A stretch of DNA of 64,000 nt from SAR324 cluster bacterium. Its GTDB lineage: Bacteria; SAR324; NAC60-12. The notes below the pieces were generated by a model. It searched no databases, was not told the DNA's origin, and saw only the letters and a program-made list of their open reading frames with translations. The stretch is taken from positions 3,156 through 67,155 of the forward strand of contig JAKUUI010000003.1 in the NCBI GenBank assembly GCA_022448485.1, written 5' to 3'. Position numbers and translations under genes: made by a program. Below are positions 1 through 64,000 of this stretch, piece by piece (position 1 is the first letter of the stretch; each line of letters opens with the position of its first letter).

Positions 1-572
1 TAAACAACTTGTGACTCACGGTTGTAATAATCAAGTATTTTTCTGCGAATGTGGTGACTGTTACAAAGAAAAGTGTCGACTCGTTTCGCCGTATTACGAT
101 CCCAACGCTGCAAATACGGACGCATTAATTCTGCACCAATTCTAACTGGCCATGAAGTTCGTGGCTGCCTAAAATATGTATCAAACTGATCCCACACGTA
201 ACGCATCGGAGCGTGTACGTATGAAATATGAAAGACAGAGTCATCATGTCTCACACCTTTAGCTACACAATGACTAGAACTGACAATTAGATCATAACCA
301 CTGAAATCAAACTGCTCTATGGCAAATGGAAACAGTGGAAGATAATGACGATATTTTTTTAACCCGAAAGGCATGCTCTGGACAAATGATGTCCTGATAG
401 ACATTGACTCAATTTTTGCTGACAGCGAACCTTTCTCATGAATTAAAGTATAAAGATCTGCCTCAGGAAACAACTCACAAAGTACCTCCAAACACTTTTC
501 ACCACCTCGCATTCCATTCAGCCAATCATGAACCAGCGCAACTTTGCGCCCCTCAAGCAATGGTATCTTCAT
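1..572 (-). CDS. Glycosyltransferase (GT4/GT-B-like), N-terminal ~190 codons; the 3' end lies outside the window
   Basis: Not in the ORF track because it is truncated. My translation of the minus strand from ATG 572-570 reads MKIPLLEGRKVALVHDWLNGMRGGEKCLEVLCELFPEADLYTLIHEKGSL...SSSHCVAKGV..., and the frame stays open to nt 1. The VHDWL..GGE N-terminus is typical of GT4 enzymes (from memory). The ATG overlaps the stop of the upstream HAD gene (ATGA). Confidence 0.6.
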   Translation of the reverse strand, partial: MKIPLLEGRKVALVHDWLNGMRGGEKCLEVLCELFPEADLYTLIHEKGSLSAKIESMSIRTSFVQSMPFGLKKYRHYLPLFPFAIEQFDFSGYDLIVSSSHCVAKGVRHDDSVFHISYVHAPMRYVWDQFDTYFRQPRTSWPVRIGAELMRPYLQRWDRNTAKRVDTFLCNSHHIRRKILDYYNRESQVV

Positions 573-1258
573 CCTTTTTCCCTGATCAGTTTCGGCAACA
601 AACCGATGTGATCCAAGTCCGAATAGTGATCTGAATCCACATGCGGGTGATCCTGTTCGTGCTCCCAGGTAGTAGTGTAAGGGATGTGGACCGCGTGCCC
701 GCCAATTTGGACAACAGGTACAATGTCTGAGCGCATTGAATTTCCAATCATCATAAAGCGCAAAGGATCAACTTTGTGTTGAGTTAATATTTTGGCATAT
801 GTCCCAGCAGTTTTATTACTAACAATCTCTACATTTGAAAAATTGTCTGCTAATCCGGAACGAGCAATTTTTGTTTCCTGATCAATCAAATCCCCCTTGG
901 TGATCAACCACAAACTATAACTTTGAGAAAGTTCTTCAACAACTTCGCGGACATGCGGCAACAACTCAATGGGGGCAACTAACATTTCCCGGCCAAAATC
1001 CAGCACCTGCTGAATTTCACTGCCACTTATGTCGCCGTCCGTCAGCTCAATGGAAGTTTCAATCATGGATAGAATGAAGCCTTTGATCCCATAACCAAAA
1101 TGTCGGAGATTTTTTATTTGAGTCGAAGATAAAGTTTGATCAACTACTTCAGGTCCATGGGATGAGAGCATTTCACGAAACTTTACTTGGGTCATAGTGA
1201 AAATAGACTCATTGTGCCAAAGGGTATCATCGGCATCAAAGGCAATTACATCAAACAT
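569..1258 (-). CDS. HAD-superfamily hydrolase/phosphatase
   Basis: Track ORF 569..1324. HAD motif I DxDxT (MFDVIAFDADDTLW) follows the internal ATG at 1258 directly, so I place the start there; the track start at 1324 is a TTG. Later HAD-like motifs are LITKGD and GNSMRSD. Confidence 0.75.
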   Translation of the reverse strand: MFDVIAFDADDTLWHNESIFTMTQVKFREMLSSHGPEVVDQTLSSTQIKNLRHFGYGIKGFILSMIETSIELTDGDISGSEIQQVLDFGREMLVAPIELLPHVREVVEELSQSYSLWLITKGDLIDQETKIARSGLADNFSNVEIVSNKTAGTYAKILTQHKVDPLRFMMIGNSMRSDIVPVVQIGGHAVHIPYTTTWEHEQDHPHVDSDHYSDLDHIGLLPKLIREKG

Positions 1259-1414
1259 GAATTCGTTTGTTGCAATCAGAGGATAGGTAAAATCAGGAGA
1301 GTAAAACAGTTGGCAGGAAGCCAATTCCGAAGCAATCGGAAAATCAGGGAGAAAAAACTTAGCTGTGGTTTTTGAGAAGTCAGCTTAGGGTGAGAAAGAA
1401 TCTCACCCATGGCT

Positions 1415-1603
1415 TTACATAGCTTGGCACTGGCGCTCCTCTATTAGTATTTCGTTTAAGGAATCTCGCATTACGTTGATCATGATCACGTCCTTGCGAG
1501 TCTTTGCCGATGCCTCCAATAGGTCCAGTCCCAGACCAATTGAAACGTCTTGCTGAGTCAAATCTTCCAACTGCAAAACTATATGCTTAAGCGAAGAATT
1601 CAT
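1415..1603 (-). CDS. Small hypothetical protein (62 aa)
   Basis: Track ORF 1415..1654. The internal ATG at 1603 is preceded by a strong SD (AAGGAGGAAG-ATG on the minus strand). The sequence MNSSLKHIVLQLEDLTQQDV... has no family I recognise. It lies downstream of ribH, where nusB often sits, but it is far too short for NusB. Confidence 0.45.
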   Translation of the reverse strand: MNSSLKHIVLQLEDLTQQDVSIGLGLDLLEASAKTRKDVIMINVMRDSLNEILIEERQCQAM

Positions 1604-1707
1604 CTTCCTCCTTGCGGTTCCTATTTTAACCGGAATATTCGACAAGGTTTCCAAAAAACCGTTGCCTGAAAAATATTATTCCAGCATACCGCTCACTGAT
1701 GCAGTTA

Positions 1708-2178
1708 CTATGCCTCCGATATTTGTTTTAATAGACGTGCCATTTCGATTGCGCAATCAGTTGCATCACGACCCTGGTTACCAGCCTTAGAACCAGAACG
1801 CTCAATGGCTTGTTCAATGGTGTCCGTCGTGAGGAGACCAAAACTAACCGGAATACCGGTTTCCAACGAGGCGGAAGCAATTCCACTAGAGGCATTTGCA
1901 CATACATAATCGTAATGCGACGTCTCTCCGCGAATTACAGCGCCCAGACAAACAACAGCATCAAATTTTCCGCTCGCTGCTAATTTTTTTGCTGCTAAAG
2001 GAAGTTCAAATGCTCCTGGCACACGTAATACAGTTGCTTTGTCCTGACTTCCGCCGTGACGCGCAAAAGAATCCAGGGCACCTTCCAGTAAACGTTCACA
2101 GACAAATTCATTAAATCTTGCCACCACGAAGGCTATTTTCAGTTCTGTGGCCAGTAAATCACCCTCAATTTGTATCAT
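1708..2178 (-). CDS. ribH: 6,7-dimethyl-8-ribityllumazine synthase
   Basis: 156 aa. It has the full-length lumazine synthase pattern ([12 protein letters not shown]...VPGAFELP...[19 protein letters not shown]). Confidence 0.92.
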
Positions 2179-2223
2179 GTTTCTCCCGTTATTTTATTTA
2201 GCTCTATCCGTCCTTTGCAAAAG

Positions 2224-2532
2224 CTATTGAGATTTTGCATAATCGTGGAGCATTTTATAATGAAAAATTCCCGTATCATGGTTATCACTCCAGTAAACAC
2301 GAAGAGCATAGTTGCCAACATATTCACTTTTCAGAGGTCGGATATCTTTGGGGATATTTTCAGGATCCAAAGTCTTCTCACCACTGAGTTCATCAACACA
2401 ACTAGCGCATGGACATGCGTTTCGTAGATCAAAAAAACTTATATGACTTTCATGGCCGTCCTGCCAAAGAATATATACTTCTTCTCCTAATAGAATTTTT
2501 TCTGGTTTGGCTTTTTTATTTACTTTGAGCAT
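2224..2532 (-). CDS. DUF971 (gamma-butyrobetaine hydroxylase-like N-terminal) domain protein
   Basis: 102 aa. [27 protein letters not shown]...[18 protein letters not shown] matches the DUF971 pattern as I remember it. Confidence 0.7.
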
Positions 2533-2707
2533 AATAAGTGGGCCATTTCAAACAAGAGTCTCTTTTCAAAAAAACTTATAGTTTCAAAAAATCGAATTGC
2601 CTGTTAATTTACAGTAATTGAAAGAACAACTCAAGCATTCGTTAGCGGAACAATGTTTGCTTTCATGAAGAATAGCGTGATTATTACAATCAAATTTGAG
2701 GGAAGCC

Positions 2708-3115
2708 GTGGCCGAAACAGAAGAAACTGGAGAAAAAGAAGAGGCTGGAAAATTCGGAAAGGCACCAGATGCTTCTCTGGAAAGCATTAAAAAGGCTCCA
2801 GAAGAGACCCAGCAGAAATACCACTCCGTCTCTTCTAAAGGAGATTCACTGAAAATACTGGGAGCAGAAGTCCTCAGCAGCAGCTCCAAAGATGATTTAA
2901 AAACTAAATTACCCAAAGCAATTGTGATAAAGAAAAATCTCAAAAAAGATGTGGAAATACTTTATGCCAGTTTCAAAGAATTTGAGAAAACTCACAGTAG
3001 CCCGGAAGAAGTTAATGAATTCAAGCAAGCATGCAACAATGTGATTCGATCCGCACAAAAATCACATGCTGAAATCAAAGACAAAGTTTATACAATTTAC
3101 GATAAAAAGAAATAA
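2708..3115 (+). CDS. Hypothetical Lys/Glu/Ser-rich protein
   Basis: Track ORF 2696..3115 (TTG). It has no internal Met. GTG at 2708 has an SD-like GAGGGA 4 nt upstream. It is co-directional with tmk and ends 32 nt before it. The overlapping minus-strand ORF 2584..2943 looks like antisense noise. Confidence 0.4.
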   Translation: MAETEETGEKEEAGKFGKAPDASLESIKKAPEETQQKYHSVSSKGDSLKILGAEVLSSSSKDDLKTKLPKAIVIKKNLKKDVEILYASFKEFEKTHSSPEEVNEFKQACNNVIRSAQKSHAEIKDKVYTIYDKKK

Positions 3116-3147
3116 CACCTTCCTCACAATTTTTACGTCCCAATTCC

Positions 3148-3786
3148 ATGCATTCCGGAAGACTTATCACTTTTGAGGGACTTGACGGCTGCGGAAAGAC
3201 TACCCAGTTAGAAAAGGCAAAAGACTGGCTGACCGAGCAAGGTTATGACGTCCTCAAAACACGGCAGCCCGGAGGCACAAAAATTGGCCGGCAAATCCGG
3301 AGTATCCTGCTCGATCCGGAACACGAAGAGCTGCAGCCGGAAAGTGAATTGCTGCTCTATTTGTCAGATAGAATACAGCACATTCAAGAAACAATTATTC
3401 CTGCAAAAGCAACTGGAAAAATTGTTCTATGCGACCGCTTTCATGACTCAACTGTAGCCTACCAGGGCTATGGCAGGGGATTGAATCTAAACAGTATTGA
3501 ATCCGTTGTTGCACACTGCATAAAACCCTATGATCCGGACTTAACTATTCTCCTGAATATTTCTCCGGAAACCGTTCCTCTGCGTCTTGAGCAACGTGAG
3601 GAGTACGCAGAAAAAGATCGTCTGGACTTGGAATCATTAAATTTTTTCAAGAAAACCGCGCAAGGATTTCAGGTTTTGGCCGCAGCTGAAACTGAACGTT
3701 ATGTCTGTCTCAACGGAGAACAGGATATTGAAGTTATTCATCAAGAAATCGTAGCTGTCTTACAGGAACGATTCCAGTTAGGATAA
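3148..3786 (+). CDS. tmk: Thymidylate (dTMP) kinase
   Basis: 212 aa, with P-loop FEGLDGCGKTTQ, DRF..S..AYQG and a typical Tmk length. Confidence 0.92.
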   Translation: MHSGRLITFEGLDGCGKTTQLEKAKDWLTEQGYDVLKTRQPGGTKIGRQIRSILLDPEHEELQPESELLLYLSDRIQHIQETIIPAKATGKIVLCDRFHDSTVAYQGYGRGLNLNSIESVVAHCIKPYDPDLTILLNISPETVPLRLEQREEYAEKDRLDLESLNFFKKTAQGFQVLAAAETERYVCLNGEQDIEVIHQEIVAVLQERFQLG

Positions 3787-3932
3787 AAAAATCGTGAAAC
3801 ACGGCTACTTAGTTCATTTAGAGGCATTAGTGGGAATATTAAATTTGGATAATATCAGCTTAAATAAACCCTGCCTACCCATTAATTTTTTCATAATTTC
3901 CAGGCATTCAAAATGGTAAAAAAAGGCACTGC

Positions 3933-4691
3933 ATGAGAAGCGCATTTTTTCAACAACCTCTGGAGTACCAAATTGAAGTTGAGGGGGAGTCATGGGAACA
4001 GGGCGAAGTGGTAAAAGGTCTACTTCGCGTGAGGAACATGAGCAGTGAAGCTGTCTCTGTAAAAACACCTCAGATAATCCTTGCACACGGTCTGAAGAAA
4101 GAGATCAAAGAAGCTGCAGAAGTCCCATGGGAAGTGGTGGGAAAACAAGTAGCAACTCAAGAAATTAGCTTGCAGGCCGCTGGTGAGCAGACTTTCGAAT
4201 GGAGTTTTATTTTGCCTACAGACTCTCCAATTACAGACAAACAGGGTGGACTGTATTTGCTTTTTGGCGGAGAGGAAGCACTAACTAAAGGTGGACGGCT
4301 TAATTTGCAGATTAACCTGCATCCGATCCTGCAAAATTTTCTGCAAACTTTCACGACTCAATTTCGGTTTCTGGAAAAATATCAAAAACGCAAATCAGAA
4401 TGGACTGAGATCAAGCTTATTCCACCGGAATCACGGGAATTTCCCAACATGGACTATGTGTATTGTTTCCTCCGGATTCGTGACGAGCAGCTCGAGGCAC
4501 ACTATCGTTTCAAAATGAGCGGGCTCGGACGCACAGGTGAAAAAATGACAGTCACAAAAAAGAATCGTGAGCTCGAACAGAGTATCCCTCCGGAAAACTA
4601 CCTGCAGCCGGGAGGTTTCCCAAATCGTGCATGTTTTCGTGAAAATATTGATCAAGCCCTCAATATTGCCAGGCCAGAAGTAATGTTTTGA
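3933..4691 (+). CDS. Hypothetical protein (252 aa)
   Basis: Long ATG-initiated ORF with an AAAGG SD-like element upstream. I recognise no family with confidence. The N-terminal half resembles beta-sandwich arrestin/Spo0M-like proteins, but that is an impression only. Confidence 0.55.
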   Translation: MRSAFFQQPLEYQIEVEGESWEQGEVVKGLLRVRNMSSEAVSVKTPQIILAHGLKKEIKEAAEVPWEVVGKQVATQEISLQAAGEQTFEWSFILPTDSPITDKQGGLYLLFGGEEALTKGGRLNLQINLHPILQNFLQTFTTQFRFLEKYQKRKSEWTEIKLIPPESREFPNMDYVYCFLRIRDEQLEAHYRFKMSGLGRTGEKMTVTKKNRELEQSIPPENYLQPGGFPNRACFRENIDQALNIARPEVMF

Positions 4692-4769
4692 TTTGGACAA
4701 CAAATCCCGGCAAGTCCTGCCGCGCTGTTTGAAACACTGTAGAAACAATCCCACTTTACTGCAGACAGA

Positions 4770-5585
4770 TTAACGCAAATATAGCTGATCCAATACAAAT
4801 TCCAAATTGTTTACTCCCAAAGAAATCAAGTCTTGGGATCTGCCAATTATTTCTCCTGGAACAGACTGAAATGGCTGATTATTTTTATCAGTAAGAATTC
4901 GGAGGGAATATTTTCCACTCAGAGTTTGACCTCCCATCGCGTTTGATTGACCAATGCTGAATTTTTGAGGAAAATTAAATTTTTCCAACATTTTGATGGC
5001 CACAGGGCGTCCCTTTTTAGGATCAAACAGCATGATCACTAGCCGATCTTCTGAGTCCACTTGGTCCAAGAACTTTGGGTGTACGGTGATGATTCCGCGG
5101 ATGCTGGTCTTAGGAGAGTCTGTTGAAAAAGCCAATAGTTCTGCGGGAAGCCTTATAAAAGGACGATCCATATAATACTCAACCCTCTCTGTTCCCAAAG
5201 GAATTGAAGGTGTAAGCTGCCCGATGACTTCTCCAGGTGAAGAACGATTTGGATTCCCGTCTTTGTCTGTGAGTACAAGCAGTCGATAAGCTCCTCTGAG
5301 CGGGCGACTGGTGTCAGCTTGTCCAACACTGAATGTTAATGGAGGTAAAAAAGGGTTGATAATTTGTGAAGCTACCAGTTCAAGCGTTTTCGGATCAAAA
5401 AGCAAAACATGAGCATTGTCTGTTTTTATAATTCCTCCACCAACTCCGTTAGCTGAAAGAATGACTCCGCTGATGCTATACTCTAATTTAGTAGCATTGC
5501 GACTTAATTCGTTCCATAGCGCTGAAACCGTCAAACCAACAAAACCAACGAATGCGGACCAAAAAATGAGTTTATTTTTACTCAC
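4770..5585 (-). CDS. Membrane-anchored hypothetical protein with an internal tandem duplication
   Basis: 271 aa with an N-terminal TM segment (LIFWSAFVGFVGLTVSALW). Two ~105-aa repeats share LFDPK...F(S/T)(I/V)GQ...Y.L..LTDK...P....PGE(I/V)IG...(I/S)(P/S)LG...(V/L)E(Y/F). Confidence 0.6.
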   Translation of the reverse strand: MSKNKLIFWSAFVGFVGLTVSALWNELSRNATKLEYSISGVILSANGVGGGIIKTDNAHVLLFDPKTLELVASQIINPFLPPLTFSVGQADTSRPLRGAYRLLVLTDKDGNPNRSSPGEVIGQLTPSIPLGTERVEYYMDRPFIRLPAELLAFSTDSPKTSIRGIITVHPKFLDQVDSEDRLVIMLFDPKKGRPVAIKMLEKFNFPQKFSIGQSNAMGGQTLSGKYSLRILTDKNNQPFQSVPGEIIGRSQDLISLGVNNLEFVLDQLYLR

Positions 5586-5607
5586 AAAAATTTAGTTTGA
5601 ACAATTG

Positions 5608-7125
5608 TTAAACCAGCTCTTCAGCCTGAGGTGTAGTTGGAAGCTGCGTAGTTCCCATTAAATATCTGTCTATACAGCGCGCAGACTCACGTCCTTCCCA
5701 TATTGCCCAAACTACGATCGAAGCACCACGATTTGCGTCACCCGCTACGAAAACTCCGTCTTCGCTGGTCATAAAGTTTTCATCTGAATAAATGGTGAAC
5801 ATCGGTTGCGCGTTTCTTAGCATTTTTTTCACTTCCTCAGCTGAACGAGACTCATCTCCTCCAAAAACATTCAATCTAACTCCCAGTTCTTCCAGTAATC
5901 CATCCAAGTTTGGCCCTAAAAAACCCATTGCCAGAAACACCAAATCCGTAGACACTGTGAACTCTGAACCTGGAACACGCTGCATCTTCATGCGTCCAGC
6001 TTCCAGTTTCCATTCTACACTTACTGCCTGCAAAGATTTTACTCGTCCCTTACCATTGTCAGTGATGCTTTCAGTCAAAATATTGGCTCTGCAATCAGGA
6101 TCAGCTTCTTCATGCACAGGGGTTGGGCGAGGCTCCATGTCAATCAGCTCAAACTGGTGAATCTCTGGATCCGCTCCTTGCCTATTAAGGTTACCTAAAC
6201 AATCCGCTGCAGTAAATCCGCCTCCGAGAATTACCACTGATTTGCTCTCACATTCAATTTTTTCCTCTTCCGGAATGAAGTCTCCAGCAACATCTCGATT
6301 ACGCTGGGGAAGATAATTCATAGCGTAATGGACACCCTCTAAATCACTTCCTTCAACTAGAAGTTTTCGCGCATGTTGTGCTCCGGTTGCCAACAATATT
6401 GCATCAAAGCCCTTCCGGAGTTCTTTTACTGAGAAATCCACTCCAACATGGACACCCGTCTGGAACTTAACTCCCTCGGCTCTAAGTTGTTCGACGCGCC
6501 GAGAGACGATATTTTTTTCTAGTTTAAAATCTGGAATTCCGTAAACCAGCAATCCACCAATTCTGTCATCCTTTTCAAAAACAGTCACAATATGACCCGC
6601 TCTCCGCAACTGCTGTGCTGCTGCCAGTCCAGCTGGTCCTGAACCAACAACAGCTATAAGCTTGTTTGTACGTTCCTCCGGAGGCTGAGGTTTGATCCAA
6701 CCCTCTGACCAACCTCGTTCAGCGATGTGTTTTTCAATTTCTTCAATTGTCACAGCATTCACTTTCTTTAGTTTTTCATCAGCATCCAGAGTGTAATGTT
6801 CATTCAACACACAGGTGTCCTCACAAGGAGCTGGACAAATACGGCCAGTGAACTCTGGAAAATTGTTGGTGCTGTGCAAAGCGGCAAGCGCCTCTTTCCA
6901 GTGTCCGCGATAGACAAGGTCGTTCCAGTCTGGAATCATGTTGCCCAATGGGCAACCCATGTGGCAAAACGGAACTCCGCAATCCATGCAACGGGAAGCC
7001 TGACGCTGCATTTCTTCTTCAGCAAAAAAAGTATCATATTCCTGAAAATCACGTACCCTTTCCTTCACTGGACGCAGTGGTGGACTCTCTTTTTCAAATT
7101 CTAAAAAACCAGTATTTTTTCCCAT
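5608..7125 (-). CDS. gltD: Glutamate synthase (NADPH) small subunit
   Basis: 505 aa. N-terminal Fe-S cysteines ([15 protein letters not shown]), the dinucleotide fold [12 protein letters not shown], and a position immediately downstream of gltB. Confidence 0.9.
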
Positions 7126-7157
7126 TTGCGTTAAATTTTCAGAGAGTGTAATTTTTC

Positions 7158-10100
7158 TCAGGCCGCTTTGTTCTTCAATGATTCCAATACGGCACGGTAT
7201 TCAATTGGCATCACTTTTACAAACTGCAGCAACACTTCATCCCATTTTCCCAATAATTGTGTAGCCCGCACACTTCCTGTGTATTCCAAATGACGTTCGA
7301 TCCACTTCCGAAGCCATAACTTTTCTTCAGTATCACTAACATTTTCCAGGGTAACCATTTCGGAATTACAATTAGACTCAAACTTCTGATTTTCGTCCAA
7401 AACATAAGAAATTCCCCCGCTCATGCCAGCAGCAAAGTTTTTCCCAGTTTCTCCAAGGACAATTACATTTCCGCCTGTCATATATTCACAACCGTGGTCA
7501 CCAACACCCTCGACCACCGCTGTTGCCCCACTGTTTCGGACAGCAAACCGTTCCCCGGCTATGCCGCAGAAAAACACTTCACCTCCGGTGGCGCCATAAA
7601 GAACAGTATTACCAATCAGAATATTTTCATCAGCATTGAACGTTGATTTTTTGGGAGGATAAATAATCAATCGCCCTCCGCTCAAACCTTTTCCAGTATA
7701 ATCGTTGGCATCCCCCTCGAGCTCGAGAGTAACTCCGTGAGCCAAAAACGCACCGAAACTCTGTCCAGCAGATCCTAGAAACTTGCAATGAATAGTGTTA
7801 TCCTTCAACGCTTTTGCTCCGTATTTCTTGGCAATTTCACTACTTAACATAGTCCCAACCGAACGGTTAACATTGAAGATCGGCAACGAAAAATTAACAG
7901 CCTTTTCGTATTGTAGAGCAATTTTAGATTCCTTAATTATCTTATGATCTAGTTGTTTGTCCAGTCCGTGATCTTGTTTCTGGGTACAAAAACGAGTATC
8001 ACCCTTTCCTAATGGAATCTGATGCAGTATTGTCGATAAATTCACTTTCTCAGCTTTCCAATGTTTTATGTTCGTGCGTTGCTTCAACATGTCGGTACGT
8101 CCAACCATTTCATCGACTCTTCGAAAACCCAGCTCGGCCATCAATTTTCGGAGTTCTTCTGCAACAAAAAAGAAATAGTTGATGACGTGTTCCGGCTGTC
8201 CAGTAAACTTTTTGCGCAATTCCGGATTCTGAGTGGCAATACCAACCGGACAGGTATTGAGGTGACATTTGCGCATCATAATGCAGCCAATTGCAATCAA
8301 TGGAATTGTCGCAAAACCATACTCTTCCGCACCCAACAAAGCAGCAACCGCCACGTCCCGTCCAGTTTTAAGTTGTCCATCAATTTGCAAACGTACCCGT
8401 CCACGCATATGATTCAGCATCAATGTTTGCTGAGCCTCGGAAAGCCCCAGTTCCCACGGAACTCCAGCGTGTTTTATTGAAGTCAGTGGAGATGCACCTG
8501 TTCCACCATCATGTCCAGCGATGGTGATAATGTCAGCGTGAGCTTTTGCGACTCCCGCAGCAATGGTTCCAACTCCTGCTTCTGCAACTAGTTTTACGTT
8601 GACATTAGCTTTTGGATTTGCATTTTTCAGATCAAATATCAGTTGTGCTAAATCTTCAATTGAATAAATATCATGGTGCGGTGGCGGCGAAATCAGCGTC
8701 ACTCCGGGAATAGAATTGCGAACTTTTGCAATTTCTTCACTGACTTTTTCCCCGGGTAATTGTCCTCCTTCTCCTGGCTTTGCGCCCTGTGCAATTTTAA
8801 TTTGGATTTCAGTGCAATTGACCAGATAGTGGATTGTGACGCCAAAACGACCGGAAGCAACTTGCTTAATGTTGCTAATTGGCCAATCACCATTGGCTCG
8901 TTTTTCGAAACGTTCGGAGTCTTCACCACCTTCTCCACTGTTACTTCTCGCACCAATACGATTCATAGCAATCGCAAGAGTTTCATGAGACTCTTTGCTG
9001 ATAGATCCAAATGACATAGCTCCAGTGACAAAACGTTTGACGATATTCTCAGCTGGTTCGACTTCATCAAGCAAAATTGGAGTCCCATCTGCAAACTCAA
9101 TTAAACTCCTTGGTGTTGAAAAACGATGAGCTTGATCGTTGACGAGACGTGAGAATTCATCATATGCGTCCAAGCTATTTTTACGAACAGCTCTCTGCAA
9201 AGTGTTCGTCATCACCGGATTGATTTGGTGAAATTCTCCTCGTCTTCGCCAATTATAAAAACCTCCACCAGAAAGTATTACACTTGTATCCGGAGGTTCC
9301 ACCAAAGCCGATTCATGCCTCAATAAGGTTTCCTGCGCTATTTCCGGTAAACCGATACCGCTTATTCTGGATGGAGTACTTGTAAAATAATTTTGAACCA
9401 GATCTTCATCTAAACCAATTGCTTCAAATATTTGTGCACCGCGGTAGCTTTGAATTGATGAAATACCCATTTTAGAGAACACTTTATACATTCCCTTACG
9501 AATGGCCTTATAATAATTCTTATTAGCCTTTTCCAAGGTCAGTTCTTTCGGTAAGGCTTTTTGTTGAATCATTTGATCAAAAGTTTCAAACGCCAAATAC
9601 GGATTTATAGCCCCTGCCCCGTAGCTCACAAGTAAACAAAAATGTGCAATTTCCCTTGCTTCTCCAGTTTCGACAACTATTCCTGTTTTATAGCGTATTC
9701 GTTTCAGCATCAGGTGATGGTGAACTGCTCCTACTGCCAATAAGGCTGGAATCGGAGCTTGATCCTTCCCAGCACCACGATCACTTAAAACAAGTATAGC
9801 GGAGCCGGATTTCACTGCACTTTCCGCTTCATTACAAAGTTGTTTGAGCGCTTTGGAAAATCCGTCTGTACCTGATTCAGCCTCAAATAGCATTCTTAAA
9901 GTTGTCGATCGGAAATCCTTTTTGTCTAGTTCTTTAATTTGTACAAGTTGTTCGTTACTCAGAATTGGATGGAGGAGTTTAAGCATTCGGGCGTGTTTGG
10001 GACCAGGATTAAGAATATTTTTTTCTGGTCCCAACCGGCTAGTAAGTGACATCACCAATTCCTCTCTGATGGCATCAACTGGAGGATTGCTCACTTGCGC

Positions 10101-11657
10101 AAAAATTTGTTTGAAATAATCGTAAAGCAACCGAGGTCTATCCGACAACACAGCCAGCGGTGTATCGTCACCCATTGAACCGGAAGCTTCTGTACCATTT
10201 GTCACCATTGGTGTCAATAATAGGTTAAGATCTTCAGTTGTGTAACCAAAAATCTTCTGCCGTAACAACAGTGATTCGAAATCAGTATCCGGAATTTTAG
10301 TTGGTTTTGGCAAATCTGACAATTCTATGACATTGTCTCTTATCCATTGTGAATAAGGTTGAGCACTACAAATTTTAGATTTCAGTTCTGCATCATCTAT
10401 TATCCGTCCCTCTTTGGTATCAACTAGAAACATCTTTCCAGGCTGTAAACGGCCTTTGTATTTTATATTTTCCGGAGCAACATCAACTGCCCCTACTTCT
10501 GACCCCATGATAACCAAATCATCTCTTGTTACGACATAACGAGAAGGGCGTAATCCATTGCGATCTAGAGTCGCTCCAATTTGAATTCCGTTTGAAAAAG
10601 TGATAGATGCAGGCCCATCCCATGGCTCCATCAAGTGTTCGTGGAATTCATAAAAAGCTTGTTTTTCTGGAGTCATCTCTGGATTATGCTCCCATGCTTC
10701 TGGAACCATCATCATCATAGCATGAGGAAGAGAATATCCTGATTGAATCAAGAATTCGAAAACATTGTCCATGCAGGCGGAATCGCTGCCTCTTGGTATA
10801 ATAATGGGCTGCAGCTCACTAATATCTTCATATAAAGGAGACTCTAAAGTCGCGCGCCTGCCCCGCATCCAGTTGATATTACCACGCAATGTGTTGATTT
10901 CTCCATTGTGAGCCAAGTTTCGGAAAGGCTGAACCAAATCCCAACGGGGAAAGGTATTAGTTGGGAAACGGGTGTGAATTAAAGCCAGTGCGCTAGTCAA
11001 TCTGGAATCCGACAAATCCGGAAAAAAGTCTCCCATTTGATGTGGAATCAACATACCTTTATACACAATTGTTCGCGAAGACATGCTGGTAATCATGAAA
11101 CCCTCAACATCTTTTAGTGACGAACGAATGGCTTTTCGGGTTACATACAATTTCCTTTCAAATCTATCCTGATTATAATTTTCTAACCTCCGATGCCCCA
11201 TGAATAACTGGCGCATAGTTGGCATCGCAGCAAGAGCCTGTTTACCCACGAATCCAAGATCGATCGGAACATCACGCCACCCCAGCAAATCCATCCCTTT
11301 TTCAACAATATGGCTTTCTATCACCTCCCCGCAATGCCTCCTGGCATAAGGATCCTGCGGAAAAAAAATTGAGGCTATTCCATACTCTCCGGATTCCGGC
11401 AAGTAAAATCCGGAACCTTGACATTCTTCAACAAAAAATTGATGGGGAATTTGAATCATAATTCCGGATCCGTCACCTGTGTCCCGATCTGCGCCAAGTG
11501 CTCCACGGTGATTCAGATTGCAGAGTAAACGCAGTCCTTGCTGCACTATTTGGTGAGATTGAAGGTTTTTAATCTGCACCACAAATCCCACGCCACAGTT
11601 ATCGTGCTCAAATTGGGGATCGTAAAGCCCCTGTTTTTCAGGAAATTGATACTTCAT
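7158..11657 (-). CDS. gltB: Glutamate synthase large subunit
   Basis: 1499 aa. The N-terminal amidotransferase Cys is in HDNCGVGF. The central FMN and Fe-S domains and the C-terminal GXGXG-type domain are all present. Confidence 0.95.
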   Translation of the reverse strand: MKYQFPEKQGLYDPQFEHDNCGVGFVVQIKNLQSHQIVQQGLRLLCNLNHRGALGADRDTGDGSGIMIQIPHQFFVEECQGSGFYLPESGEYGIASIFFPQDPYARRHCGEVIESHIVEKGMDLLGWRDVPIDLGFVGKQALAAMPTMRQLFMGHRRLENYNQDRFERKLYVTRKAIRSSLKDVEGFMITSMSSRTIVYKGMLIPHQMGDFFPDLSDSRLTSALALIHTRFPTNTFPRWDLVQPFRNLAHNGEINTLRGNINWMRGRRATLESPLYEDISELQPIIIPRGSDSACMDNVFEFLIQSGYSLPHAMMMMVPEAWEHNPEMTPEKQAFYEFHEHLMEPWDGPASITFSNGIQIGATLDRNGLRPSRYVVTRDDLVIMGSEVGAVDVAPENIKYKGRLQPGKMFLVDTKEGRIIDDAELKSKICSAQPYSQWIRDNVIELSDLPKPTKIPDTDFESLLLRQKIFGYTTEDLNLLLTPMVTNGTEASGSMGDDTPLAVLSDRPRLLYDYFKQIFAQVSNPPVDAIREELVMSLTSRLGPEKNILNPGPKHARMLKLLHPILSNEQLVQIKELDKKDFRSTTLRMLFEAESGTDGFSKALKQLCNEAESAVKSGSAILVLSDRGAGKDQAPIPALLAVGAVHHHLMLKRIRYKTGIVVETGEAREIAHFCLLVSYGAGAINPYLAFETFDQMIQQKALPKELTLEKANKNYYKAIRKGMYKVFSKMGISSIQSYRGAQIFEAIGLDEDLVQNYFTSTPSRISGIGLPEIAQETLLRHESALVEPPDTSVILSGGGFYNWRRRGEFHQINPVMTNTLQRAVRKNSLDAYDEFSRLVNDQAHRFSTPRSLIEFADGTPILLDEVEPAENIVKRFVTGAMSFGSISKESHETLAIAMNRIGARSNSGEGGEDSERFEKRANGDWPISNIKQVASGRFGVTIHYLVNCTEIQIKIAQGAKPGEGGQLPGEKVSEEIAKVRNSIPGVTLISPPPHHDIYSIEDLAQLIFDLKNANPKANVNVKLVAEAGVGTIAAGVAKAHADIITIAGHDGGTGASPLTSIKHAGVPWELGLSEAQQTLMLNHMRGRVRLQIDGQLKTGRDVAVAALLGAEEYGFATIPLIAIGCIMMRKCHLNTCPVGIATQNPELRKKFTGQPEHVINYFFFVAEELRKLMAELGFRRVDEMVGRTDMLKQRTNIKHWKAEKVNLSTILHQIPLGKGDTRFCTQKQDHGLDKQLDHKIIKESKIALQYEKAVNFSLPIFNVNRSVGTMLSSEIAKKYGAKALKDNTIHCKFLGSAGQSFGAFLAHGVTLELEGDANDYTGKGLSGGRLIIYPPKKSTFNADENILIGNTVLYGATGGEVFFCGIAGERFAVRNSGATAVVEGVGDHGCEYMTGGNVIVLGETGKNFAAGMSGGISYVLDENQKFESNCNSEMVTLENVSDTEEKLWLRKWIERHLEYTGSVRATQLLGKWDEVLLQFVKVMPIEYRAVLESLKNKAA

Positions 11658-12438
11658 AAAAATACGTCTGATTATTGATTCGGTAATGAACCTTTTACTC
11701 GCCCTTCCTACGAAAAATTGTATCCATAGTCCTGAATCGAGAGTGTTTCGTGTGCATGCCTAGGAAGTCCAGTCTTTATTTAGTGTTTTACTACTTTTGT
11801 TGAAACAGCTATTTTTGGATGCTGATAAAAGTATTAACATTGCTCCTAAACTCTTTATTCCCAGTTTTTACTTCCCCATGTAAAGCTCTGACAGCCCCCA
11901 TTTATTTCCTGTCCTCGACAGGCTATATACCTTCCAAAAGCTGTAAGTCTTGGCAGGTGTCTTCCGCAAGAAGCAGATAATTTTTATTTTCTCAACTTCC
12001 TTCAGCTGCTCCCCTTAACCACGAACACCCGCATTGTCAGTCTTTTATGCTAAGTCCACAACTCCTTTGACGAAGGCTTAGAGCTGTCATAACCCATCCC
12101 AAGCCGTATTTGTTAAAATCCAAAAAAGAGGCTGTAAAAAAAGAACCCAACCACTATAAAAACAATGGTCATAACAGTACAACCACCCCATTGTTTTGCG
12201 ACTGAACAGGTTTTATGTTTTCCTAATCTCTTATCAAGAAATTCTCGAAAAAGCTTACACTTCTTTGTAGCACTGATTATTATTTCGCTACAATAGGGGC
12301 CTTGCTATGTATCTTCAATTTCAATTCATTTTTTAATGCATATCCCCGCAGGAATGTAGCATAATAAACGATCCTAATCAAGTTTGTTTGATCCCGAGAC
12401 AACCGGGGACACCTGCAGTCAGTTCGTCAAACAGACCT

Positions 12439-14208
12439 TCAGTGCTCCAGTTCTGGTGTTTTGATACGGTTGATAATTTGCTGTTGGGCAATCGATAGGA
12501 TATTGCTTGTCACCCAATACAATGTCAAACCAGATGGAAAGGTAAAAGTGAAAATTGTAAAAATGAACGGTAGCATTTGCATGATTTTCGCCTGAGTGGA
12601 GTCCATCATCGCCGTTTGAGGTGTCATTTTTTGTTGAATGTACATAGACGCTCCCATCAGCAAAGGTGTGATTCCCAAGCCATCAGGTTGTGACAAGTCA
12701 CCTATCCAAAAGATAAAAGGTGCATGCCGCAATTCCACGGCACTTGAAAGTGAACTATACAGCGCAAAAAACACTGGGATCTGGAGCAGCAACGGCAAGC
12801 AACCACCAAGCGGATTGACCTTGTTTTTTCGGTACAGTTCCATCATTTCTTTGTTCAGCTTTTCTTTGTTGTTCTTGTACTTTTCCTGCAGTTTCTTCAT
12901 TCTTGGAGTCAACTGTTGCATTCGCTTCATGCTTTTCATGCCCTTGAAAGTCAGAGGGAACAAAACTATACGTACTATAATTGTCAAAATGATGATGGCA
13001 ACCCCGTAGTTTCCAACATAACCGAAAATCAGTCGAAGTAAATCCAGCAGTGGTCCAGCCAGTACTTCCAAGGTCATATCATGCGACATTACCAGTTTGT
13101 GCCCAAATTTCATTAACTCTTCATCTTCTTTCGGACCATAAAACATTCTAAAATCTGACTCAACGAGGAGGCTTGGCTGCAAATTCGTCGGTGGTAGAGC
13201 TACACCAAAATACGGAGACAATTTTCTCTCTCCCTGCTGATTTGGCTGGAGTTCAGATAAGTACGCTCCTGCCCGAAAAAAACCATTCCTCACCGGAGTC
13301 ATAGGAACTGCCGCACCAATAAAATATTGATCTTCCACACCTAACCATTTCATCTGAGTTACAGTAAGCTCATTTTCAATGTTCTCAGTACTTTCAGTTT
13401 GAAGACTTTCATCGAAAAAGAATACTGGACCTTCGTGAGAAACTTGTTGCATTCCGCCAGCGCTATCTGCAAGCCGCTGTTCTCCAAAAAAATAGAGTAC
13501 CTCCAAAGGGCGGATTTCATTGGAACGATTGATCAGCTGCACACGATAATTCAGTATATAGTTGTCTGGACTTGCTTCGAAAATCTTGACCAGCTGGAGC
13601 CCGTTTACTATGGGTGAAGTTAGAGTCAGTGTGACATTCCCTTCTCCTTCCTCCTGTACAACATGATCTTCGCTGCTAGCAAATACTGCATTGCGAAACA
13701 TGGCTGTAGTCTTTGTGTCACCTTTAAACTCATGAGCAAAAGCGGGTGCTTCCTCCAAATGATTCCCGAACATCTGTACACGGTTAGATTCTGTGATTTC
13801 GTCGCGAAAATCGGGACCAATAAAACTGGTCAGAAATGGAAACCAGGTACTCAAAGTGAGGCGGGGCTTTGTATGTTTAAAATGCTTTAACTGCAGACTT
13901 TTCCCAATTCCACCTCGAGTGTCTAAAACAAGACGGTAATTGTCTGTTTCAATGATTACTTCCTTGGAAGGCAAACTGCTGTCAACTTCCTTAATTGAAG
14001 ACAAAGGAGTAGCTGATGGAAGAATAGAATCTTCAACTTTTAGTTCATTCGATTCTGGTCTGATAGAATTTTTTGTCCTATCGGTTAGTTCCTGATCTAC
14101 GGTCTTTACTACTTCAGGCGGAAGCGGCTCCGGTGGAGGAAAAAGAGCATACCAGCCAACCATGATGGCACCAGAAAGAACTACTGCCAGTAAAGTGTTT
14201 TTATCCAT
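12439..14208 (-). CDS. yidC: Membrane protein insertase YidC (long form with periplasmic P1 domain)
   Basis: 589 aa. It has an N-terminal TM segment, a large periplasmic region and the C-terminal Oxa1-like core (GNYGVAIIILTIIVR...LPLLLQIPVFFALY). It lies downstream of yidD-rnpA-rpmH. Confidence 0.93.
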   Translation of the reverse strand: MDKNTLLAVVLSGAIMVGWYALFPPPEPLPPEVVKTVDQELTDRTKNSIRPESNELKVEDSILPSATPLSSIKEVDSSLPSKEVIIETDNYRLVLDTRGGIGKSLQLKHFKHTKPRLTLSTWFPFLTSFIGPDFRDEITESNRVQMFGNHLEEAPAFAHEFKGDTKTTAMFRNAVFASSEDHVVQEEGEGNVTLTLTSPIVNGLQLVKIFEASPDNYILNYRVQLINRSNEIRPLEVLYFFGEQRLADSAGGMQQVSHEGPVFFFDESLQTESTENIENELTVTQMKWLGVEDQYFIGAAVPMTPVRNGFFRAGAYLSELQPNQQGERKLSPYFGVALPPTNLQPSLLVESDFRMFYGPKEDEELMKFGHKLVMSHDMTLEVLAGPLLDLLRLIFGYVGNYGVAIIILTIIVRIVLFPLTFKGMKSMKRMQQLTPRMKKLQEKYKNNKEKLNKEMMELYRKNKVNPLGGCLPLLLQIPVFFALYSSLSSAVELRHAPFIFWIGDLSQPDGLGITPLLMGASMYIQQKMTPQTAMMDSTQAKIMQMLPFIFTIFTFTFPSGLTLYWVTSNILSIAQQQIINRIKTPELEH

Positions 14209-14312
14209 AAATTTTAATCTGGTGTTGATGAACTAGTAAAAGGTCAAAAAACCGCACTTATTTGTTGTTCCCGCAAAAGCTGGAATGACAACTTATTACG
14301 AGCTTGTCAGTG

Positions 14313-14666
14313 TTAGTTTCTTTCAGAAAGTTCCGCACAACCCGGAGGTTCAGAGAAAACATTCCCTGGAACCGGATCAACTCCTCCCGGATGCAACGGA
14401 TTGCATTTCAAGATCCGCCACAAGCTCAAATATGTTCCCCTCCATAAACCAAGAGTTTGATAGGATTCCAGAGCATATGCTGAACAGGTGGGGTAAAACC
14501 TGCAGGAAGCAGGTAAAAAAGGCGACACCCAAGATCTATACCACTTAATAAAGCCCACAATGTAACGACGGTAAATATTACTCTTTTCATTATCCAGAGA
14601 GATCTTGCAGGTAGTCCAAATTGTTGATGCTGCCGGAATTTGCATTGTGTCTGCCGGATCATTCAC
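14313..14666 (-). CDS. yidD: Membrane protein insertion efficiency factor YidD
   Basis: The core is YRSWVSPFLPASCRFYPTCSAYALESYQTLGLWRGTYLSLWRILKCNPLHPGG. The N-terminus is longer than usual, so the true start may be the internal ATG at 14645. It overlaps the rnpA stop by 8 nt. Confidence 0.85.
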   Translation of the reverse strand: MNDPADTMQIPAASTIWTTCKISLDNEKSNIYRRYIVGFIKWYRSWVSPFLPASCRFYPTCSAYALESYQTLGLWRGTYLSLWRILKCNPLHPGGVDPVPGNVFSEPPGCAELSERN

Positions 14667-15021
14667 TTGATTCCTTATTTAAGTTATTGAAAAATCGTCT
14701 GACCTGACGCAGGACATAAGATGAGTCCAAAGGGTGCTTTGGAGGGCTGGCTACAAAAAAACAAATGTCATATGCGTAATTCAACAGGGATCGTTCCTGA
14801 CGGATCGCCTCTCTTAACAAACGTTTGATACGATTACGACAAGTAGCACTCCCGGCCTTCTTCTTAACAGAGACTGCAAAACGGCTTGACTCTGCTTCCG
14901 CCATTTTATATTTGACACCAATCGGCCCCAAAGATAGATAAACACCCTTCTCAAACACTTCCCGAATAGTTCGGCTATGATGTAGCCTGACTGCTTTCGG
15001 AAAAGTTCTCCGCATGCTCAT
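14659..15021 (-). CDS. rnpA: Ribonuclease P protein component
   Basis: 120 aa and basic, with [11 protein letters not shown]. The gene sits between rpmH and yidD. Its start ATG overlaps the rpmH stop (ATGA). Confidence 0.88.
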
Positions 15022-15152
15022 GCACTAAGGCGTTTTCTACCTTTAGCTCGTCGACGCTTGATAACTCTGCGGCCTCCAGGTGTCGCCATGCGTGCCCGGA
15101 ATCCGTGTTTCTTTTTGCGGCGCCGATTGTTCGGCTGGAAAGTGCGTTTCAT
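15018..15152 (-). CDS. rpmH: 50S ribosomal protein L34
   Basis: Absent from the ORF track (under 60 aa). My translation of the minus strand from ATG 15152-15150 gives [44 protein letters not shown], with stop TGA at 15020-15018. This is the canonical L34 sequence. Confidence 0.95.
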
Positions 15153-15646
15153 TGTTATCTGTCTTTAAAATAAAAAAAGTATTATTAAAAATGTAATCGT
15201 TAATTCGAACCTATTTTTATCAAGAATACAAGCTTTAATGGTAATTAACTTTCACTTTACAAATAACAATAGTCCCGTCAAGGTTCAGTTTTTACGCTCC
15301 TGCGACAAATTTTTTGAGATAAACTACATCTGCACGTGTGCAAAATTAGCCCTCATGAATCATAACATCTGTCCATAATCAATCCTCCCCAGCGCTCCGT
15401 CACCTGCATTTGGGTTAGAACAGAGGCTACTATAGAAAAGATTGTTCTATCCTGAAACATTTCAGAATGACTCAATTTCTGACAATAAGACAATAGGGCA
15501 GTAAGGCACTGAGGCAAAAGACGCTGAGTATTCCAGGCAGAGATATCTACGTGCTTTGTAGCCTCAGTTCCTTCCCAGGCCGGTATGGTGTCGCATATTG
15601 GGCTGCAATGATCTGCATTTTGCTTTAACTACCTCAAAACAAATGC

Positions 15647-15673
15647 TAAAGAAAATTGCTCAGATTCCGATAT
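15647..15673 (+). promoter_or_regulatory. Second, weaker sigma-28-like promoter upstream of flagellin 1
   Basis: TAAA(15647-15650)-N15-TCCGATAT(15666-15673). The spacing matches the consensus, but the -10 element deviates at two positions. Confidence 0.3.
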
Positions 15674-15730
15674 AGGGAAGGACTGCACAAAATCCAGTTT
15701 ATTTATTGTGGTGCAGAAAAATATATTTGC

Positions 15731-15757
15731 TAAAGAAATATGTCTATCTGCCGATAA
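15731..15757 (+). promoter_or_regulatory. Sigma-28 (FliA) class-3 flagellar promoter of flagellin 1
   Basis: TAAAGAAA-N11-GCCGATAA, that is TAAA(15731-15734)-N15-GCCGATAA(15750-15757). It matches the TAAA-N15-GCCGATAA consensus exactly and lies 45 nt upstream of the ATG at 15802. Confidence 0.8.
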
Positions 15758-15801
15758 GAGGGCAAGAGAACCTTTACTAGGACACTTAAGAGTTAATAAT
15801 C

Positions 15802-17571
15802 ATGGCATTGCGAGTCAACTCAAATATTGCGGCATTGAACGCGCTGAGGCACCTGCAGCAGACAGAGCAGGAATTGGGGAAAAACCTGGAGCGCTTGTCT
15901 TCCGGCCGCAAGATCAATCATGCTGCTGACGGACCAGCATCGCTTGTGATTTCTGAACAGATGAAAACACAGATTTCAGGGCTCGGACAGGCAATTCGCA
16001 ATTCCGAATCATCCATTTCAATGATTCAGACCACAGAAGGTGCATTAAATGAGGTGAGTAACATTTTAATAAATTTACGTCAACTAGCTGTGCATGCTGC
16101 TAATGAGGGTACAAATGACGAAAAAATGCTCCAGGCAGACCAAAATGAGGTTAATAACTTAATCTCTACATTGAGAAATATCGCCAAGAACACTCAGTTT
16201 GGAACAAGAAATTTGCTTGACGGAAGTAATTCAGCTACTGGTGTTGCAATTGGAAACAATCTGGAATTTGTTTTTGCATCTGACGAGGCAAAATCTTCTC
16301 CGTCAAACGGATTTAAAGTTGATATCACACAGGTAGCAACTCGTCCGATGATGATTGCTACACGCCGGTTAAGTCTTGAAGATGTTTCATCATCAGATCC
16401 GAATAATGATTTTTCTTTTGTTATAAATGAAGGGGGTCGCACTGTTTCTGTGGATCTGAAAAACAACAATGATTTACGTGAGACAATCGAAAAATTGGCT
16501 ACCTCTGCAATAAGAAACGGAACTCCGGAAGCAAAGATAAGGACTGAACGTGCCATACAACAGTTGATTGCATTCGAAATGCAGAGACTGGCAGATGAAG
16601 CAAACATGGACCTGGACATTTTTGTTTATCGTCCTGCGGACAATTTGGGACCATTTCTCGAAAACTTCGATACCTTGAATGATACATTGACAGAAATTGC
16701 GAGAACGCTAGGGGCACTAGAAGAGATCAGCGATGTTCTTGGAAGCGCTGACGAGGTGATTGTGATGAGGCACCGTCAATTCGGGAGTGAGCCAAATTTC
16801 ACTGTTTCTTCAACTTTGGAAAACTATTTTGGCGAGAATATACAAGCAAACGAAGCTGTTTTTGCTATTCCGGGACGTGATGTGGAAGGCACAATAGGCG
16901 GATACCCTGAGGTTGACGGAGGAGGTGCAGCCATGGGCAAAGGGCAGTTTCTTACTGGAGCACCCGGCGCAGAAGCAGAGGGAGTCACGGTAAAATACGG
17001 TGAGACAACGGACGATGTAATTTACGAGATTGCTAACCGTTCTGATAATCGGGTATCAGGAACGTTCAAACTGGAGCAGAACAATGATAGCTTAGTTGGT
17101 GAAGATGTGGACGGATTTGTACATGTATCACAAAATTCTCTTGCTTTTCAAATTGGCCCGAATCAAGGACAACTAAGACGAATTTCAGTTGACAGCATGA
17201 GTCCGGAACAGCTCTCAAATGGAGTAGAAAATGACAGCAATTTTCATAGTTTGGCCGAAATTGATGTGCTGGACGCAGATGCAGCTCAAGATGCTTTGCT
17301 GTTGATTGATCAAGCTATTGATGATGTTTCCACTATGCGTGGAAATCTTGGTTCATTCCAGAAAAATGCTTTGGAAGCAAATTTACACGGCTTGCGTGTC
17401 TCAAAGGAAAACTTGACTGCTTCGGAATCTCAGTTAGCAGATACCGACATGGCACAAGAGATGAGTTCATTGGTCAAAAATCAAATATTGCTTGCTTCTG
17501 GAACAGCTATGCTGGCGCAAGCCAATCAGGTCCCGCAGTCCGTTATACAGTTGCTCAATGCAAACGGCTGA
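15802..17571 (+). CDS. fliC: Flagellin (589 aa, large variable central region)
   Basis: Conserved N-terminus (MALRVNSNIAALNALRHLQQTEQELGKNLERLSSGRKINHAADGPA) and C-terminus (DTDMAQEMSSLVKNQILLASGTAMLAQANQVPQSVIQLL), with about 350 aa of non-conserved central sequence. Confidence 0.93.
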   Translation: MALRVNSNIAALNALRHLQQTEQELGKNLERLSSGRKINHAADGPASLVISEQMKTQISGLGQAIRNSESSISMIQTTEGALNEVSNILINLRQLAVHAANEGTNDEKMLQADQNEVNNLISTLRNIAKNTQFGTRNLLDGSNSATGVAIGNNLEFVFASDEAKSSPSNGFKVDITQVATRPMMIATRRLSLEDVSSSDPNNDFSFVINEGGRTVSVDLKNNNDLRETIEKLATSAIRNGTPEAKIRTERAIQQLIAFEMQRLADEANMDLDIFVYRPADNLGPFLENFDTLNDTLTEIARTLGALEEISDVLGSADEVIVMRHRQFGSEPNFTVSSTLENYFGENIQANEAVFAIPGRDVEGTIGGYPEVDGGGAAMGKGQFLTGAPGAEAEGVTVKYGETTDDVIYEIANRSDNRVSGTFKLEQNNDSLVGEDVDGFVHVSQNSLAFQIGPNQGQLRRISVDSMSPEQLSNGVENDSNFHSLAEIDVLDADAAQDALLLIDQAIDDVSTMRGNLGSFQKNALEANLHGLRVSKENLTASESQLADTDMAQEMSSLVKNQILLASGTAMLAQANQVPQSVIQLLNANG

Positions 17572-17710
17572 TTGGAATGTTTTTTGAAATGATTTCTTGT
17601 TGCCTGTTCGCTTTGAACAAGCAAAACAGAAATCTATGGCATATCAGTTAGTTGACTAAAATCAACTAGGCAAATAACTGTCCTTTTTCCCGGAGATTCA
17701 TCCGGAGTCG

Positions 17711-20700
17711 ATGGAACTGTATGCTTCAATAAACGGAACCGCCTTGGCAGAACTGAATCCGAATGCGATCACCGGCTTGGGGTCAAAGCTGAATACAAAG
17801 GAGATCATCGATCGCTTTATGGCTATCGAGCAGCGCCGGATCAAGCCTGTGGAGACTCGTAAAGAACAGAAAGTAAGTGAGCTGGAAGCTTGGGATGCTG
17901 TAAAAATGGAGTTAAAAAAGCTCCAGGGTGTAACCGAAGCACTGAACAAGTATGAAATTTGGGAGGCTCGGAAAGTAGAAACCAGTGATCCGGATGTTGT
18001 GGAACCGCAAGCGCGGAAAGATTCCGTGCCGGGGAGGCATACGATGATAGTGGAATCAGTGGCCTTGTCGCATCAAATAACTTCGCAAGGATTCGAGCGT
18101 GACGACGTCCGGATTGGTACTGGAAAGATCCAGATTCAGGTTGGAGACGATGAAGATGAGACGCCTGTCACAATCAATCTGGCTGAAGGTAAAGATACAC
18201 TAGTTGATTTGAAGCAGGCCATCAACAACTCTGACGCTGGGGTGGAGGCCTATATTGCAAAAACACATGGCGAAAACCCATTTAGGCTGCTTTTAACCAG
18301 CGACACGAAAGGTGAGCAAGGACGAATTAATATAGACGTAAATCTTAAAGGCGGAGAAGTTAGCGGGCCGAGTTATCTAAACACATTTGATAAAACTTCC
18401 ACCTGGAAGGGGCTTCAGGCTAAGGAAGCAAAAAAAGCAGCAGGTGCTGGATTTGGCGGTTCAACAAATATAGTTGAAGTGGGAGGAACGTACTCTGGAG
18501 AAGAAGACAACATCTTTACGTTTACTGTAGAGCGTGCCGGAATGATTCCTTCTGAAGCCGGTGTACTCATTGTCTGGAAGGATATAAACGGCCGAGAGGG
18601 TGAAATAGAGATCAATAAGTTTAATTATGTTCCCGGAAGCCCGCTTGACGTGACGGACGGATTAAAATTGTTGATTAGTGACGGTGAACTTGTAGGTGGT
18701 GACAACTTTACTGTTGATGTTTCTGCAGAAAAATCCGATATGCTGTGGTGGCTGAGCGACGCAGAGCGTGCACCACAAATTTCACAACCATCCGACTGGA
18801 GCAGTAAGGCGTCAGAAGGAGGTGTTCGAGTTACCGGTACATACGATGGATTAGAAGATGATACTATCATTTTTAGGGTGGAGGGCAATGGACAGGTTGG
18901 TGGCCCGAGTCCACTGAAATTGCATTACGAATATTCTGAAACTGGAGAAAAAGGTTCTGTCAATATTGGACACCCTTATCTTGGAGAAGTTGGTAAAGAA
19001 GGACCATTTGATCAGGCTACTGCTTTTGACTCTGAAGATGGTGAAGAACTCTTCGATTTGGAGTTCAGTAAGAAAGGCCGTCGTGACCCAAAGCGTCTGC
19101 CTCTGGGACATGGATTATTTGTAGAAGTGAATCCCAGTGTTTTAAGGGACGGGGATAGTACGGATGTGGATGTAATTGCTCCAACTTCAGAAGATATGTG
19201 GTGGAGCGACGATGAACATCGTGGTGTTTCTAATAAAATTGATGTTCAAGCAAAGTGGATGACCTACGATGAGTATGAAGGAATTGATGAAGACGTAACG
19301 AGAAGTAAACTCGACGTTTCTGCTGGAGTCTGGGGGGCGTCAGGAGGTCTTAGCAATGCTCCCATAGAAATATCCGGTACATTTGAACCGGATATCGCTA
19401 AAACATATACTTTTAGAGTTGAGAAGAGGGGTACTGTCGGTATCACACGTGGCCTACAATTGAGATGGGAAGATACGTTTGGCGGCAACGGTTCTGTAGA
19501 AGTGGGTGAGGGCTATATTCCTGGGACCCCAATATTATTTGATGAGGGATTAAGACTGGCCCTTGGAAAAGGTGGTTTATATCCAGATGATTATTTTACT
19601 ATCTCAACAGAGACTTCAACTGTCAGACTGGCTCAAGATTTAGTCTTACGCCTTGGAGCCACCAGAAGTGGAGAAGGCCTGGAGGTAAGGCGTTCGGAAA
19701 ATGTGGCAAATGATGTGATCCCTGGACTCGATCTGGAGTTTTTTTCGTCCAGTGATGAACCCGTAACTGTATCTGTATTGGGTGACACAGAGGTAGCTAA
19801 AGAGCGCATTCATGATTTTGTAGATGCTTACAATACATTTCAGGCAACTGCAAAAGAAGTGTCAAAGTACGACAAGTCGACAAACACGGCTGCGCCTTTG
19901 TTAAGTGACAGGAATCTGGCTCAGATGGTCAATGAAATTGCGAACACAACAATTGCAACCGTAAGTGGGTTGCCGCAGTCGACTAATATGCTTTTTTCTA
20001 TTGGCCTGAAAATCGATGATAGAGGCCAGATGTCTATTGAAGAGAAAAAATTAAACGAAAAGATAGTTGATGCTTTTTCTGATGTTGCTAATTTATTCCG
20101 GAGTCATGGAAAAACAGATAATCCCGGAGTAAGTTTTCTGGGAATGACTGAAAAAACTAGGGTCAATCCCAGCGGTTACCAAGTGGACGTCTCGAATGCT
20201 GCTGAACGCGGATTCTATTTGGGAACTCCACTCCCCGGAATTATAAGAGTTGATGATACAAACAATGTTTTAATTATTAAAAATAACGGCAGGGTATCTG
20301 ATCCGATTGAATTGCGCAAGGACAACTATACTCTCGGCAGTCTGGCCAAAACCATCCAGAACCGTTTGATGGAAGACAAAGTTTTGGGACGCCGTAGATT
20401 ACAGGTTCGTGAAGAAGAAGGAAGGCTGATGATAATTTCGGGGACTTATGGAAGCAGCAGTACAATTGAGGTGGAGCCCGGCCCAGATAAGGAACTCAGC
20501 GGTTTGGGGCTGACAGATGGTGTCAGCACTCCGGGAGAGGATGTTGCAGGATCAATCGGGAATGTGGAAGCAACAGGCAGAGGACAATTGCTTATGGGAG
20601 CGGAAGATTCCAATGCTGACGGTTTGAGATTGTTCGTGACACTTAGCGAAGACGACCTGGTTAAGGAACAAGAGGCTACTGTGAATATTTCCAAAGGTGT

Positions 20701-20959
20701 AGCTGTTAAATTAGGTCAGAAACTTGATAAATTGAATGATCCTCTGGATGGTAATGTCAAGCGGGCTACAGATGATATAACTGGACAAATGAGTAGTTTT
20801 GAGGAGCAAATAAGCCGCTTAAACGAACGGGCCGATACTAAGCGTTCAAGGTTGCAGAGTAAATTTGCAAAACTGGACAGCACTATGGGAAGATTAAAAT
20901 CCCAACAAAACTATATCAACCAGCAACTCTCCGCAATGAGCGGAGCTAATAAGTCCTAA
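17711..20959 (+). CDS. fliD: Flagellar filament cap protein FliD (HAP2), unusually long (1082 aa)
   Basis: FliD-type N-terminus (ITGLGSKLNTKEIIDRFMAIEQRRIKPVETRKEQKVSELEAW) and C-terminus (RLNERADTKRSRLQSKFAKLDSTMGRLKSQQNYINQQL). Gene order is flagellin-fliD-fliS. The middle of the protein contains three tandem repeats. Confidence 0.88.
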   Translation: MELYASINGTALAELNPNAITGLGSKLNTKEIIDRFMAIEQRRIKPVETRKEQKVSELEAWDAVKMELKKLQGVTEALNKYEIWEARKVETSDPDVVEPQARKDSVPGRHTMIVESVALSHQITSQGFERDDVRIGTGKIQIQVGDDEDETPVTINLAEGKDTLVDLKQAINNSDAGVEAYIAKTHGENPFRLLLTSDTKGEQGRINIDVNLKGGEVSGPSYLNTFDKTSTWKGLQAKEAKKAAGAGFGGSTNIVEVGGTYSGEEDNIFTFTVERAGMIPSEAGVLIVWKDINGREGEIEINKFNYVPGSPLDVTDGLKLLISDGELVGGDNFTVDVSAEKSDMLWWLSDAERAPQISQPSDWSSKASEGGVRVTGTYDGLEDDTIIFRVEGNGQVGGPSPLKLHYEYSETGEKGSVNIGHPYLGEVGKEGPFDQATAFDSEDGEELFDLEFSKKGRRDPKRLPLGHGLFVEVNPSVLRDGDSTDVDVIAPTSEDMWWSDDEHRGVSNKIDVQAKWMTYDEYEGIDEDVTRSKLDVSAGVWGASGGLSNAPIEISGTFEPDIAKTYTFRVEKRGTVGITRGLQLRWEDTFGGNGSVEVGEGYIPGTPILFDEGLRLALGKGGLYPDDYFTISTETSTVRLAQDLVLRLGATRSGEGLEVRRSENVANDVIPGLDLEFFSSSDEPVTVSVLGDTEVAKERIHDFVDAYNTFQATAKEVSKYDKSTNTAAPLLSDRNLAQMVNEIANTTIATVSGLPQSTNMLFSIGLKIDDRGQMSIEEKKLNEKIVDAFSDVANLFRSHGKTDNPGVSFLGMTEKTRVNPSGYQVDVSNAAERGFYLGTPLPGIIRVDDTNNVLIIKNNGRVSDPIELRKDNYTLGSLAKTIQNRLMEDKVLGRRRLQVREEEGRLMIISGTYGSSSTIEVEPGPDKELSGLGLTDGVSTPGEDVAGSIGNVEATGRGQLLMGAEDSNADGLRLFVTLSEDDLVKEQEATVNISKGVAVKLGQKLDKLNDPLDGNVKRATDDITGQMSSFEEQISRLNERADTKRSRLQSKFAKLDSTMGRLKSQQNYINQQLSAMSGANKS

Positions 20960-20981
20960 AACTAATAATAACGGAGATGCG

Positions 20982-21449
20982 ATGAGTACCTATGGTAACT
21001 ACCAGAATGCCTATAAAAAGGCCTCTGTCAACACACTTGATCAAAATAAACTGATCATTATGCTCTATGATGGAGCCATAAAGAATGCCAGTTTTGCTGT
21101 TGAGCACATGAAATCAGAGGAAATAGAGAAGGTCCATGATTGTTTAATAAAAACTAAGAACATTGTGACCGAACTAATGGCAACCCTGAATATGGATCAT
21201 GGAGGTGATATCGCAAAAAATCTTCAGTCACTCTATAGCTACATGTTTAGCCAGCTGATTGAGGCAAACATGGAAAAAAAGCCTGAACCAGTTATTGTCG
21301 TAATAGATTTACTCAAGGAGTTGCGGGCGGCCTGGGTGCAAATTAATTCAAAAAAGAAACCAGGTGCAACAAAACAAAATGCTACTACACAAGGCATGAT
21401 GCAAAATAATCAGGAGAAAGCCGAGAAGCATATTAATGTGACGGGATAA
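20982..21449 (+). CDS. fliS: Flagellar export chaperone FliS
   Basis: 155 aa. YQNAYKKASVNTLDQNKLIIMLYDGAIK...LQSLYSYMFSQLIEAN is the FliS pattern. It lies directly after fliD. Confidence 0.88.
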   Translation: MSTYGNYQNAYKKASVNTLDQNKLIIMLYDGAIKNASFAVEHMKSEEIEKVHDCLIKTKNIVTELMATLNMDHGGDIAKNLQSLYSYMFSQLIEANMEKKPEPVIVVIDLLKELRAAWVQINSKKKPGATKQNATTQGMMQNNQEKAEKHINVTG

Positions 21450-21642
21450 ACTTTGGGAAAATTGACTTGGTTGCCAGATAAAAAGGTATCATTTACACAA
21501 GCTAGGGATGTCAGGAGCTCGCATTACGCATTAAATGAAATATGAGATTTCTGCTCTCTGGTCATTTCGGCGATAAACTTTGCAGGAATGACAACGAAGA
21601 GTAGTGTTAGACTTTTTTCAAGACTCTCAATTAGAGAGGAGA

Positions 21643-21815
21643 AAAATAGAATAAATTCAAGTTAAAGCCAAAGGATAGCAAACTGCTATTTTTTGGCTTT
21701 GTTGTCTAAAGTATTGATTCAGCAGGAATAACCCGGCTGCAAACTGCACATGTGGGCCGCAACTGTTTGAGTTGCAGGTGTTTCTGAGGCATGTACTGTT
21801 TGTCAGCTGGGTTTT
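21643..21815 (+). repeat. Repeat family R1, copy 1 (two-hairpin element)
   Basis: By eye about 80-85% identical to 22951..23120. Hairpin 1 is 21664-21700 (AAAGCCAAAGGATAGCA/TGCTATTTTTTGGCTTT). Hairpin 2 is 21731-21812: outer stem CCCGGCTG/CAGCTGGG, middle stem GCACATG/CATGTAC, inner stem GCAACT/AGTTGC. Confidence 0.85.
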
Positions 21816-21935
21816 ACCTCAGAAGAAAAAACGAACTTTTGGTTTGAGATTGTTCTAACATAGTGTGACTGGAATTAATGTAGCAGCAAATTAGGCCGTG
21901 AAAATACTGCCTTAATTTAAAAAAATTATAAGAGA

Positions 21936-22562
21936 ATGGGTAATTGGCATGAGGCTGAGGTATCTTTGCGCCAGGCGGACTCTATAATTGCCGGAATAAT
22001 TGAACATACCGGGCCTTGTGAATTGATAAAGCATGAAGGAGGATTTGCCGGGTTGGCAAGTTCCATCATTGGACAGCAACTCTCAAATCAAGTTGCAAAA
22101 ATAATCCGGGCAAGGTTCCGGAAGCTCTTTGAAAATGAACTGCCTGATCCCAGGTATTTACTGAAACTAGATGATTCTGTCTTGAGAAAGGCAGGATTGT
22201 CTTTCCAGAAAATCAAATACCTGCGTGGTTTGGCGCAATGGTTGGATAGTGGTGAGCTGGATTTTTCTGCATTGGCAAAGATGGATGACGAAATTGCAAT
22301 TCAGCAACTTGTCCTAGTGAAAGGCATTGGACGCTGGACTGCTGAAATGTATTTAATGTTCAGCTTGAATCGTCCGGATCTGTTGCCTTTGGATGATGCG
22401 GCTCTTGAGGCCGCATTGAAACGGCTCTATGATCTTCCGGAAAAAGGTTGGAAAGAGCTGGCTGTTTCGATTGCAGAAAAATGGAGACCGTGGCGGACTG
22501 TAGCTTGCTGGTATCTCTACCGATATCACAAATTGGTGAAAAACGGAGAGGCTCCGTTCTGA
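21936..22562 (+). CDS. DNA-3-methyladenine glycosylase II-like (HhH-GPD family, AlkA-like)
   Basis: 208 aa. HhH motif LVKGIGRWTAEMYLMF followed by the Asp-containing LLPLDD, and a C-terminal WRPWRTVACWYLY. Confidence 0.78.
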   Translation: MGNWHEAEVSLRQADSIIAGIIEHTGPCELIKHEGGFAGLASSIIGQQLSNQVAKIIRARFRKLFENELPDPRYLLKLDDSVLRKAGLSFQKIKYLRGLAQWLDSGELDFSALAKMDDEIAIQQLVLVKGIGRWTAEMYLMFSLNRPDLLPLDDAALEAALKRLYDLPEKGWKELAVSIAEKWRPWRTVACWYLYRYHKLVKNGEAPF

Positions 22563-22574
22563 AATCTCCATCTT

Positions 22575-22945
22575 GTTGAAATTAGAGGGCTACTTAATTG
22601 GTGGGAACCTCTGTTGATCTTTGAAAATTGAATAATCAACTAATCCTCATGCGGGAATCCCTGTCAAATGGGATAAACGCCAGCTGCTTAGCAAACCAGG
22701 CCGGTGGGCTATATTTTTCTGAATATAACTGTTCGGATCAATGTGTCTTCACTACATCCTGAAAATCTACTGCAGCAGGAGTGTTGTTTTTCATACTGCG
22801 GCCTGTGATTATGCGGTTAGTTGCTACATGACGGAAGTAGAAAACGAACATTTTACTCTGAAGCAAAATGCCAGATGATGGCCCTTTGCTTGGATAGTCA
22901 GGTGAAGAATTGGATCTTGAATAGAAAACCAATCACTGAAAAGAC
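22575..22945 (+). repeat. Repeat family R2, copy A: conserved intergenic module plus a decayed, truncated 5' fragment of a DUF1835 gene
   Basis: Aligns with 24040..24420. Shared blocks are GTTGAAATTAGA, TTAATTG, TCTGTTG.TCTT.GAAAATT, GTCAA, CTATATTTT and TTCGGAT.AATGT. From ATG 22741 the sequence is homologous to the DUF1835 N-terminus (SV...D.A; LHDG), with at least one frameshift. Homology stops where R1 copy 2 begins. Confidence 0.75.
22688..22715 (+). promoter_or_regulatory. Putative sigma-70-type promoter inside R2 copy A
   Basis: TTAGCA-N16-TATATT. The equivalent position in R2 copy B carries TTGAAT-N18-TATATT. Confidence 0.3.
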
Positions 22946-22950
22946 CCTAC

Positions 22951-23120
22951 AAATAGAAACAAAGCTAAAGCCAAAGTATAGCTCACTGCTATACTTTGGC
23001 TTTGTTGTTTAACAAATTGGATCAAGCCAGAATTACCCGGCTGCAAGCCGCACATGTTGGCCGCAACTGTTTTGAGTTGCAGCTTTTTCTGAGGCATGTG
23101 CTGTTTGTCAGCCGGGTATT
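22951..23120 (+). repeat. Repeat family R1, copy 2
   Basis: Hairpin 1 is 22967-23003 (AAAGCCAAAGTATAGC/GCTATACTTTGGCTTT, perfectly paired). Hairpin 2 is 23035-23117 (CCCGGCTG/CAGCCGGG, GCACATG/CATGTGC, GCAACT/AGTTGC). The stems are better paired than in copy 1. Confidence 0.85.
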
Positions 23121-23520
23121 ATCCGGCAGATAAAATTGTCAGGGAGAAATATGTCTGCTCGGCAATGGATTGAAATAGATAGTTATATAGAAAATTGTTG
23201 AGATGCCCTGCAATACTATTTAAAGCTGTTTTTAGGTGTTAACTGCTAAGAACTGAGCCTACCAACAATTGGGAAAGTTAGAAGCATAGAGCCTGGTTGT
23301 CCAAGTGCCTGACTCATGCTGGTATGGTTTTGGGTGCTTGACCTGACCAACTTCATTTTGCTATAAAAGCAAATAGATTTACGGCTTGATGTGAGATTTA
23401 TGGTTTGCACCGTCGATGGAATTAGTACTTTATCTTGGATTGTTGTAAGTATAAAAGTAGGTTGATTTAGGCCTTGTGAACTGAGCCTGTAAAAACCGTA
23501 ATTTAATTGGAGCGTGATTT

Positions 23521-24008
23521 ATGAAAATATACGTAGGAACATTGTCTCCAGATGACGGCCAAGAGTGGAAAAATTTATATCGTGGATATGCCGAGTTTCA
23601 CTATGATCCCATGAATAACGAAATTCTCGACACTGTCTGGAATTAGATTTTTGATGAAGACGAAGCATTCTATGATTTGGTAGCTAATAATGAAGAGAAG
23701 CGTCCTGTCGGTCTCATGCACTTCCGGGAAATGGCCTCACCTTTAAGAGGCAAAAATGTAGGTTTTTTAGATGACCTTTTTGTAGTCCCTCGGAGTCACG
23801 TGGAACAGGAGTAGAAGGCGAAATGTTTCAAAAATTAACTGCGAAATCCACCGACAATGGATGGCCTTTTGTGCGCTAGATAAAGGCGGAAGACAACTAT
23901 CGTGGCCGAGGTGTTTATGATCGAATCGCTGAAAATACAAAATAGGTGACATACCAACATGAATGTTTGATCTCAAAATCTTTGTTGCTGTCACAAAACG
24001 TCCGATGA
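23521..24008 (+). pseudogene. GNAT-family N-acetyltransferase, disrupted by three in-frame TAG codons and one frameshift
   Basis: My translation is MKIYVGTLSPDDGQEWKNLYRGYAEFHYDPMNNEILDTVWN*IFDEDEAFYDLVANNEEKRPVGLMHFREMASPLRGKNVGFLDDLFVVP, then a frame change near 23790, then ESRGTGVEGEMFQKLTAKSTDNGWPFVR*IKAEDNYRGRGVYDRIAENTK*VTYQHE... The TAGs are at 23644, 23877 and 23943. GNAT motif A (RGTGVG-like) is present. Confidence 0.7.
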
Positions 24009-24039
24009 AGACAGAGTGGTGCTGCCTAAATAATATACT

Positions 24040-24420
24040 GTTGAAATTAGAACCTTTTTTAATTGAATGAGGTTCTGTTGCTCTTGGAAAATTTAATCAG
24101 GTACATCTCCGCTCGTGGAGAACTCCGTCAAGAACGGCCTTCACTGAATATTGAATGAACAAAGCGGGTTGGACTATATTTTGTCTATAAGATATTCTTT
24201 CGGATAAATGTTTTTCAACACTGGTGAAATCAGTTTTGAGGAGAGTGTCTTGCTGTATATTGTGAGTGGAGATTGCGCCATCGAAGCATTAAGAGATTCC
24301 GAAATTGAAGGGGATTTTCCTTCCTAGATGGTTGTACTTCATGATGGACCCGTGCCTGAAGGACTGCGTCTTGAGGAACTCTCTAATATTCGAGCTAAGT
24401 TCATTGCAGAATGTGATTGG
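24040..24420 (+). repeat. Repeat family R2, copy B (intergenic module plus the 5' end of the full-length DUF1835 gene)
   Basis: See copy A. Hairpin AGAACCT/AGGTTCT is at 24049-24076 and the palindrome GGAGAACTCC is at 24117-24126. The distance from GTTGAA to the ATG is 168 nt, against 166 nt in copy A. Confidence 0.75.
24151..24180 (+). promoter_or_regulatory. Putative sigma-70-type promoter inside R2 copy B (upstream of the DUF1835 gene)
   Basis: TTGAAT-N18-TATATT, with the -10 element ending 28 nt before ATG 24208. Confidence 0.3.
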
Positions 24421-25242
24421 GATTCTCTTGAAAATGCTAAGGACTCTTTTCGGAAAATGGACCTTGTTTTCCATAATTGTCACAAATACGACGAAGTGGT
24501 ACTTTGGAACAGCTTTGAATTGTTCGATCAGCTTCATCTGCTGCAGTTGTTAGATTGTTTTGCCTACAAGCAGGAAGTCTCTCAGCGCTTGAGTATTATT
24601 TTTATTGATGAGTACCTGTGGCAGGCTACTTCTGAGTCCCAGCTGGAGAGGCTTGGAAAGAGAGAACCAGTTTCTGAAAAACAACTCGTTCTTGGACAAC
24701 TTAGCTGGACTGCTTTTACTGCTCCAACACCTGAATTGATGCTTGAACTGATGCAGGAATGCACCTCGGTTTTACCATTTTTGCAGAACGCACTGTTCCG
24801 CCTTTTTGAGGAATTTCCCGCAGAGTGGAGCGGTCTGCCCCAGACAGAGCATTGCATTTTAGAGCAAGTAAGAGGTGGAATCTCCTAGCTCGTCAGTTTG
24901 TTTTCTGCAGTTCAAGCAGAGGAACCGGCCCGTTTTATGGGGGATTGGTCTTTTTGGAAACGCGTGCGCAGGCTCGTAGAATCTCCTCGGCCATTATTGG
25001 AATTGGAGGGCGATGTCCATTTTTATGAACCTCCAAAGACTCCTTTTCCTGATCCGGTTTTCGGGAAATTTGATGCTCAGGTGACAGGTTTAGGAATTGA
25101 GATCCTGGATAATAATGTGGATTGGCTCAGACAAAATCCACATGATTATTGGATTGGTGGGGTCCATCTTCATCCCGGTAATGATTGGAGATGGAATGCG
25201 GAGCGTATACAATTTTTAATAAAAGAACGGAGTTCTATGTGA
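24208..25242 (+). pseudogene. DUF1835/DUF3658-type protein gene: one reading frame interrupted by two in-frame TAG codons
   Basis: ATG 24208 gives MFFNTGEISFEESVLLYIVSGDCAIEALRDSEIEGDFPS, then TAG (24325-24327). Track ORF 24328..24888 follows, ending in TAG (24886-24888). Track ORF 24898..25242 continues in the same frame. Family hallmarks as I remember them are VVLWNSFELFDQLHLLQLLDCFA, LPFLQNALFRLFEEFP and FMGDWSFW. Confidence 0.65.
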
Positions 25243-25269
25243 AAGGAACTTTTCCGTCTTGGCTCCGGC

Positions 25270-25794
25270 ATGCACATTCAAGTCAGGTATAGAATGAATG
25301 TACGAAATAGTGAACCGGAAACAATTTGGCATCTTGAAATGCTGCATCCGGAGGAATTATGCGCAAGAGTGCTGCCTCCGGAAACTCAATTGGTGAAGCA
25401 AGAAATTCCTTTGCCAGATTTGAACCGCTTTTTTTACCTGGAAGTGGGCAAGTTGTGGCAATGGACGGATCGTCTCTTGTGGACTGAAGAACAGTGGCGG
25501 AACTGGGTAGAGCGTGAAGCTCTTCAGACCTGGATGTTGCTTTTTCATGGCACTCCCGCCGGTTATTTTGAATTGAATTCCCTTGATGGGGCAGTTGAAA
25601 TTGCTTATTTTGGCTTACTGCCATTGTTTATTGGTAAAGGGTTAGGTGGCGGATTGTTGTCCGCAGCCGTTGAGAAAGCATGGGGGATGAACGCAAAGCG
25701 GGTTTGGGTACATACCTGCAGCCTCGATCATCCTTATGCCTTGAAGAATTATCAAGCTCGAGGCTTTCAAATTTATCGTGAAAGCCCTGCTTAA
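25270..25794 (+). CDS. GNAT-family acetyltransferase (intact)
   Basis: 174 aa with motif A region LLPLFIGKGLGGGLLSAAVEKAW. It starts 27 nt after the DUF1835 stop. The start could also be ATG 25294. Confidence 0.75.
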   Translation: MHIQVRYRMNVRNSEPETIWHLEMLHPEELCARVLPPETQLVKQEIPLPDLNRFFYLEVGKLWQWTDRLLWTEEQWRNWVEREALQTWMLLFHGTPAGYFELNSLDGAVEIAYFGLLPLFIGKGLGGGLLSAAVEKAWGMNAKRVWVHTCSLDHPYALKNYQARGFQIYRESPA

Positions 25795-25812
25795 TAATGC
25801 TAAGCCGCCGTT

Positions 25813-26229
25813 TTAAGGCCATCGTGTGGGTGTTTGACCGCACACCGGAATTGAAATGGAATGGAAGCTCTTTGAAAACTTAATCTGGCGAAACCTCCCA
25901 CGGGGGATCTTCCCCTGTTTGCTGAACCATCGGCCATAGTATTTTCCTGTAAAGGAGGATAGGGTGAATACCTTTGTTTCGACTCTATAAACAACGGTGC
26001 AATCCACACTGTGACGATCTCCGCCCGGGAAGTAATCCGTGGCTCTCTGTTTCAGCTGTGGTGTTGGGGATAACTCTGAAAACTTTCCAGTTGACTCTGG
26101 AGTTTTCTCATTAGAGACTCCCTGCGGGTAGTATTCGTGAAATGGTAGTGGATTCCCTGGAGATGTCCCGTGTGAACTGGGATGTTGTATGGTGAGTTGT
26201 TCACTGTGCCGGGAGCCATCCCACCATTG
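25813..26229 (-). pseudogene. Start-less 139-codon open frame, probably an N-terminally truncated gene remnant
   Basis: The minus-strand frame is open from 26229 to the TAA at 25815-25813. It has no ATG, GTG or TTG before the GTG the track uses (25813..26007). The sequence ...PFHEYYPQGVSNEKTPESTGKF...DYFPGGDRHSVDCTVVYRVETKVFTLSSFTGKYYGRWFSKQGKIPRG... matches no family I recognise. Confidence 0.3.
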
Positions 26230-26399
26230 TTATGGCTGAATGTTCCATATTGGGACTTATTGTTTCGAGAAGTGCATTCATTCGTAAAGAAGTCCTGTTT
26301 TCTAACTGCGGGGTGTTGTCTTGGCAGATAGCTATGTTTGGATAATATAATTGTGGTGGGTGTGTTTCCATTTTATAATAAAAATATTATTTTTATGAC

Positions 26400-26565
26400 G
26401 AATTGAATTGACATGAATCCGTAATGTTTGGAGAAATCCGTAGTTTTTTTGTGGCGAATTAGATTGCCAGAAATCCGTAATGTTTGGAGAAGTCCGTAGT
26501 TTTTTTGTGGCGAATTGAATCGGCGGAAATCCGTATTGATAGGGAGAAGTCCGTAGTTTTTGTGT
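26400..26565. repeat. Tandem direct repeat, 3 x ~56 bp, each unit holding two TCCGTA-core sub-repeats
   Basis: Unit 1 is 26400-26455, unit 2 is 26456-26511 and unit 3 runs from 26512 to about 26565. The consensus is GAATTGAAT....(A)AATCCGTAATGTTTGGAGAA(A/G)TCCGTAGTTTTTTTGTGGC. An almost pure A/T tract (about 26370-26399) lies directly upstream. Confidence 0.85.
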
Positions 26566-26640
26566 TAAGGACGAGAGATTGTCATTTTTTCTCTGTGCCT
26601 GAATATTTGAGATACTCTTTTCCAGTTACTGTGAGGAAAT

Positions 26641-27792
26641 ATGTCTCTACATTTTGACATCAAGGAGTTTCGAAACCGACTCAATCGTTTACTGGAGTTG
26701 ATGGCTGAAAATGACTTGGATGGGATGCTTCTGTTTCGGCAGGAAAGCATGTTTTATCTGACGGGTTATGACACATTCGGCTATGTATTTTTTCAGTGTC
26801 TTTACCTGGGTGGAGACGGGAAACTGATTCTGCTGACTCGAGCACCGGATTTACGGCAGGCACGGCATACTTCTATCGTCGAAGATATCCGGATCTGGGT
26901 GGATGGATCGGAAGTAAATCCTGCTTTGCAGCTCAAGAATATTTTGCAGGAATGCGGTTGTGCTGGGAAACGACTTGGAGTGGAATACGACTCTTACGGC
27001 TTGACCGCCAAAAATGGGAAAATGCTGGATTACGCTCTGGATGGTTTTTGCCGGTTGACAGATGCCTCCAATCTGGTGAATCTTCTGCGGGTCGTGAAAA
27101 GTCCGGAAGAATTGGTCTATGTCCAGAAGGCTGCTGAGTTGGCAGATGAAGCTCTGGATGAGGCACATCGCTTAGTGAAGAATGGATGCGATGAGGCCGA
27201 GCTCCTGGCGGCTATGCAAGGTGCAGTATTTCGTGGCGGAGGAGATTACCCGAGTAACGAGTTTATCATCGGATCCGGTGATAATGCTTTGCTTTGCCGC
27301 TATTATTCTGGAAGACGAAAACTGAGTTCCAAAGACCAGATTACTTTGGAGTGGGCTGGAGCTTATCGCCACTACCACGCAGCGATGATGCGCACAATTC
27401 CAGTTGGTCTGGTGACTGAACAGCACCGGAAAATGCACGAGGTTTGTCTTGAGGCAATGGAGGCTTGTGAATTAGCTTTGCGTCCCGGTAAAGCCATCGG
27501 CGAGGTTTTTGATGCTTACGCTCATTCTTGTGATAGTGCTGGAATGCAGAGCCACCGGTTGAATGCAACCGGATACAGTTTGGGGGCAACTTTTTCGCCA
27601 AACTGGATGGACTGGCCTATGTTCTATCACGGCAATCAAGTGATTGTTGAAATAAATATGGTGTTTTTTCTTCACATGATTTTGATGGACAGTGACTCTG
27701 GGAATGCCATGTGTTTTGGACATACCGTCATAGTGACGGATTCTGGATGCAAACGTCTTTCGCGTCACCCACTGGATTTGGTGGTGCGTTAA
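26641..27792 (+). CDS. M24-family metallopeptidase (Xaa-Pro dipeptidase / creatinase-like)
   Basis: 383 aa. Creatinase/prolidase-type N-terminal domain (FRNRLNRLLELMAENDLDGMLLFRQESMFYLTGYDTFGY) followed by a pita-bread C-terminal half. Confidence 0.8.
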   Translation: MSLHFDIKEFRNRLNRLLELMAENDLDGMLLFRQESMFYLTGYDTFGYVFFQCLYLGGDGKLILLTRAPDLRQARHTSIVEDIRIWVDGSEVNPALQLKNILQECGCAGKRLGVEYDSYGLTAKNGKMLDYALDGFCRLTDASNLVNLLRVVKSPEELVYVQKAAELADEALDEAHRLVKNGCDEAELLAAMQGAVFRGGGDYPSNEFIIGSGDNALLCRYYSGRRKLSSKDQITLEWAGAYRHYHAAMMRTIPVGLVTEQHRKMHEVCLEAMEACELALRPGKAIGEVFDAYAHSCDSAGMQSHRLNATGYSLGATFSPNWMDWPMFYHGNQVIVEINMVFFLHMILMDSDSGNAMCFGHTVIVTDSGCKRLSRHPLDLVVR

Positions 27793-27960
27793 CCGATCCT
27801 CCTTGGTCACTTTCTGGTGAGACAGCAAGGACGATAAAACTGTCTTGCCGGGAAGTGCCTTGTTAGGCGGAAAGGTAGGAGAAAAATGGAAATTCGAAAA
27901 AAAGATTTGCGGAACAGTACGCCGTAATATGCTGTTATTTTTACCTCAGTCCAAACCGAA

Positions 27961-28119
27961 ATGAACAAGGATTATGCGGAAATGGCTGACAGGAATTGGA
28001 AGAACCATGAAAAACGTCTGGAAGCACAAAATAAAGGCCGATCAGGCTGGTACAAACATTATCGGGTTCGGACAGCACAATTAGAACGTGAGTATGAATT
28101 TGAAAGAGAGAAGAAATGA
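27961..28119 (+). CDS. Possible small charged protein (52 aa)
   Basis: Not in the track. ATG 27961 gives MNKDYAEMADRNWKNHEKRLEAQNKGRSGWYKHYRVRTAQLEREYEFEREKK, ending in TGA at 28117-28119. There is no clear SD, and the overlapping minus-strand ORF 27941..28150 looks less protein-like. Confidence 0.3.
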   Translation: MNKDYAEMADRNWKNHEKRLEAQNKGRSGWYKHYRVRTAQLEREYEFEREKK

Positions 28120-28239
28120 ATGTGTAAACTGTATTTAACCATAACAACAATCAGATTTTTAAAATATATCGGCACTCGATTTGTAAAATTCAGAGGCAAG
28201 TTTTTTCAATGTTCAATCAACGAAAGGTAAAAATCAAAA

Positions 28240-28605
28240 ATGGTGGATAAATCAACACTCTTGCGCCAGATGCGCAAGCATGCGCATACATTTTCTTCGG
28301 CAGTAGCTCCTCCCATAGTGGTGGATGAGGCCAATCTACACCATGCTTTAGCTATGATTGATGTAGCTGCTAAGGATTCAGGATTGGGGACTTTCCGTAA
28401 AATATCATTTAAAATTCCACCGCTGTTGAAGAGTCTTCGTCTTGAAAATAATTTGGATTATTTAAAAACAGAGATTAAAAAACGGATACCGGGTTCCATA
28501 ACGAGTGGTACTCCTCTTACGGAAGATGAGCAACAGAAAGAGTATGAAAAATTTAAACGTGCCGAACAAAAACTGCGCAAGGTGCTTGATACCAAGAATA
28601 GTTGA
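28240..28605 (+). CDS. Hypothetical protein (121 aa)
   Basis: ATG start with an AAAGG element upstream. No family recognised. It sits just upstream of flagellin 2. Confidence 0.5.
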   Translation: MVDKSTLLRQMRKHAHTFSSAVAPPIVVDEANLHHALAMIDVAAKDSGLGTFRKISFKIPPLLKSLRLENNLDYLKTEIKKRIPGSITSGTPLTEDEQQKEYEKFKRAEQKLRKVLDTKNS

Positions 28606-29061
28606 AATTTTGGAGATTTGAGAATTTTATTAAATTGATGTAATGACATCAAGAGCAGTGTTTAATAAATTTAATAATAAAAATAATATTTTATTGAAAT
28701 AGATTTCCGGAGAATCATAATGATAATCCGGCTACATGAGACCCTCCGTGCGTAACATGGAGAGAACGGCCTGGAGACGGATCATGAGCCTCACAATTTG
28801 AGTCTCATGACCCTGAATTCTGCTGCCGAAATGTCTCGAAACACCAGGGGTATGTAATATCAGGTGGTGTTTCATAAGCCTTCACGTGCCGTGCACGTTG
28901 GAGAGCCAAGGGAAGGGCTTTGCTTTCGCGGTGAGAGCTGTCCTCATGAAATAGGAACGGATTGGATTCGGGCCTGTTTACCTACAGTATTCTATTGGAA
29001 GGGAATACATTTATTCCATGACAGGAGTTAACTTTTTCACTTAAAAGGTTAAGGAGACAAT

Positions 29062-30024
29062 ATGTCATTAAAAATCAATCATAATATTGAGTCCATGGTT
29101 GCACATCGCAACCTGTTAATGAACGACCGTGCGCTTTCAAAGTCACTTGAAAGACTGGCTTCGGGACAGAAAGTCAACCGGGCAGCCGATGATCCGGCAG
29201 CTTTGGTGATTTCTGAACATATGCGTGCCCAGGTTAGCGGGATGCAACAGGCAATCAAGAATAACGAAATTGCCATTTCACTCGTTCAAACTGCTGAAGG
29301 CTCTATGAATGAAATCTCGAATATGCTGGTTGGCCTTCGTCAGCGAGCAATTTCTGCAGCAAACGTTGGTGCTAGTGACCAGTCAATGATTGAAGCCAAT
29401 CAGGCTGAAATTGAAAATGCGCTTGCATCAATTGATCGTCTTGTGACTACTACACAGTTCGGACATTACAAACTTCTGGACGGAACAAATGCTTCGCGAA
29501 CCGAGATCAAATTTAGGACTGATTCGGATGGAGAATTTGTGTTAGACGGCGACGATAACAAGATTATAGAGTCAAAATCAACCGTAGAAGGACTCCGTTT
29601 TCATGTTGGACCTAATGCAGATCACCAGGCTTCAGTTTCTATTCGAAACATGCACACAAATCAGCTTGGTCGGGTTGCAGAGGGTCAAAACAAAAGCAGC
29701 TTTGCATCGCTTGCTGATATTGATGTGCGCAATGAGCAAGGTGCTCAGGATGCACTTGCTATAATTGATCAGGCGCTTACAGAGGTTGCTACAGTTCGCG
29801 GAGAAGTAGGTGCTTTCCAGAGTCAAACACTGGAAACCAATCTCACCAGCTTGCAGATTGCATCAGAAAATATGACTGCTGCTGAATCCACTCTTCGTGA
29901 CACTGATATGGCTCAGGAACTGGCGACATTTACTCGTAACCAGATCATGAGTCAATCAGCAACTGCGCAGTTGGCTCAGGCCAATGCACTGCCGCAAAAC
30001 GTATTGCGGTTATTAAACAGCTAG
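29062..30024 (+). CDS. Flagellin (320 aa, short central region)
   Basis: N-terminus MSLKINHNIESMVAHRNLLMNDRALSKSLERLASGQKVNRAADDPAALVISE and C-terminus DTDMAQELATFTRNQIMSQSATAQLAQANALPQNVLRLLNS. A strong SD (AAGGAG) is 6 nt upstream, and the stop codon is TAG. Confidence 0.93.
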   Translation: MSLKINHNIESMVAHRNLLMNDRALSKSLERLASGQKVNRAADDPAALVISEHMRAQVSGMQQAIKNNEIAISLVQTAEGSMNEISNMLVGLRQRAISAANVGASDQSMIEANQAEIENALASIDRLVTTTQFGHYKLLDGTNASRTEIKFRTDSDGEFVLDGDDNKIIESKSTVEGLRFHVGPNADHQASVSIRNMHTNQLGRVAEGQNKSSFASLADIDVRNEQGAQDALAIIDQALTEVATVRGEVGAFQSQTLETNLTSLQIASENMTAAESTLRDTDMAQELATFTRNQIMSQSATAQLAQANALPQNVLRLLNS

Positions 30025-30060
30025 CAGGATTTTGGGATTAACCCCCCAAACCTTGCACTA

Positions 30061-30100
30061 TTCCGGCTCCATATATTTGGAGTCCGGAATTGCTGTTTTT
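30061..30100 (+). terminator. Rho-independent terminator after flagellin 2
   Basis: TTCCGGCTCCA-TATATT-TGGAGTCCGGAA followed by TTGCTGTTTTT. Confidence 0.7.
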
Positions 30101-30126
30101 ACCAGTTTTCAAAGGCCGGTTATCAT

Positions 30127-30154
30127 TAATCATGAATCACAGATTTGTCGATAA
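30127..30154 (+). promoter_or_regulatory. Sigma-28-like promoter upstream of flagellin 3
   Basis: TAAT-N16-GTCGATAA. The -10 element matches 7 of 8 positions, the -35 is TAAT rather than TAAA, and the spacer is one nt longer than consensus. Confidence 0.4.
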
Positions 30155-30216
30155 CTGGAGTTCAAACACCGGAGAACGGAAACGAAAAACCGGAAACCTT
30201 AATTAAATGAGGAACT

Positions 30217-31683
30217 ATGCCGTTGGGGATGAAACACAACATCGTATCTATCAACGCGTTAAATCACCTGGCAGAAGCACAAAATGAACTGTACGGCTCA
30301 TTGAGACGCTTATCTTCAGGACAAAGGATCAACAGTGGAGCAGATGACCCGGCTGGTCTGGTTATTTCTGAGGGTCTTCGTGCTCAGATTGCCAGTGTAC
30401 AGCAAGCTCTGCAAAATACTGAGTTTTCCCTGTCTCTGGTCCAGACCGCTGAAGGTGCTTTGGCAGAAGTGAACAATTTGCTGATTGAAATGCGTCAATT
30501 AGCGACAACTGCTGCAAATGAGGGTGCAACCGATTATAGTGCAATGTTGGCATTGCAGTTTCAGATTCGCACAGCAATCGATGGAATTGACCGTGTTTCA
30601 CGGTTTACTCGCTTCGGCAATACAAATCTGCTGGACGGTAGTCATGGAACTACAGGAATGGGAGGAAATGAAGAACTTGTTTTTCTTAAAGCATCATCGA
30701 AAACAATCTCATCTCCGCTCAGTGGCTATGAAGTGGATATTACCGAATTGCCTAAGAGGGCAAATCTGACAGAAGACCTTGATGATGATGGTGCATCCGG
30801 ATTACAAATCACATTAGAAGAAGAAGACGGAGCTATAATCAGAGTCAGAAATCCAGAAGTGGGGACAGCAGAGGGTTTTGCAAACCGCCTGCAAGAAGCT
30901 GCTTTTGAAGCAAACATGAACTTGGACATACTCTTTGATGTAGATGAAGAAGAGCTTACAATTGAGCATCGGGAATATGGACTTGCCAAAGGATTCACTG
31001 TCACGGGTAACAAGGATGGAGTAATTGTGGAAGATGCTTTTGAACCCAAATTATTTTTGGGAAGGGATATAGAGGGAACCATAAATGATGAGCCTGCTGA
31101 AGGTGATGGATTGGTCCTTACAGGAGATTTAAATAACGAGAATACAAGTGGTTTGAGTGTAGCTTTTTTAGGCAACGATACCGGTAATGCCGGATCCGTA
31201 ACTGTTGCGCAAAATGCTCTTAAATTTCAAATAGGACCAAGTGCGGATGAAAATATTCTGATCGCACTGAATAGCACTCATTCTACAGTCCTGGGAAGAG
31301 GTGTGGATAATAAGAGTGGTTTCGACAATTTGTCCCAAATCAGGCTCACATCTGCTCAAGAGGCCATCGACGCAATTCGTCTTGTAGATGAGGCTCTTGA
31401 TCAATTATTATCGATGCGTAGCCAACTCGGTTCTGTACAAAAACACACGCTTGAAACAAATATTTCAGTGCTCCAGTCCACTGCAGAAAATTTAACTGCA
31501 GCTGAATCCAGCGTCCGGGACACAGATATGGCAATGGAGATGGTCAATTTTACAAAAAACCAAATCATAACAGAAAGTGCCGCCGCGGCGGTCGCTCAGG
31601 CCAATCAGACGGCTGCTCGTGTTTTGAGGATCTTGTTTAACAATAATGCGAGTTATTACTGGTCATCTTCCACAAACCATTGA
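30217..31683 (+). CDS. Flagellin (488 aa) with an atypical C-terminal extension
   Basis: N-terminus NALNHLAEAQNELYGSLRRLSSGQRINSGADDPAGLVISE and C-terminus DTDMAMEMVNFTKNQIITESAAAAVAQANQTAARVLRIL, followed by 12 extra residues (FNNNASYYWSSSTNH). Confidence 0.9.
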   Translation: MPLGMKHNIVSINALNHLAEAQNELYGSLRRLSSGQRINSGADDPAGLVISEGLRAQIASVQQALQNTEFSLSLVQTAEGALAEVNNLLIEMRQLATTAANEGATDYSAMLALQFQIRTAIDGIDRVSRFTRFGNTNLLDGSHGTTGMGGNEELVFLKASSKTISSPLSGYEVDITELPKRANLTEDLDDDGASGLQITLEEEDGAIIRVRNPEVGTAEGFANRLQEAAFEANMNLDILFDVDEEELTIEHREYGLAKGFTVTGNKDGVIVEDAFEPKLFLGRDIEGTINDEPAEGDGLVLTGDLNNENTSGLSVAFLGNDTGNAGSVTVAQNALKFQIGPSADENILIALNSTHSTVLGRGVDNKSGFDNLSQIRLTSAQEAIDAIRLVDEALDQLLSMRSQLGSVQKHTLETNISVLQSTAENLTAAESSVRDTDMAMEMVNFTKNQIITESAAAAVAQANQTAARVLRILFNNNASYYWSSSTNH

Positions 31684-31697
31684 TCGTTGCTCAAAAA

Positions 31698-33071
31698 ATG
31701 CGCCTTGACGATACAATTGCTGCGATAGCAACTCCCTTGCAGCCATCCGGACTAGGAGTAATCAGAATAAGCGGACCACAGGCAGTTCCAGTGGTGGAAC
31801 CGTTGTTCAAAGGTGGTGGGAAAGAACTGCAAAAGACAGAAACACACAAACTTATTCATGGCTGGATACATGATGACGGGAAACTACTTGACCAAGTTTT
31901 AGTAGTCGTCATGCGTGCTCCGCATTCTTTCACCACAGAGGATGTGGTTGAGATTCAGTGTCACGGCAGTCCATTTATTTTGCGCACAATTCTGACTTTG
32001 GTTTTGCGTCAGGGAGCGCGCTTGGCAAAGGCTGGAGAGTTCACTCAAAGAGCTTTTTTGCATGGACGTTTAGACTTGACACAAGTGGAAGCAGTTTCAG
32101 ATTTGATTCATGCCAGTTCTGAAATTGGGGCTAAACTGGCCGCACAACAACTTTGTGGAAAACTTTTTCACGCCATTAATCAGGTAAAAAAACAAGTGGT
32201 GTCCATAGCTTCACTGGTTGAAGCCAACATAGAGTTTCCCGAAGAAGATACTGAATTTACGCATCGAGATGATTGTCTGCAGCGACTGAATCAGGCCAGT
32301 GCTGATTTGGAAAATTTACTGTCTCATGCAGACCGTGGACGACAGATACGTGATGGTTTTAGTGTAGCACTGATTGGCCGGCCGAATGTCGGCAAATCTT
32401 CACTGCTCAATACCTTGCTCCGTGAACAAAGAGCAATCGTGACCACCATTCCAGGAACAACTCGTGATTCAATTGAGGAATCAGTACAAATTCAGGGATT
32501 GGCTTTTCGATTAACTGACACCGCCGGCATTAGAAAAACAGAAGATCTGATTGAAACAGAAGGTATCCGGCGTACACAAAATGTCCGGGACAATGCCGAC
32601 TTGGTCCTGCTTATTCTGGATGCCAGCGAAAAACTTATGGACGAAGACCTTAGTTTAATCAGTGAAATCGAACAGGAACGAACAATAGTTGTCCTAAATA
32701 AAAAGGATCGAATGACTGGAAAGAGGCCGATTTGGCACAAAGAAATATCCGGAATGGATGCTGTTTTGATTTCAGCAAAAACCGAAGATGGTTGTGATGA
32801 GTTGGAATCACGCTTATTTGCAAAGGCCGCTCTGGGCGGTTTACCGCAGGAAGATCAAACCTGGATCACAAACCGCAGGCAGCAACATGCTGCCAAACAA
32901 GCACTGTCTGCTTTGTTCTCAGCACGGGAAGGTTTGATACAGTCAAATGGGGAAGAGTTTCTTGCAGTAGATTTACGCTCCTGCTTAAACGCTTTGGGTG
33001 AAATTGTCGGCGAAACTACGACTGATGATTTGCTTGGACAGATTTTTTCGGAGTTTTGTATTGGGAAATAA
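31698..33071 (+). CDS. mnmE: tRNA modification GTPase MnmE (TrmE)
   Basis: The track ORF starts at TTG 31680, but ATG 31698 gives MRLDDTIAAIATP, the usual MnmE N-terminus. It has G-domain motifs GRPNVGKSSLLN and DTAGIR and the canonical C-terminal CIGK. Confidence 0.92.
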   Translation: MRLDDTIAAIATPLQPSGLGVIRISGPQAVPVVEPLFKGGGKELQKTETHKLIHGWIHDDGKLLDQVLVVVMRAPHSFTTEDVVEIQCHGSPFILRTILTLVLRQGARLAKAGEFTQRAFLHGRLDLTQVEAVSDLIHASSEIGAKLAAQQLCGKLFHAINQVKKQVVSIASLVEANIEFPEEDTEFTHRDDCLQRLNQASADLENLLSHADRGRQIRDGFSVALIGRPNVGKSSLLNTLLREQRAIVTTIPGTTRDSIEESVQIQGLAFRLTDTAGIRKTEDLIETEGIRRTQNVRDNADLVLLILDASEKLMDEDLSLISEIEQERTIVVLNKKDRMTGKRPIWHKEISGMDAVLISAKTEDGCDELESRLFAKAALGGLPQEDQTWITNRRQQHAAKQALSALFSAREGLIQSNGEEFLAVDLRSCLNALGEIVGETTTDDLLGQIFSEFCIGK

Positions 33072-33477
33072 ACTGATAAAAGACAGTGAATTGAAACTCC
33101 TGCTCGAAAAACAAGAATCACTCTTGAAAGAGCTTTTGGATTTTTCGCAACGTCAATTCGCACAATCAGATGCCGTAGCCCTGGACGGACTATTGTCACA
33201 AAAAGACAAATGCTTTGAAGACCTGCAAAAATTGGATTCTCTGCTCGAAAAATGGCACAAGCAATACGAGCGTCCTTTAGAGGCAGTGGAACAAAAACTA
33301 GACGAAAACATACAGGATTTACTGGAAAGAATACTGCTCTCAGAAAGAGAATTTGAAAAAATTGTTGGCCACGAAAAAAACGCTGTTTCATTACAAATAA
33401 CCCAACTAGGCCGTCAAATGCTGTATCGAAAAGACCCGACTCATCAAAGGCCTAAAATCAAAAATATGACGACTTAA
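33061..33477 (+). CDS. Hypothetical coiled-coil protein, possibly a FlgN-like flagellar chaperone
   Basis: The track ORF 32998..33477 overlaps mnmE. TTG 33061 has a GGAG 7 nt upstream. The Leu/Glu/Gln heptad-like pattern (LLLEKQESLLKELLDFSQRQFAQSDAVALDGLLSQKDKCFEDLQKLD) resembles the FlgN family. This is an impression only. Confidence 0.4.
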   Translation: MGNKLIKDSELKLLLEKQESLLKELLDFSQRQFAQSDAVALDGLLSQKDKCFEDLQKLDSLLEKWHKQYERPLEAVEQKLDENIQDLLERILLSEREFEKIVGHEKNAVSLQITQLGRQMLYRKDPTHQRPKIKNMTT

Positions 33478-33501
33478 ACATAAAATTTCATTAAGTAAAC
33501 C

Positions 33502-34458
33502 ATGCTATTTTCTGCTTACCAAATTGAGTCTTTGTTAGCTGAATTTCAACAGGAATTTTTTCCAGTAGACGAATCCGCCAGCGAAACTCTCAGTCTCTCA
33601 GAAGATGCAATTCAGGACGCACGCCAGTACTTTAGCCCTCCGAAAAATCCCTCTTTAGGCTGGATCTCTCCCAAAGATATTATGGGCTTGGTTGAAGACC
33701 AGACACCTTATGACCCTGTTGTGGATTATGTCCAACAAAGCCGTGCAGGTCGTTTTGTTGTTCCTGCTTATATACCCGAAAATCCTGCACCACCATTTTC
33801 TCTGGTAAGCGACCACACTCAGGTTGACCAGAAAAGTGATGCTGCAGAGCAGGAAACACCAGAAAGTTCCGCACCGGAAGAAGATAGTCTGTTGCACGAA
33901 GTAAGCACTGAAAAAACTGAGGTGGAAGACCAGGTTTCTATTAGTCAGTCTGAAGAAGCGGCTGTTGAAGACACACTGTCTGTAGAACCTGAAGATGATA
34001 GCTTGGAAATGCAAACTGAGCTGGATACGGAAGAGTCCGAAGAGTCTCCAACCGATGAACCAGCAATTTCTATAGCTGCATTATTTGAAGGAATTGATGA
34101 CGAAGGTCTTGATGAGGAAGATGATATTGATGTAGGAGGACTACATGGAGAGATAAATGATGACAATGATGTTGTCTTTGGAGATGGACACATTGATTTA
34201 AAATCCATGAGTATTTTTGTGAGTAAATATCCTGATAGCACCATTAAGTTTTTGTTGCGGAAAAATTTGGACGGTCGATCCTTGCCGGCTGGATACGAAG
34301 AAATTTATACACAATGGGAAAATCGTGGACTGACGCGAGGACGCTTGAAAAAATATTTATTCAAACTAATGGAATGGATAGACTTCCCGGATATCCCCGC
34401 TAATGATGTTGTGACAAAAATCCGCGAGTATCATTTTGAACTGAAGGGAAAATACTGA
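33502..34458 (+). CDS. Hypothetical protein with a highly acidic central region
   Basis: 318 aa. The central ~130 aa are Asp/Glu/Ser-rich (EEDSLLHEVSTEKTEVEDQ...DEEDDIDVGG), and the C-terminal ~90 aa look globular. Confidence 0.55.
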   Translation: MLFSAYQIESLLAEFQQEFFPVDESASETLSLSEDAIQDARQYFSPPKNPSLGWISPKDIMGLVEDQTPYDPVVDYVQQSRAGRFVVPAYIPENPAPPFSLVSDHTQVDQKSDAAEQETPESSAPEEDSLLHEVSTEKTEVEDQVSISQSEEAAVEDTLSVEPEDDSLEMQTELDTEESEESPTDEPAISIAALFEGIDDEGLDEEDDIDVGGLHGEINDDNDVVFGDGHIDLKSMSIFVSKYPDSTIKFLLRKNLDGRSLPAGYEEIYTQWENRGLTRGRLKKYLFKLMEWIDFPDIPANDVVTKIREYHFELKGKY

Positions 34459-34500
34459 TGAAATCAATAAAGTTCAGGCCAATTTCCAAAAAAAGACTGA

Positions 34501-37500
34501 TCAGCGCCCTGTGTTACGAAAGTGATACAGGGTTCCTTCCTCACTCCCGATTATCAGATCCAAGTCCCCATCACTGTCCAAATCAACAAATACCGGATTC
34601 CCACCAACAGGCAATTTTAATTTTTTAAAATATTCTGGAGAAGATTTCCAGGTAAGCAAAGTTGTATTTTCTGGATCAGGCTGAAAACTGAATAATTTCC
34701 CTGAATCAGATCCTACAATCAGGTCTGGCTGATTATTATTATCGAGGTCAGTAATTTTTGGTACAGAACCAAGTCCGACGTCTAAATTTAAATATTTACG
34801 CCTTTCAAGCCGGAAACTAAATCCACTACCGTTTTCTATACTCATAAATTTATGCAATTGACCGATGAAATTTCCTACCAGCAAATCATTACGGCCATCA
34901 CCATTCAGGTCAAGAACAGCTGGAACTGAGTTCCTTCCTCCAGTCACGCCAATAAACGGGGTTGGATTATAGATGAATTCAGCTATTTCAGAACTTCCTT
35001 TATTTTCCCAGTAGTGAATATTTCCATGTTGATTGCCGACCAGCAGATCAAAATCACCATCTCCATCCAAATCAGCAAAAACTGGTGCTGAATTTTTTCC
35101 ACCACGATAATCTAGAAAGTGTTTGCTTTCCAGAATCCATTGTGACTCACTGGAACCTTGTTTTTGCCGGTAATATCTAAGTTCACCAGCATTATTCCCG
35201 ACAATTAAATCAATAATGCTGTCACCGTCTACATCCATAAATGCAGGAAAAGCTCGACGGCCAAGTTCCAAGTTCCCATACCTGTCACTGATAAACTCGA
35301 ATATAGGCTCAATTGGCTCGTCTGCCTCTAGATCTTCTTCAGCAGCAGGTGTTTCAACGGGAATTATAGTGGCATCTGCCTGTACATCTTCATCTTCATC
35401 ATCCTCCAAAGTATTTTCTGTTAGAATAAGAGTACTTTCCTGCTGAGTCTCCACAATTTTTTTTAGACCACCGTTTTTCATGTAGTGCAAATTACCCTGT
35501 TCATCACCCATCAGCAAATCTGTTTTGTTATCTCCGTCAATATCTGCAAAATGCGGTGTGCTGTAGCCGATGGTTTTTATTTTTTGCCACTGAGCAGCCT
35601 CCAGGGTCCATCCACGCAGCACCGGTGACCTTTCTGGGGGCTTATGACTGACCAGACTTAAAAAACCTTCACGGCCGCCAATTACAAGATCTGGATACTC
35701 GTCTTCATTCCATTTCCAAAAAGTTGGTGCAGAGCTGGCTTTCATTTTAATCCCGGAAATACGTGTGTTGCGCAGGACAAAATGCGGTGAGTTTTTGTTT
35801 CCTTGATTCTCATAGTAAATAATCAAACCTTTACTGTTTCCAACAAGCAGATCTAGGTCTTCGTCCCCATCCATATCTTGCAGTAATGGGGTGCTGAAAC
35901 TGCCTACATCAATTTGTGATAAATTCATGTCATGTACAACCCAATCTGGCTCCTTTTCAGTACCGCGGTTGAGTATCCATTCTATTTTTCCGCGCCGATT
36001 TCCGCAGATGATGTCTAAATCTCCATCACCGTCAATATCTGTTAAAACAGGGGAACTGTACTGTCTTCTATCCGTTTCAAGTGCTGGAAATTTTAGCGGA
36101 TACCAGTCTGTCCCTTGATCAGCACGGTTTTCAAAAGCATATATTTCACCAGAGCGGCTGCCGAGAAGAATATCTAGCCGACCATCCTGGTTCCAGTCTC
36201 CGCTCGTCAGGAAGGAGTGGCGGTCATTGCCCACGAGGTTCTCTATCTTGAAAAAGTTTCTGCTGGATAACCAGAGTTGGTTCCGTGTTATAATTCCCAG
36301 AGATTTCAGATTTTCAATTTTTTCATTTTTTTCTGCTGCGTCTGGTTCAATCTCACGCCAAAGATGGAAGAATTCGCCGCCACTGACTGCAGCCTGATTT
36401 GTCAGATCCCCTGTCTTTTCTAGGCCTGCTACATTTCCCTCCTCGGGTTCTTCATCAGTTGCTGTGTTTTCCTGCGTGGAAGTATCTGCCTCATTTGTAT
36501 CATCAGTAACTTCAGCAGAATCAACGATTTCTTCGGAAAAGACATCGATACTTATATCTGGAAGTAAAATATAGGGGTACAACTGCAGCAATTTATTAAT
36601 CTTTGTTCCTTCCGGGACTCCGAATGCAACGCTTAGTGGAATGATACATTCAGGCAACCCCTTTAATTGAAGACATGCTTGTGTGAGGACTTTTTCAAAA
36701 GCAGCTGTTCTGTCAATCTTATGCAACTGAATGGAAGGTATTTTGCGCAGTAGATCAAGAAGAACTTCGTGGTTTTCATAATATATCACTTTTGAAGAAG
36801 AGGTACCCAAAAATAGTTCCGGAAAACTGTCTCGATTCAAATCGTGAAATGTGGGCGCAACGTTGCCTCCGGTGTCAATAAATTGGAAATGTCGGGATTT
36901 TAAGCTCCAGTGCGGTGCAAAGTTGTCTCCGGTATTGAGATAATAATTGATTTTTCCGTTAGATTTTCCAATAACCAGGTCCAGGTCTTTATCTTGATCC
37001 CAATCCACAAATTCAGGAACAGCATCAGCTTGAGGCGAAATGTCAGCAATCACTTCAGGTTGATATTTACAGCGGATATCTGGTGGGTCTGTAACCTCAA
37101 AATGCTGACAAAAAACTGCTTCATCGGTCATTCCGGAATTAAAAAATACGTGAGTTTTTCCGGATCGTGTGCCGACGAATAAATCATATGTGCGGTCACC
37201 GTTTATATCAGCAAAACGTGGAACGCTGTTGCCTCCAAATTTCAATTCCATATAAATTGGAGTTTTACGGAAAAACATGGGGTGAAGCTGGTTACCCCGA
37301 TTTTCGTAGTGAAAAATATGGCCATCCTCAGAGCCAACAAACAAGTCGAAGTCTCCATCAGAGTCGATGTCAACAAACTCTGGAGCAGCATTGTTTCCAA
37401 CATCAAGTACGGTTCGGACGTGTGTGGCATTACTTTGTTCGTCTATGCCTTCATGAATTACCACGAAATTTTCCGTCATCAATTTGAAGAATGGATCTGC

Positions 37501-37797
37501 AATACTGCCTTGATTGAGGAAAAAAGCGATGCGTCCATCTGCCTTGCCCACGTACAGGTCATCGTCACCATCATGATCAATATCAACAAAACGCAGCTGA
37601 CAGCGCGCAAAACTGTTAGTGTAGAGCAGCTTTGTCTCTCCTTTTAGATTTCCGTAAAACTGAGGAATCCATGTGTAAGTTAAAGCAAGCGGATCATCTC
37701 CGGCTACGGCAGTACCGGAAGTTCCCTGACAAAATAACAGTATCAGGTAAAGAATTGAACTGAGCTGGATATTAAATGTATTTGGAGCCTTGAACAT
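34501..37797 (-). CDS. Secreted FG-GAP/VCBS-repeat protein (1098 aa)
   Basis: It has an N-terminal signal-like segment. FG-GAP-type Ca-binding motifs recur many times (DIDHDGDDDLYVG, DIDSDGDFDLFVG, DIDGDGDLDIICG, DLDGDGDFDLLVGN, DLDSDGDLDLIIG). Two acidic linker regions are present. Confidence 0.85.
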   Translation of the reverse strand: MFKAPNTFNIQLSSILYLILLFCQGTSGTAVAGDDPLALTYTWIPQFYGNLKGETKLLYTNSFARCQLRFVDIDHDGDDDLYVGKADGRIAFFLNQGSIADPFFKLMTENFVVIHEGIDEQSNATHVRTVLDVGNNAAPEFVDIDSDGDFDLFVGSEDGHIFHYENRGNQLHPMFFRKTPIYMELKFGGNSVPRFADINGDRTYDLFVGTRSGKTHVFFNSGMTDEAVFCQHFEVTDPPDIRCKYQPEVIADISPQADAVPEFVDWDQDKDLDLVIGKSNGKINYYLNTGDNFAPHWSLKSRHFQFIDTGGNVAPTFHDLNRDSFPELFLGTSSSKVIYYENHEVLLDLLRKIPSIQLHKIDRTAAFEKVLTQACLQLKGLPECIIPLSVAFGVPEGTKINKLLQLYPYILLPDISIDVFSEEIVDSAEVTDDTNEADTSTQENTATDEEPEEGNVAGLEKTGDLTNQAAVSGGEFFHLWREIEPDAAEKNEKIENLKSLGIITRNQLWLSSRNFFKIENLVGNDRHSFLTSGDWNQDGRLDILLGSRSGEIYAFENRADQGTDWYPLKFPALETDRRQYSSPVLTDIDGDGDLDIICGNRRGKIEWILNRGTEKEPDWVVHDMNLSQIDVGSFSTPLLQDMDGDEDLDLLVGNSKGLIIYYENQGNKNSPHFVLRNTRISGIKMKASSAPTFWKWNEDEYPDLVIGGREGFLSLVSHKPPERSPVLRGWTLEAAQWQKIKTIGYSTPHFADIDGDNKTDLLMGDEQGNLHYMKNGGLKKIVETQQESTLILTENTLEDDEDEDVQADATIIPVETPAAEEDLEADEPIEPIFEFISDRYGNLELGRRAFPAFMDVDGDSIIDLIVGNNAGELRYYRQKQGSSESQWILESKHFLDYRGGKNSAPVFADLDGDGDFDLLVGNQHGNIHYWENKGSSEIAEFIYNPTPFIGVTGGRNSVPAVLDLNGDGRNDLLVGNFIGQLHKFMSIENGSGFSFRLERRKYLNLDVGLGSVPKITDLDNNNQPDLIVGSDSGKLFSFQPDPENTTLLTWKSSPEYFKKLKLPVGGNPVFVDLDSDGDLDLIIGSEEGTLYHFRNTGR

Positions 37798-38474
37798 GAA
37801 TCACAAGGATATTCAAAAAAGGATAGGAATAGAGAGAAATTAGAATAATTCGCTAGAGTATTTTGAGTTTTCTAATAATGATTTTTGATGATTTCGTAAA
37901 AGCCATAAACTGCCGTAAATTCGATTTAGCACATGGACAAAGAAACCTGTTAATATATAATGATTGCTAAGTGATCTGTGTGTACATGTGCTGGTTATTT
38001 GTGATCACGGACCTCTTACGACTGCAGTATTAAAGACTGTTTTATTTTCTGCAAAGTTGATTTTGGGAGATGAATCAGGTATAAGTAAAAACGTATATTT
38101 CATAAACGGAATCTATAGTTTCTTGTTCAATATGTCAAATTAAATCTAAGCTGAAGCCTATTGTTGAAAATGGTTTAGCAACCTGTTAATACTTGACTAA
38201 TATGAATCTATTTTTACTAATTGTTTGTTTTGCTGTTGTCATCTGGTCAGCCATTAATCATCTAAAATTCCTCAGTATCAATGTTGAATATTTTCGGGAT
38301 GGTGGGCGTAGATCACTATCTCTTTGGTGGTGACTTAACTCAGTTTACACTAAAGTCTTGTCTGTTTCTCTGCATGGTCGGTAAGGTGATTACTGAAAAA
38401 ATTATATTCTAATCTTAAATACTGTGTCTTTAATTATTGGGTGCGGACTTATCATTATTAATAGGGATTTTATA

Positions 38475-39980
38475 ATGGAACTGAAAATTGTATACAGCAA
38501 TATTCCTCTCACAAACGAAAAACTGGAAGCAGTGGTTGTGTTTGTTACTGAAGACTCGGATCTACTTGGAAGCGGACTAAGAGCTCTTCCGGGTGCTCTA
38601 AAAAAGAATCTGAGTACTTCACTGAAGCTGAGGGTTTTCACAGGCAAAAAGGGTAAAAGCCAGCATTTGTTTTCAGGATATGCAAAAATCCCGCAAATTT
38701 TAGCGGTTGGACTGGGTAAAAAAGATGAACTGGATGCTGAGACACTTAGACGTGCTGCTGGCAAAGCAGGTAAAATGCTGACCGCCCTGAAAGCTAACAC
38801 TGTGGGATTTGTTGTAACTTCACTTCTTCAAGATGCCGTTGAAACAGATGCGGGACTGGTCCTGGCTGAAGGATTAACCTTGGGTGCATATGAGTTCAAT
38901 GCTTATAAAAAAACTGGTGATGAAAAATCTAAATCTAAATCAGTAATAATTCAATGTTGTGACCCAGATAATTTAACTTCATTGAAAGCGTTGAAGGTAG
39001 GAAAAATTCGGGCTGATGGAACAAACCTGGCTCGCAACTTAGGAAACACGCCGGCAAATGATTTGAAACCAAAAGACCTAGCTGCTGAAGCAAAAAAGAT
39101 AGCCAGACAACACAAAATGGAATGCACTGTTTTGGAAGAAAAAGATATGAAAAAGCTCGGCATGGGGATGTTACTTGGTGTGTCTCGCGGTTCAAGAGAA
39201 CCGGCAAAATTGATAATTATGGAGTACAGTCATCAGCAGGCCAAACAAACTATTGCAATAGTTGGAAAAGGCGTAACGTTTGATTCAGGTGGGATTTCAC
39301 TTAAGCCTGGAAAAAATATGGACGAAATGAAGTTTGACATGTGCGGGGCAGCAGCAGTTTTAGGGGCGATGGAGGTCTTTGGACAGGTCAACCCAAAACT
39401 AAACATTATCGCAGTTATACCAACAACAGAAAATCTGCCTGGCGGCGAAGCTCAGCGTCCAGGTGATATAGTTACGGCACATAATGGGAAAAGAGTGGAA
39501 ATCCTCAATACCGACGCAGAAGGCAGACTGATTCTTGGTGACGCACTGAGTTATGTTGTAAAAGAGTTCAAGCCTGATGCAGTTCTAGATCTGGCAACTC
39601 TCACAGGTGCCTGCATAACTGCTTTAGGGCATTTTACAACCGGAGCAATCACTAACAATGATGCCTTAATGGAACAAGTCCGGAATGCAGGGAATATCAG
39701 TGGCGATCTTGTTTGGCAACTGCCGAGCTATCCAGAATACGGTGAATCTATTAAGGGCAAATATGCTGACTTACAAAACATTGGCGGTGGAGATTCCGGA
39801 ACTATTATAGGAGGTCTTTTTTTAGAGCATTTCATTGATAAAACACCTTGGGTCCATCTTGATATTGCAGGAACATCCTGGAACGTAAAACACATTGGTT
39901 ACCAACCAAACAACGGAGCCACAGGTGTTGGCGTGAGACTGCTTGTAGATCTTGTACAAAAATGGAAACCGCTCAGTTAA
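38475..39980 (+). CDS. pepA: Leucyl aminopeptidase (M17)
   Basis: The track start at 38424 is an upstream alternative; ATG 38475 gives MELKIVYSN. M17 signatures VGKGVTFDSGGISLKP and NTDAEGRLILGDAL are present. Confidence 0.92.
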   Translation: MELKIVYSNIPLTNEKLEAVVVFVTEDSDLLGSGLRALPGALKKNLSTSLKLRVFTGKKGKSQHLFSGYAKIPQILAVGLGKKDELDAETLRRAAGKAGKMLTALKANTVGFVVTSLLQDAVETDAGLVLAEGLTLGAYEFNAYKKTGDEKSKSKSVIIQCCDPDNLTSLKALKVGKIRADGTNLARNLGNTPANDLKPKDLAAEAKKIARQHKMECTVLEEKDMKKLGMGMLLGVSRGSREPAKLIIMEYSHQQAKQTIAIVGKGVTFDSGGISLKPGKNMDEMKFDMCGAAAVLGAMEVFGQVNPKLNIIAVIPTTENLPGGEAQRPGDIVTAHNGKRVEILNTDAEGRLILGDALSYVVKEFKPDAVLDLATLTGACITALGHFTTGAITNNDALMEQVRNAGNISGDLVWQLPSYPEYGESIKGKYADLQNIGGGDSGTIIGGLFLEHFIDKTPWVHLDIAGTSWNVKHIGYQPNNGATGVGVRLLVDLVQKWKPLS

Positions 39981-40015
39981 GAACAGAATAAGCACAACTT
40001 GTAGAAAACAGAATC

Positions 40016-41392
40016 ATGACTAATAGTAGAGATACTCAATTTCATAAGCTGGTTAAAAAATTAATCAGCACCGAACGGATTCAGTTGCTGAAAAGCGTGC
40101 TTGAACCGCTTAAACCTATAGAGATTGCCAATATTATACTGCAGTTAAAACTACAGCATCAGTTACTAGTGCTGGAAAATCTGGATAGAGAAACATCTTC
40201 GGAAGTACTTAAAAATTTGCAGGGTTCACCCTCTATTCTTGGTGACATCGTTCAACAAATAAACCCTGACCGTCTGAGTGATGCAATCGAGGACATGCCA
40301 CAAGACGATGCAGCAGACCTTGTCGGTCTTCTGGAGGAAGATAAAGCGGAAGCTTTGCTAGAAAAACTTCCAGAAAAAGATCGTGAAGAACTGACCCAGC
40401 TGCTGCAGTATGATGAAGAAAGTGCCGGTGGATTGATGACGCCCTATGTAGTGGCGATTCGTAAAGACCAAACTGTTGCAGCTGCAGTCAAAGAAATTCA
40501 AAAATTTGTAAAAAAAGAGGGTTTCGAATTATTTTATACTGCCTATGTAGTCGATGAATATGATCACTTGATTGGCACAATAGGTACGACTGAACTGTTA
40601 TTGGCGGAGCGTAACATTTTGATCGAAAATTTGATGAATCCTGAAGTTGTTGCTGTTGACCAAGATTTGGATCAGGAGGAAGTAGCTAGAATTGCGCAGG
40701 AATACGATTTGGTCGTAGTTCCTGTAATAGACAAGCATTTACGATTAATTGGCCGAGTCACATTGGATGATTTGGTGGATGTGATCGTTGATGAATATAA
40801 CGAGGATTTGGGACACATTGCCGGTACAGGTGATGAGGAAGTCAGTGAAAAATCTGTTTTACGTGCATCAGGTGATCGATTGCCATGGCTGCTCGTCGGC
40901 CTGTTCGGAGGATTATTGACTGCGATTGTGATGAGTTATTATGAAAATGCCCTCATTTCGCTTCCGGATGTGATTTATTTCATTCCACTTGTAGCCGCAC
41001 TGGGAGGAAGTATCGGCATCCAGTCATCCTCAATAGTGGTGCGCGGGCTTGCCACTGGTGCAATACAAACCACCGATATTCTAGTTCGTCTCTGGAAAGA
41101 GTTGAGAGTAGGTTTTACGAACGGAATTGTTTGTTCCATCATCCTGGCAGGAATGTCTTGGTACTTGACAAATGATTTGGGGAGAGCCTTTACTTCCGGG
41201 ATATCGCTGCTGGTCGTCGTTTGTTTTGCGGCAATAGTTGGTTCTACAATTCCAATTATACTCAAACGAATGAGTATCGATCCTGCAATAGCAACAGGTC
41301 CGTTTATCACTACAACTAATGATATCGTCGGCATTGCCATTTATCTTGGTCTTGCTTTCAATGTCAGTTTTCCTCCATTTATAAGTTCCTAA
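40016..41392 (+). CDS. mgtE: Magnesium transporter MgtE
   Basis: 458 aa with the N-domain, tandem CBS region and C-terminal five-TM MgtE domain (PLVAALGGSIGIQSSSIVVRGLATG...ATGPFITTTNDIVG). Confidence 0.9.
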   Translation: MTNSRDTQFHKLVKKLISTERIQLLKSVLEPLKPIEIANIILQLKLQHQLLVLENLDRETSSEVLKNLQGSPSILGDIVQQINPDRLSDAIEDMPQDDAADLVGLLEEDKAEALLEKLPEKDREELTQLLQYDEESAGGLMTPYVVAIRKDQTVAAAVKEIQKFVKKEGFELFYTAYVVDEYDHLIGTIGTTELLLAERNILIENLMNPEVVAVDQDLDQEEVARIAQEYDLVVVPVIDKHLRLIGRVTLDDLVDVIVDEYNEDLGHIAGTGDEEVSEKSVLRASGDRLPWLLVGLFGGLLTAIVMSYYENALISLPDVIYFIPLVAALGGSIGIQSSSIVVRGLATGAIQTTDILVRLWKELRVGFTNGIVCSIILAGMSWYLTNDLGRAFTSGISLLVVVCFAAIVGSTIPIILKRMSIDPAIATGPFITTTNDIVGIAIYLGLAFNVSFPPFISS

Positions 41393-41399
41393 TTTCCAG

Positions 41400-42404
41400 A
41401 TGCCTTTTCGCGATATTTACGGACAAGAGCATGCAATAGACCTGCTGAACGAGGCCATTCACAGAGACAGGATGCCGCATGCATGGTTGTTCACTGGGCA
41501 GTCAAATATTGGAAAATTCAAAACAGCAGTTGCAGTTGCGCAAAAGCTTAATTGTAGAAAATCTGGAGAAGATGCTTGCGGAAAGTGTGATTTTTGCCTG
41601 CAAATTGCGGCTCAGAGTTTTCCTGATTACCAGGTGCTGATACCTGACGGCAAGCTTATTAAAATAGATCAAATCCGTAATTCGTTGAATTGGCTCTATC
41701 TCCATCCGGATCAGGCAAAAAAGCGCGTGATGATTCTTGATGGAGCACAGTATTTGGGACGGGAAGCAGCCAATGCTTTTTTGAAAACCTTGGAGGAACC
41801 TGCGCCGCATACTTTGCTTATTTTAATTGCAGAATCAACGCAACAGCTGTTGGAAACGATTGTATCACGTTGTCATCAAATACGCTTTCGACCTTTGTCT
41901 GTGGAAATTTCTGAACGCATTTTGCGTGAGACCACAGATCTGACAGATGATCGGATTCAACTGTTGAGTGCATTCGGCATGGGAAGTGTGAGCGGAAATC
42001 TTGTCGCAAGTTTTGAACTGATGCAAATTGTGCAGAATACGGCTATTCGTTGGCTAACCACTTTTTCTCCGAAAACACTGGAAGAAATGCTCAGAACGTG
42101 CGAAATGTGGGGTAAATCAAAAAACGAAGAATGGCGTTTGCTGCTTGATTTTCTTGAAACTTGGTTTCGTGATTTAACTTGGCTTCTACACGGTCTCCCG
42201 GAAGAAAATTTAATTAACCGGACAGCAAATTCTGAGGAAAGCCGCATTTCGGCATTGAGGAATTGTGGAGAGTATTTTAATCTCCAGCAAATTTACGAGA
42301 TATTCGGTCGAATAACAGAATTACGTAGAGCTATTGATCTAAACGCAAATAAGTCTCTGGCCATAGAATCACTGTGTTTGCACCTGTACCGTACGGCAGC
42401 ATGA
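41400..42404 (+). CDS. holB: DNA polymerase III subunit delta'
   Basis: 334 aa with HAWLFTGQSNIGKF, a zinc-module-like CGKCDFC, and AANAFLKTLEEP...SRC. Confidence 0.85.
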   Translation: MPFRDIYGQEHAIDLLNEAIHRDRMPHAWLFTGQSNIGKFKTAVAVAQKLNCRKSGEDACGKCDFCLQIAAQSFPDYQVLIPDGKLIKIDQIRNSLNWLYLHPDQAKKRVMILDGAQYLGREAANAFLKTLEEPAPHTLLILIAESTQQLLETIVSRCHQIRFRPLSVEISERILRETTDLTDDRIQLLSAFGMGSVSGNLVASFELMQIVQNTAIRWLTTFSPKTLEEMLRTCEMWGKSKNEEWRLLLDFLETWFRDLTWLLHGLPEENLINRTANSEESRISALRNCGEYFNLQQIYEIFGRITELRRAIDLNANKSLAIESLCLHLYRTAA

Positions 42405-42913
42405 ATTTTGAAGTAAGAATTTTGGACCCATTGATGGCTGCAAAGAGGATATTTATAATTCTGGTTATTATGTTTTGTTGGTTGAACTTTTTTTCAGTTC
42501 TTCCTGCAGCAAATACACGTCAGCCAACACCTGCGGAACTGGATGCTATCCGCAAAGAAACCTTGGTTGTCTTTCAGGACTTTCTTCAGTTGTGGCAGGA
42601 AGAACGTTATTTTGAGCTGTATAAATACGGGAAAAAACACTCCAGAGATCAAATTACTATAGAGGAATTTGCGACTCGGATGGTTGAGTTGGACTGGGTC
42701 CCAGTTGGATTACTCTCGGAGAAAAAGCCTGAGATATCATATCATTACCGGACATTAATTTATGTGAATGCTGCCATTGTTTTTCGGCACAAAAGTTTTT
42801 TTGATTTGCAGCTCACCAAGCAGCAATCATTTCTGTTGCTGAAGGAAGCAGGGAAATGGCGTTTTGATTTGCTTCAGATGATTCGGTCTCCTTTCTATTC
42901 GCCGCAAAACTAG
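42401..42913 (+). CDS. Hypothetical membrane-anchored or secreted protein (170 aa)
   Basis: ATG 42401 overlaps the holB stop (ATGA). An N-terminal hydrophobic segment is present (IFIILVIMFCWLNFFSVLPA). The stop codon is TAG. Confidence 0.55.
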   Translation: MNFEVRILDPLMAAKRIFIILVIMFCWLNFFSVLPAANTRQPTPAELDAIRKETLVVFQDFLQLWQEERYFELYKYGKKHSRDQITIEEFATRMVELDWVPVGLLSEKKPEISYHYRTLIYVNAAIVFRHKSFFDLQLTKQQSFLLLKEAGKWRFDLLQMIRSPFYSPQN

Positions 42914-42947
42914 ACAGATTTTAATTCACTAACTGCCTGAAATAGCA

Positions 42948-45155
42948 ATGGCCGAAGACCTAGTTACATTAGTCGGCACTCTGGAAAAAATATTGTATAC
43001 CAATCCGGAAAATGGCTTTTTGATCGCCTCATTCCTAATCGAAAATTCAATACGACCCGTCACTGTTAAAGGCATTGTCTACAACACAATGGAGCATGAA
43101 TCTTTACGTCTAAAAGGATACTGGGAGAATCACAAAATATATGGTCGGCAATTTTCGATTCGTGAATTTATGCCTGTTGAACCAAGCTCTGAAGAAGGAA
43201 TGGTTCGTTATCTTTCTTCTGAGGTATTTAAGGGTATTGGTGAAAAAACTGCGCAGCGTATAGTTAAACAGTTTGGAAAAGATACTTTCAAAATTATAGA
43301 CGGCTCTCCTAAATTATTGTCGAAAATAAAAGGAGTCGGCAAAAAGCAGCAAAAGACTTTGCTGGATACATGGGATGAGCAGAGAGGTCTCAGGGATGTG
43401 ATGACTTTTTTGCGTGGTGTTGGGATATCACACGCCTATGCTCAACGCATTGTTGCTAAACACGGTATGAACAGCATTCCGCTGATAAAAGCTAACCCCT
43501 ATCAGCTGACCGATATTTCAGGGATTGGTTTTCTCACTGCCGATGGCATTGCGCACAATCTGGGCTTCGATAATAACTCGCCGCATCGTGCGACTGCAGG
43601 TTTACTATACATGCTGGAACAACAGGCGCTCAACGGTCATACCTGTTTCCCGCGGCAGGATTTGTTGAAAAAAACTGAGGAAGAGCTTAAGATCGATTCA
43701 GCAATAATGGAATCGTCAATCCAGCAGTTGCTGGAAGATCATTTGTTGAATCGTGAAACAATTGATGATGCTGCTGCTGTTGCGCAAGAATTGATTTTCC
43801 GATCGCGTTTTTACAAGGCAGAACGGCGGGTTGCAGAGAATATTTATCGTATTCTCAACAGCGAAGCATTTACGAAATTTGAGGGTGAAACGTCACTAAT
43901 TGAAGAACAGGAACGAAAAGTTGGACTGGAGTTAGATCCAGCCCAAAGAGAAGCTGTAGAGGCGGCCCTTCAACATAAAGTATTGATCATTACCGGTGGT
44001 CCTGGAACAGGAAAAACAACCATAGTGCGCTTTATGCTTGGTCTGATGCGGCCCCGAATTCCTGCTATCGCCCTAGCAGCACCTACCGGACGTGCAGCCA
44101 AACGCATTACTGAAACTACTGGTGCAGCCGCTTCCACAATTCATCGTCTGCTGGAGGCAAGCAACATGGGTTTTCAGCGTGATCGCGAAAATCCGCTGGA
44201 GCAGGAATTGCTGATCCTTGATGAAACGTCGATGATTGATACACTTCTGATGGACAGCTTACTTGAGGCAGTGCCTTCTGCATCACGCTTGATCCTGGTC
44301 GGAGATGTGGACCAGTTGCCATCGGTTGGCGCAGGGGCCATTTTGCTCGATTTGATTGAGTCCGGATCAATTCCTGTTGTACGCCTGAATCAAATATTTC
44401 GACAGGCAGCCGACAGTTACATCACTGTCAATGCACATAAAGTACGTCGAGGTGAACTGCCGGATTTTGGAAGTTCAAGCCCACAAACTGATGTTGATAA
44501 TCAGCTGCTGGATTTTTATTTTATAAAAGAGTCAGATCCAGAAAAAATTGTTAAAAAAATATTGTTGATGAACTCTGAACGCATTCCACAACGTTTTGAG
44601 CTGGATCCGATGATGGATGTTCAGGTGCTGACACCGATGCACCGCGGAATAACCGGTGCAATACACCTTAACCGGAAACTCCAGGATATGTTGAATCCTG
44701 ATGCTAAAGGGCTGGAACACCGTGAACAGTGGTTACGCATTGGTGACAAGGTTATGCAGCAGCAAAATGACTATGAAAAACAGGTTTTTAACGGTGATCT
44801 TGGAATAATTGTAAATTGTGATCCGAAAACCAAGGAGTTGCACGTTCAATTTGAGCAGGATATTGTCCATTATCAGGCAAATGAGTTAGACCAATTAACT
44901 CTGGCTTACGCGATTACAGTTCACAAATCTCAAGGAAGTGAGTACTCAGCAGTGATTATGCCGATCACTTCTCATCATTATATGATGCTACAACGTAATT
45001 TGCTTTATACGGCAATTACCCGTGGGAAACAGTTGGTTGTTTTGATTGGAACTGAGGCTGCTATTCGGAAGGCAGTTAAAAATGAAGAGACAACGCGGCG
45101 TTTTACCGGCTTGCTGCATCAATTGTCAGAGTTGGGAGTAACTCCATTATTTTGA
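42948..45155 (+). CDS. recD2: RecD2-like SF1B ATP-dependent DNA helicase
   Basis: 735 aa. An N-terminal OB/HhH region is followed by Walker A ITGGPGTGKTT, Walker B LILDETSM, VGDVDQLPSVG and a C-terminal TVHKSQGSE. Confidence 0.88.
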   Translation: MAEDLVTLVGTLEKILYTNPENGFLIASFLIENSIRPVTVKGIVYNTMEHESLRLKGYWENHKIYGRQFSIREFMPVEPSSEEGMVRYLSSEVFKGIGEKTAQRIVKQFGKDTFKIIDGSPKLLSKIKGVGKKQQKTLLDTWDEQRGLRDVMTFLRGVGISHAYAQRIVAKHGMNSIPLIKANPYQLTDISGIGFLTADGIAHNLGFDNNSPHRATAGLLYMLEQQALNGHTCFPRQDLLKKTEEELKIDSAIMESSIQQLLEDHLLNRETIDDAAAVAQELIFRSRFYKAERRVAENIYRILNSEAFTKFEGETSLIEEQERKVGLELDPAQREAVEAALQHKVLIITGGPGTGKTTIVRFMLGLMRPRIPAIALAAPTGRAAKRITETTGAAASTIHRLLEASNMGFQRDRENPLEQELLILDETSMIDTLLMDSLLEAVPSASRLILVGDVDQLPSVGAGAILLDLIESGSIPVVRLNQIFRQAADSYITVNAHKVRRGELPDFGSSSPQTDVDNQLLDFYFIKESDPEKIVKKILLMNSERIPQRFELDPMMDVQVLTPMHRGITGAIHLNRKLQDMLNPDAKGLEHREQWLRIGDKVMQQQNDYEKQVFNGDLGIIVNCDPKTKELHVQFEQDIVHYQANELDQLTLAYAITVHKSQGSEYSAVIMPITSHHYMMLQRNLLYTAITRGKQLVVLIGTEAAIRKAVKNEETTRRFTGLLHQLSELGVTPLF

Positions 45156-45172
45156 GTTCTAATCAAAAATCT

Positions 45173-46339
45173 ATGGAAAATATACATGCGAAAAATATGA
45201 ATCTGTCTCGCCCGGCTGGAATACTTGTCTTGTTGCTTTCAATTACAACTCTCTGTTCCGCAGAAACCGGAATATTTCAAAGAAACATTGTTCTGGCAAC
45301 ACATCAGCCCTTGAGCGGTCCGGCACAGGAATATTCTGAGATTGGGAAAAGTTCACAGGCATATTTTCAATATGTCAATGATCAGGGTGGAGTACACGGC
45401 CGTTCCATTGAGTTGAAAATAATTGATGATCAGTTCAAACCACACAGAGCTAAAAAGGTGTTTACGGAACTAACTGTAAGAAATGATATATTTGCTGTTT
45501 TTAGCGGTATCGGCAGCAAAACCCATCAAGCGGTTTATCCTCTGCTGAAACAGCAAAGAATGTCAAGTTTTTTTGTTGGCTCAGATTTGCCGGAATGGAC
45601 ACAGCCCGTTCGTACAAATGTATTTGGCTTTATGCCTACAGCAGATACTGAGGCACGAGTTTTGGGAAAGTATCTCACTCAAAAACACTCTGGAGAAAAA
45701 TTAATCATTTGGTATGCAGAAAAGCCTGTATATCTTAGGGCTGTGAAATCTTTGACCAGTGAATTGTATGGTGTATCAGCCAAGTTGCTGCCGGGGAAAA
45801 CCGGACGGCTTTCCGCAGAATGGGAACTGATTCGTGAGCGGTATCCGGATTTACTGGTAGCTTTGGGAAGTTTCGGTGATCTGTTGGATTTCTTGAAAGC
45901 CTCTCCTCAGTTAAATATTCCTGTGTATACAGGACACGCACTTGCAGACAGCCGTCTTCCGGAGTGGTTGAACGGAAAAGATTCTGAGCGAGTACGCGTT
46001 TTGACTGCTTATCCATTGATAATAGAAACCGAACATCCTGGCCAAAAATTACATCAGCTTATACTCAATGAATATGCACCGCATCTGGCTCCTAACCGCT
46101 GGACTCTCTATGGCCATGCAGTAGCAGAATTGATGGTTGAAGTGTTAAAACGCTCTGGACGTGCATTGAGTAGGCAAAAAGCGGTTTTGGCAGCCGAAAA
46201 TATAAAACAATGGGAGGGTAAGCTGTTACCACCGGTAAATCTCGGTTCGCGTAATCATCTGGCTCTGACCACTTTTCGTGTTTCACGAATTGCACACGGG
46301 AGGGTCAACCACATGTCAGAATGGATTGACGGCCGATGA
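45173..46339 (+). CDS. ABC transporter periplasmic substrate-binding protein (type-1 PBP, Liv-like)
   Basis: The track start is TTG 45152, inside the recD2 stop region. I prefer ATG 45173, or ATG 45197 (MNLSRPAGILVLLLSITTLCSA, signal-peptide-like). The pattern GGVHGRSIELKIIDDQFKP is typical of the family. Confidence 0.75.
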   Translation: MENIHAKNMNLSRPAGILVLLLSITTLCSAETGIFQRNIVLATHQPLSGPAQEYSEIGKSSQAYFQYVNDQGGVHGRSIELKIIDDQFKPHRAKKVFTELTVRNDIFAVFSGIGSKTHQAVYPLLKQQRMSSFFVGSDLPEWTQPVRTNVFGFMPTADTEARVLGKYLTQKHSGEKLIIWYAEKPVYLRAVKSLTSELYGVSAKLLPGKTGRLSAEWELIRERYPDLLVALGSFGDLLDFLKASPQLNIPVYTGHALADSRLPEWLNGKDSERVRVLTAYPLIIETEHPGQKLHQLILNEYAPHLAPNRWTLYGHAVAELMVEVLKRSGRALSRQKAVLAAENIKQWEGKLLPPVNLGSRNHLALTTFRVSRIAHGRVNHMSEWIDGR

Positions 46340-46424
46340 GACAAGAATCAAGGTTCTCAGACATGACAGGTCTGCATTACATGTCTGTCAAGAGAGGGAT
46401 TACAAGCCGGCTCGAGGGGCAAGG

Positions 46425-47060
46425 ATGGGAAATATAGCTCATTTGATTAATTTTCCATTCTCAAATGTAAATGAATTCTTGGTGAAAACTGCTCTCTCAG
46501 AAAACGGGATTCTGGCTTTTCCAACTGAAACTTTTTATGGTTTGGGTGGAAATGCACTCTCAAAGAAAGTCATAGAACGTGTTTACAATATTAAGGAACG
46601 TCCCCGGAATAAGCCGCTGCTTGTGTTGATATCTCCGGAATGGCTGCCACGTCTTTGCCAGTGGAATAATTCGAGGATTAATGATTTAATGGAAGCCTTT
46701 TGGCCGGGCCCGCTGACGCTGATTTTAGCGGGGAATAAGGAACTTCCGCAACATCTGCAATGCGCAGATGGTACTTTGGCTGTGCGTTACACTAGTTCTC
46801 AGGCCACACAGTGTCTGATTAAACTGGGAAATTGTCCAATAATTGGTACCAGCGCTAACCGGACAGGTATGCCCGCTTGTTCATCTGCTAAAAAAGTTGC
46901 AGATCAACTAAACGATCAGCTTGATCTGGTAATTGATGGAGGTGAAACTATCGGGCTTCAGGCTTCGACTATAGTCAGTTGTCTGTCCGAACCATTTAAA
47001 TTATTGCGCCATGGTGCAATTCCTCTGACAGAACTAAAACAGGTCTGTAAAGTACGGTGA
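46425..47060 (+). CDS. tsaC: L-threonylcarbamoyladenylate synthase (TsaC/YrdC family)
   Basis: The track ORF begins at 46278, overlapping the previous gene. ATG 46425 has GAGGGGCAAGG upstream. Family motifs are FPTETFYGLGGNA, RPRNKPLLVLI, WPGPLTLIL and IIGTSANRTG. Confidence 0.85.
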   Translation: MGNIAHLINFPFSNVNEFLVKTALSENGILAFPTETFYGLGGNALSKKVIERVYNIKERPRNKPLLVLISPEWLPRLCQWNNSRINDLMEAFWPGPLTLILAGNKELPQHLQCADGTLAVRYTSSQATQCLIKLGNCPIIGTSANRTGMPACSSAKKVADQLNDQLDLVIDGGETIGLQASTIVSCLSEPFKLLRHGAIPLTELKQVCKVR

Positions 47061-47430
47061 TGCTCCTTCCCTCTTTTTTCTATGTCCAAAGATTTAACAA
47101 ATCCTGTATCTTTTTGATCGGGCATCTGAATCCCTGATCAAGTCTGGGATGAAAAAAGAAATATTTTTCAGTAAGCACTGAATAGTGGTTATAAATTAAT
47201 GTAATCTGGTGGGGGATAAATTTTCTGTTTTACCAACTGATACGAGCGTTTGACTTTTACAGTCCTGAGAGCTTGAATAGATTTTGTTGGCCACGGGGTT
47301 TTACATCTTGAAAATTGATTTATTTCTCTACTTCAGCAAACATATTTTAGCGAAAATTGATGCTGGCAAATTTGACTCATAATACTAAGATAAGATGTGA
47401 TCTTTATACTTTAATTAGCAGACACAGCGT

Positions 47431-50400
47431 TCACATATTTCGACGATACTTCCCGCCCAGCCGATAAAGTTTTTGAGTTATTTGACCCAACGAGCAAACT
47501 TGTACTGCTTCCATCAGAACCTCAAAAAGATTGCCGTTTTTTAAAGCTGTCTCGCTGAGGCGTTCCATAATGCTGTCCTGCTCAGATGCGTTGAATTGGT
47601 GAAATTGCTCTAGATCACGAATTTGCATAGATTTTTCTTCATTGGTGGAACGTGCTAATTCGATTTCAGCACCTGCATCAGGTGGATTGGGGTTGAGAAA
47701 AGTATTTACACCCATGATCGGCAATTCTCCGGAATGTTTAAGTCTTTCGTAATAAAGCGACTCCTCCTGGATTTTGTTGCGCTGGTACATGGTTTCCATG
47801 GCCCCCAAAACTCCGCCACGGTCAGAAATTCGTACAAATTCAGACAAAATCGCTTCCTCTACCAAATCAGTTAATTCCTCAATCAGAAAACTGCCCTGCA
47901 GCGGGTTATGGTTGTAGGCTTGTCCTAACTCGTGATTGATAATCAGTTGAATTGCCAAAGCGCGGCGTACTGATTCACCCGTAGGTGTAGTTATAGCTTC
48001 GTCGTAAGCGTTGGTGTGGAGAGAATTGCAATTGTCGTAAATGGCATACAATGCTTGCAATGTCGTCCGGATGTCGTTGAAATCCATCTCCATGGCGTGC
48101 AGGGAACGCCCGGAAGTCTGGATGTGATATTTTAGTTTTTGTGAACGTTCATTGGCTCCATATAGATCACGAAGGGTCACCGCGAAAATACGTCGTGCTA
48201 CCCGTCCAATCACCGCATATTCCGGATCCATTCCGTTGCTGAAAAAGAAGCTCAGGTTGCGCGCAAAATCATCAATCTGTAAACCCCGGGCTAAGTAATA
48301 TTCAATCAGTGTGAAGCCGTTGGCAAGAGTGAAGGCGACCTGGCTGATTGGATTGGCTCCGGCTTCGGCAATGTGGAATCCGGAAATGCTGACAGAATAA
48401 AAGTTACGAACATCGTTTGCAGTGAAGTATTCCTGCATGTCTCCCATCATCCGCAACGCAAAATTTGTGGTAAAAATACAAGTGTTTTGTGCTTGATCTT
48501 CCTTCAAAATATCTGCTTGCACCGTTCCACGCACGTTTTTCAAAACATCTGCCTTTATTGTGCCGTAAGTTTCCGCATCAACAAAATATTTGCCAGACAT
48601 TCCCAACAATCCCAGGCCCAAACCATCATGATTTTCAGGGAGTTCCATTCGATATTCCGGAGGTGCAAGTCCTTGTTTTTTATAACGTTTATGGAGTGTT
48701 TTTTGTGCGTCCTCAAAATTTCCCTTTTCGTGCAAATATTTTTCAATTTGCTGGTCGATGGCGGCATTCACGAAAAAAGCAAGCACTACCGGTGCAGGAC
48801 CGTTGATTGTCATTGAAACGGAGGTGTTGCTCAAAAGCAGATCAAATCCAGAGTAGAGCCTTTTTGCGTCATCCACAGTGCAGATAGAAACACCGGCATT
48901 ACCGATTTTCCCGTAAATATCCGGACGCGAATGTGGGTTTGAACCGTAGAGCGTCACCGAGTCAAAAGCAGTACTCAGGCGAGTAGCAAGTTGACCTTGG
49001 GCCAGCAAATGAAAACGCCGGTTTGTACGCTCAGCGATTCCTTCACCTGCAAACATGCGGGTCGGATCTTCACCTTCACGTTTAAACGGAAAAACGCCGG
49101 CAGTAAAGGGGAAATTACCTGGAAAATTTTCCAAGCCTAACCAGCGAATTATTTCACCCCAATCTTCAAATTTCGGTGTGGCGATTTTCGGAATTTTGAG
49201 TCCGGAAAGACTGGTTAGATAATTCTCCACATCCAGCGCTATGTCACGTACATGAAAACTGAATTTTTCGTCCAAATAACTTTGCCGCTTTTCCTTGAAT
49301 TCCTCCAATTGTTTAAGTAGCGATTCCGGAAGTGTCGCTAATTTCTCATTGTAAAGTTCTGCCACAGAACGTAAATTCTCTGGAACTTCTGCCAAGTGTA
49401 ACTTGGCAATCTCGGTGGTTATCCCTTCCATTTGTAAAATTGTTCCGTGAAGCTGTCCGCATTCAGAGGCAGTTTTAGTATTTTTAAGAACATTTTTTTT
49501 GTATGTGCGTACATTCGACGCAATTTGCCGCAGATATTCTTTGCGATCAGAAGGAATCAACTCTGTCATTTTGGAAACAGCAAACTCAGCTTTGTGTTTG
49601 CGTTTCCAGTTGAGTGATTTTTTATTGATGAGCATTCCAATTGTTTTGTGATAAAGCCAATTTGTACCGCTATCATTGAAACGGCTGGCTACCACGCCAA
49701 AAACGGGGATGCTTTCTGGTGTTGTTTCAAATTCTAGATGACTGCGCTGGTATTGTTTGCGCACGGCAAGTAAAGCATCTTCGGCTCCGGGTTTGTCGAA
49801 TTTGTTGATCACAATACAATCAGCAAAGTCAATCATATCAATCTTTTCCAACTGCGTTGCCGCCCCGAATTCAGGAGTCATCACATAAACGCTCAAATCA
49901 ACAAAGTCAGAAATTTCCGAATCACTCTGTCCGATGCCTGCAGTTTCCACAAATGTTATATCGTAAGCACAAGCGCGCAGTAAACGCACTGCACTGTCTA
50001 ATGCAGCTGAAGTCGCTAAATGTGAACGGCGCGTGGCCAACGAACGCATAAAAACTCTTGGATCATTGATCGAATTCATACGCATCCGGTCACCGAGCAA
50101 TGCGCCTCCAGTTTTGCGTTTGGATGGATCAACGGACAAAATCGCTACACGCTTTTCCGGAAATTCCGTAAGGAAACTTCGTACGAATTCATCCATCAAA
50201 CAAGACTTCCCCGCGCCGCCTGTTCCGGTGAATCCGATCACCGGAAGTTGCGAATTCTCCGCTGGAACGCCCTGATCGGAAAGTTTTGCCAAAACATTTT
50301 GAACTGCTTCCGGACGTTCCACAGGCAGCGGACCTTCCTTATTTTGCTCAATCCAAGTCAAACTTCGGGCAACATGCTGAACATTTTCCGGGACCAATTT

Positions 50401-50880
50401 GTCCGCTTGCGGTTCAAAATTTTCAGGCAATACTGAAAAATCAGCACGTTCAAGCATATCCGCAATCATGCCCTCCAAACCAAGTTCGCGTCCGTCTTCC
50501 GGAGAGTAGACTCGGTTTACACCGTATTCCATTAATTCCTGCATCTCAGATGGAATAATTACACCGCCTCCGCCAGCAAAGACCTGAATATGTCCGGAAC
50601 CTCTTTCATTTAACAAGTCCATCATGTAGCAGAAAAATTCCATGTGTCCGCCTTGGTAGGAACTGACTGCGATACCCTGTACGTCCTCTTGAATGGCGAT
50701 GTCCACGATTTCCTTCACGCCGCGATCATGACCAAGATGAATAACTTCTGCACCTTGTGCCTGCATGATACGGCGCATGATGTTGATGGCGGCATCATGC
50801 CCGTCAAACAAACTAGTGGCGGTTACGAACCGGACGTGATTCTGGAGAGTGGTGGATTTTTTTGGCTGAGTTGAGTTCAT
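47431..50880 (-). CDS. icmF: Fused isobutyryl-CoA mutase (IcmF: B12-binding domain + MeaB-like GTPase + mutase catalytic domain)
   Basis: 1149 aa. The N-terminal B12 domain carries [12 protein letters not shown] (DxHxxG), the middle has P-loop GTGGAGKS, and the C-terminal ~550 aa form a methylmalonyl-CoA-mutase-like barrel. Confidence 0.85.
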
Positions 50881-50938
50881 GTCAGCTACTTTGTCTATAA
50901 AATTCTTTTAAAATGTTTTGCAGATAGTCGTTCATTAA

Positions 50939-52030
50939 TTAGGTTAAATTTTGTATTTCAGTCTTTGAAAGCCCAAGTACTTCAGCCCCGTCCAAAATCT
51001 GCTTCCACGTGGCATCATCAATCGGAATGCCTTTTGTTTGTCGTGTTTTTATGAATTGACGTTCCGGGTCTCCGGCAACCAGAACAGGTTCTTCCGGATT
51101 GGCGGGAGGAGAGGCTTTGCTGTGTGAGACAATCGCTTCAACTTCGTGCTGCATCCATGGTATATCTACCAATTTCGCAGGATCAATGATCAAAGTGAAC
51201 ATGTTGTTGATGATGCTGTTTTGGCGCGGATGTTCAGGCAGAATTGTTCCGCCTCCGCTGAGCAGACCGCCGAACAATTCACAAAACAAGGCCAGACTGT
51301 AGCCTTTGTAATCTCCGAAAGGAGTCAGTGCACCAAGGGGTGGATTGTCCGAACGATCCGGGAAAAGGTATCCTGCCATCACTCCTGGGTCTGTGCTGGG
51401 TTGTCCTTGATAGTTGATGACCAGACCTTCTTTAAGAGCTTCTCCTTTATTTAGAGCGACCCGAGTTTTTCCAAGTGCGATGCAGCTTGTTGCCATGTCG
51501 AGTAAGACCGGAGGCTGCTTTTGGCTTCCGGGCATGGCGAGGCAAATCGGATTGGTAGAAAAACGTGCATCCGAACCACGAAAAGGTGCTACCAGCGGCG
51601 GATGATCAGTGACATTTACAAAATGCAGCGAGACCATTCCGGCGGCAATACTCTGTTCACCATAAGTGCCGATGCGTCCCAGATGATGTGTATTCCGGAG
51701 CGTCATCAAAACCAATCCGGATTCATGGCATTTTTCAATAGCTTTTTCCATCGCCATTTTACCCACTGCTTGTCCGTAACCGCGCAGGCCGTCAAACATC
51801 AGAATTGAGCCGTCTGCTTTGACCAGTTCTGGTTTTTGGTTGGGATGCAGCAAATCCGCTTGCAGCATTCTCATGTAAAACGGCAGCATGCCCACTCCGT
51901 GGCTGTCGTGTCCTGCCAAGTTGGAGCGTACCAAGTGATCAGCAACAATCTGCGCTTCTTCAGAATCGCTGCCACCTTTTTTGAGGATGGCAGCAACAAA
52001 AATTTTCAGTTTAATTTCCTTGATCAGCAT
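50939..52030 (-). CDS. Ldh_2-family (malate/L-lactate/ureidoglycolate dehydrogenase-type) oxidoreductase
   Basis: 363 aa with AGHDSHGVGMLPFY, NTHHLGRIG and STNPICLAMP, typical of family-2 Ldh/Mdh enzymes. Confidence 0.8.
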   Translation of the reverse strand: MLIKEIKLKIFVAAILKKGGSDSEEAQIVADHLVRSNLAGHDSHGVGMLPFYMRMLQADLLHPNQKPELVKADGSILMFDGLRGYGQAVGKMAMEKAIEKCHESGLVLMTLRNTHHLGRIGTYGEQSIAAGMVSLHFVNVTDHPPLVAPFRGSDARFSTNPICLAMPGSQKQPPVLLDMATSCIALGKTRVALNKGEALKEGLVINYQGQPSTDPGVMAGYLFPDRSDNPPLGALTPFGDYKGYSLALFCELFGGLLSGGGTILPEHPRQNSIINNMFTLIIDPAKLVDIPWMQHEVEAIVSHSKASPPANPEEPVLVAGDPERQFIKTRQTKGIPIDDATWKQILDGAEVLGLSKTEIQNLT

Positions 52031-52230
52031 CTTTCACCCATGATAAATGACGCATTAGTCAAGTTGAACAATCAATTTTGAGAACAGGCCCCAAATTTAT
52101 TTGGTGGATCCGGATTAGCACAGTTCGTAGAAACCGTTTTAAAGGTTTTTTGAAATGCTTGCATATAAAACCTGAAATCGATAAAGTGTTGTGGATTAGT
52201 TGATTTTTTTCATCTACATATTTCATCGAA

Positions 52231-53421
52231 TCAACAAAACGCCTGTATACCTGTCTGCGCACGTCCTAGAATCAACGCATGTACATCGTGGGTACCTTCA
52301 TAAGTATTAACGGTTTCTAGATTCATCATATGACGAATGACGTGGAATTCATCGGAGATACCGTTAGCGCCGTGCATATCACGAGCGAGGCGGGAAATGT
52401 CCAGGGCTTTTCCGCAATTGTTGCGCTTCATCAAAGATATCAGTTCCGGTGCACACTTGCCGTCATCCATCAAACGCCCCATTTGCAAAACTCCCTGCAG
52501 ACCAAGAGTTATTTCAGTTTGCATGTCTGCAAGTTTTTTTTGTATTAACTGATTTGCGGCTAATGGTCGTCCAAACTGGATCCGGTCCAGCGTGTATTGA
52601 CGAGCCTGCATCCAGCAATATTCTGCAGCGCCTAATGTTCCCCAGGCAATCCCGAAACGAGCGCGATTTAGACAGCCGAAAGGTCCCTTCAGTCCGGATA
52701 CGTTGGGCAATTCATTTTCTGCTGGAACAAAGACATTGTCCATTACAATTTCACCGGTAATGGATGTTCTCAGTGATATTTTACCCACAATCTTAGGTGC
52801 ACTAAGCCCTTCCATGCCTTTTTCCAGGATGAAACCACGAATTACACCTTCGTCGTTTTTTGCCCAAACCACGAAGACATCAGCAATCGGTGAGTTTGTG
52901 ATCCACATTTTGTTGCCTGTCAGTCGAAATCCTCCATCTGCTTTTCTTGCGTGTGCCTCCATGCTTCCAGGGTCTGAGCCGTGATTTGGCTCAGTCAATC
53001 CAAAACAACCCACCAACTCAGCACTTGCCAGTTTTGGTAAATATTTTTTGCGTTGTTCCTCGCTGCCGTAGGCATAAATTGGATACATCACCAAACTTGA
53101 CTGTACGCTCATTGCAGAGCGGTATCCGGAATCAACCCTTTCTACTTCACGGGCGATCAAGCCATAAGAAACATAGTTTGCTCCAACTCCGCCGTATTCT
53201 TCAGGAATGGTTGAACCTAAAAATCCGAATTCACCAAATTCATTCATGATTTCACGGTCAAAAACCTCGTTACGGTTGGCGTCCAAAACCCTCGGCATTA
53301 ATTTGTCCTGACTGAAATCACGGGCTGTGTCACGTATCAGGCGTTCCTCTTGAGTAAGTTGGTTATTAAGCAGCATTGGATCAGACCAATCGAAGGCTGC
53401 TCCGTGGTTGGTTTGTTTCAT
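52231..53421 (-). CDS. gcdH: Acyl-CoA dehydrogenase, glutaryl-CoA dehydrogenase-like
   Basis: 396 aa. The N-terminus [27 protein letters not shown] and the overall pattern are typical of Gcd[12 protein letters not shown] and YEGTHDVH are present. Confidence 0.8.
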
Positions 53422-53611
53422 GATAAAACCTTGAAAATAATTAGAATTTAGACCGCTAACTATAGTGTAATATTGGTGTAAGTTGCAATTTCAATCTGAA
53501 TTATTAAGAAAATTGTGCTATCATCTTTGAAAGAATTTTAAGTAAATTTCAGCTTTCTGCTGTAGTAAGTTCACAGTTTAAATAGATTTTATCTGAACTC
53601 AAAAAACATCA

Positions 53612-55477
53612 ATGCAACAACGTAGAAAAAACACTTCTGGTTCTCACGGACCGGCATTGGATTTAGATTTTAAGGAACGCTTGGGTGCGCTCAGGAATCT
53701 TCCTGAATTTTTCAGTCTTATTTGGAGTTGCAATAATTGGCTGGCAGCCTTGAATATTTTGCTACGTGTCATCCGGGCCTCTTTGCCGCTCGCTATGCTT
53801 TATGTTGGCAAACTCATCATCGATGAAATTGTCCGGATTTCAGTAATTGCTAGCGGACCTGCCGTTGAAAATCCGGATATGTCGATTGTAACCATATATG
53901 TTTTGATCGAACTTGGTCTGGCTGTTTTCTCAGATTTGCTGGGACGTGGCATAGCATTGTTGGACAGTTTGCTCGGAGATTTGGTCTCGCATGAAATTTC
54001 TTTGCGTTTGATGCATCAATCGGCACGACTCGATTTGGAATGTTTTGAAGACTCTGATTTTTATGACAAACTTGAACGTGCACGACGTCAAGCATCAAGC
54101 CGGATTTTACTGATGTCTCAGGTTTTGGCACAACTGCAGGACAGTATCACCGTATTTTTTTTGGCAGCAGCATTGATCACATTTAACGCTTGGCTTTTGC
54201 TACTGCTGGCCATAACGCTTATTCCCGCATTTTTGGGTGAAACGCATTTTAACAGTCAAAGCTATTCGTTGATGTACGGCTGGACACAGGAACGCCGGGA
54301 ACTTGATTATTTACGTTTTGCAGGGGCCAGTGACGAAACAGCTAAAGAAGTAAAAATTTTTGGTTTGTCTGATTTCTTTGGCAGTCGCTACAAAAAGTTG
54401 GCAGGAGAATATTACCGTGCTAACAGGGATCTTTCGGCGCGTAGGGCTGCATGGGGCGGATTGCTTTCAATGGTTGGAAGTTTGGGTTATTACACAGCCT
54501 ATGCAGTGATCATTTATAGAACAGTATACGGAGAATTGTCTCTTGGTGATCTGACATTTCTTTCAGGCTCTTTTTTGCGTTTGCGCTCATTGATGGAAGC
54601 CATTCTGATTCGCTTTTCAAGCATTGCCGACAGTGCTCTTTATCTGAGGGACTTGTTTGATTTTCTTGAAATGGAACCACGGATAATCTCAATCGATAAT
54701 TCGTTGCCCTTTCCGGTTACTATTCGTAAAGGATTTACTTTTGAGAATGTGGGTTTCCGTTACCCGCAAATGAAACAGTGGGTTTTGCGGGATGTTTCTT
54801 TCACATTGCATCCCGGAGAAAAACTGGCTCTGGTAGGTGAAAATGGAGCAGGTAAAACCACACTTGTCAAACTGCTGACACGGCTCTACGATCCTGTCGA
54901 GGGGCGTATTATGCTGGATGGACACGATTTACGGAAATATAACCTGGATGGATTACGGGATGCGGTTGGGGTAATATTTCAAGATTATGTTAAGTATCAT
55001 TTAACGGCCACAGAAAACATTGCTGTCGGGCTGATAGATGAAAGAAACAATGAAACTCGTATTAAAGAAGCCGCCCGGCAGAGTTTGGCTGATAAAGTGA
55101 TTGAAAATCTTCCAAACGGATATCAGCAAATGATTGGACGCTGGTTCAAACAAGGTACTAATTTATCGGGAGGAGAATGGCAAAAAATAGCTATTGCTCG
55201 TGCCTACATGCGTGACGCACAACTGCTTATTTTGGATGAGCCTACTGCATCTTTGGACGCAAGGGCTGAAAACGAAGTTTTCCGGCGTTTTGTAGAATTG
55301 ACGTTTGACAAGTGTGCTGTCCTGATTTCTCATCGTTTCTCTACGGTACGCATGGCCGACCGGATTGTTGTTTTGCATGAAGGTAAGTTGTTAGAACATG
55401 GAACGCATGACGAACTATTGGCTGTAGGAGGGCGATACAGCGAATTATTTCAAATGCAGGCCGCTGGATATTGTTGA
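53612..55477 (+). CDS. ABC exporter, fused permease/ATPase (type-1 exporter fold)
   Basis: 621 aa. A six-TM N-terminal half is followed by Walker A GENGAGKTT, the signature LSGGEWQK and Walker B LLILDEPT. Confidence 0.85.
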   Translation: MQQRRKNTSGSHGPALDLDFKERLGALRNLPEFFSLIWSCNNWLAALNILLRVIRASLPLAMLYVGKLIIDEIVRISVIASGPAVENPDMSIVTIYVLIELGLAVFSDLLGRGIALLDSLLGDLVSHEISLRLMHQSARLDLECFEDSDFYDKLERARRQASSRILLMSQVLAQLQDSITVFFLAAALITFNAWLLLLLAITLIPAFLGETHFNSQSYSLMYGWTQERRELDYLRFAGASDETAKEVKIFGLSDFFGSRYKKLAGEYYRANRDLSARRAAWGGLLSMVGSLGYYTAYAVIIYRTVYGELSLGDLTFLSGSFLRLRSLMEAILIRFSSIADSALYLRDLFDFLEMEPRIISIDNSLPFPVTIRKGFTFENVGFRYPQMKQWVLRDVSFTLHPGEKLALVGENGAGKTTLVKLLTRLYDPVEGRIMLDGHDLRKYNLDGLRDAVGVIFQDYVKYHLTATENIAVGLIDERNNETRIKEAARQSLADKVIENLPNGYQQMIGRWFKQGTNLSGGEWQKIAIARAYMRDAQLLILDEPTASLDARAENEVFRRFVELTFDKCAVLISHRFSTVRMADRIVVLHEGKLLEHGTHDELLAVGGRYSELFQMQAAGYC

Positions 55478-55510
55478 CGAATCTATGGTAATTTTCGTCT
55501 ACAAAAACCC

Positions 55511-56929
55511 TCAGGAGAATTTTGGACGTTTTTCTGCACAATCCATAATTTTCCGGACATGTCTTGAAACTTCAAGGATTTTTTGAGAAGGTCCCTGCAG
55601 AGCATTCGAAAGACGGCGGGTAGTGAATAGAATTTTTAATTTTTGAGAAGAAAGTTTTTGAAAGTCCAGCAACGGGAATTCATTTTTGAGATTGATCAAA
55701 AATCGACGCACTCCCGTCTGTCCGTGATTGTATGCTGACGAGGCCAGTATAACTCTTGCTTCCGGAGGTATATCAAAAACCTGTTTGTTATTACGCCATT
55801 GATAGCGGTAATAATGATTGAAGAGTATTGTAGACAAAAGAATATTTGTTTCAATGTTATAGGCACTTGCTTGTGAGCTTGCATATTCTTTTTCAAGCAT
55901 CTGTGAAAAGACTTTGTGCATGTGTGCATGATTGCCGTAGAGAATATGCCCTCGTCTTAGCTTTTTGCTTAATAACCACAGTAAGCTGGTATTTTCTCCA
56001 TATGACTGTCCCTCTTTTACGAGCTCTTTCCCTACTTCCCGCATGAAAGCAGAGGTAATTCGTGTAAATTTAACTTCTTCAGGAATAGGGGAAATTTTAG
56101 CAAAATCTATTTTGAAGCCTAGGTTTGCCAGCCATTTTTGTATTTGAGGGTCAGTATAAACTTGATTTAGATGATTCGCTGTTCTTTGTAATTTCGTCTC
56201 CATTTTTGAAGAATTCCTTAAGCGCCGCACTTCTTCTAACCCTATACTGGTGAGTTGTCCAATGCCTTTTGCACCAGTTGCACTGTTAGCTAGGAAATCA
56301 AATTTTGACTCCTGAAAAAACAAACAGAAAAGTGAAGGGTAGGGTACCTCAAAAGAATTTGCAGCTACCTGAATGGACATTAAAACCCGAAGTAAACGTT
56401 CCTCGGAAAACCCGTAAGCATTATTCGAGGAAAATCGCTTAATTACTTCACGATACCAGCGGCTATCAATGATGTGGTCTGCTAATCCTTCTAAATCTAC
56501 TTGGGTGGGCAAACTTTCTGTGCCTCGATTGAATCTTCTTCTGCTGATCTCCTCGAACTGTATAATCATCATGATTATCCTACGCATACTATCGTTGATG
56601 TGTTTAAACTTTTTCTTATCGAAGTAAGATCTATCCAGATTCCCAGTGAATTGCATTTCTTGGATTTTGCTTAAATCCTGTGAGGATTTCAGTATTTCTA
56701 TAGGTGTCTTTGAATTTGGACGATAATCTTGGTCTCTAGGTTTGACCAACACATATGGTAAATGTTTAGGTTGAGGATTTGGAGGGAGGGAATAATCTGT
56801 GATTTTCTGTAATCTGCTAGTTTCTGGGATGATCAGGGGAAGGAAGAGAAATATCAAAAATGAAAAAGGCAATAATACAGAATGCCTCAATAAAGTCAGA
56901 ATAATAAAAAATTTTCGATTAAACCCCAT
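55511..56929 (-). CDS. Membrane-anchored protein with a lytic transglycosylase (SLT)-like domain
   Basis: 472 aa with an N-terminal TM segment. The central FFQESKFDFLANSATGAKGIGQLT resembles the SLT catalytic E-S...GLMQ motif. Confidence 0.6.
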   Translation of the reverse strand: MGFNRKFFIILTLLRHSVLLPFSFLIFLFLPLIIPETSRLQKITDYSLPPNPQPKHLPYVLVKPRDQDYRPNSKTPIEILKSSQDLSKIQEMQFTGNLDRSYFDKKKFKHINDSMRRIIMMIIQFEEISRRRFNRGTESLPTQVDLEGLADHIIDSRWYREVIKRFSSNNAYGFSEERLLRVLMSIQVAANSFEVPYPSLFCLFFQESKFDFLANSATGAKGIGQLTSIGLEEVRRLRNSSKMETKLQRTANHLNQVYTDPQIQKWLANLGFKIDFAKISPIPEEVKFTRITSAFMREVGKELVKEGQSYGENTSLLWLLSKKLRRGHILYGNHAHMHKVFSQMLEKEYASSQASAYNIETNILLSTILFNHYYRYQWRNNKQVFDIPPEARVILASSAYNHGQTGVRRFLINLKNEFPLLDFQKLSSQKLKILFTTRRLSNALQGPSQKILEVSRHVRKIMDCAEKRPKFS

Positions 56930-58153
56930 CTTTTATATGTCGCAAATCCATTTGCTGTTTTTCTTACGCACAAATTCTCTTAATTTATTGGTTGAGATTC
57001 GCGAAGAATTTTTCCTGTCCATGGAAAGGCTTCAGTAGCAGACTCACTCATACATTGTAATGTAATTCGAAGTGTAAAATCAACAAAAAAGAACACCAAT
57101 AATATGTATAAGTTCATAAATATATGATAATAAATATAAATAATTATAATAAATAAAAGTTTTATTGTATTTATGCAAAATTAATTAACAACAAAGTTGT
57201 TTAACATTAAGCAACTAAGGGATACAAAAAAATGATATTAATTTTTTATTTTAGATATCGGAAAAAATTTTTGTAGAAAGCAAAATATGAAAAAGTCTTT
57301 AAATCAACTTGCTTACACAAAAGAAGAAAGTCTGAGATATTTGACATAATTCTGAATACTGTGTTTTTCAACAATAGATGAGGGTAGATGGTCTTTAAGT
57401 TGTGACGATCTTTTTGTGCTCTATGAAAGCAGTCATATTTATATCAGCGCATTAGTTGTTCAAAATAGTAACCTTATCAATGGTAAATGGGCTTTAATCA
57501 CGTACATTGAACTTGAAGAGCGGTCTAATGCCAAATTAAGGATATTTCATCAAAAGTATTAGAAAAATTTATCAAATTTCTGGTGTACGGGCATATGAGT
57601 TGTCGAATATGTCTGCGTAATTTTCAATGTTAAATTTTCAAAAAACAACTACAGGTAGAACCTGATGAATGCATTGATTATGGAGTATTTTCGGGATTTT
57701 TTTGACAGATATGATTCCTAAATAATTCTTTTTTTCAAGACGATGGCGTCGTGAAAATAGCCTCAATTATTTCTATTTTGTGGCTAATAAAATGGAGAGA
57801 AAAATTATTAAAAAAATAAGCAAAAACATAGAATGACTCAATGAAGTCGGAATCATCAGAAATTAAATGGGGGTTTTGCCTTTTTCGAACTCTCAAGCTT
57901 ATTAATTTACCTCTCACCAGTTTGTAAAATTATAAAGTAAAAGTTTGAAAAACAAGGATTCACCTTGTAACAGTAGCAATGATCAGGTTAAATCGTAATA
58001 GTATATTTGGCTTAAAAAACCATTTTTCTTGATCCAACAAAACAATGGTCACTTCAAAGTCACGACCGTTTCAGCTTTTTTCGTATTTAAGGGATAAAAT
58101 TCGATGGAATCAAGTAGTTCTCAAAATCAAAACTTCAATCTGCAAAGGCTTTA

Positions 58154-59560
58154 TTGAATAATACACAAAAATCCTCTCGTCAGGTAGATGTGGCCGTTAT
58201 TGGTGCCGGTTCTGCTGGACTACCAGCTTTTCGTGCAGCAAGAAAATATACTGAGAATATTGTACTCATCGAAGGAGGAACTTACGGGACTACCTGTGCC
58301 CGTGTAGGTTGTATGCCAAGCAAACTTTTAATTGCGGCTGCAGAAGCAGCACATTCTGTTGAAGCTGCTTCTGGATTCGGAGTTCATGCTTCAAAACCAA
58401 CAATTAATGGGGAAGAAGTCATGGGACGTGTTCGCAGAGAACGTGATCGCTTTGTAAGTTTTGTCCTCAAAGATGTAGAAAATATAGATGAAAAACACCT
58501 TATCCGCAAACACGCGACGTTTCTAGACGACCGCACTCTTCAAGTAGGCGACTCTACAATTGATGCAAAAACAATTGTGATTGCAACTGGTTCTTCACCT
58601 ATAGTCTTGCCTATGTTTGATGAAATAGGAGACCGTCTGATTGTCAACGATGATATATTCGAGTGGGAAACTCTTCCGGAATCAGTTGCTGTTTTTGGGT
58701 CAGGTGTTATTGGACTAGAACTCGGGCAAGCAATGCATCGACTCGGAGTTCGTATAAGGTTGTTTGGACGTTCTGGATCAATTAAACCTCTGAGCGATAT
58801 GGCTATCAGGGATTATGCTGAAAAGGTGTTTAAATCTGAATTTTTCCTGGATACGAAAGCCAACTTGCTCGGATTGGAGCGTGTAGTAAATAAAGTCAAG
58901 ATTCGTTTTGTAGATCATGAAGATGGAATTGAAAAGGCTGAAAAATTTGATTACGTATTAGTGGCAACTGGGCGTTCTCCCAACGTCAAAGGTTTAGGGT
59001 TGGAAAATACGAGCCTTAAGTTGGATTCAAGAGGAGTTCCAATCTTTGACCCTGCTACAATGCAATGTGGTAACTCATCGGTATTTATTGCCGGAGATGC
59101 AAATAACATATTGCCATTACAGCATGAGGCAGCTGATGAGGGATACATTGCAGGTGACAATGCCGGACGCTTTCCGGAGATTAAACCAGGGCTACGCCGG
59201 TCTCCATTGGCGATTGTTTTTTGTGATCCACAAATTGCCATGGTTGGCCAATCATGGAAGGAAATTGAAGGGCAGAAAGACGTGGTAGTAGGAAAAATAT
59301 TTTTTGAAGGTCAGGGCCGAAGCAGGGTAATTCTCAAAAACAAGGGGTTGATGCATATCTATGCAGACCGAAACTCTGGACTATTTCTCGGTAGCGAGTT
59401 CATTGGCCCGCAGGCGGAACATCTGGCACACCTGCTGTCATGGGCGCACCAACAAAAAATGACAATTCCACAAATGCTGCAAATGCCATTCTATCATCCG
59501 GTAATTGAAGAAGGTCTTCGCACTGCACTTCGGGATGTCAGTGCGCAGTTGAGTCTGTGA
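58154..59560 (+). CDS. Class-I pyridine nucleotide-disulfide oxidoreductase (dihydrolipoyl dehydrogenase family)
   Basis: 468 aa with a TTG start and AAAGG upstream. FAD fold VAVIGAGSAGL, redox-active pair GTTCARVGCMPSK, and a C-terminal dimerisation domain with HPVIEE. Confidence 0.8.
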   Translation: MNNTQKSSRQVDVAVIGAGSAGLPAFRAARKYTENIVLIEGGTYGTTCARVGCMPSKLLIAAAEAAHSVEAASGFGVHASKPTINGEEVMGRVRRERDRFVSFVLKDVENIDEKHLIRKHATFLDDRTLQVGDSTIDAKTIVIATGSSPIVLPMFDEIGDRLIVNDDIFEWETLPESVAVFGSGVIGLELGQAMHRLGVRIRLFGRSGSIKPLSDMAIRDYAEKVFKSEFFLDTKANLLGLERVVNKVKIRFVDHEDGIEKAEKFDYVLVATGRSPNVKGLGLENTSLKLDSRGVPIFDPATMQCGNSSVFIAGDANNILPLQHEAADEGYIAGDNAGRFPEIKPGLRRSPLAIVFCDPQIAMVGQSWKEIEGQKDVVVGKIFFEGQGRSRVILKNKGLMHIYADRNSGLFLGSEFIGPQAEHLAHLLSWAHQQKMTIPQMLQMPFYHPVIEEGLRTALRDVSAQLSL

Positions 59561-59620
59561 TTATCTGAGCCACAGCAAGGTGTACGTTAAACTGTTTGAA
59601 ATTTCAGCTGTATGACATAA

Positions 59621-60739
59621 ATGCACGAAAAATACTATGACGTAATCATTATCGGAGGTGGACCTGCTGGATTGTTTGCTGGTATCGTTTGTGCCAGAAA
59701 TAATCTAAAGACATTGATCTTGGAAAAGCAGGCATATCCCATTGACAAAGCTTGTGGAGAAGGAATTATGCCTACCGGAGTTGAGCATCTCCGGGAGTTG
59801 GGAATTGCTCCTTTTGTCGAAAAATATCCGTACCATTATTTCAAGGGAATCCGTTATATTTCCGGAAAAGGTAGAACGGCAGAAGCTAATTTTGCAGAAG
59901 GTTCAGGATGGGGAATCCAGCGTGTTGTATTTTCTTCAGCATTGCTTGAATGTGCCGCTACTTTGTCGAACCTGGAAATTCGAGCAGGAGCATCTGCTGT
60001 TTATACTTTGGGGGAAAATCCGAAAGTTAACTTAAATAATACAGTTTTGTGTCCAAAGCTCTTGATTGGCGCAGATGGTTTGCACTCGCAGGTTCGAAAA
60101 CTGGCAAATCTGGAAGCATTGTTTCCCAAACTTAAACGCTGGGGGGTACGGCAGCATTTCAATGTTGAGCCCTGGAGCGTGTTTGTTGAAATTTACTGGG
60201 GTCCCGGACTTGAAGCCTATGTGACGCCGGTTTCTGTTTCCAGTGTGAATGTGAGTTTATTGTGGGACGCAAAGCGCTACAAACCAGAGCATGGAGGCAA
60301 AAAACTGTTTGCCTCACTGCTTAAGGAATTTCCGGAATTGCAGGAACGCATAAATAAAGAGGATGTTATGGACGAGTCGATGGCAGCAGGTCCGCTGTAT
60401 CAGAAAACATGGAGTGTCGCGAATGGAAAAATTTTGTTGATTGGCGATGCTGCCGGCTTTTTTGACCCTATTACTGGAGAGGGTATCAGTCTTGCGGCAA
60501 AGCAGGCTCTTTTGTTGGAAAAAATTGTAATACCCATTTTGCAGAAAAAAAATGAAAATCTTGAAAAGAGACTTGCCGAATACTCGCGGGAATTCACACA
60601 AATATACCGTCCGTATCATGCCATGACCAGACTGGTGCTTTTATTTCGATTGTGGCCGAAGTTGACAGATCGTGTGATTCAGGTTTTGCACTCTTTTCCT
60701 GCATTATTTCAAAAACTGCTGTCTGTCAACATGCGCTAA
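59621..60739 (+). CDS. FAD-dependent oxidoreductase (geranylgeranyl-reductase / flavin monooxygenase-like)
   Basis: 372 aa with YDVIIIGGGPAGLFAG, DKACGEGIMP and LIGDAAGFFDPITGEGIS. Confidence 0.8.
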   Translation: MHEKYYDVIIIGGGPAGLFAGIVCARNNLKTLILEKQAYPIDKACGEGIMPTGVEHLRELGIAPFVEKYPYHYFKGIRYISGKGRTAEANFAEGSGWGIQRVVFSSALLECAATLSNLEIRAGASAVYTLGENPKVNLNNTVLCPKLLIGADGLHSQVRKLANLEALFPKLKRWGVRQHFNVEPWSVFVEIYWGPGLEAYVTPVSVSSVNVSLLWDAKRYKPEHGGKKLFASLLKEFPELQERINKEDVMDESMAAGPLYQKTWSVANGKILLIGDAAGFFDPITGEGISLAAKQALLLEKIVIPILQKKNENLEKRLAEYSREFTQIYRPYHAMTRLVLLFRLWPKLTDRVIQVLHSFPALFQKLLSVNMR

Positions 60740-60830
60740 ATTAGAAGAGCTGGTTTGCGAAGCGTAACACGGCATCTGCGTATGATTTTAAACTATTGTA
60801 GGTCTTTAAGCTGGAATTCGAACTGTTAAT

Positions 60831-62078
60831 TTGGAAACAAAACAACGAGTAGTAGTAACTGGGCGAGGAGTGATTTCACCAATCGGCAGTTCGATATCTG
60901 ATTATTGGGAAAGCCTCCGCATGGGGGTATCTGGTGTACGTAAAATTATAGAATTTGACCCGACCGGATCTGCCTGCCAAATTGCAGGAATTGTTACAGA
61001 TTTTGATTCTGACGCTCATTTTAATCTTCGAGAAAAAAAAAGCTATGAGCGTTTCACTCAGTTTGGTCTGGCTGCGGCATTTCAAGCTGCTGAAGAAGCA
61101 GAGCTTCAGGAGTTGGAAGATGATTCCGGAGAAATTGGCGTTATAATGGGAACGGGAGTGGGTGGAATAACCTCTTATGCAAAAGCGTACGATGCACTTT
61201 TTGCTGGACCGGAAGAACGGCCAATTGACGCTTATACCATTCCTCGCATAATGAACAGTGCGGTTTCTTCTGCCATTGCAATAAGTTTGGGATTGCGAGG
61301 ACCGAATTTTACACTGAATACAGCTTGTTCTTCCGGTGGCAATGCAGTCGGTCAGGCAATGCAGTGGATTCGAGAAGGGCGAACACGTGCTGTTATCTGC
61401 GGTGGTACAGAGGCTCCCGTCACTTACGGGCTTCTTCGCGCTTGGGATGCATTAGGTGTACTCTCACGCAAACATAACGGAACTCCAGAAACTGCCTGTA
61501 GACCTTTTGATAAAAATCGTAGCGGCTTTGTACTGGCAGAAGGAGCGGCAGTATTAGTGCTTGAATCATTGGAATCTGCCCAAAAACGGAATGTTCCGGT
61601 ACTAGGTGAAATCGCAGGCTTTGGTTCGAACTGTGATGCCACCAGTTTGACAAATCCGGACGAAAATGGGGTGGCAGACGCAATTAGGTTAGCTCTGGAT
61701 GATGCTGAACTAAATCCCGAAGACATTGGATACATCAATGCTCACGGAACAGGAACCCGTCTTAATGATCCGCTTGAATGTAGGGCTATACACCAAATAT
61801 TTGGTGGTAGAGCAGCAACGTTGCCAGTCAGTTCTAACAAATCCGTTTTTGGTCATTCGATGGGTGCATCTTCCGCGCTGGAGGCTCTCGCTACCCTGCT
61901 GGCAGTACAGAATGATTGTGCTCCGCCAACTCTCAATTGCGACTACCAGGATCCTGAGTGTGCTATTGATACTGTATCCCACAATTCGAGGAAAGTAACC
62001 ATAGATGCTGCACTTTCCAATTCCTTCGCCTTTGGGGGAAGTAATGCTGTCCTTGCTTTTAGAAAATGGAAACCATAA
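60831..62078 (+). CDS. Beta-ketoacyl-ACP synthase (KAS I/II type)
   Basis: 415 aa with a TTG start. The Cys-His-His triad contexts are NTACSSGG, INAHGTGT and FGHSMGAS. Confidence 0.88.
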   Translation: METKQRVVVTGRGVISPIGSSISDYWESLRMGVSGVRKIIEFDPTGSACQIAGIVTDFDSDAHFNLREKKSYERFTQFGLAAAFQAAEEAELQELEDDSGEIGVIMGTGVGGITSYAKAYDALFAGPEERPIDAYTIPRIMNSAVSSAIAISLGLRGPNFTLNTACSSGGNAVGQAMQWIREGRTRAVICGGTEAPVTYGLLRAWDALGVLSRKHNGTPETACRPFDKNRSGFVLAEGAAVLVLESLESAQKRNVPVLGEIAGFGSNCDATSLTNPDENGVADAIRLALDDAELNPEDIGYINAHGTGTRLNDPLECRAIHQIFGGRAATLPVSSNKSVFGHSMGASSALEALATLLAVQNDCAPPTLNCDYQDPECAIDTVSHNSRKVTIDAALSNSFAFGGSNAVLAFRKWKP

Positions 62079-62320
62079 CACGCAATACAATTGAACAAAC
62101 TTGTCTTGAAGCCATTGCAAAGGAAATGGGCTTGAAATCAAGTGATCTCAATGCAGAAATGAATTTGCGCGATGATTTGGATATAGTCTCACTTGATGCC
62201 ATGAACATCATCATGGCACTAGAAGATGAATTCAAAATTGAGGCTGATATAGAAACAATCTTAGAAATGCAGAAAGTGTCTGATATTGTAGATCATTTGT
62301 CTGAACGCATTAATGTTTGA
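62066..62320 (+). CDS. Acyl carrier protein
   Basis: 84 aa. LRDDLDIVSLDAMNIIMALEDEF is an ACP-like helix II with the phosphopantetheinyl Ser in (D/V)SLD. It overlaps the ketosynthase gene by 13 nt. Confidence 0.75.
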   Translation: METITRNTIEQTCLEAIAKEMGLKSSDLNAEMNLRDDLDIVSLDAMNIIMALEDEFKIEADIETILEMQKVSDIVDHLSERINV

Positions 62321-62395
62321 AAAAGACTTTCTTCTGCTGAAAAAATCCTGATATTTCATTTTTATCAATATCCATGATATAGACCATTCCAGCCG

Positions 62396-63553
62396 ATGCC
62401 CCAAATAATCAGTACTGCCACAGCTTTCCCGGTGCACTATCACTCACAGGATGAAATGAGTTCTGCGTTAAGGGCGGCATGGATCAAAAAAGGTTTAGAT
62501 GTTGCGGTCTTTGACCGTCTGCAAAAAGCAGTAACAGTTGAAGGCAGATATCTGGCTTTGCCCATGTCTGAATATTACAAGCTGGACGGTTTTACTGACT
62601 GTAACCGTGCATGGCTGAAAGTGGCTTTAGAACTAGGCGAGAGCGTTATTTCGGATTTACTGGAAAAAACGAGATTGCCTGCGGAAGAAATTAAGCTACT
62701 GATGAGCACAACAGTCACTGGAGTGGCAGTGCCTTCTTTGGAAGCGCGATTGATGAACCGGATAGATTTTGCATCGGATTTAAAGAGGATTCCTTTGTTT
62801 GGTTTGGGGTGTCTCGCTGGAACTGCAGGTATCGCCCGTGTTGCTGATTATTTGAAAGGTTATCCTGATGAAGCAGCCATTTTGCTTTCTGTAGAGCTTT
62901 GTTCATTAACTCTGCAGGCGGAAGACCTTTCGGTTGCAAACATCATTTCCAGTGGGCTCTTCGGTGATGGTGCAGCAGCTGTTTTACTGGTTGGTGATAA
63001 ACATGCGCTAGCAAATGAAGTTGAGGTACAAAGAGTAAAAAACACTGAGTTTCAACATTTCAATGGTTCAAGTGAGAAAAGCCAAAAGCAGGCTGAACTT
63101 TCTCATCCACAGGTTTTAAGCAGTCGCTCCATTTTCTTTCCTGATTCAGAAGAAGTCATGGGATGGGATGTCACAGACCGTGGATTGAAAATTGTCTTGG
63201 GGCAGGGTGTTCCCGGTTATGCATCACAGTTGCGTCCGCATGTGGAAAGTTTCCTCTCAGAGTTTGGACTTGCCTTGACTGATGTAGCTGTTTGGCTGAC
63301 ACATCCTGGAGGACCGAAAGTGATTGATGCGATTGAGTCCGGCTTGGACTTGCCTACAAAAACACTGGATAGAACACGTAAACATCTTCGTGAAATAGGT
63401 AATCTTTCTTCAACTTCAGTCTTAGTTCTACTTGACGAATGTTTGAATGGTCCATTACCGGAAATAGCAGGAAAGTCTTGTGTGTGCAGATATGGAATGA
63501 TGCTGTCAATGGGTCCGGCATTTTCCGCTGAATTAGTATTGCTGAAATGGTGA
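62396..63553 (+). CDS. Type III polyketide synthase (chalcone/stilbene synthase superfamily; BpsA/SrsA-like)
   Basis: 385 aa. PSLEARLMN, active-site Cys in RIPLFGLGCLAGTAG, LCSLTLQ, FGDGAAAVLL, His in WLTHPGGPKVID, and Asn in REIGNLSSTSVL. Confidence 0.88.
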   Translation: MPQIISTATAFPVHYHSQDEMSSALRAAWIKKGLDVAVFDRLQKAVTVEGRYLALPMSEYYKLDGFTDCNRAWLKVALELGESVISDLLEKTRLPAEEIKLLMSTTVTGVAVPSLEARLMNRIDFASDLKRIPLFGLGCLAGTAGIARVADYLKGYPDEAAILLSVELCSLTLQAEDLSVANIISSGLFGDGAAAVLLVGDKHALANEVEVQRVKNTEFQHFNGSSEKSQKQAELSHPQVLSSRSIFFPDSEEVMGWDVTDRGLKIVLGQGVPGYASQLRPHVESFLSEFGLALTDVAVWLTHPGGPKVIDAIESGLDLPTKTLDRTRKHLREIGNLSSTSVLVLLDECLNGPLPEIAGKSCVCRYGMMLSMGPAFSAELVLLKW

Positions 63554-64000
63554 GCCTTTGGGGATTTTCGGTATTGGTAGGTTTGCTTGCCGTACAGCGA
63601 TTGTGGGAATTGAACCTGAGCCAACGTAACGAAATCCTGATGCGAAAACAAGGCGGATTTGAGTGCTTCCCTGATCATTATCGTGTAATGGTGGTGCTAC
63701 ACATTTCCTGGTTTGCGGCAATGCTGGCCGAAGCCTGGTACTTTAAAACATCACCGACTCTGTGGTTAGTGATAGTTGGTATTTCAGGGTTAGTATTCGG
63801 ACAAGCCTTACGCTATTTAGCTATCAGAACACTTGCTGGGCGTTGGTCAACTCGAATATACGTTGTTGCGGATGTGCCGTTGATTAAACACGGTATTTAC
63901 CGTTTCATGCGCCATCCGAATTATTGGGGTGTGATTTTAGAAATAGCTTGTGTGCCCTTAATTCACGCAGCCTATGGTACAGCTCTAGTTTGGTCACTGG
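63547..64000 (+). CDS. ICMT-family (isoprenylcysteine carboxyl methyltransferase-like) membrane methyltransferase, partial at the window end
   Basis: My translation from ATG 63547 reads MVSLWGFSVLVGLLAVQRLWELNLSQRNE...IKHGIYRFMRHPNYWGVILEIACVPL. The RHPNY motif is typical of ICMT/PEMT-like enzymes. It overlaps the PKS stop by 7 nt and is open to nt 64000. Confidence 0.75.
   Translation, partial: MVSLWGFSVLVGLLAVQRLWELNLSQRNEILMRKQGGFECFPDHYRVMVVLHISWFAAMLAEAWYFKTSPTLWLVIVGISGLVFGQALRYLAIRTLAGRWSTRIYVVADVPLIKHGIYRFMRHPNYWGVILEIACVPLIHAAYGTALVWSL

Follow-up and report, generated by a model that had tools for sequence, protein, structure and literature searches.

A chromosomal SAR324 gene block in which a ketosynthase and an acyl carrier protein accompany a type III polyketide synthase: a candidate phenolic-lipid operon

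Organisation of the locus

The window analysed here is a 64,000-nt stretch from a SAR324 cluster bacterium, a member of an uncultured group abundant in the deep ocean. It contains five genes, all on the + strand, in the order FAD oxidoreductase, FabF-like ketosynthase (KS), acyl carrier protein (ACP), type III polyketide synthase (PKS) and ICMT-type methyltransferase (Table 1). The open reading frames, domains and spacings agree with the first-pass annotation, which had described five co-directional, tightly packed genes. Successive spacings are 91, −13, 75 and −7 nt, and the two junctions that overlap (KS/ACP and PKS/ICMT) do so by the lengths originally given. No terminator-like sites above chance were found between the five genes. 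The block is flanked by lpd and an XPB helicase gene and lies in the core chromosome with housekeeping neighbours. Genes for a malonyl transferase, PPTase, reductase, thioesterase or acyl-activating enzyme are absent from within the block, and fabH, fabD, fabG and fabZ are absent from its vicinity, both in the window and in L109 (L-numbers denote comparison loci).

Table 1. Features of the five-gene block (window positions)
Feature	Position	Strand	Evidence
FAD-dependent oxidoreductase, 372 aa	59621..60739	+	Pfam FAD_binding_3
Stand-alone FabF-like β-ketoacyl synthase, 415 aa, TTG start	60831..62078	+	ketoacyl-synt N + C
KS catalytic Cys166; His305; His342	61326-61328; 61743-61745; 61854-61856		alignment of 15 KSs
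Acyl carrier protein, 84 aa	62066..62320	+	PP-binding
ACP Ser42	62189-62191		aligns with E. coli AcpP Ser36
Type III PKS, 385 aa	62396..63553	+	Chal_sti_synt_C, FAE1_CUT1_RppA, Chal_sti_synt_N
PKS triad Cys139; His303; Asn336	62810-62812; 63302-63304; 63401-63403		alignment of 74 PKSs
PKS insertion, residues ~205-236	63008..63103	+	alignment with relatives, lineage-specific
PKS Trp257; Lys308	63164-63166; 63317-63319
Second PKS insertion, 6 aa, residues ~356-362	63461-63481	+	alignment
ICMT-family integral-membrane methyltransferase, partial	63547..64000	+	Pfam ICMT + PEMT

The window holds 151 of the approximately 171 codons of the ICMT gene. In L001, a contig 98.4% identical to the window, and in L109, a SAR324 MAG with the same synteny, the gene has 169–171 codons, so the window's copy would extend some 62 nt beyond the window's last position. 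In both loci the next genes encode an XPB-type helicase and then a DUF790 protein, neither of them biosynthetic. The ICMT gene is thus the last of the cluster, which had been expected to run on past the window.

Properties of the encoded proteins

The KS matches both ketoacyl-synt domains (E values of 2e-47 for the N domain and 8e-34 for the C domain), and its closest PDB structure is Synechocystis FabF (1e5m, 6e-105). The catalytic Cys166, His305 and His342, together with Lys337 and Phe401, are invariant in the 15 aligned KSs. With 449 bits against a cutoff of 387, the protein is accepted by the NCBIfam subfamily model 'beta-ketoacyl-ACP synthase II' (NF005589) and so is, by sequence, an ordinary FabF-type enzyme; it falls below the cutoff of the fabF equivalog (TIGR03150, 455 versus 493.75 bits). 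Several homologues are named 'nodulation protein E' by JGI. One environmental variant, 98.4% identical, has a nonsense codon in its KS.

The ACP matches PP-binding at 6.5e-10, and Ser42 is its phosphopantetheine-attachment site. It shares just 29% identity with E. coli AcpP and misses the cutoff of all eleven ACP models (for example, 37.7 versus 70.45 for TIGR00517). The 13-nt overlap of KS stop and ACP start recurs in L020, L021, L026 and L109. The low ACP identity, the sub-cutoff ACP and KS scores and the lack of a fab context support the view that the pair is unlike the FabF/AcpP of primary fatty acid synthesis; grouping with these was what the first-pass annotation had named as counting against its reading. 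The two genes are an addition restricted to a single PKS clade, in which they are inherited together.

PDB matches of the PKS include Mtb Pks11 (4jao, 9e-80) and, third-best, CylI (8ysp, 8.6e-69). Homology places it among the bacterial long-chain alkylresorcinol/alkylpyrone synthases. Cys139, His303, Asn336 and Trp257 are invariant in 74 sequences, and the triad aligns with that of Pks11; the catalytic contexts of the KS and PKS, reported earlier as intact, are therefore intact on proper alignment too. An AF2 model of the PKS has a pTM of 0.89. Lys308 sits within an HPGGPK motif. One type III PKS position is reported to be Arg/Lys in enzymes loaded from ACP and Ala in those loaded from CoA (PMC9827899), and the motif hints that Lys308 may occupy it. 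In ArsB, Trp281 favours resorcinol formation (PMC6274091, PMC9927152); a 9-residue spacing to the CHS F265/ArsC M293 position hints that Trp257 may be its counterpart.

The extra segment of about 30 aa that had been singled out in the PKS is present, as an insertion of 27–32 aa after the FGDGAAAVLLVGD strand relative to Pks11, CylI and the 349–354-aa relatives. Its standing as a notable feature did not survive. The insertion is found only in the SAR324 clade of at least 70% identity, where its sequence is poorly conserved. In the AF2 model, pLDDT is <50 at residues 210–234 (and at 358–362), and pN between the window and L002 is 0.45 inside the insertion versus 0.11 elsewhere in the PKS gene. 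It looks like a fast-evolving surface loop free of constraint, not like a new functional element.

The partial methyltransferase matches Pfam ICMT (2.9e-19) and PEMT (8e-6). Its full-length homologue in L001 (171 aa, with 97% identity across the 151 aa in common) matches Tribolium ICMT (5vg9, 3e-6). Of the close loci, 15/18 have an ICMT gene directly 3′ of the PKS gene, as do 59/69 of the distant ones. The FAD protein matches FAD_binding_3 (1.3e-18) and contains GGGPAG, GADG and GDAAGFFDP motifs; the halogenase motif WxWxIP is absent from it. Its top NCBIfam match is the geranylgeranyl-reductase superfamily, so it may act as a reductase; TIGR02032 scores 111 bits, under its 158.8 cutoff. It is a class-A flavoprotein of the geranylgeranyl-reductase/halogenase-like branch and a homologue of the srsC/pkqC-type FAD genes. 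The gene is kept in L001, L056, L006 and L109–111 and deleted in L002/L029/L030; its loss in one SAR324 lineage is a deletion with a visible remnant. By its distribution, the FAD gene is classed as an accessory tailoring gene.

Conservation of the cassette and related systems

A KS gene lies upstream of the PKS gene in 10 of the 13 loci whose PKS is at least 53% identical and in 0/47 loci below that. KS-ACP-PKS-ICMT is a conserved cassette, and the 47 more distant loci instead have the srsABC/pkqABC order, PKS→ICMT→FAD. The cassette recurs in differing genomic neighbourhoods (L006, L020, L021/22 and L024/25), and the KS/ACP/PKS/ICMT identities drop together (74/68/71/70, 59/48/58/50, 58/44/56/51 and 53/49/53/56%). 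Between the window and L002, dN/dS is 0.089 for KS, 0.105 for ACP, 0.162 for PKS and 0.073 for ICMT; the housekeeping Lpd has 0.075. All four genes of the cassette are under purifying selection and diverge in step with one another. In a neighbour-joining tree of 96 PKSs, the KS-linked PKSs form one clade of 12. The solo-PKS lineage L007–9 nests within it, so the PKS can persist without KS and ACP. A separate PKS-FAD-ACP-KS arrangement (L077) indicates that the combination arose more than once. In L026/27 the same KS-ACP pair, 13-nt overlap included, has no PKS with it and neighbours a radical-SAM gene and two genes for GNAT acyltransferases, and an ACP-KS pair in L028 adjoins a glycosyltransferase and an AMP-binding enzyme. 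Such pairs can thus serve other acceptors.

In the literature, the PKS→ICMT→FAD arrangement is that of srsABC/pkqABC/hidABC (PMC9927152, PMC10896814, PMC8086630). The srsABC (Streptomyces griseus) and pkqABC (Mycobacterium smegmatis, Streptomyces sp. MNU77) operons lead from alkylresorcinol to alkylbenzoquinone, a 'polyketide quinone' (PMC9927152). The likeness to srsABC proposed in the first pass holds for the gene set: both have the same three enzyme types (type III PKS, membrane methyltransferase, FAD oxidoreductase), and each of these proteins in the window is homologous over its full length to its counterpart in PKS→ICMT→FAD operons (PKS 40–52%, ICMT 33–49% and FAD 28–48% identity, the last against the FAD gene 3′ of ICMT in L010–L019, L033 and L040). 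Such operons occur in Actinomycetota, Mycolicibacter and Mycobacterium MAGs among them, in Myxococcales and on many metagenome contigs. The gene order differs, with FAD last there and upstream in the window. Directly 5′ of the PKS the window also has a FabF-like KS with its private ACP, as none of the 47 srs-type loci does, and its PKS bears the loop insertion of about 30 aa; its host is a marine uncultured SAR324 bacterium, not an actinomycete.

The hidABC operon (Cyanobium, hierridin) and a planctomycete operon are likewise three-gene phenolic-lipid operons of aquatic bacteria (PMC8086630, PMC10896814), the Hid proteins being compared with the window's by published description. Their order is methyltransferase-oxidoreductase-PKS, and they lack a dedicated KS and ACP; HidC is proposed to start from acyl-ACP (PMC8086630, PMC10896814), assumed to come from the FAS. 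The suggested resemblance to bpsA-bpsB (Bacillus subtilis) is also confirmed, as it and dquA-dquB (Sporomusaceae) place an ICMT-family membrane methyltransferase immediately after the PKS (PMC9827899); in the window the two genes share 7 nt. Those are two-gene units without KS, ACP or flavoenzyme, with alkylpyrones or their methyl ethers as reported products. In Azotobacter vinelandii ars, a dedicated condensing system with its carrier (ArsA/ArsD) hands an ACP-bound chain straight to type III PKSs (ArsB/ArsC) (PMC6274091), as we propose here from the genes; ArsA/ArsD are large multidomain type I FASs with reductive domains, whereas the window has a discrete KS and ACP and no AT, KR, DH or ER. 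A precedent for the proposed hand-off is CylI of cylindrocyclophane biosynthesis, which takes an ACP-bound chain from an upstream PKS, extends it and cyclises it to a resorcinol (PMC8086630). That upstream enzyme, CylH, belongs to the modular type I PKSs and has a fatty acyl-AMP ligase and an ACP to prime it, unlike the stand-alone FabF-like KS here.

NodE/NodF are likewise a FabF-like KS and a private divergent ACP, which divert fatty-acid intermediates to a specialised lipid, the other steps being carried out by the housekeeping FAS. In nod, ACP precedes KS and the partner is the Nod-factor acyltransferase; in the window, KS precedes ACP with a 13-nt overlap and the partner is a type III PKS.

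Proposed pathway and alternatives

We consider it probable (roughly 0.6) that the locus is a vertically inherited chromosomal SAR324 operon making a membrane phenolic lipid by the route outlined below. The product would most likely be a methylated alkylresorcinol/alkylquinone primed by a dedicated acyl- or β-ketoacyl-ACP, with the KS and ACP as the putative starter supply. The ACP would be phosphopantetheinylated and malonylated by enzymes encoded elsewhere. A fatty acyl chain would be loaded onto KS Cys166 and condensed with malonyl-ACP, and the ACP-bound chain would pass to PKS Cys139, either as the 3-oxoacyl diketide or as an elongated acyl chain after reduction by housekeeping FabG/Z/I. 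ACP-bound starters are established for the related type III PKSs ArsB/C, Gcs, CylI and HidC (PMC6274091, PMC8086630). The PKS would add two or three malonyl-CoA units and cyclise the chain, with an aldol condensation that gives a 5-alkylresorcinol as the likeliest course. By analogy with characterised homologous systems, the ICMT-type membrane enzyme would O-methylate the ring, and the FAD enzyme would hydroxylate it to a methoxy-alkylhydroquinone/benzoquinone, as in srsABC/pkqABC. Lineages without FAD would end at the methyl ether. A known phenolic-lipid/quinone enzyme set is here joined to its own KS and ACP, a combination itself uncharacterised. The srs-type homology and the co-inheritance of KS-ACP with one PKS clade support the hybrid of bpsAB/srs-type enzymes with a private KS/ACP that had been envisaged from the start.

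The same architecture could, though we think it rather unlikely, yield an alkylpyrone or its methyl ether, as bpsAB and the Negativicutes dquAB do, with a flavoenzyme that acts other than by ring hydroxylation, for example in side-chain reduction. PKS and ICMT pairs in Bacillus and Sporomusaceae are reported to give such pyrones (PMC9827899), several cassette lineages do without the FAD gene, its product best matches the geranylgeranyl-reductase superfamily, and experiments on the planctomycete FAD oxidoreductase did not settle its role (PMC10896814). Trp257, however, is invariant at the putative position of the resorcinol determinant of ArsB (PMC6274091), and FAD and ICMT are homologous to those of PKS→ICMT→FAD operons; where such operons have been characterised, they make methylated quinones derived from alkylresorcinols (PMC9927152). 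The enzymes of the planctomycete and cyanobacterial three-gene operons, likened here by gene type alone, made alkylresorcinols (PMC10896814).

That the KS and ACP are simply the primary FabF and AcpP beside an ordinary bpsAB/srs-type PKS-methyltransferase pair, with no dedicated starter supply, is very improbable. The KS is FabF-like throughout (FabF enzymes as best PDB matches, the NF005589 cutoff passed, Cys-His-His and the GFGG-loop Phe), and the block lies amid core housekeeping genes. Against this stand the scores and missing fab genes described above and the movement of KS-ACP with the PKS into four unrelated neighbourhoods, diverging in step; even the closest non-cassette KS relatives (L026, L028) adjoin private ACPs in non-fab contexts. 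Those same loci, in which the pair occurs without a PKS, would suit a KS-ACP module that makes its own acyl or β-ketoacyl product, for example for an N-acyl lipid or glycolipid, and is co-regulated with the PKS rather than feeding it. We regard this as improbable. Within the PKS clade, KS-ACP is always immediately 5′ of the PKS on the same strand, and it is retained down to 53% KS identity despite changing flanking genes. The cassette is without an alternative acyl acceptor of the GNAT, glycosyltransferase or lipid A-type acyltransferase kind, and KS and ACP accompany a PKS independently in L077.

Gene block and surroundings

ORFs were taken from a six-frame listing, and families were assigned with Pfam and NCBIfam (see table). 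The first-pass annotation had described five co-directional, tightly packed genes with overlaps of 13 nt (KS/ACP) and 7 nt (PKS/ICMT), and the ORF listing, the family assignments and the spacing (91, −13, 75 and −7 nt along the five genes) bear this out. Its expectation that the cluster continues beyond the window is not supported. In L001, an environmental contig 98.4% identical to the window in DNA, the ICMT gene runs to 171 codons, which would place the end of the window copy about 62 nt past the window; an XPB helicase/DUF790 pair follows directly, and the biosynthetic block therefore stops at the ICMT. The same pair lies right downstream of the ICMT in three SAR324 contigs (L001:4312–6985; L002:11901–14511, from a SAR324 lineage without the FAD gene; L109:13256–15866, from the SAR324 MAG GCA_014382365.1). 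We take it to be the archaeal-type XPB–Bax1 pairing, here in a bacterium.

Features of the window discussed in the text
Feature	Position	Strand	Length	Remarks
Three flagellin paralogues; FliD with FliS	15802–21449 and 29062–31683		589, 320 and 488 aa; FliD 1082 aa	FliD unusually long
FG-GAP repeat protein	34501–37797	−	1098 aa	beta-propeller repeats
IcmF-like mutase, Ldh_2-family dehydrogenase, acyl-CoA dehydrogenase	47431–53421	−	mutase 1149 aa	fused B12-binding/MeaB/mutase
MsbA-like ABC transporter	53612–55477
AT-rich, ORF-free stretch	56930–58153		1.2 kb	GC ~0.33
FAD_binding_3/geranylgeranyl-reductase-superfamily flavoprotein (FAD)	59621–60739	+	372 aa
FabF-like beta-ketoacyl synthase (KS)	60831–62078	+	415 aa	TTG start
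PP-binding carrier protein (ACP)	62066–62320	+	84 aa
Chalcone/stilbene-synthase-type (type III) PKS	62396–63553	+	385 aa
ICMT/PEMT membrane methyltransferase	from 63547, past window end	+		Pfam ICMT 2.9e-19

The gene order of the window is also found in L109: IcmF-like mutase, Ldh_2, acyl-CoA dehydrogenase, ABC transporter, SLT-like gene, lpd, FAD, KS, ACP, PKS and ICMT, then XPB helicase and DUF790. The NCBI name "SAR324 cluster bacterium" occurs among the members of both the PKS cluster (77% identity) and the KS cluster (76% identity). The mutase, Ldh_2 and acyl-CoA dehydrogenase genes keep their synteny with the PKS block in every SAR324 contig examined, and a putative tie to branched starter supply is conceivable. 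Two neighbours were considered as cluster members. For lpd this was rejected, as its synteny is limited to SAR324 and the other cassette loci lack it; for the MsbA-like transporter it is not supported, as a divergent SLT-like gene stands between it and the block and the cassettes outside SAR324 lack it. The AT-rich stretch, between this SLT-like gene and lpd, exceeds the matching gap in L002 by about 0.9 kb; its sole repeat is one 22-nt imperfect palindrome. Rfam gave no match anywhere in the window, this stretch included, and promoter and terminator scans stayed at chance level and are uninformative on operon boundaries. Otherwise the window carries ordinary core-chromosome genes (glutamate synthase, YidC, flagellar genes, MnmE, holB for DNA polymerase III delta-prime, RecD2); GC is flat at ~0.43.

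The type III PKS, methyltransferase and flavoprotein

The catalytic residues had been read as intact, and alignment confirms this for the KS (Cys166, His305, His342) and the PKS (Cys139, His303, Asn336); Lys337 and Phe401 of the KS are also in place. The PKS triad is invariant in 74 sequences and aligns to that of Pks11, in which the C138S crystal mutant marks the cysteine. Structure matches include Pks11 (9e-80) and CylI (8.6e-69). The PKS is 40–52% identical to the PKSs of loci with the order PKS–ICMT–FAD; an exact look-up returned no match, and in a scan of GTDB representatives the best relatives are at most 48% identical. Trp257 is invariant and occupies the inferred position of ArsB Trp281, which determines resorcinol formation (PMC6274091, PMC9927152). 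Lys308 sits in HPGGPK, at a position reported to be Arg or Lys in ACP-loading enzymes (PMC9827899). Both residues are also shared by relatives that have no KS or ACP, so they are consistent with the pathway proposed below and do not discriminate.

The extra segment noticed after FGDGAAAVLLVGD is real, as the alignments show. The insertions (residues ~205–236, and 6 aa near residue 360) are confined to the SAR324 clade of at least 70% identity. In the AlphaFold2 model (pTM 0.89), pLDDT falls below 50 in these two insertions only, and pN is 0.45 in them against 0.11 in the rest of the gene, a four-fold difference. The alignment, the model and the divergence give no sign of a catalytic role. The insertion is best read, from sequence and model, as a tolerated surface loop; it may have a docking role.

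In 59 of 69 distant loci the PKS is followed directly by an ICMT gene, to which the window ICMT is 33–49% identical. In 20 of 48 the FAD gene comes next, which is the published srsABC/pkqABC order (PMC9927152). Over its full length the window FAD protein shares 28–48% identity with the product of that gene (L010–L019, L033, L040 and others), and carries the motifs GGGPAG, GADG and GDAAGFFDP. A flavin-dependent halogenase was considered and rejected; WxWxIP is missing (LEAYVTP stands where 3nix has WIWVIP), and the halogenase PDB matches span the shared FAD fold only. The FAD gene lies upstream of the cassette in the window, not downstream as in the PKS–ICMT–FAD loci. It precedes the KS both in the window and in L001, L056, L006 and L109–L111, is missing in L002, L003, L029 and L030, and has no homologue within 7–8 kb of the non-SAR324 cassettes. 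L002 retains a remnant encoding 'YEVLIVGGGPAGLFA' (IVGGGPAGLFA), joined in frame to the KS immediately before its start (L002:8366–8408); the remnant corresponds to FAD codons ~4–18 (~15 codons), with 81% DNA identity to window 59631–59673. This clean scar indicates that the lineage lost ~1.1 kb by deletion. The FAD gene is thus accessory to the cassette.

The KS–ACP pair and conservation of the cassette

The KS and ACP might simply be housekeeping FabF and AcpP. The KS is nearer to FabF (355 bits) than to the actinorhodin KS (252 bits) and passes the broader FabF subfamily model NF005589 (449, cutoff 387), and Ser42 of the ACP aligns to AcpP Ser36. The KS scores 455.3 against the TIGR03150 fabF equivalog cutoff of 493.75, which is below it. 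Identity between the ACP and E. coli AcpP is 29%, and every NCBIfam ACP model scores the window protein below cutoff (37.7 against 70.45 for TIGR00517). No fab genes lie beside the pair in the window or the syntenic loci, and no second KS or ACP was found within the 64-kb window. Outside the cassette, the closest relatives of the KS are likewise paired with private ACPs in non-fab settings. In L026 (7001–9566, with the same genes in L027) a KS–ACP pair with 49% identity to the window KS again overlaps by 13 nt, and downstream of it come two GNAT (Acetyltransf_3) genes and a radical-SAM/SPASM gene; there is no PKS, which argues that the KS–ACP module is reused in another lipid or peptide context. 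In L028 an ACP–KS pair adjoins a glycosyltransferase and an AMP-binding enzyme. Because of the divergence of the ACP, the KS score below the fabF cutoff, the missing fab neighbours and the private-ACP pairing of the relatives, the two are probably not the housekeeping enzymes, as far as sequence comparison goes. A minimal type II PKS system (KS-alpha, KS-beta/CLF and ACP) was also considered and rejected; such systems require a CLF, whereas the block has a single KS gene, no second KS-like ORF and no CLF.

In L001 an in-frame stop (GAA to TAA; L001:1647–1649, equivalent to window 61563–61565, KS codon 245) splits the KS into calls of 244 and 169 aa, and the other four genes are intact. The stop reflects either a mistake in assembly or sequencing or a KS-null variant that occurs naturally.

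The KS–ACP–PKS–ICMT cassette recurs as a unit beyond the immediate SAR324 synteny (see table), and the 13-nt KS/ACP overlap is kept in L020, L021 and L109. Counts were taken from a metagenome scan and tblastn tabulation of 108 loci. Among the 13 loci with enough flank whose PKS is at least 53% identical to that of the window, 10 have a KS immediately before the PKS; among the 47 loci at or below 52%, none has a KS upstream. In a neighbour-joining tree of 96 PKSs (no bootstrap), a single clade of 12 contains every KS-linked PKS.

Cassettes in other neighbourhoods
Locus	Identity to window, KS/ACP/PKS/ICMT (%)	Adjacent genes
L006	74/68/71/70	FAD upstream, Zn-ADH downstream
L021/L022	59/48/58/50	no extra genes noted
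L024/L025	58/44/56/51	LUD and DAO genes downstream
L020 ("Deltaproteobacteria bacterium TL4")	53/49/53/56	second methyltransferase downstream

That clade also holds L007–L009, a marine lineage (TARA and other samples) with a solo PKS at 8001–9062 and no KS, ACP or ICMT; its nested position in this unbootstrapped tree points to secondary loss. A 95-aa acidic ORF with no detectable family precedes the solo PKS; it was considered as an ACP and is not one. Compared with the L002 lineage, the window gives dN/dS values of 0.089 for the KS, 0.105 for the ACP, 0.162 for the PKS and 0.073 for the ICMT, with 0.075 for the adjacent housekeeping lpd; the KS value against L001 is invalid since the in-frame stop disturbed the alignment. 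The metagenome contig L077 (5998–10558) carries a type III PKS, FAD oxidoreductase, ACP, KS and a 192-aa unknown protein, without an ICMT, and is an independent combination of the same parts.

Candidate pathway and further features of the window

ArsB/ArsC, SrsA–C, PkqA–C, HidA–C and BpsA/B were compared indirectly, through homologous loci and published descriptions. The window shares with srsABC/pkqABC a type III PKS of the bacterial long-chain alkylresorcinol/alkylpyrone group with its Cys-His-Asn triad, an adjacent membrane methyltransferase homologue and an FAD oxidoreductase homologue, its likeness to SrsC/PkqC being drawn via homologous loci. As in bpsAB-type pairs, the ICMT follows the PKS immediately. 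Sharing these genes in kind makes the block a relative of srsABC/pkqABC/hidABC and bpsAB. The srsABC/pkqABC loci are three-gene units that draw the starter from general metabolism, whereas the window has a KS and ACP between FAD and PKS; private use of such a pair is also known from NodE/NodF-type systems. Azotobacter ars has dedicated multidomain type I FASs (ArsA/ArsD), whereas the block has only its small KS and ACP, and no multidomain FAS/PKS ORF was found in 53.6–64 kb of the window or in the 10-kb flanks of L109. In Myxococcus ftp/cyl-type priming a fatty acyl-AMP ligase loads the ACP (PMC8086630), whereas the block has no such ligase, and AMP-binding domains are absent from the block and its flanks in the window, L002, L006 and L109.

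Operons of a type III PKS, methyltransferase and flavoenzyme make phenolic lipids, including alternative respiratory quinones in mycobacteria and Streptomyces. To our knowledge, ACP-delivered starters come only from multidomain synthases or general FAS. In the proposed pathway, the KS would load a fatty acyl chain and condense it with malonyl-ACP on the private carrier, and the ACP-bound chain would prime the PKS, either as the unreduced 3-oxoacyl diketide or after elongation with help from FabG/Z/I. The PKS would then extend with malonyl-CoA and cyclise, the ICMT would methylate the phenol, and the flavoenzyme would hydroxylate towards a hydroquinone or quinone. Trp257, at the inferred ArsB Trp281 position, would favour an alkylresorcinol as the predicted product, which would go on to a methoxy-alkylbenzoquinone. 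ACP-delivered starters have precedents in ArsA to ArsB/C, Gcs, HidC and CylH to CylI (PMC6274091, PMC8086630), and CylI is among the closest solved relatives of the window PKS. The specific proposal is that the KS and private ACP form an uncharacterised priming module, with one KS condensation giving a 3-oxoacyl-ACP diketide, two extensions by the PKS, and a polyketide-quinone-like electron carrier or an abundant phenolic lipid as end product; we regard it as unlikely as a whole, with a probability of a little under one in five. No description of the cassette was found in full-text literature on SAR324 type III PKS/alkylresorcinol or on type III PKS with FabF/ketosynthase and ACP.

SAR324 is one of the commonest deep-ocean bacterial lineages and is uncultured. 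The cassette is fixed in its core chromosome and occurs on hundreds of ocean metagenome contigs, so its product could be a quantitatively relevant deep-sea lipid or quinone and would inform the physiology of the host. A discrete FabF-like KS with its private ACP, genetically linked to a single PKS clade, would offer a minimal, portable means of feeding a type III PKS with a defined chain, attractive for enzymology and engineering; were the priming module real, its product would serve as a new biomarker among marine lipids and as an alternative quinone in a phylum without cultured members. The interest is moderate, and lies in this minimal coupling and the abundance of the ocean host.

Elsewhere in the window, the large flagellin and FliD proteins suggest an elaborated filament. 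The propeller repeats of the FG-GAP protein also match models of the eukaryotic BBS2/BBS7 propellers, probably through generic repeat similarity.
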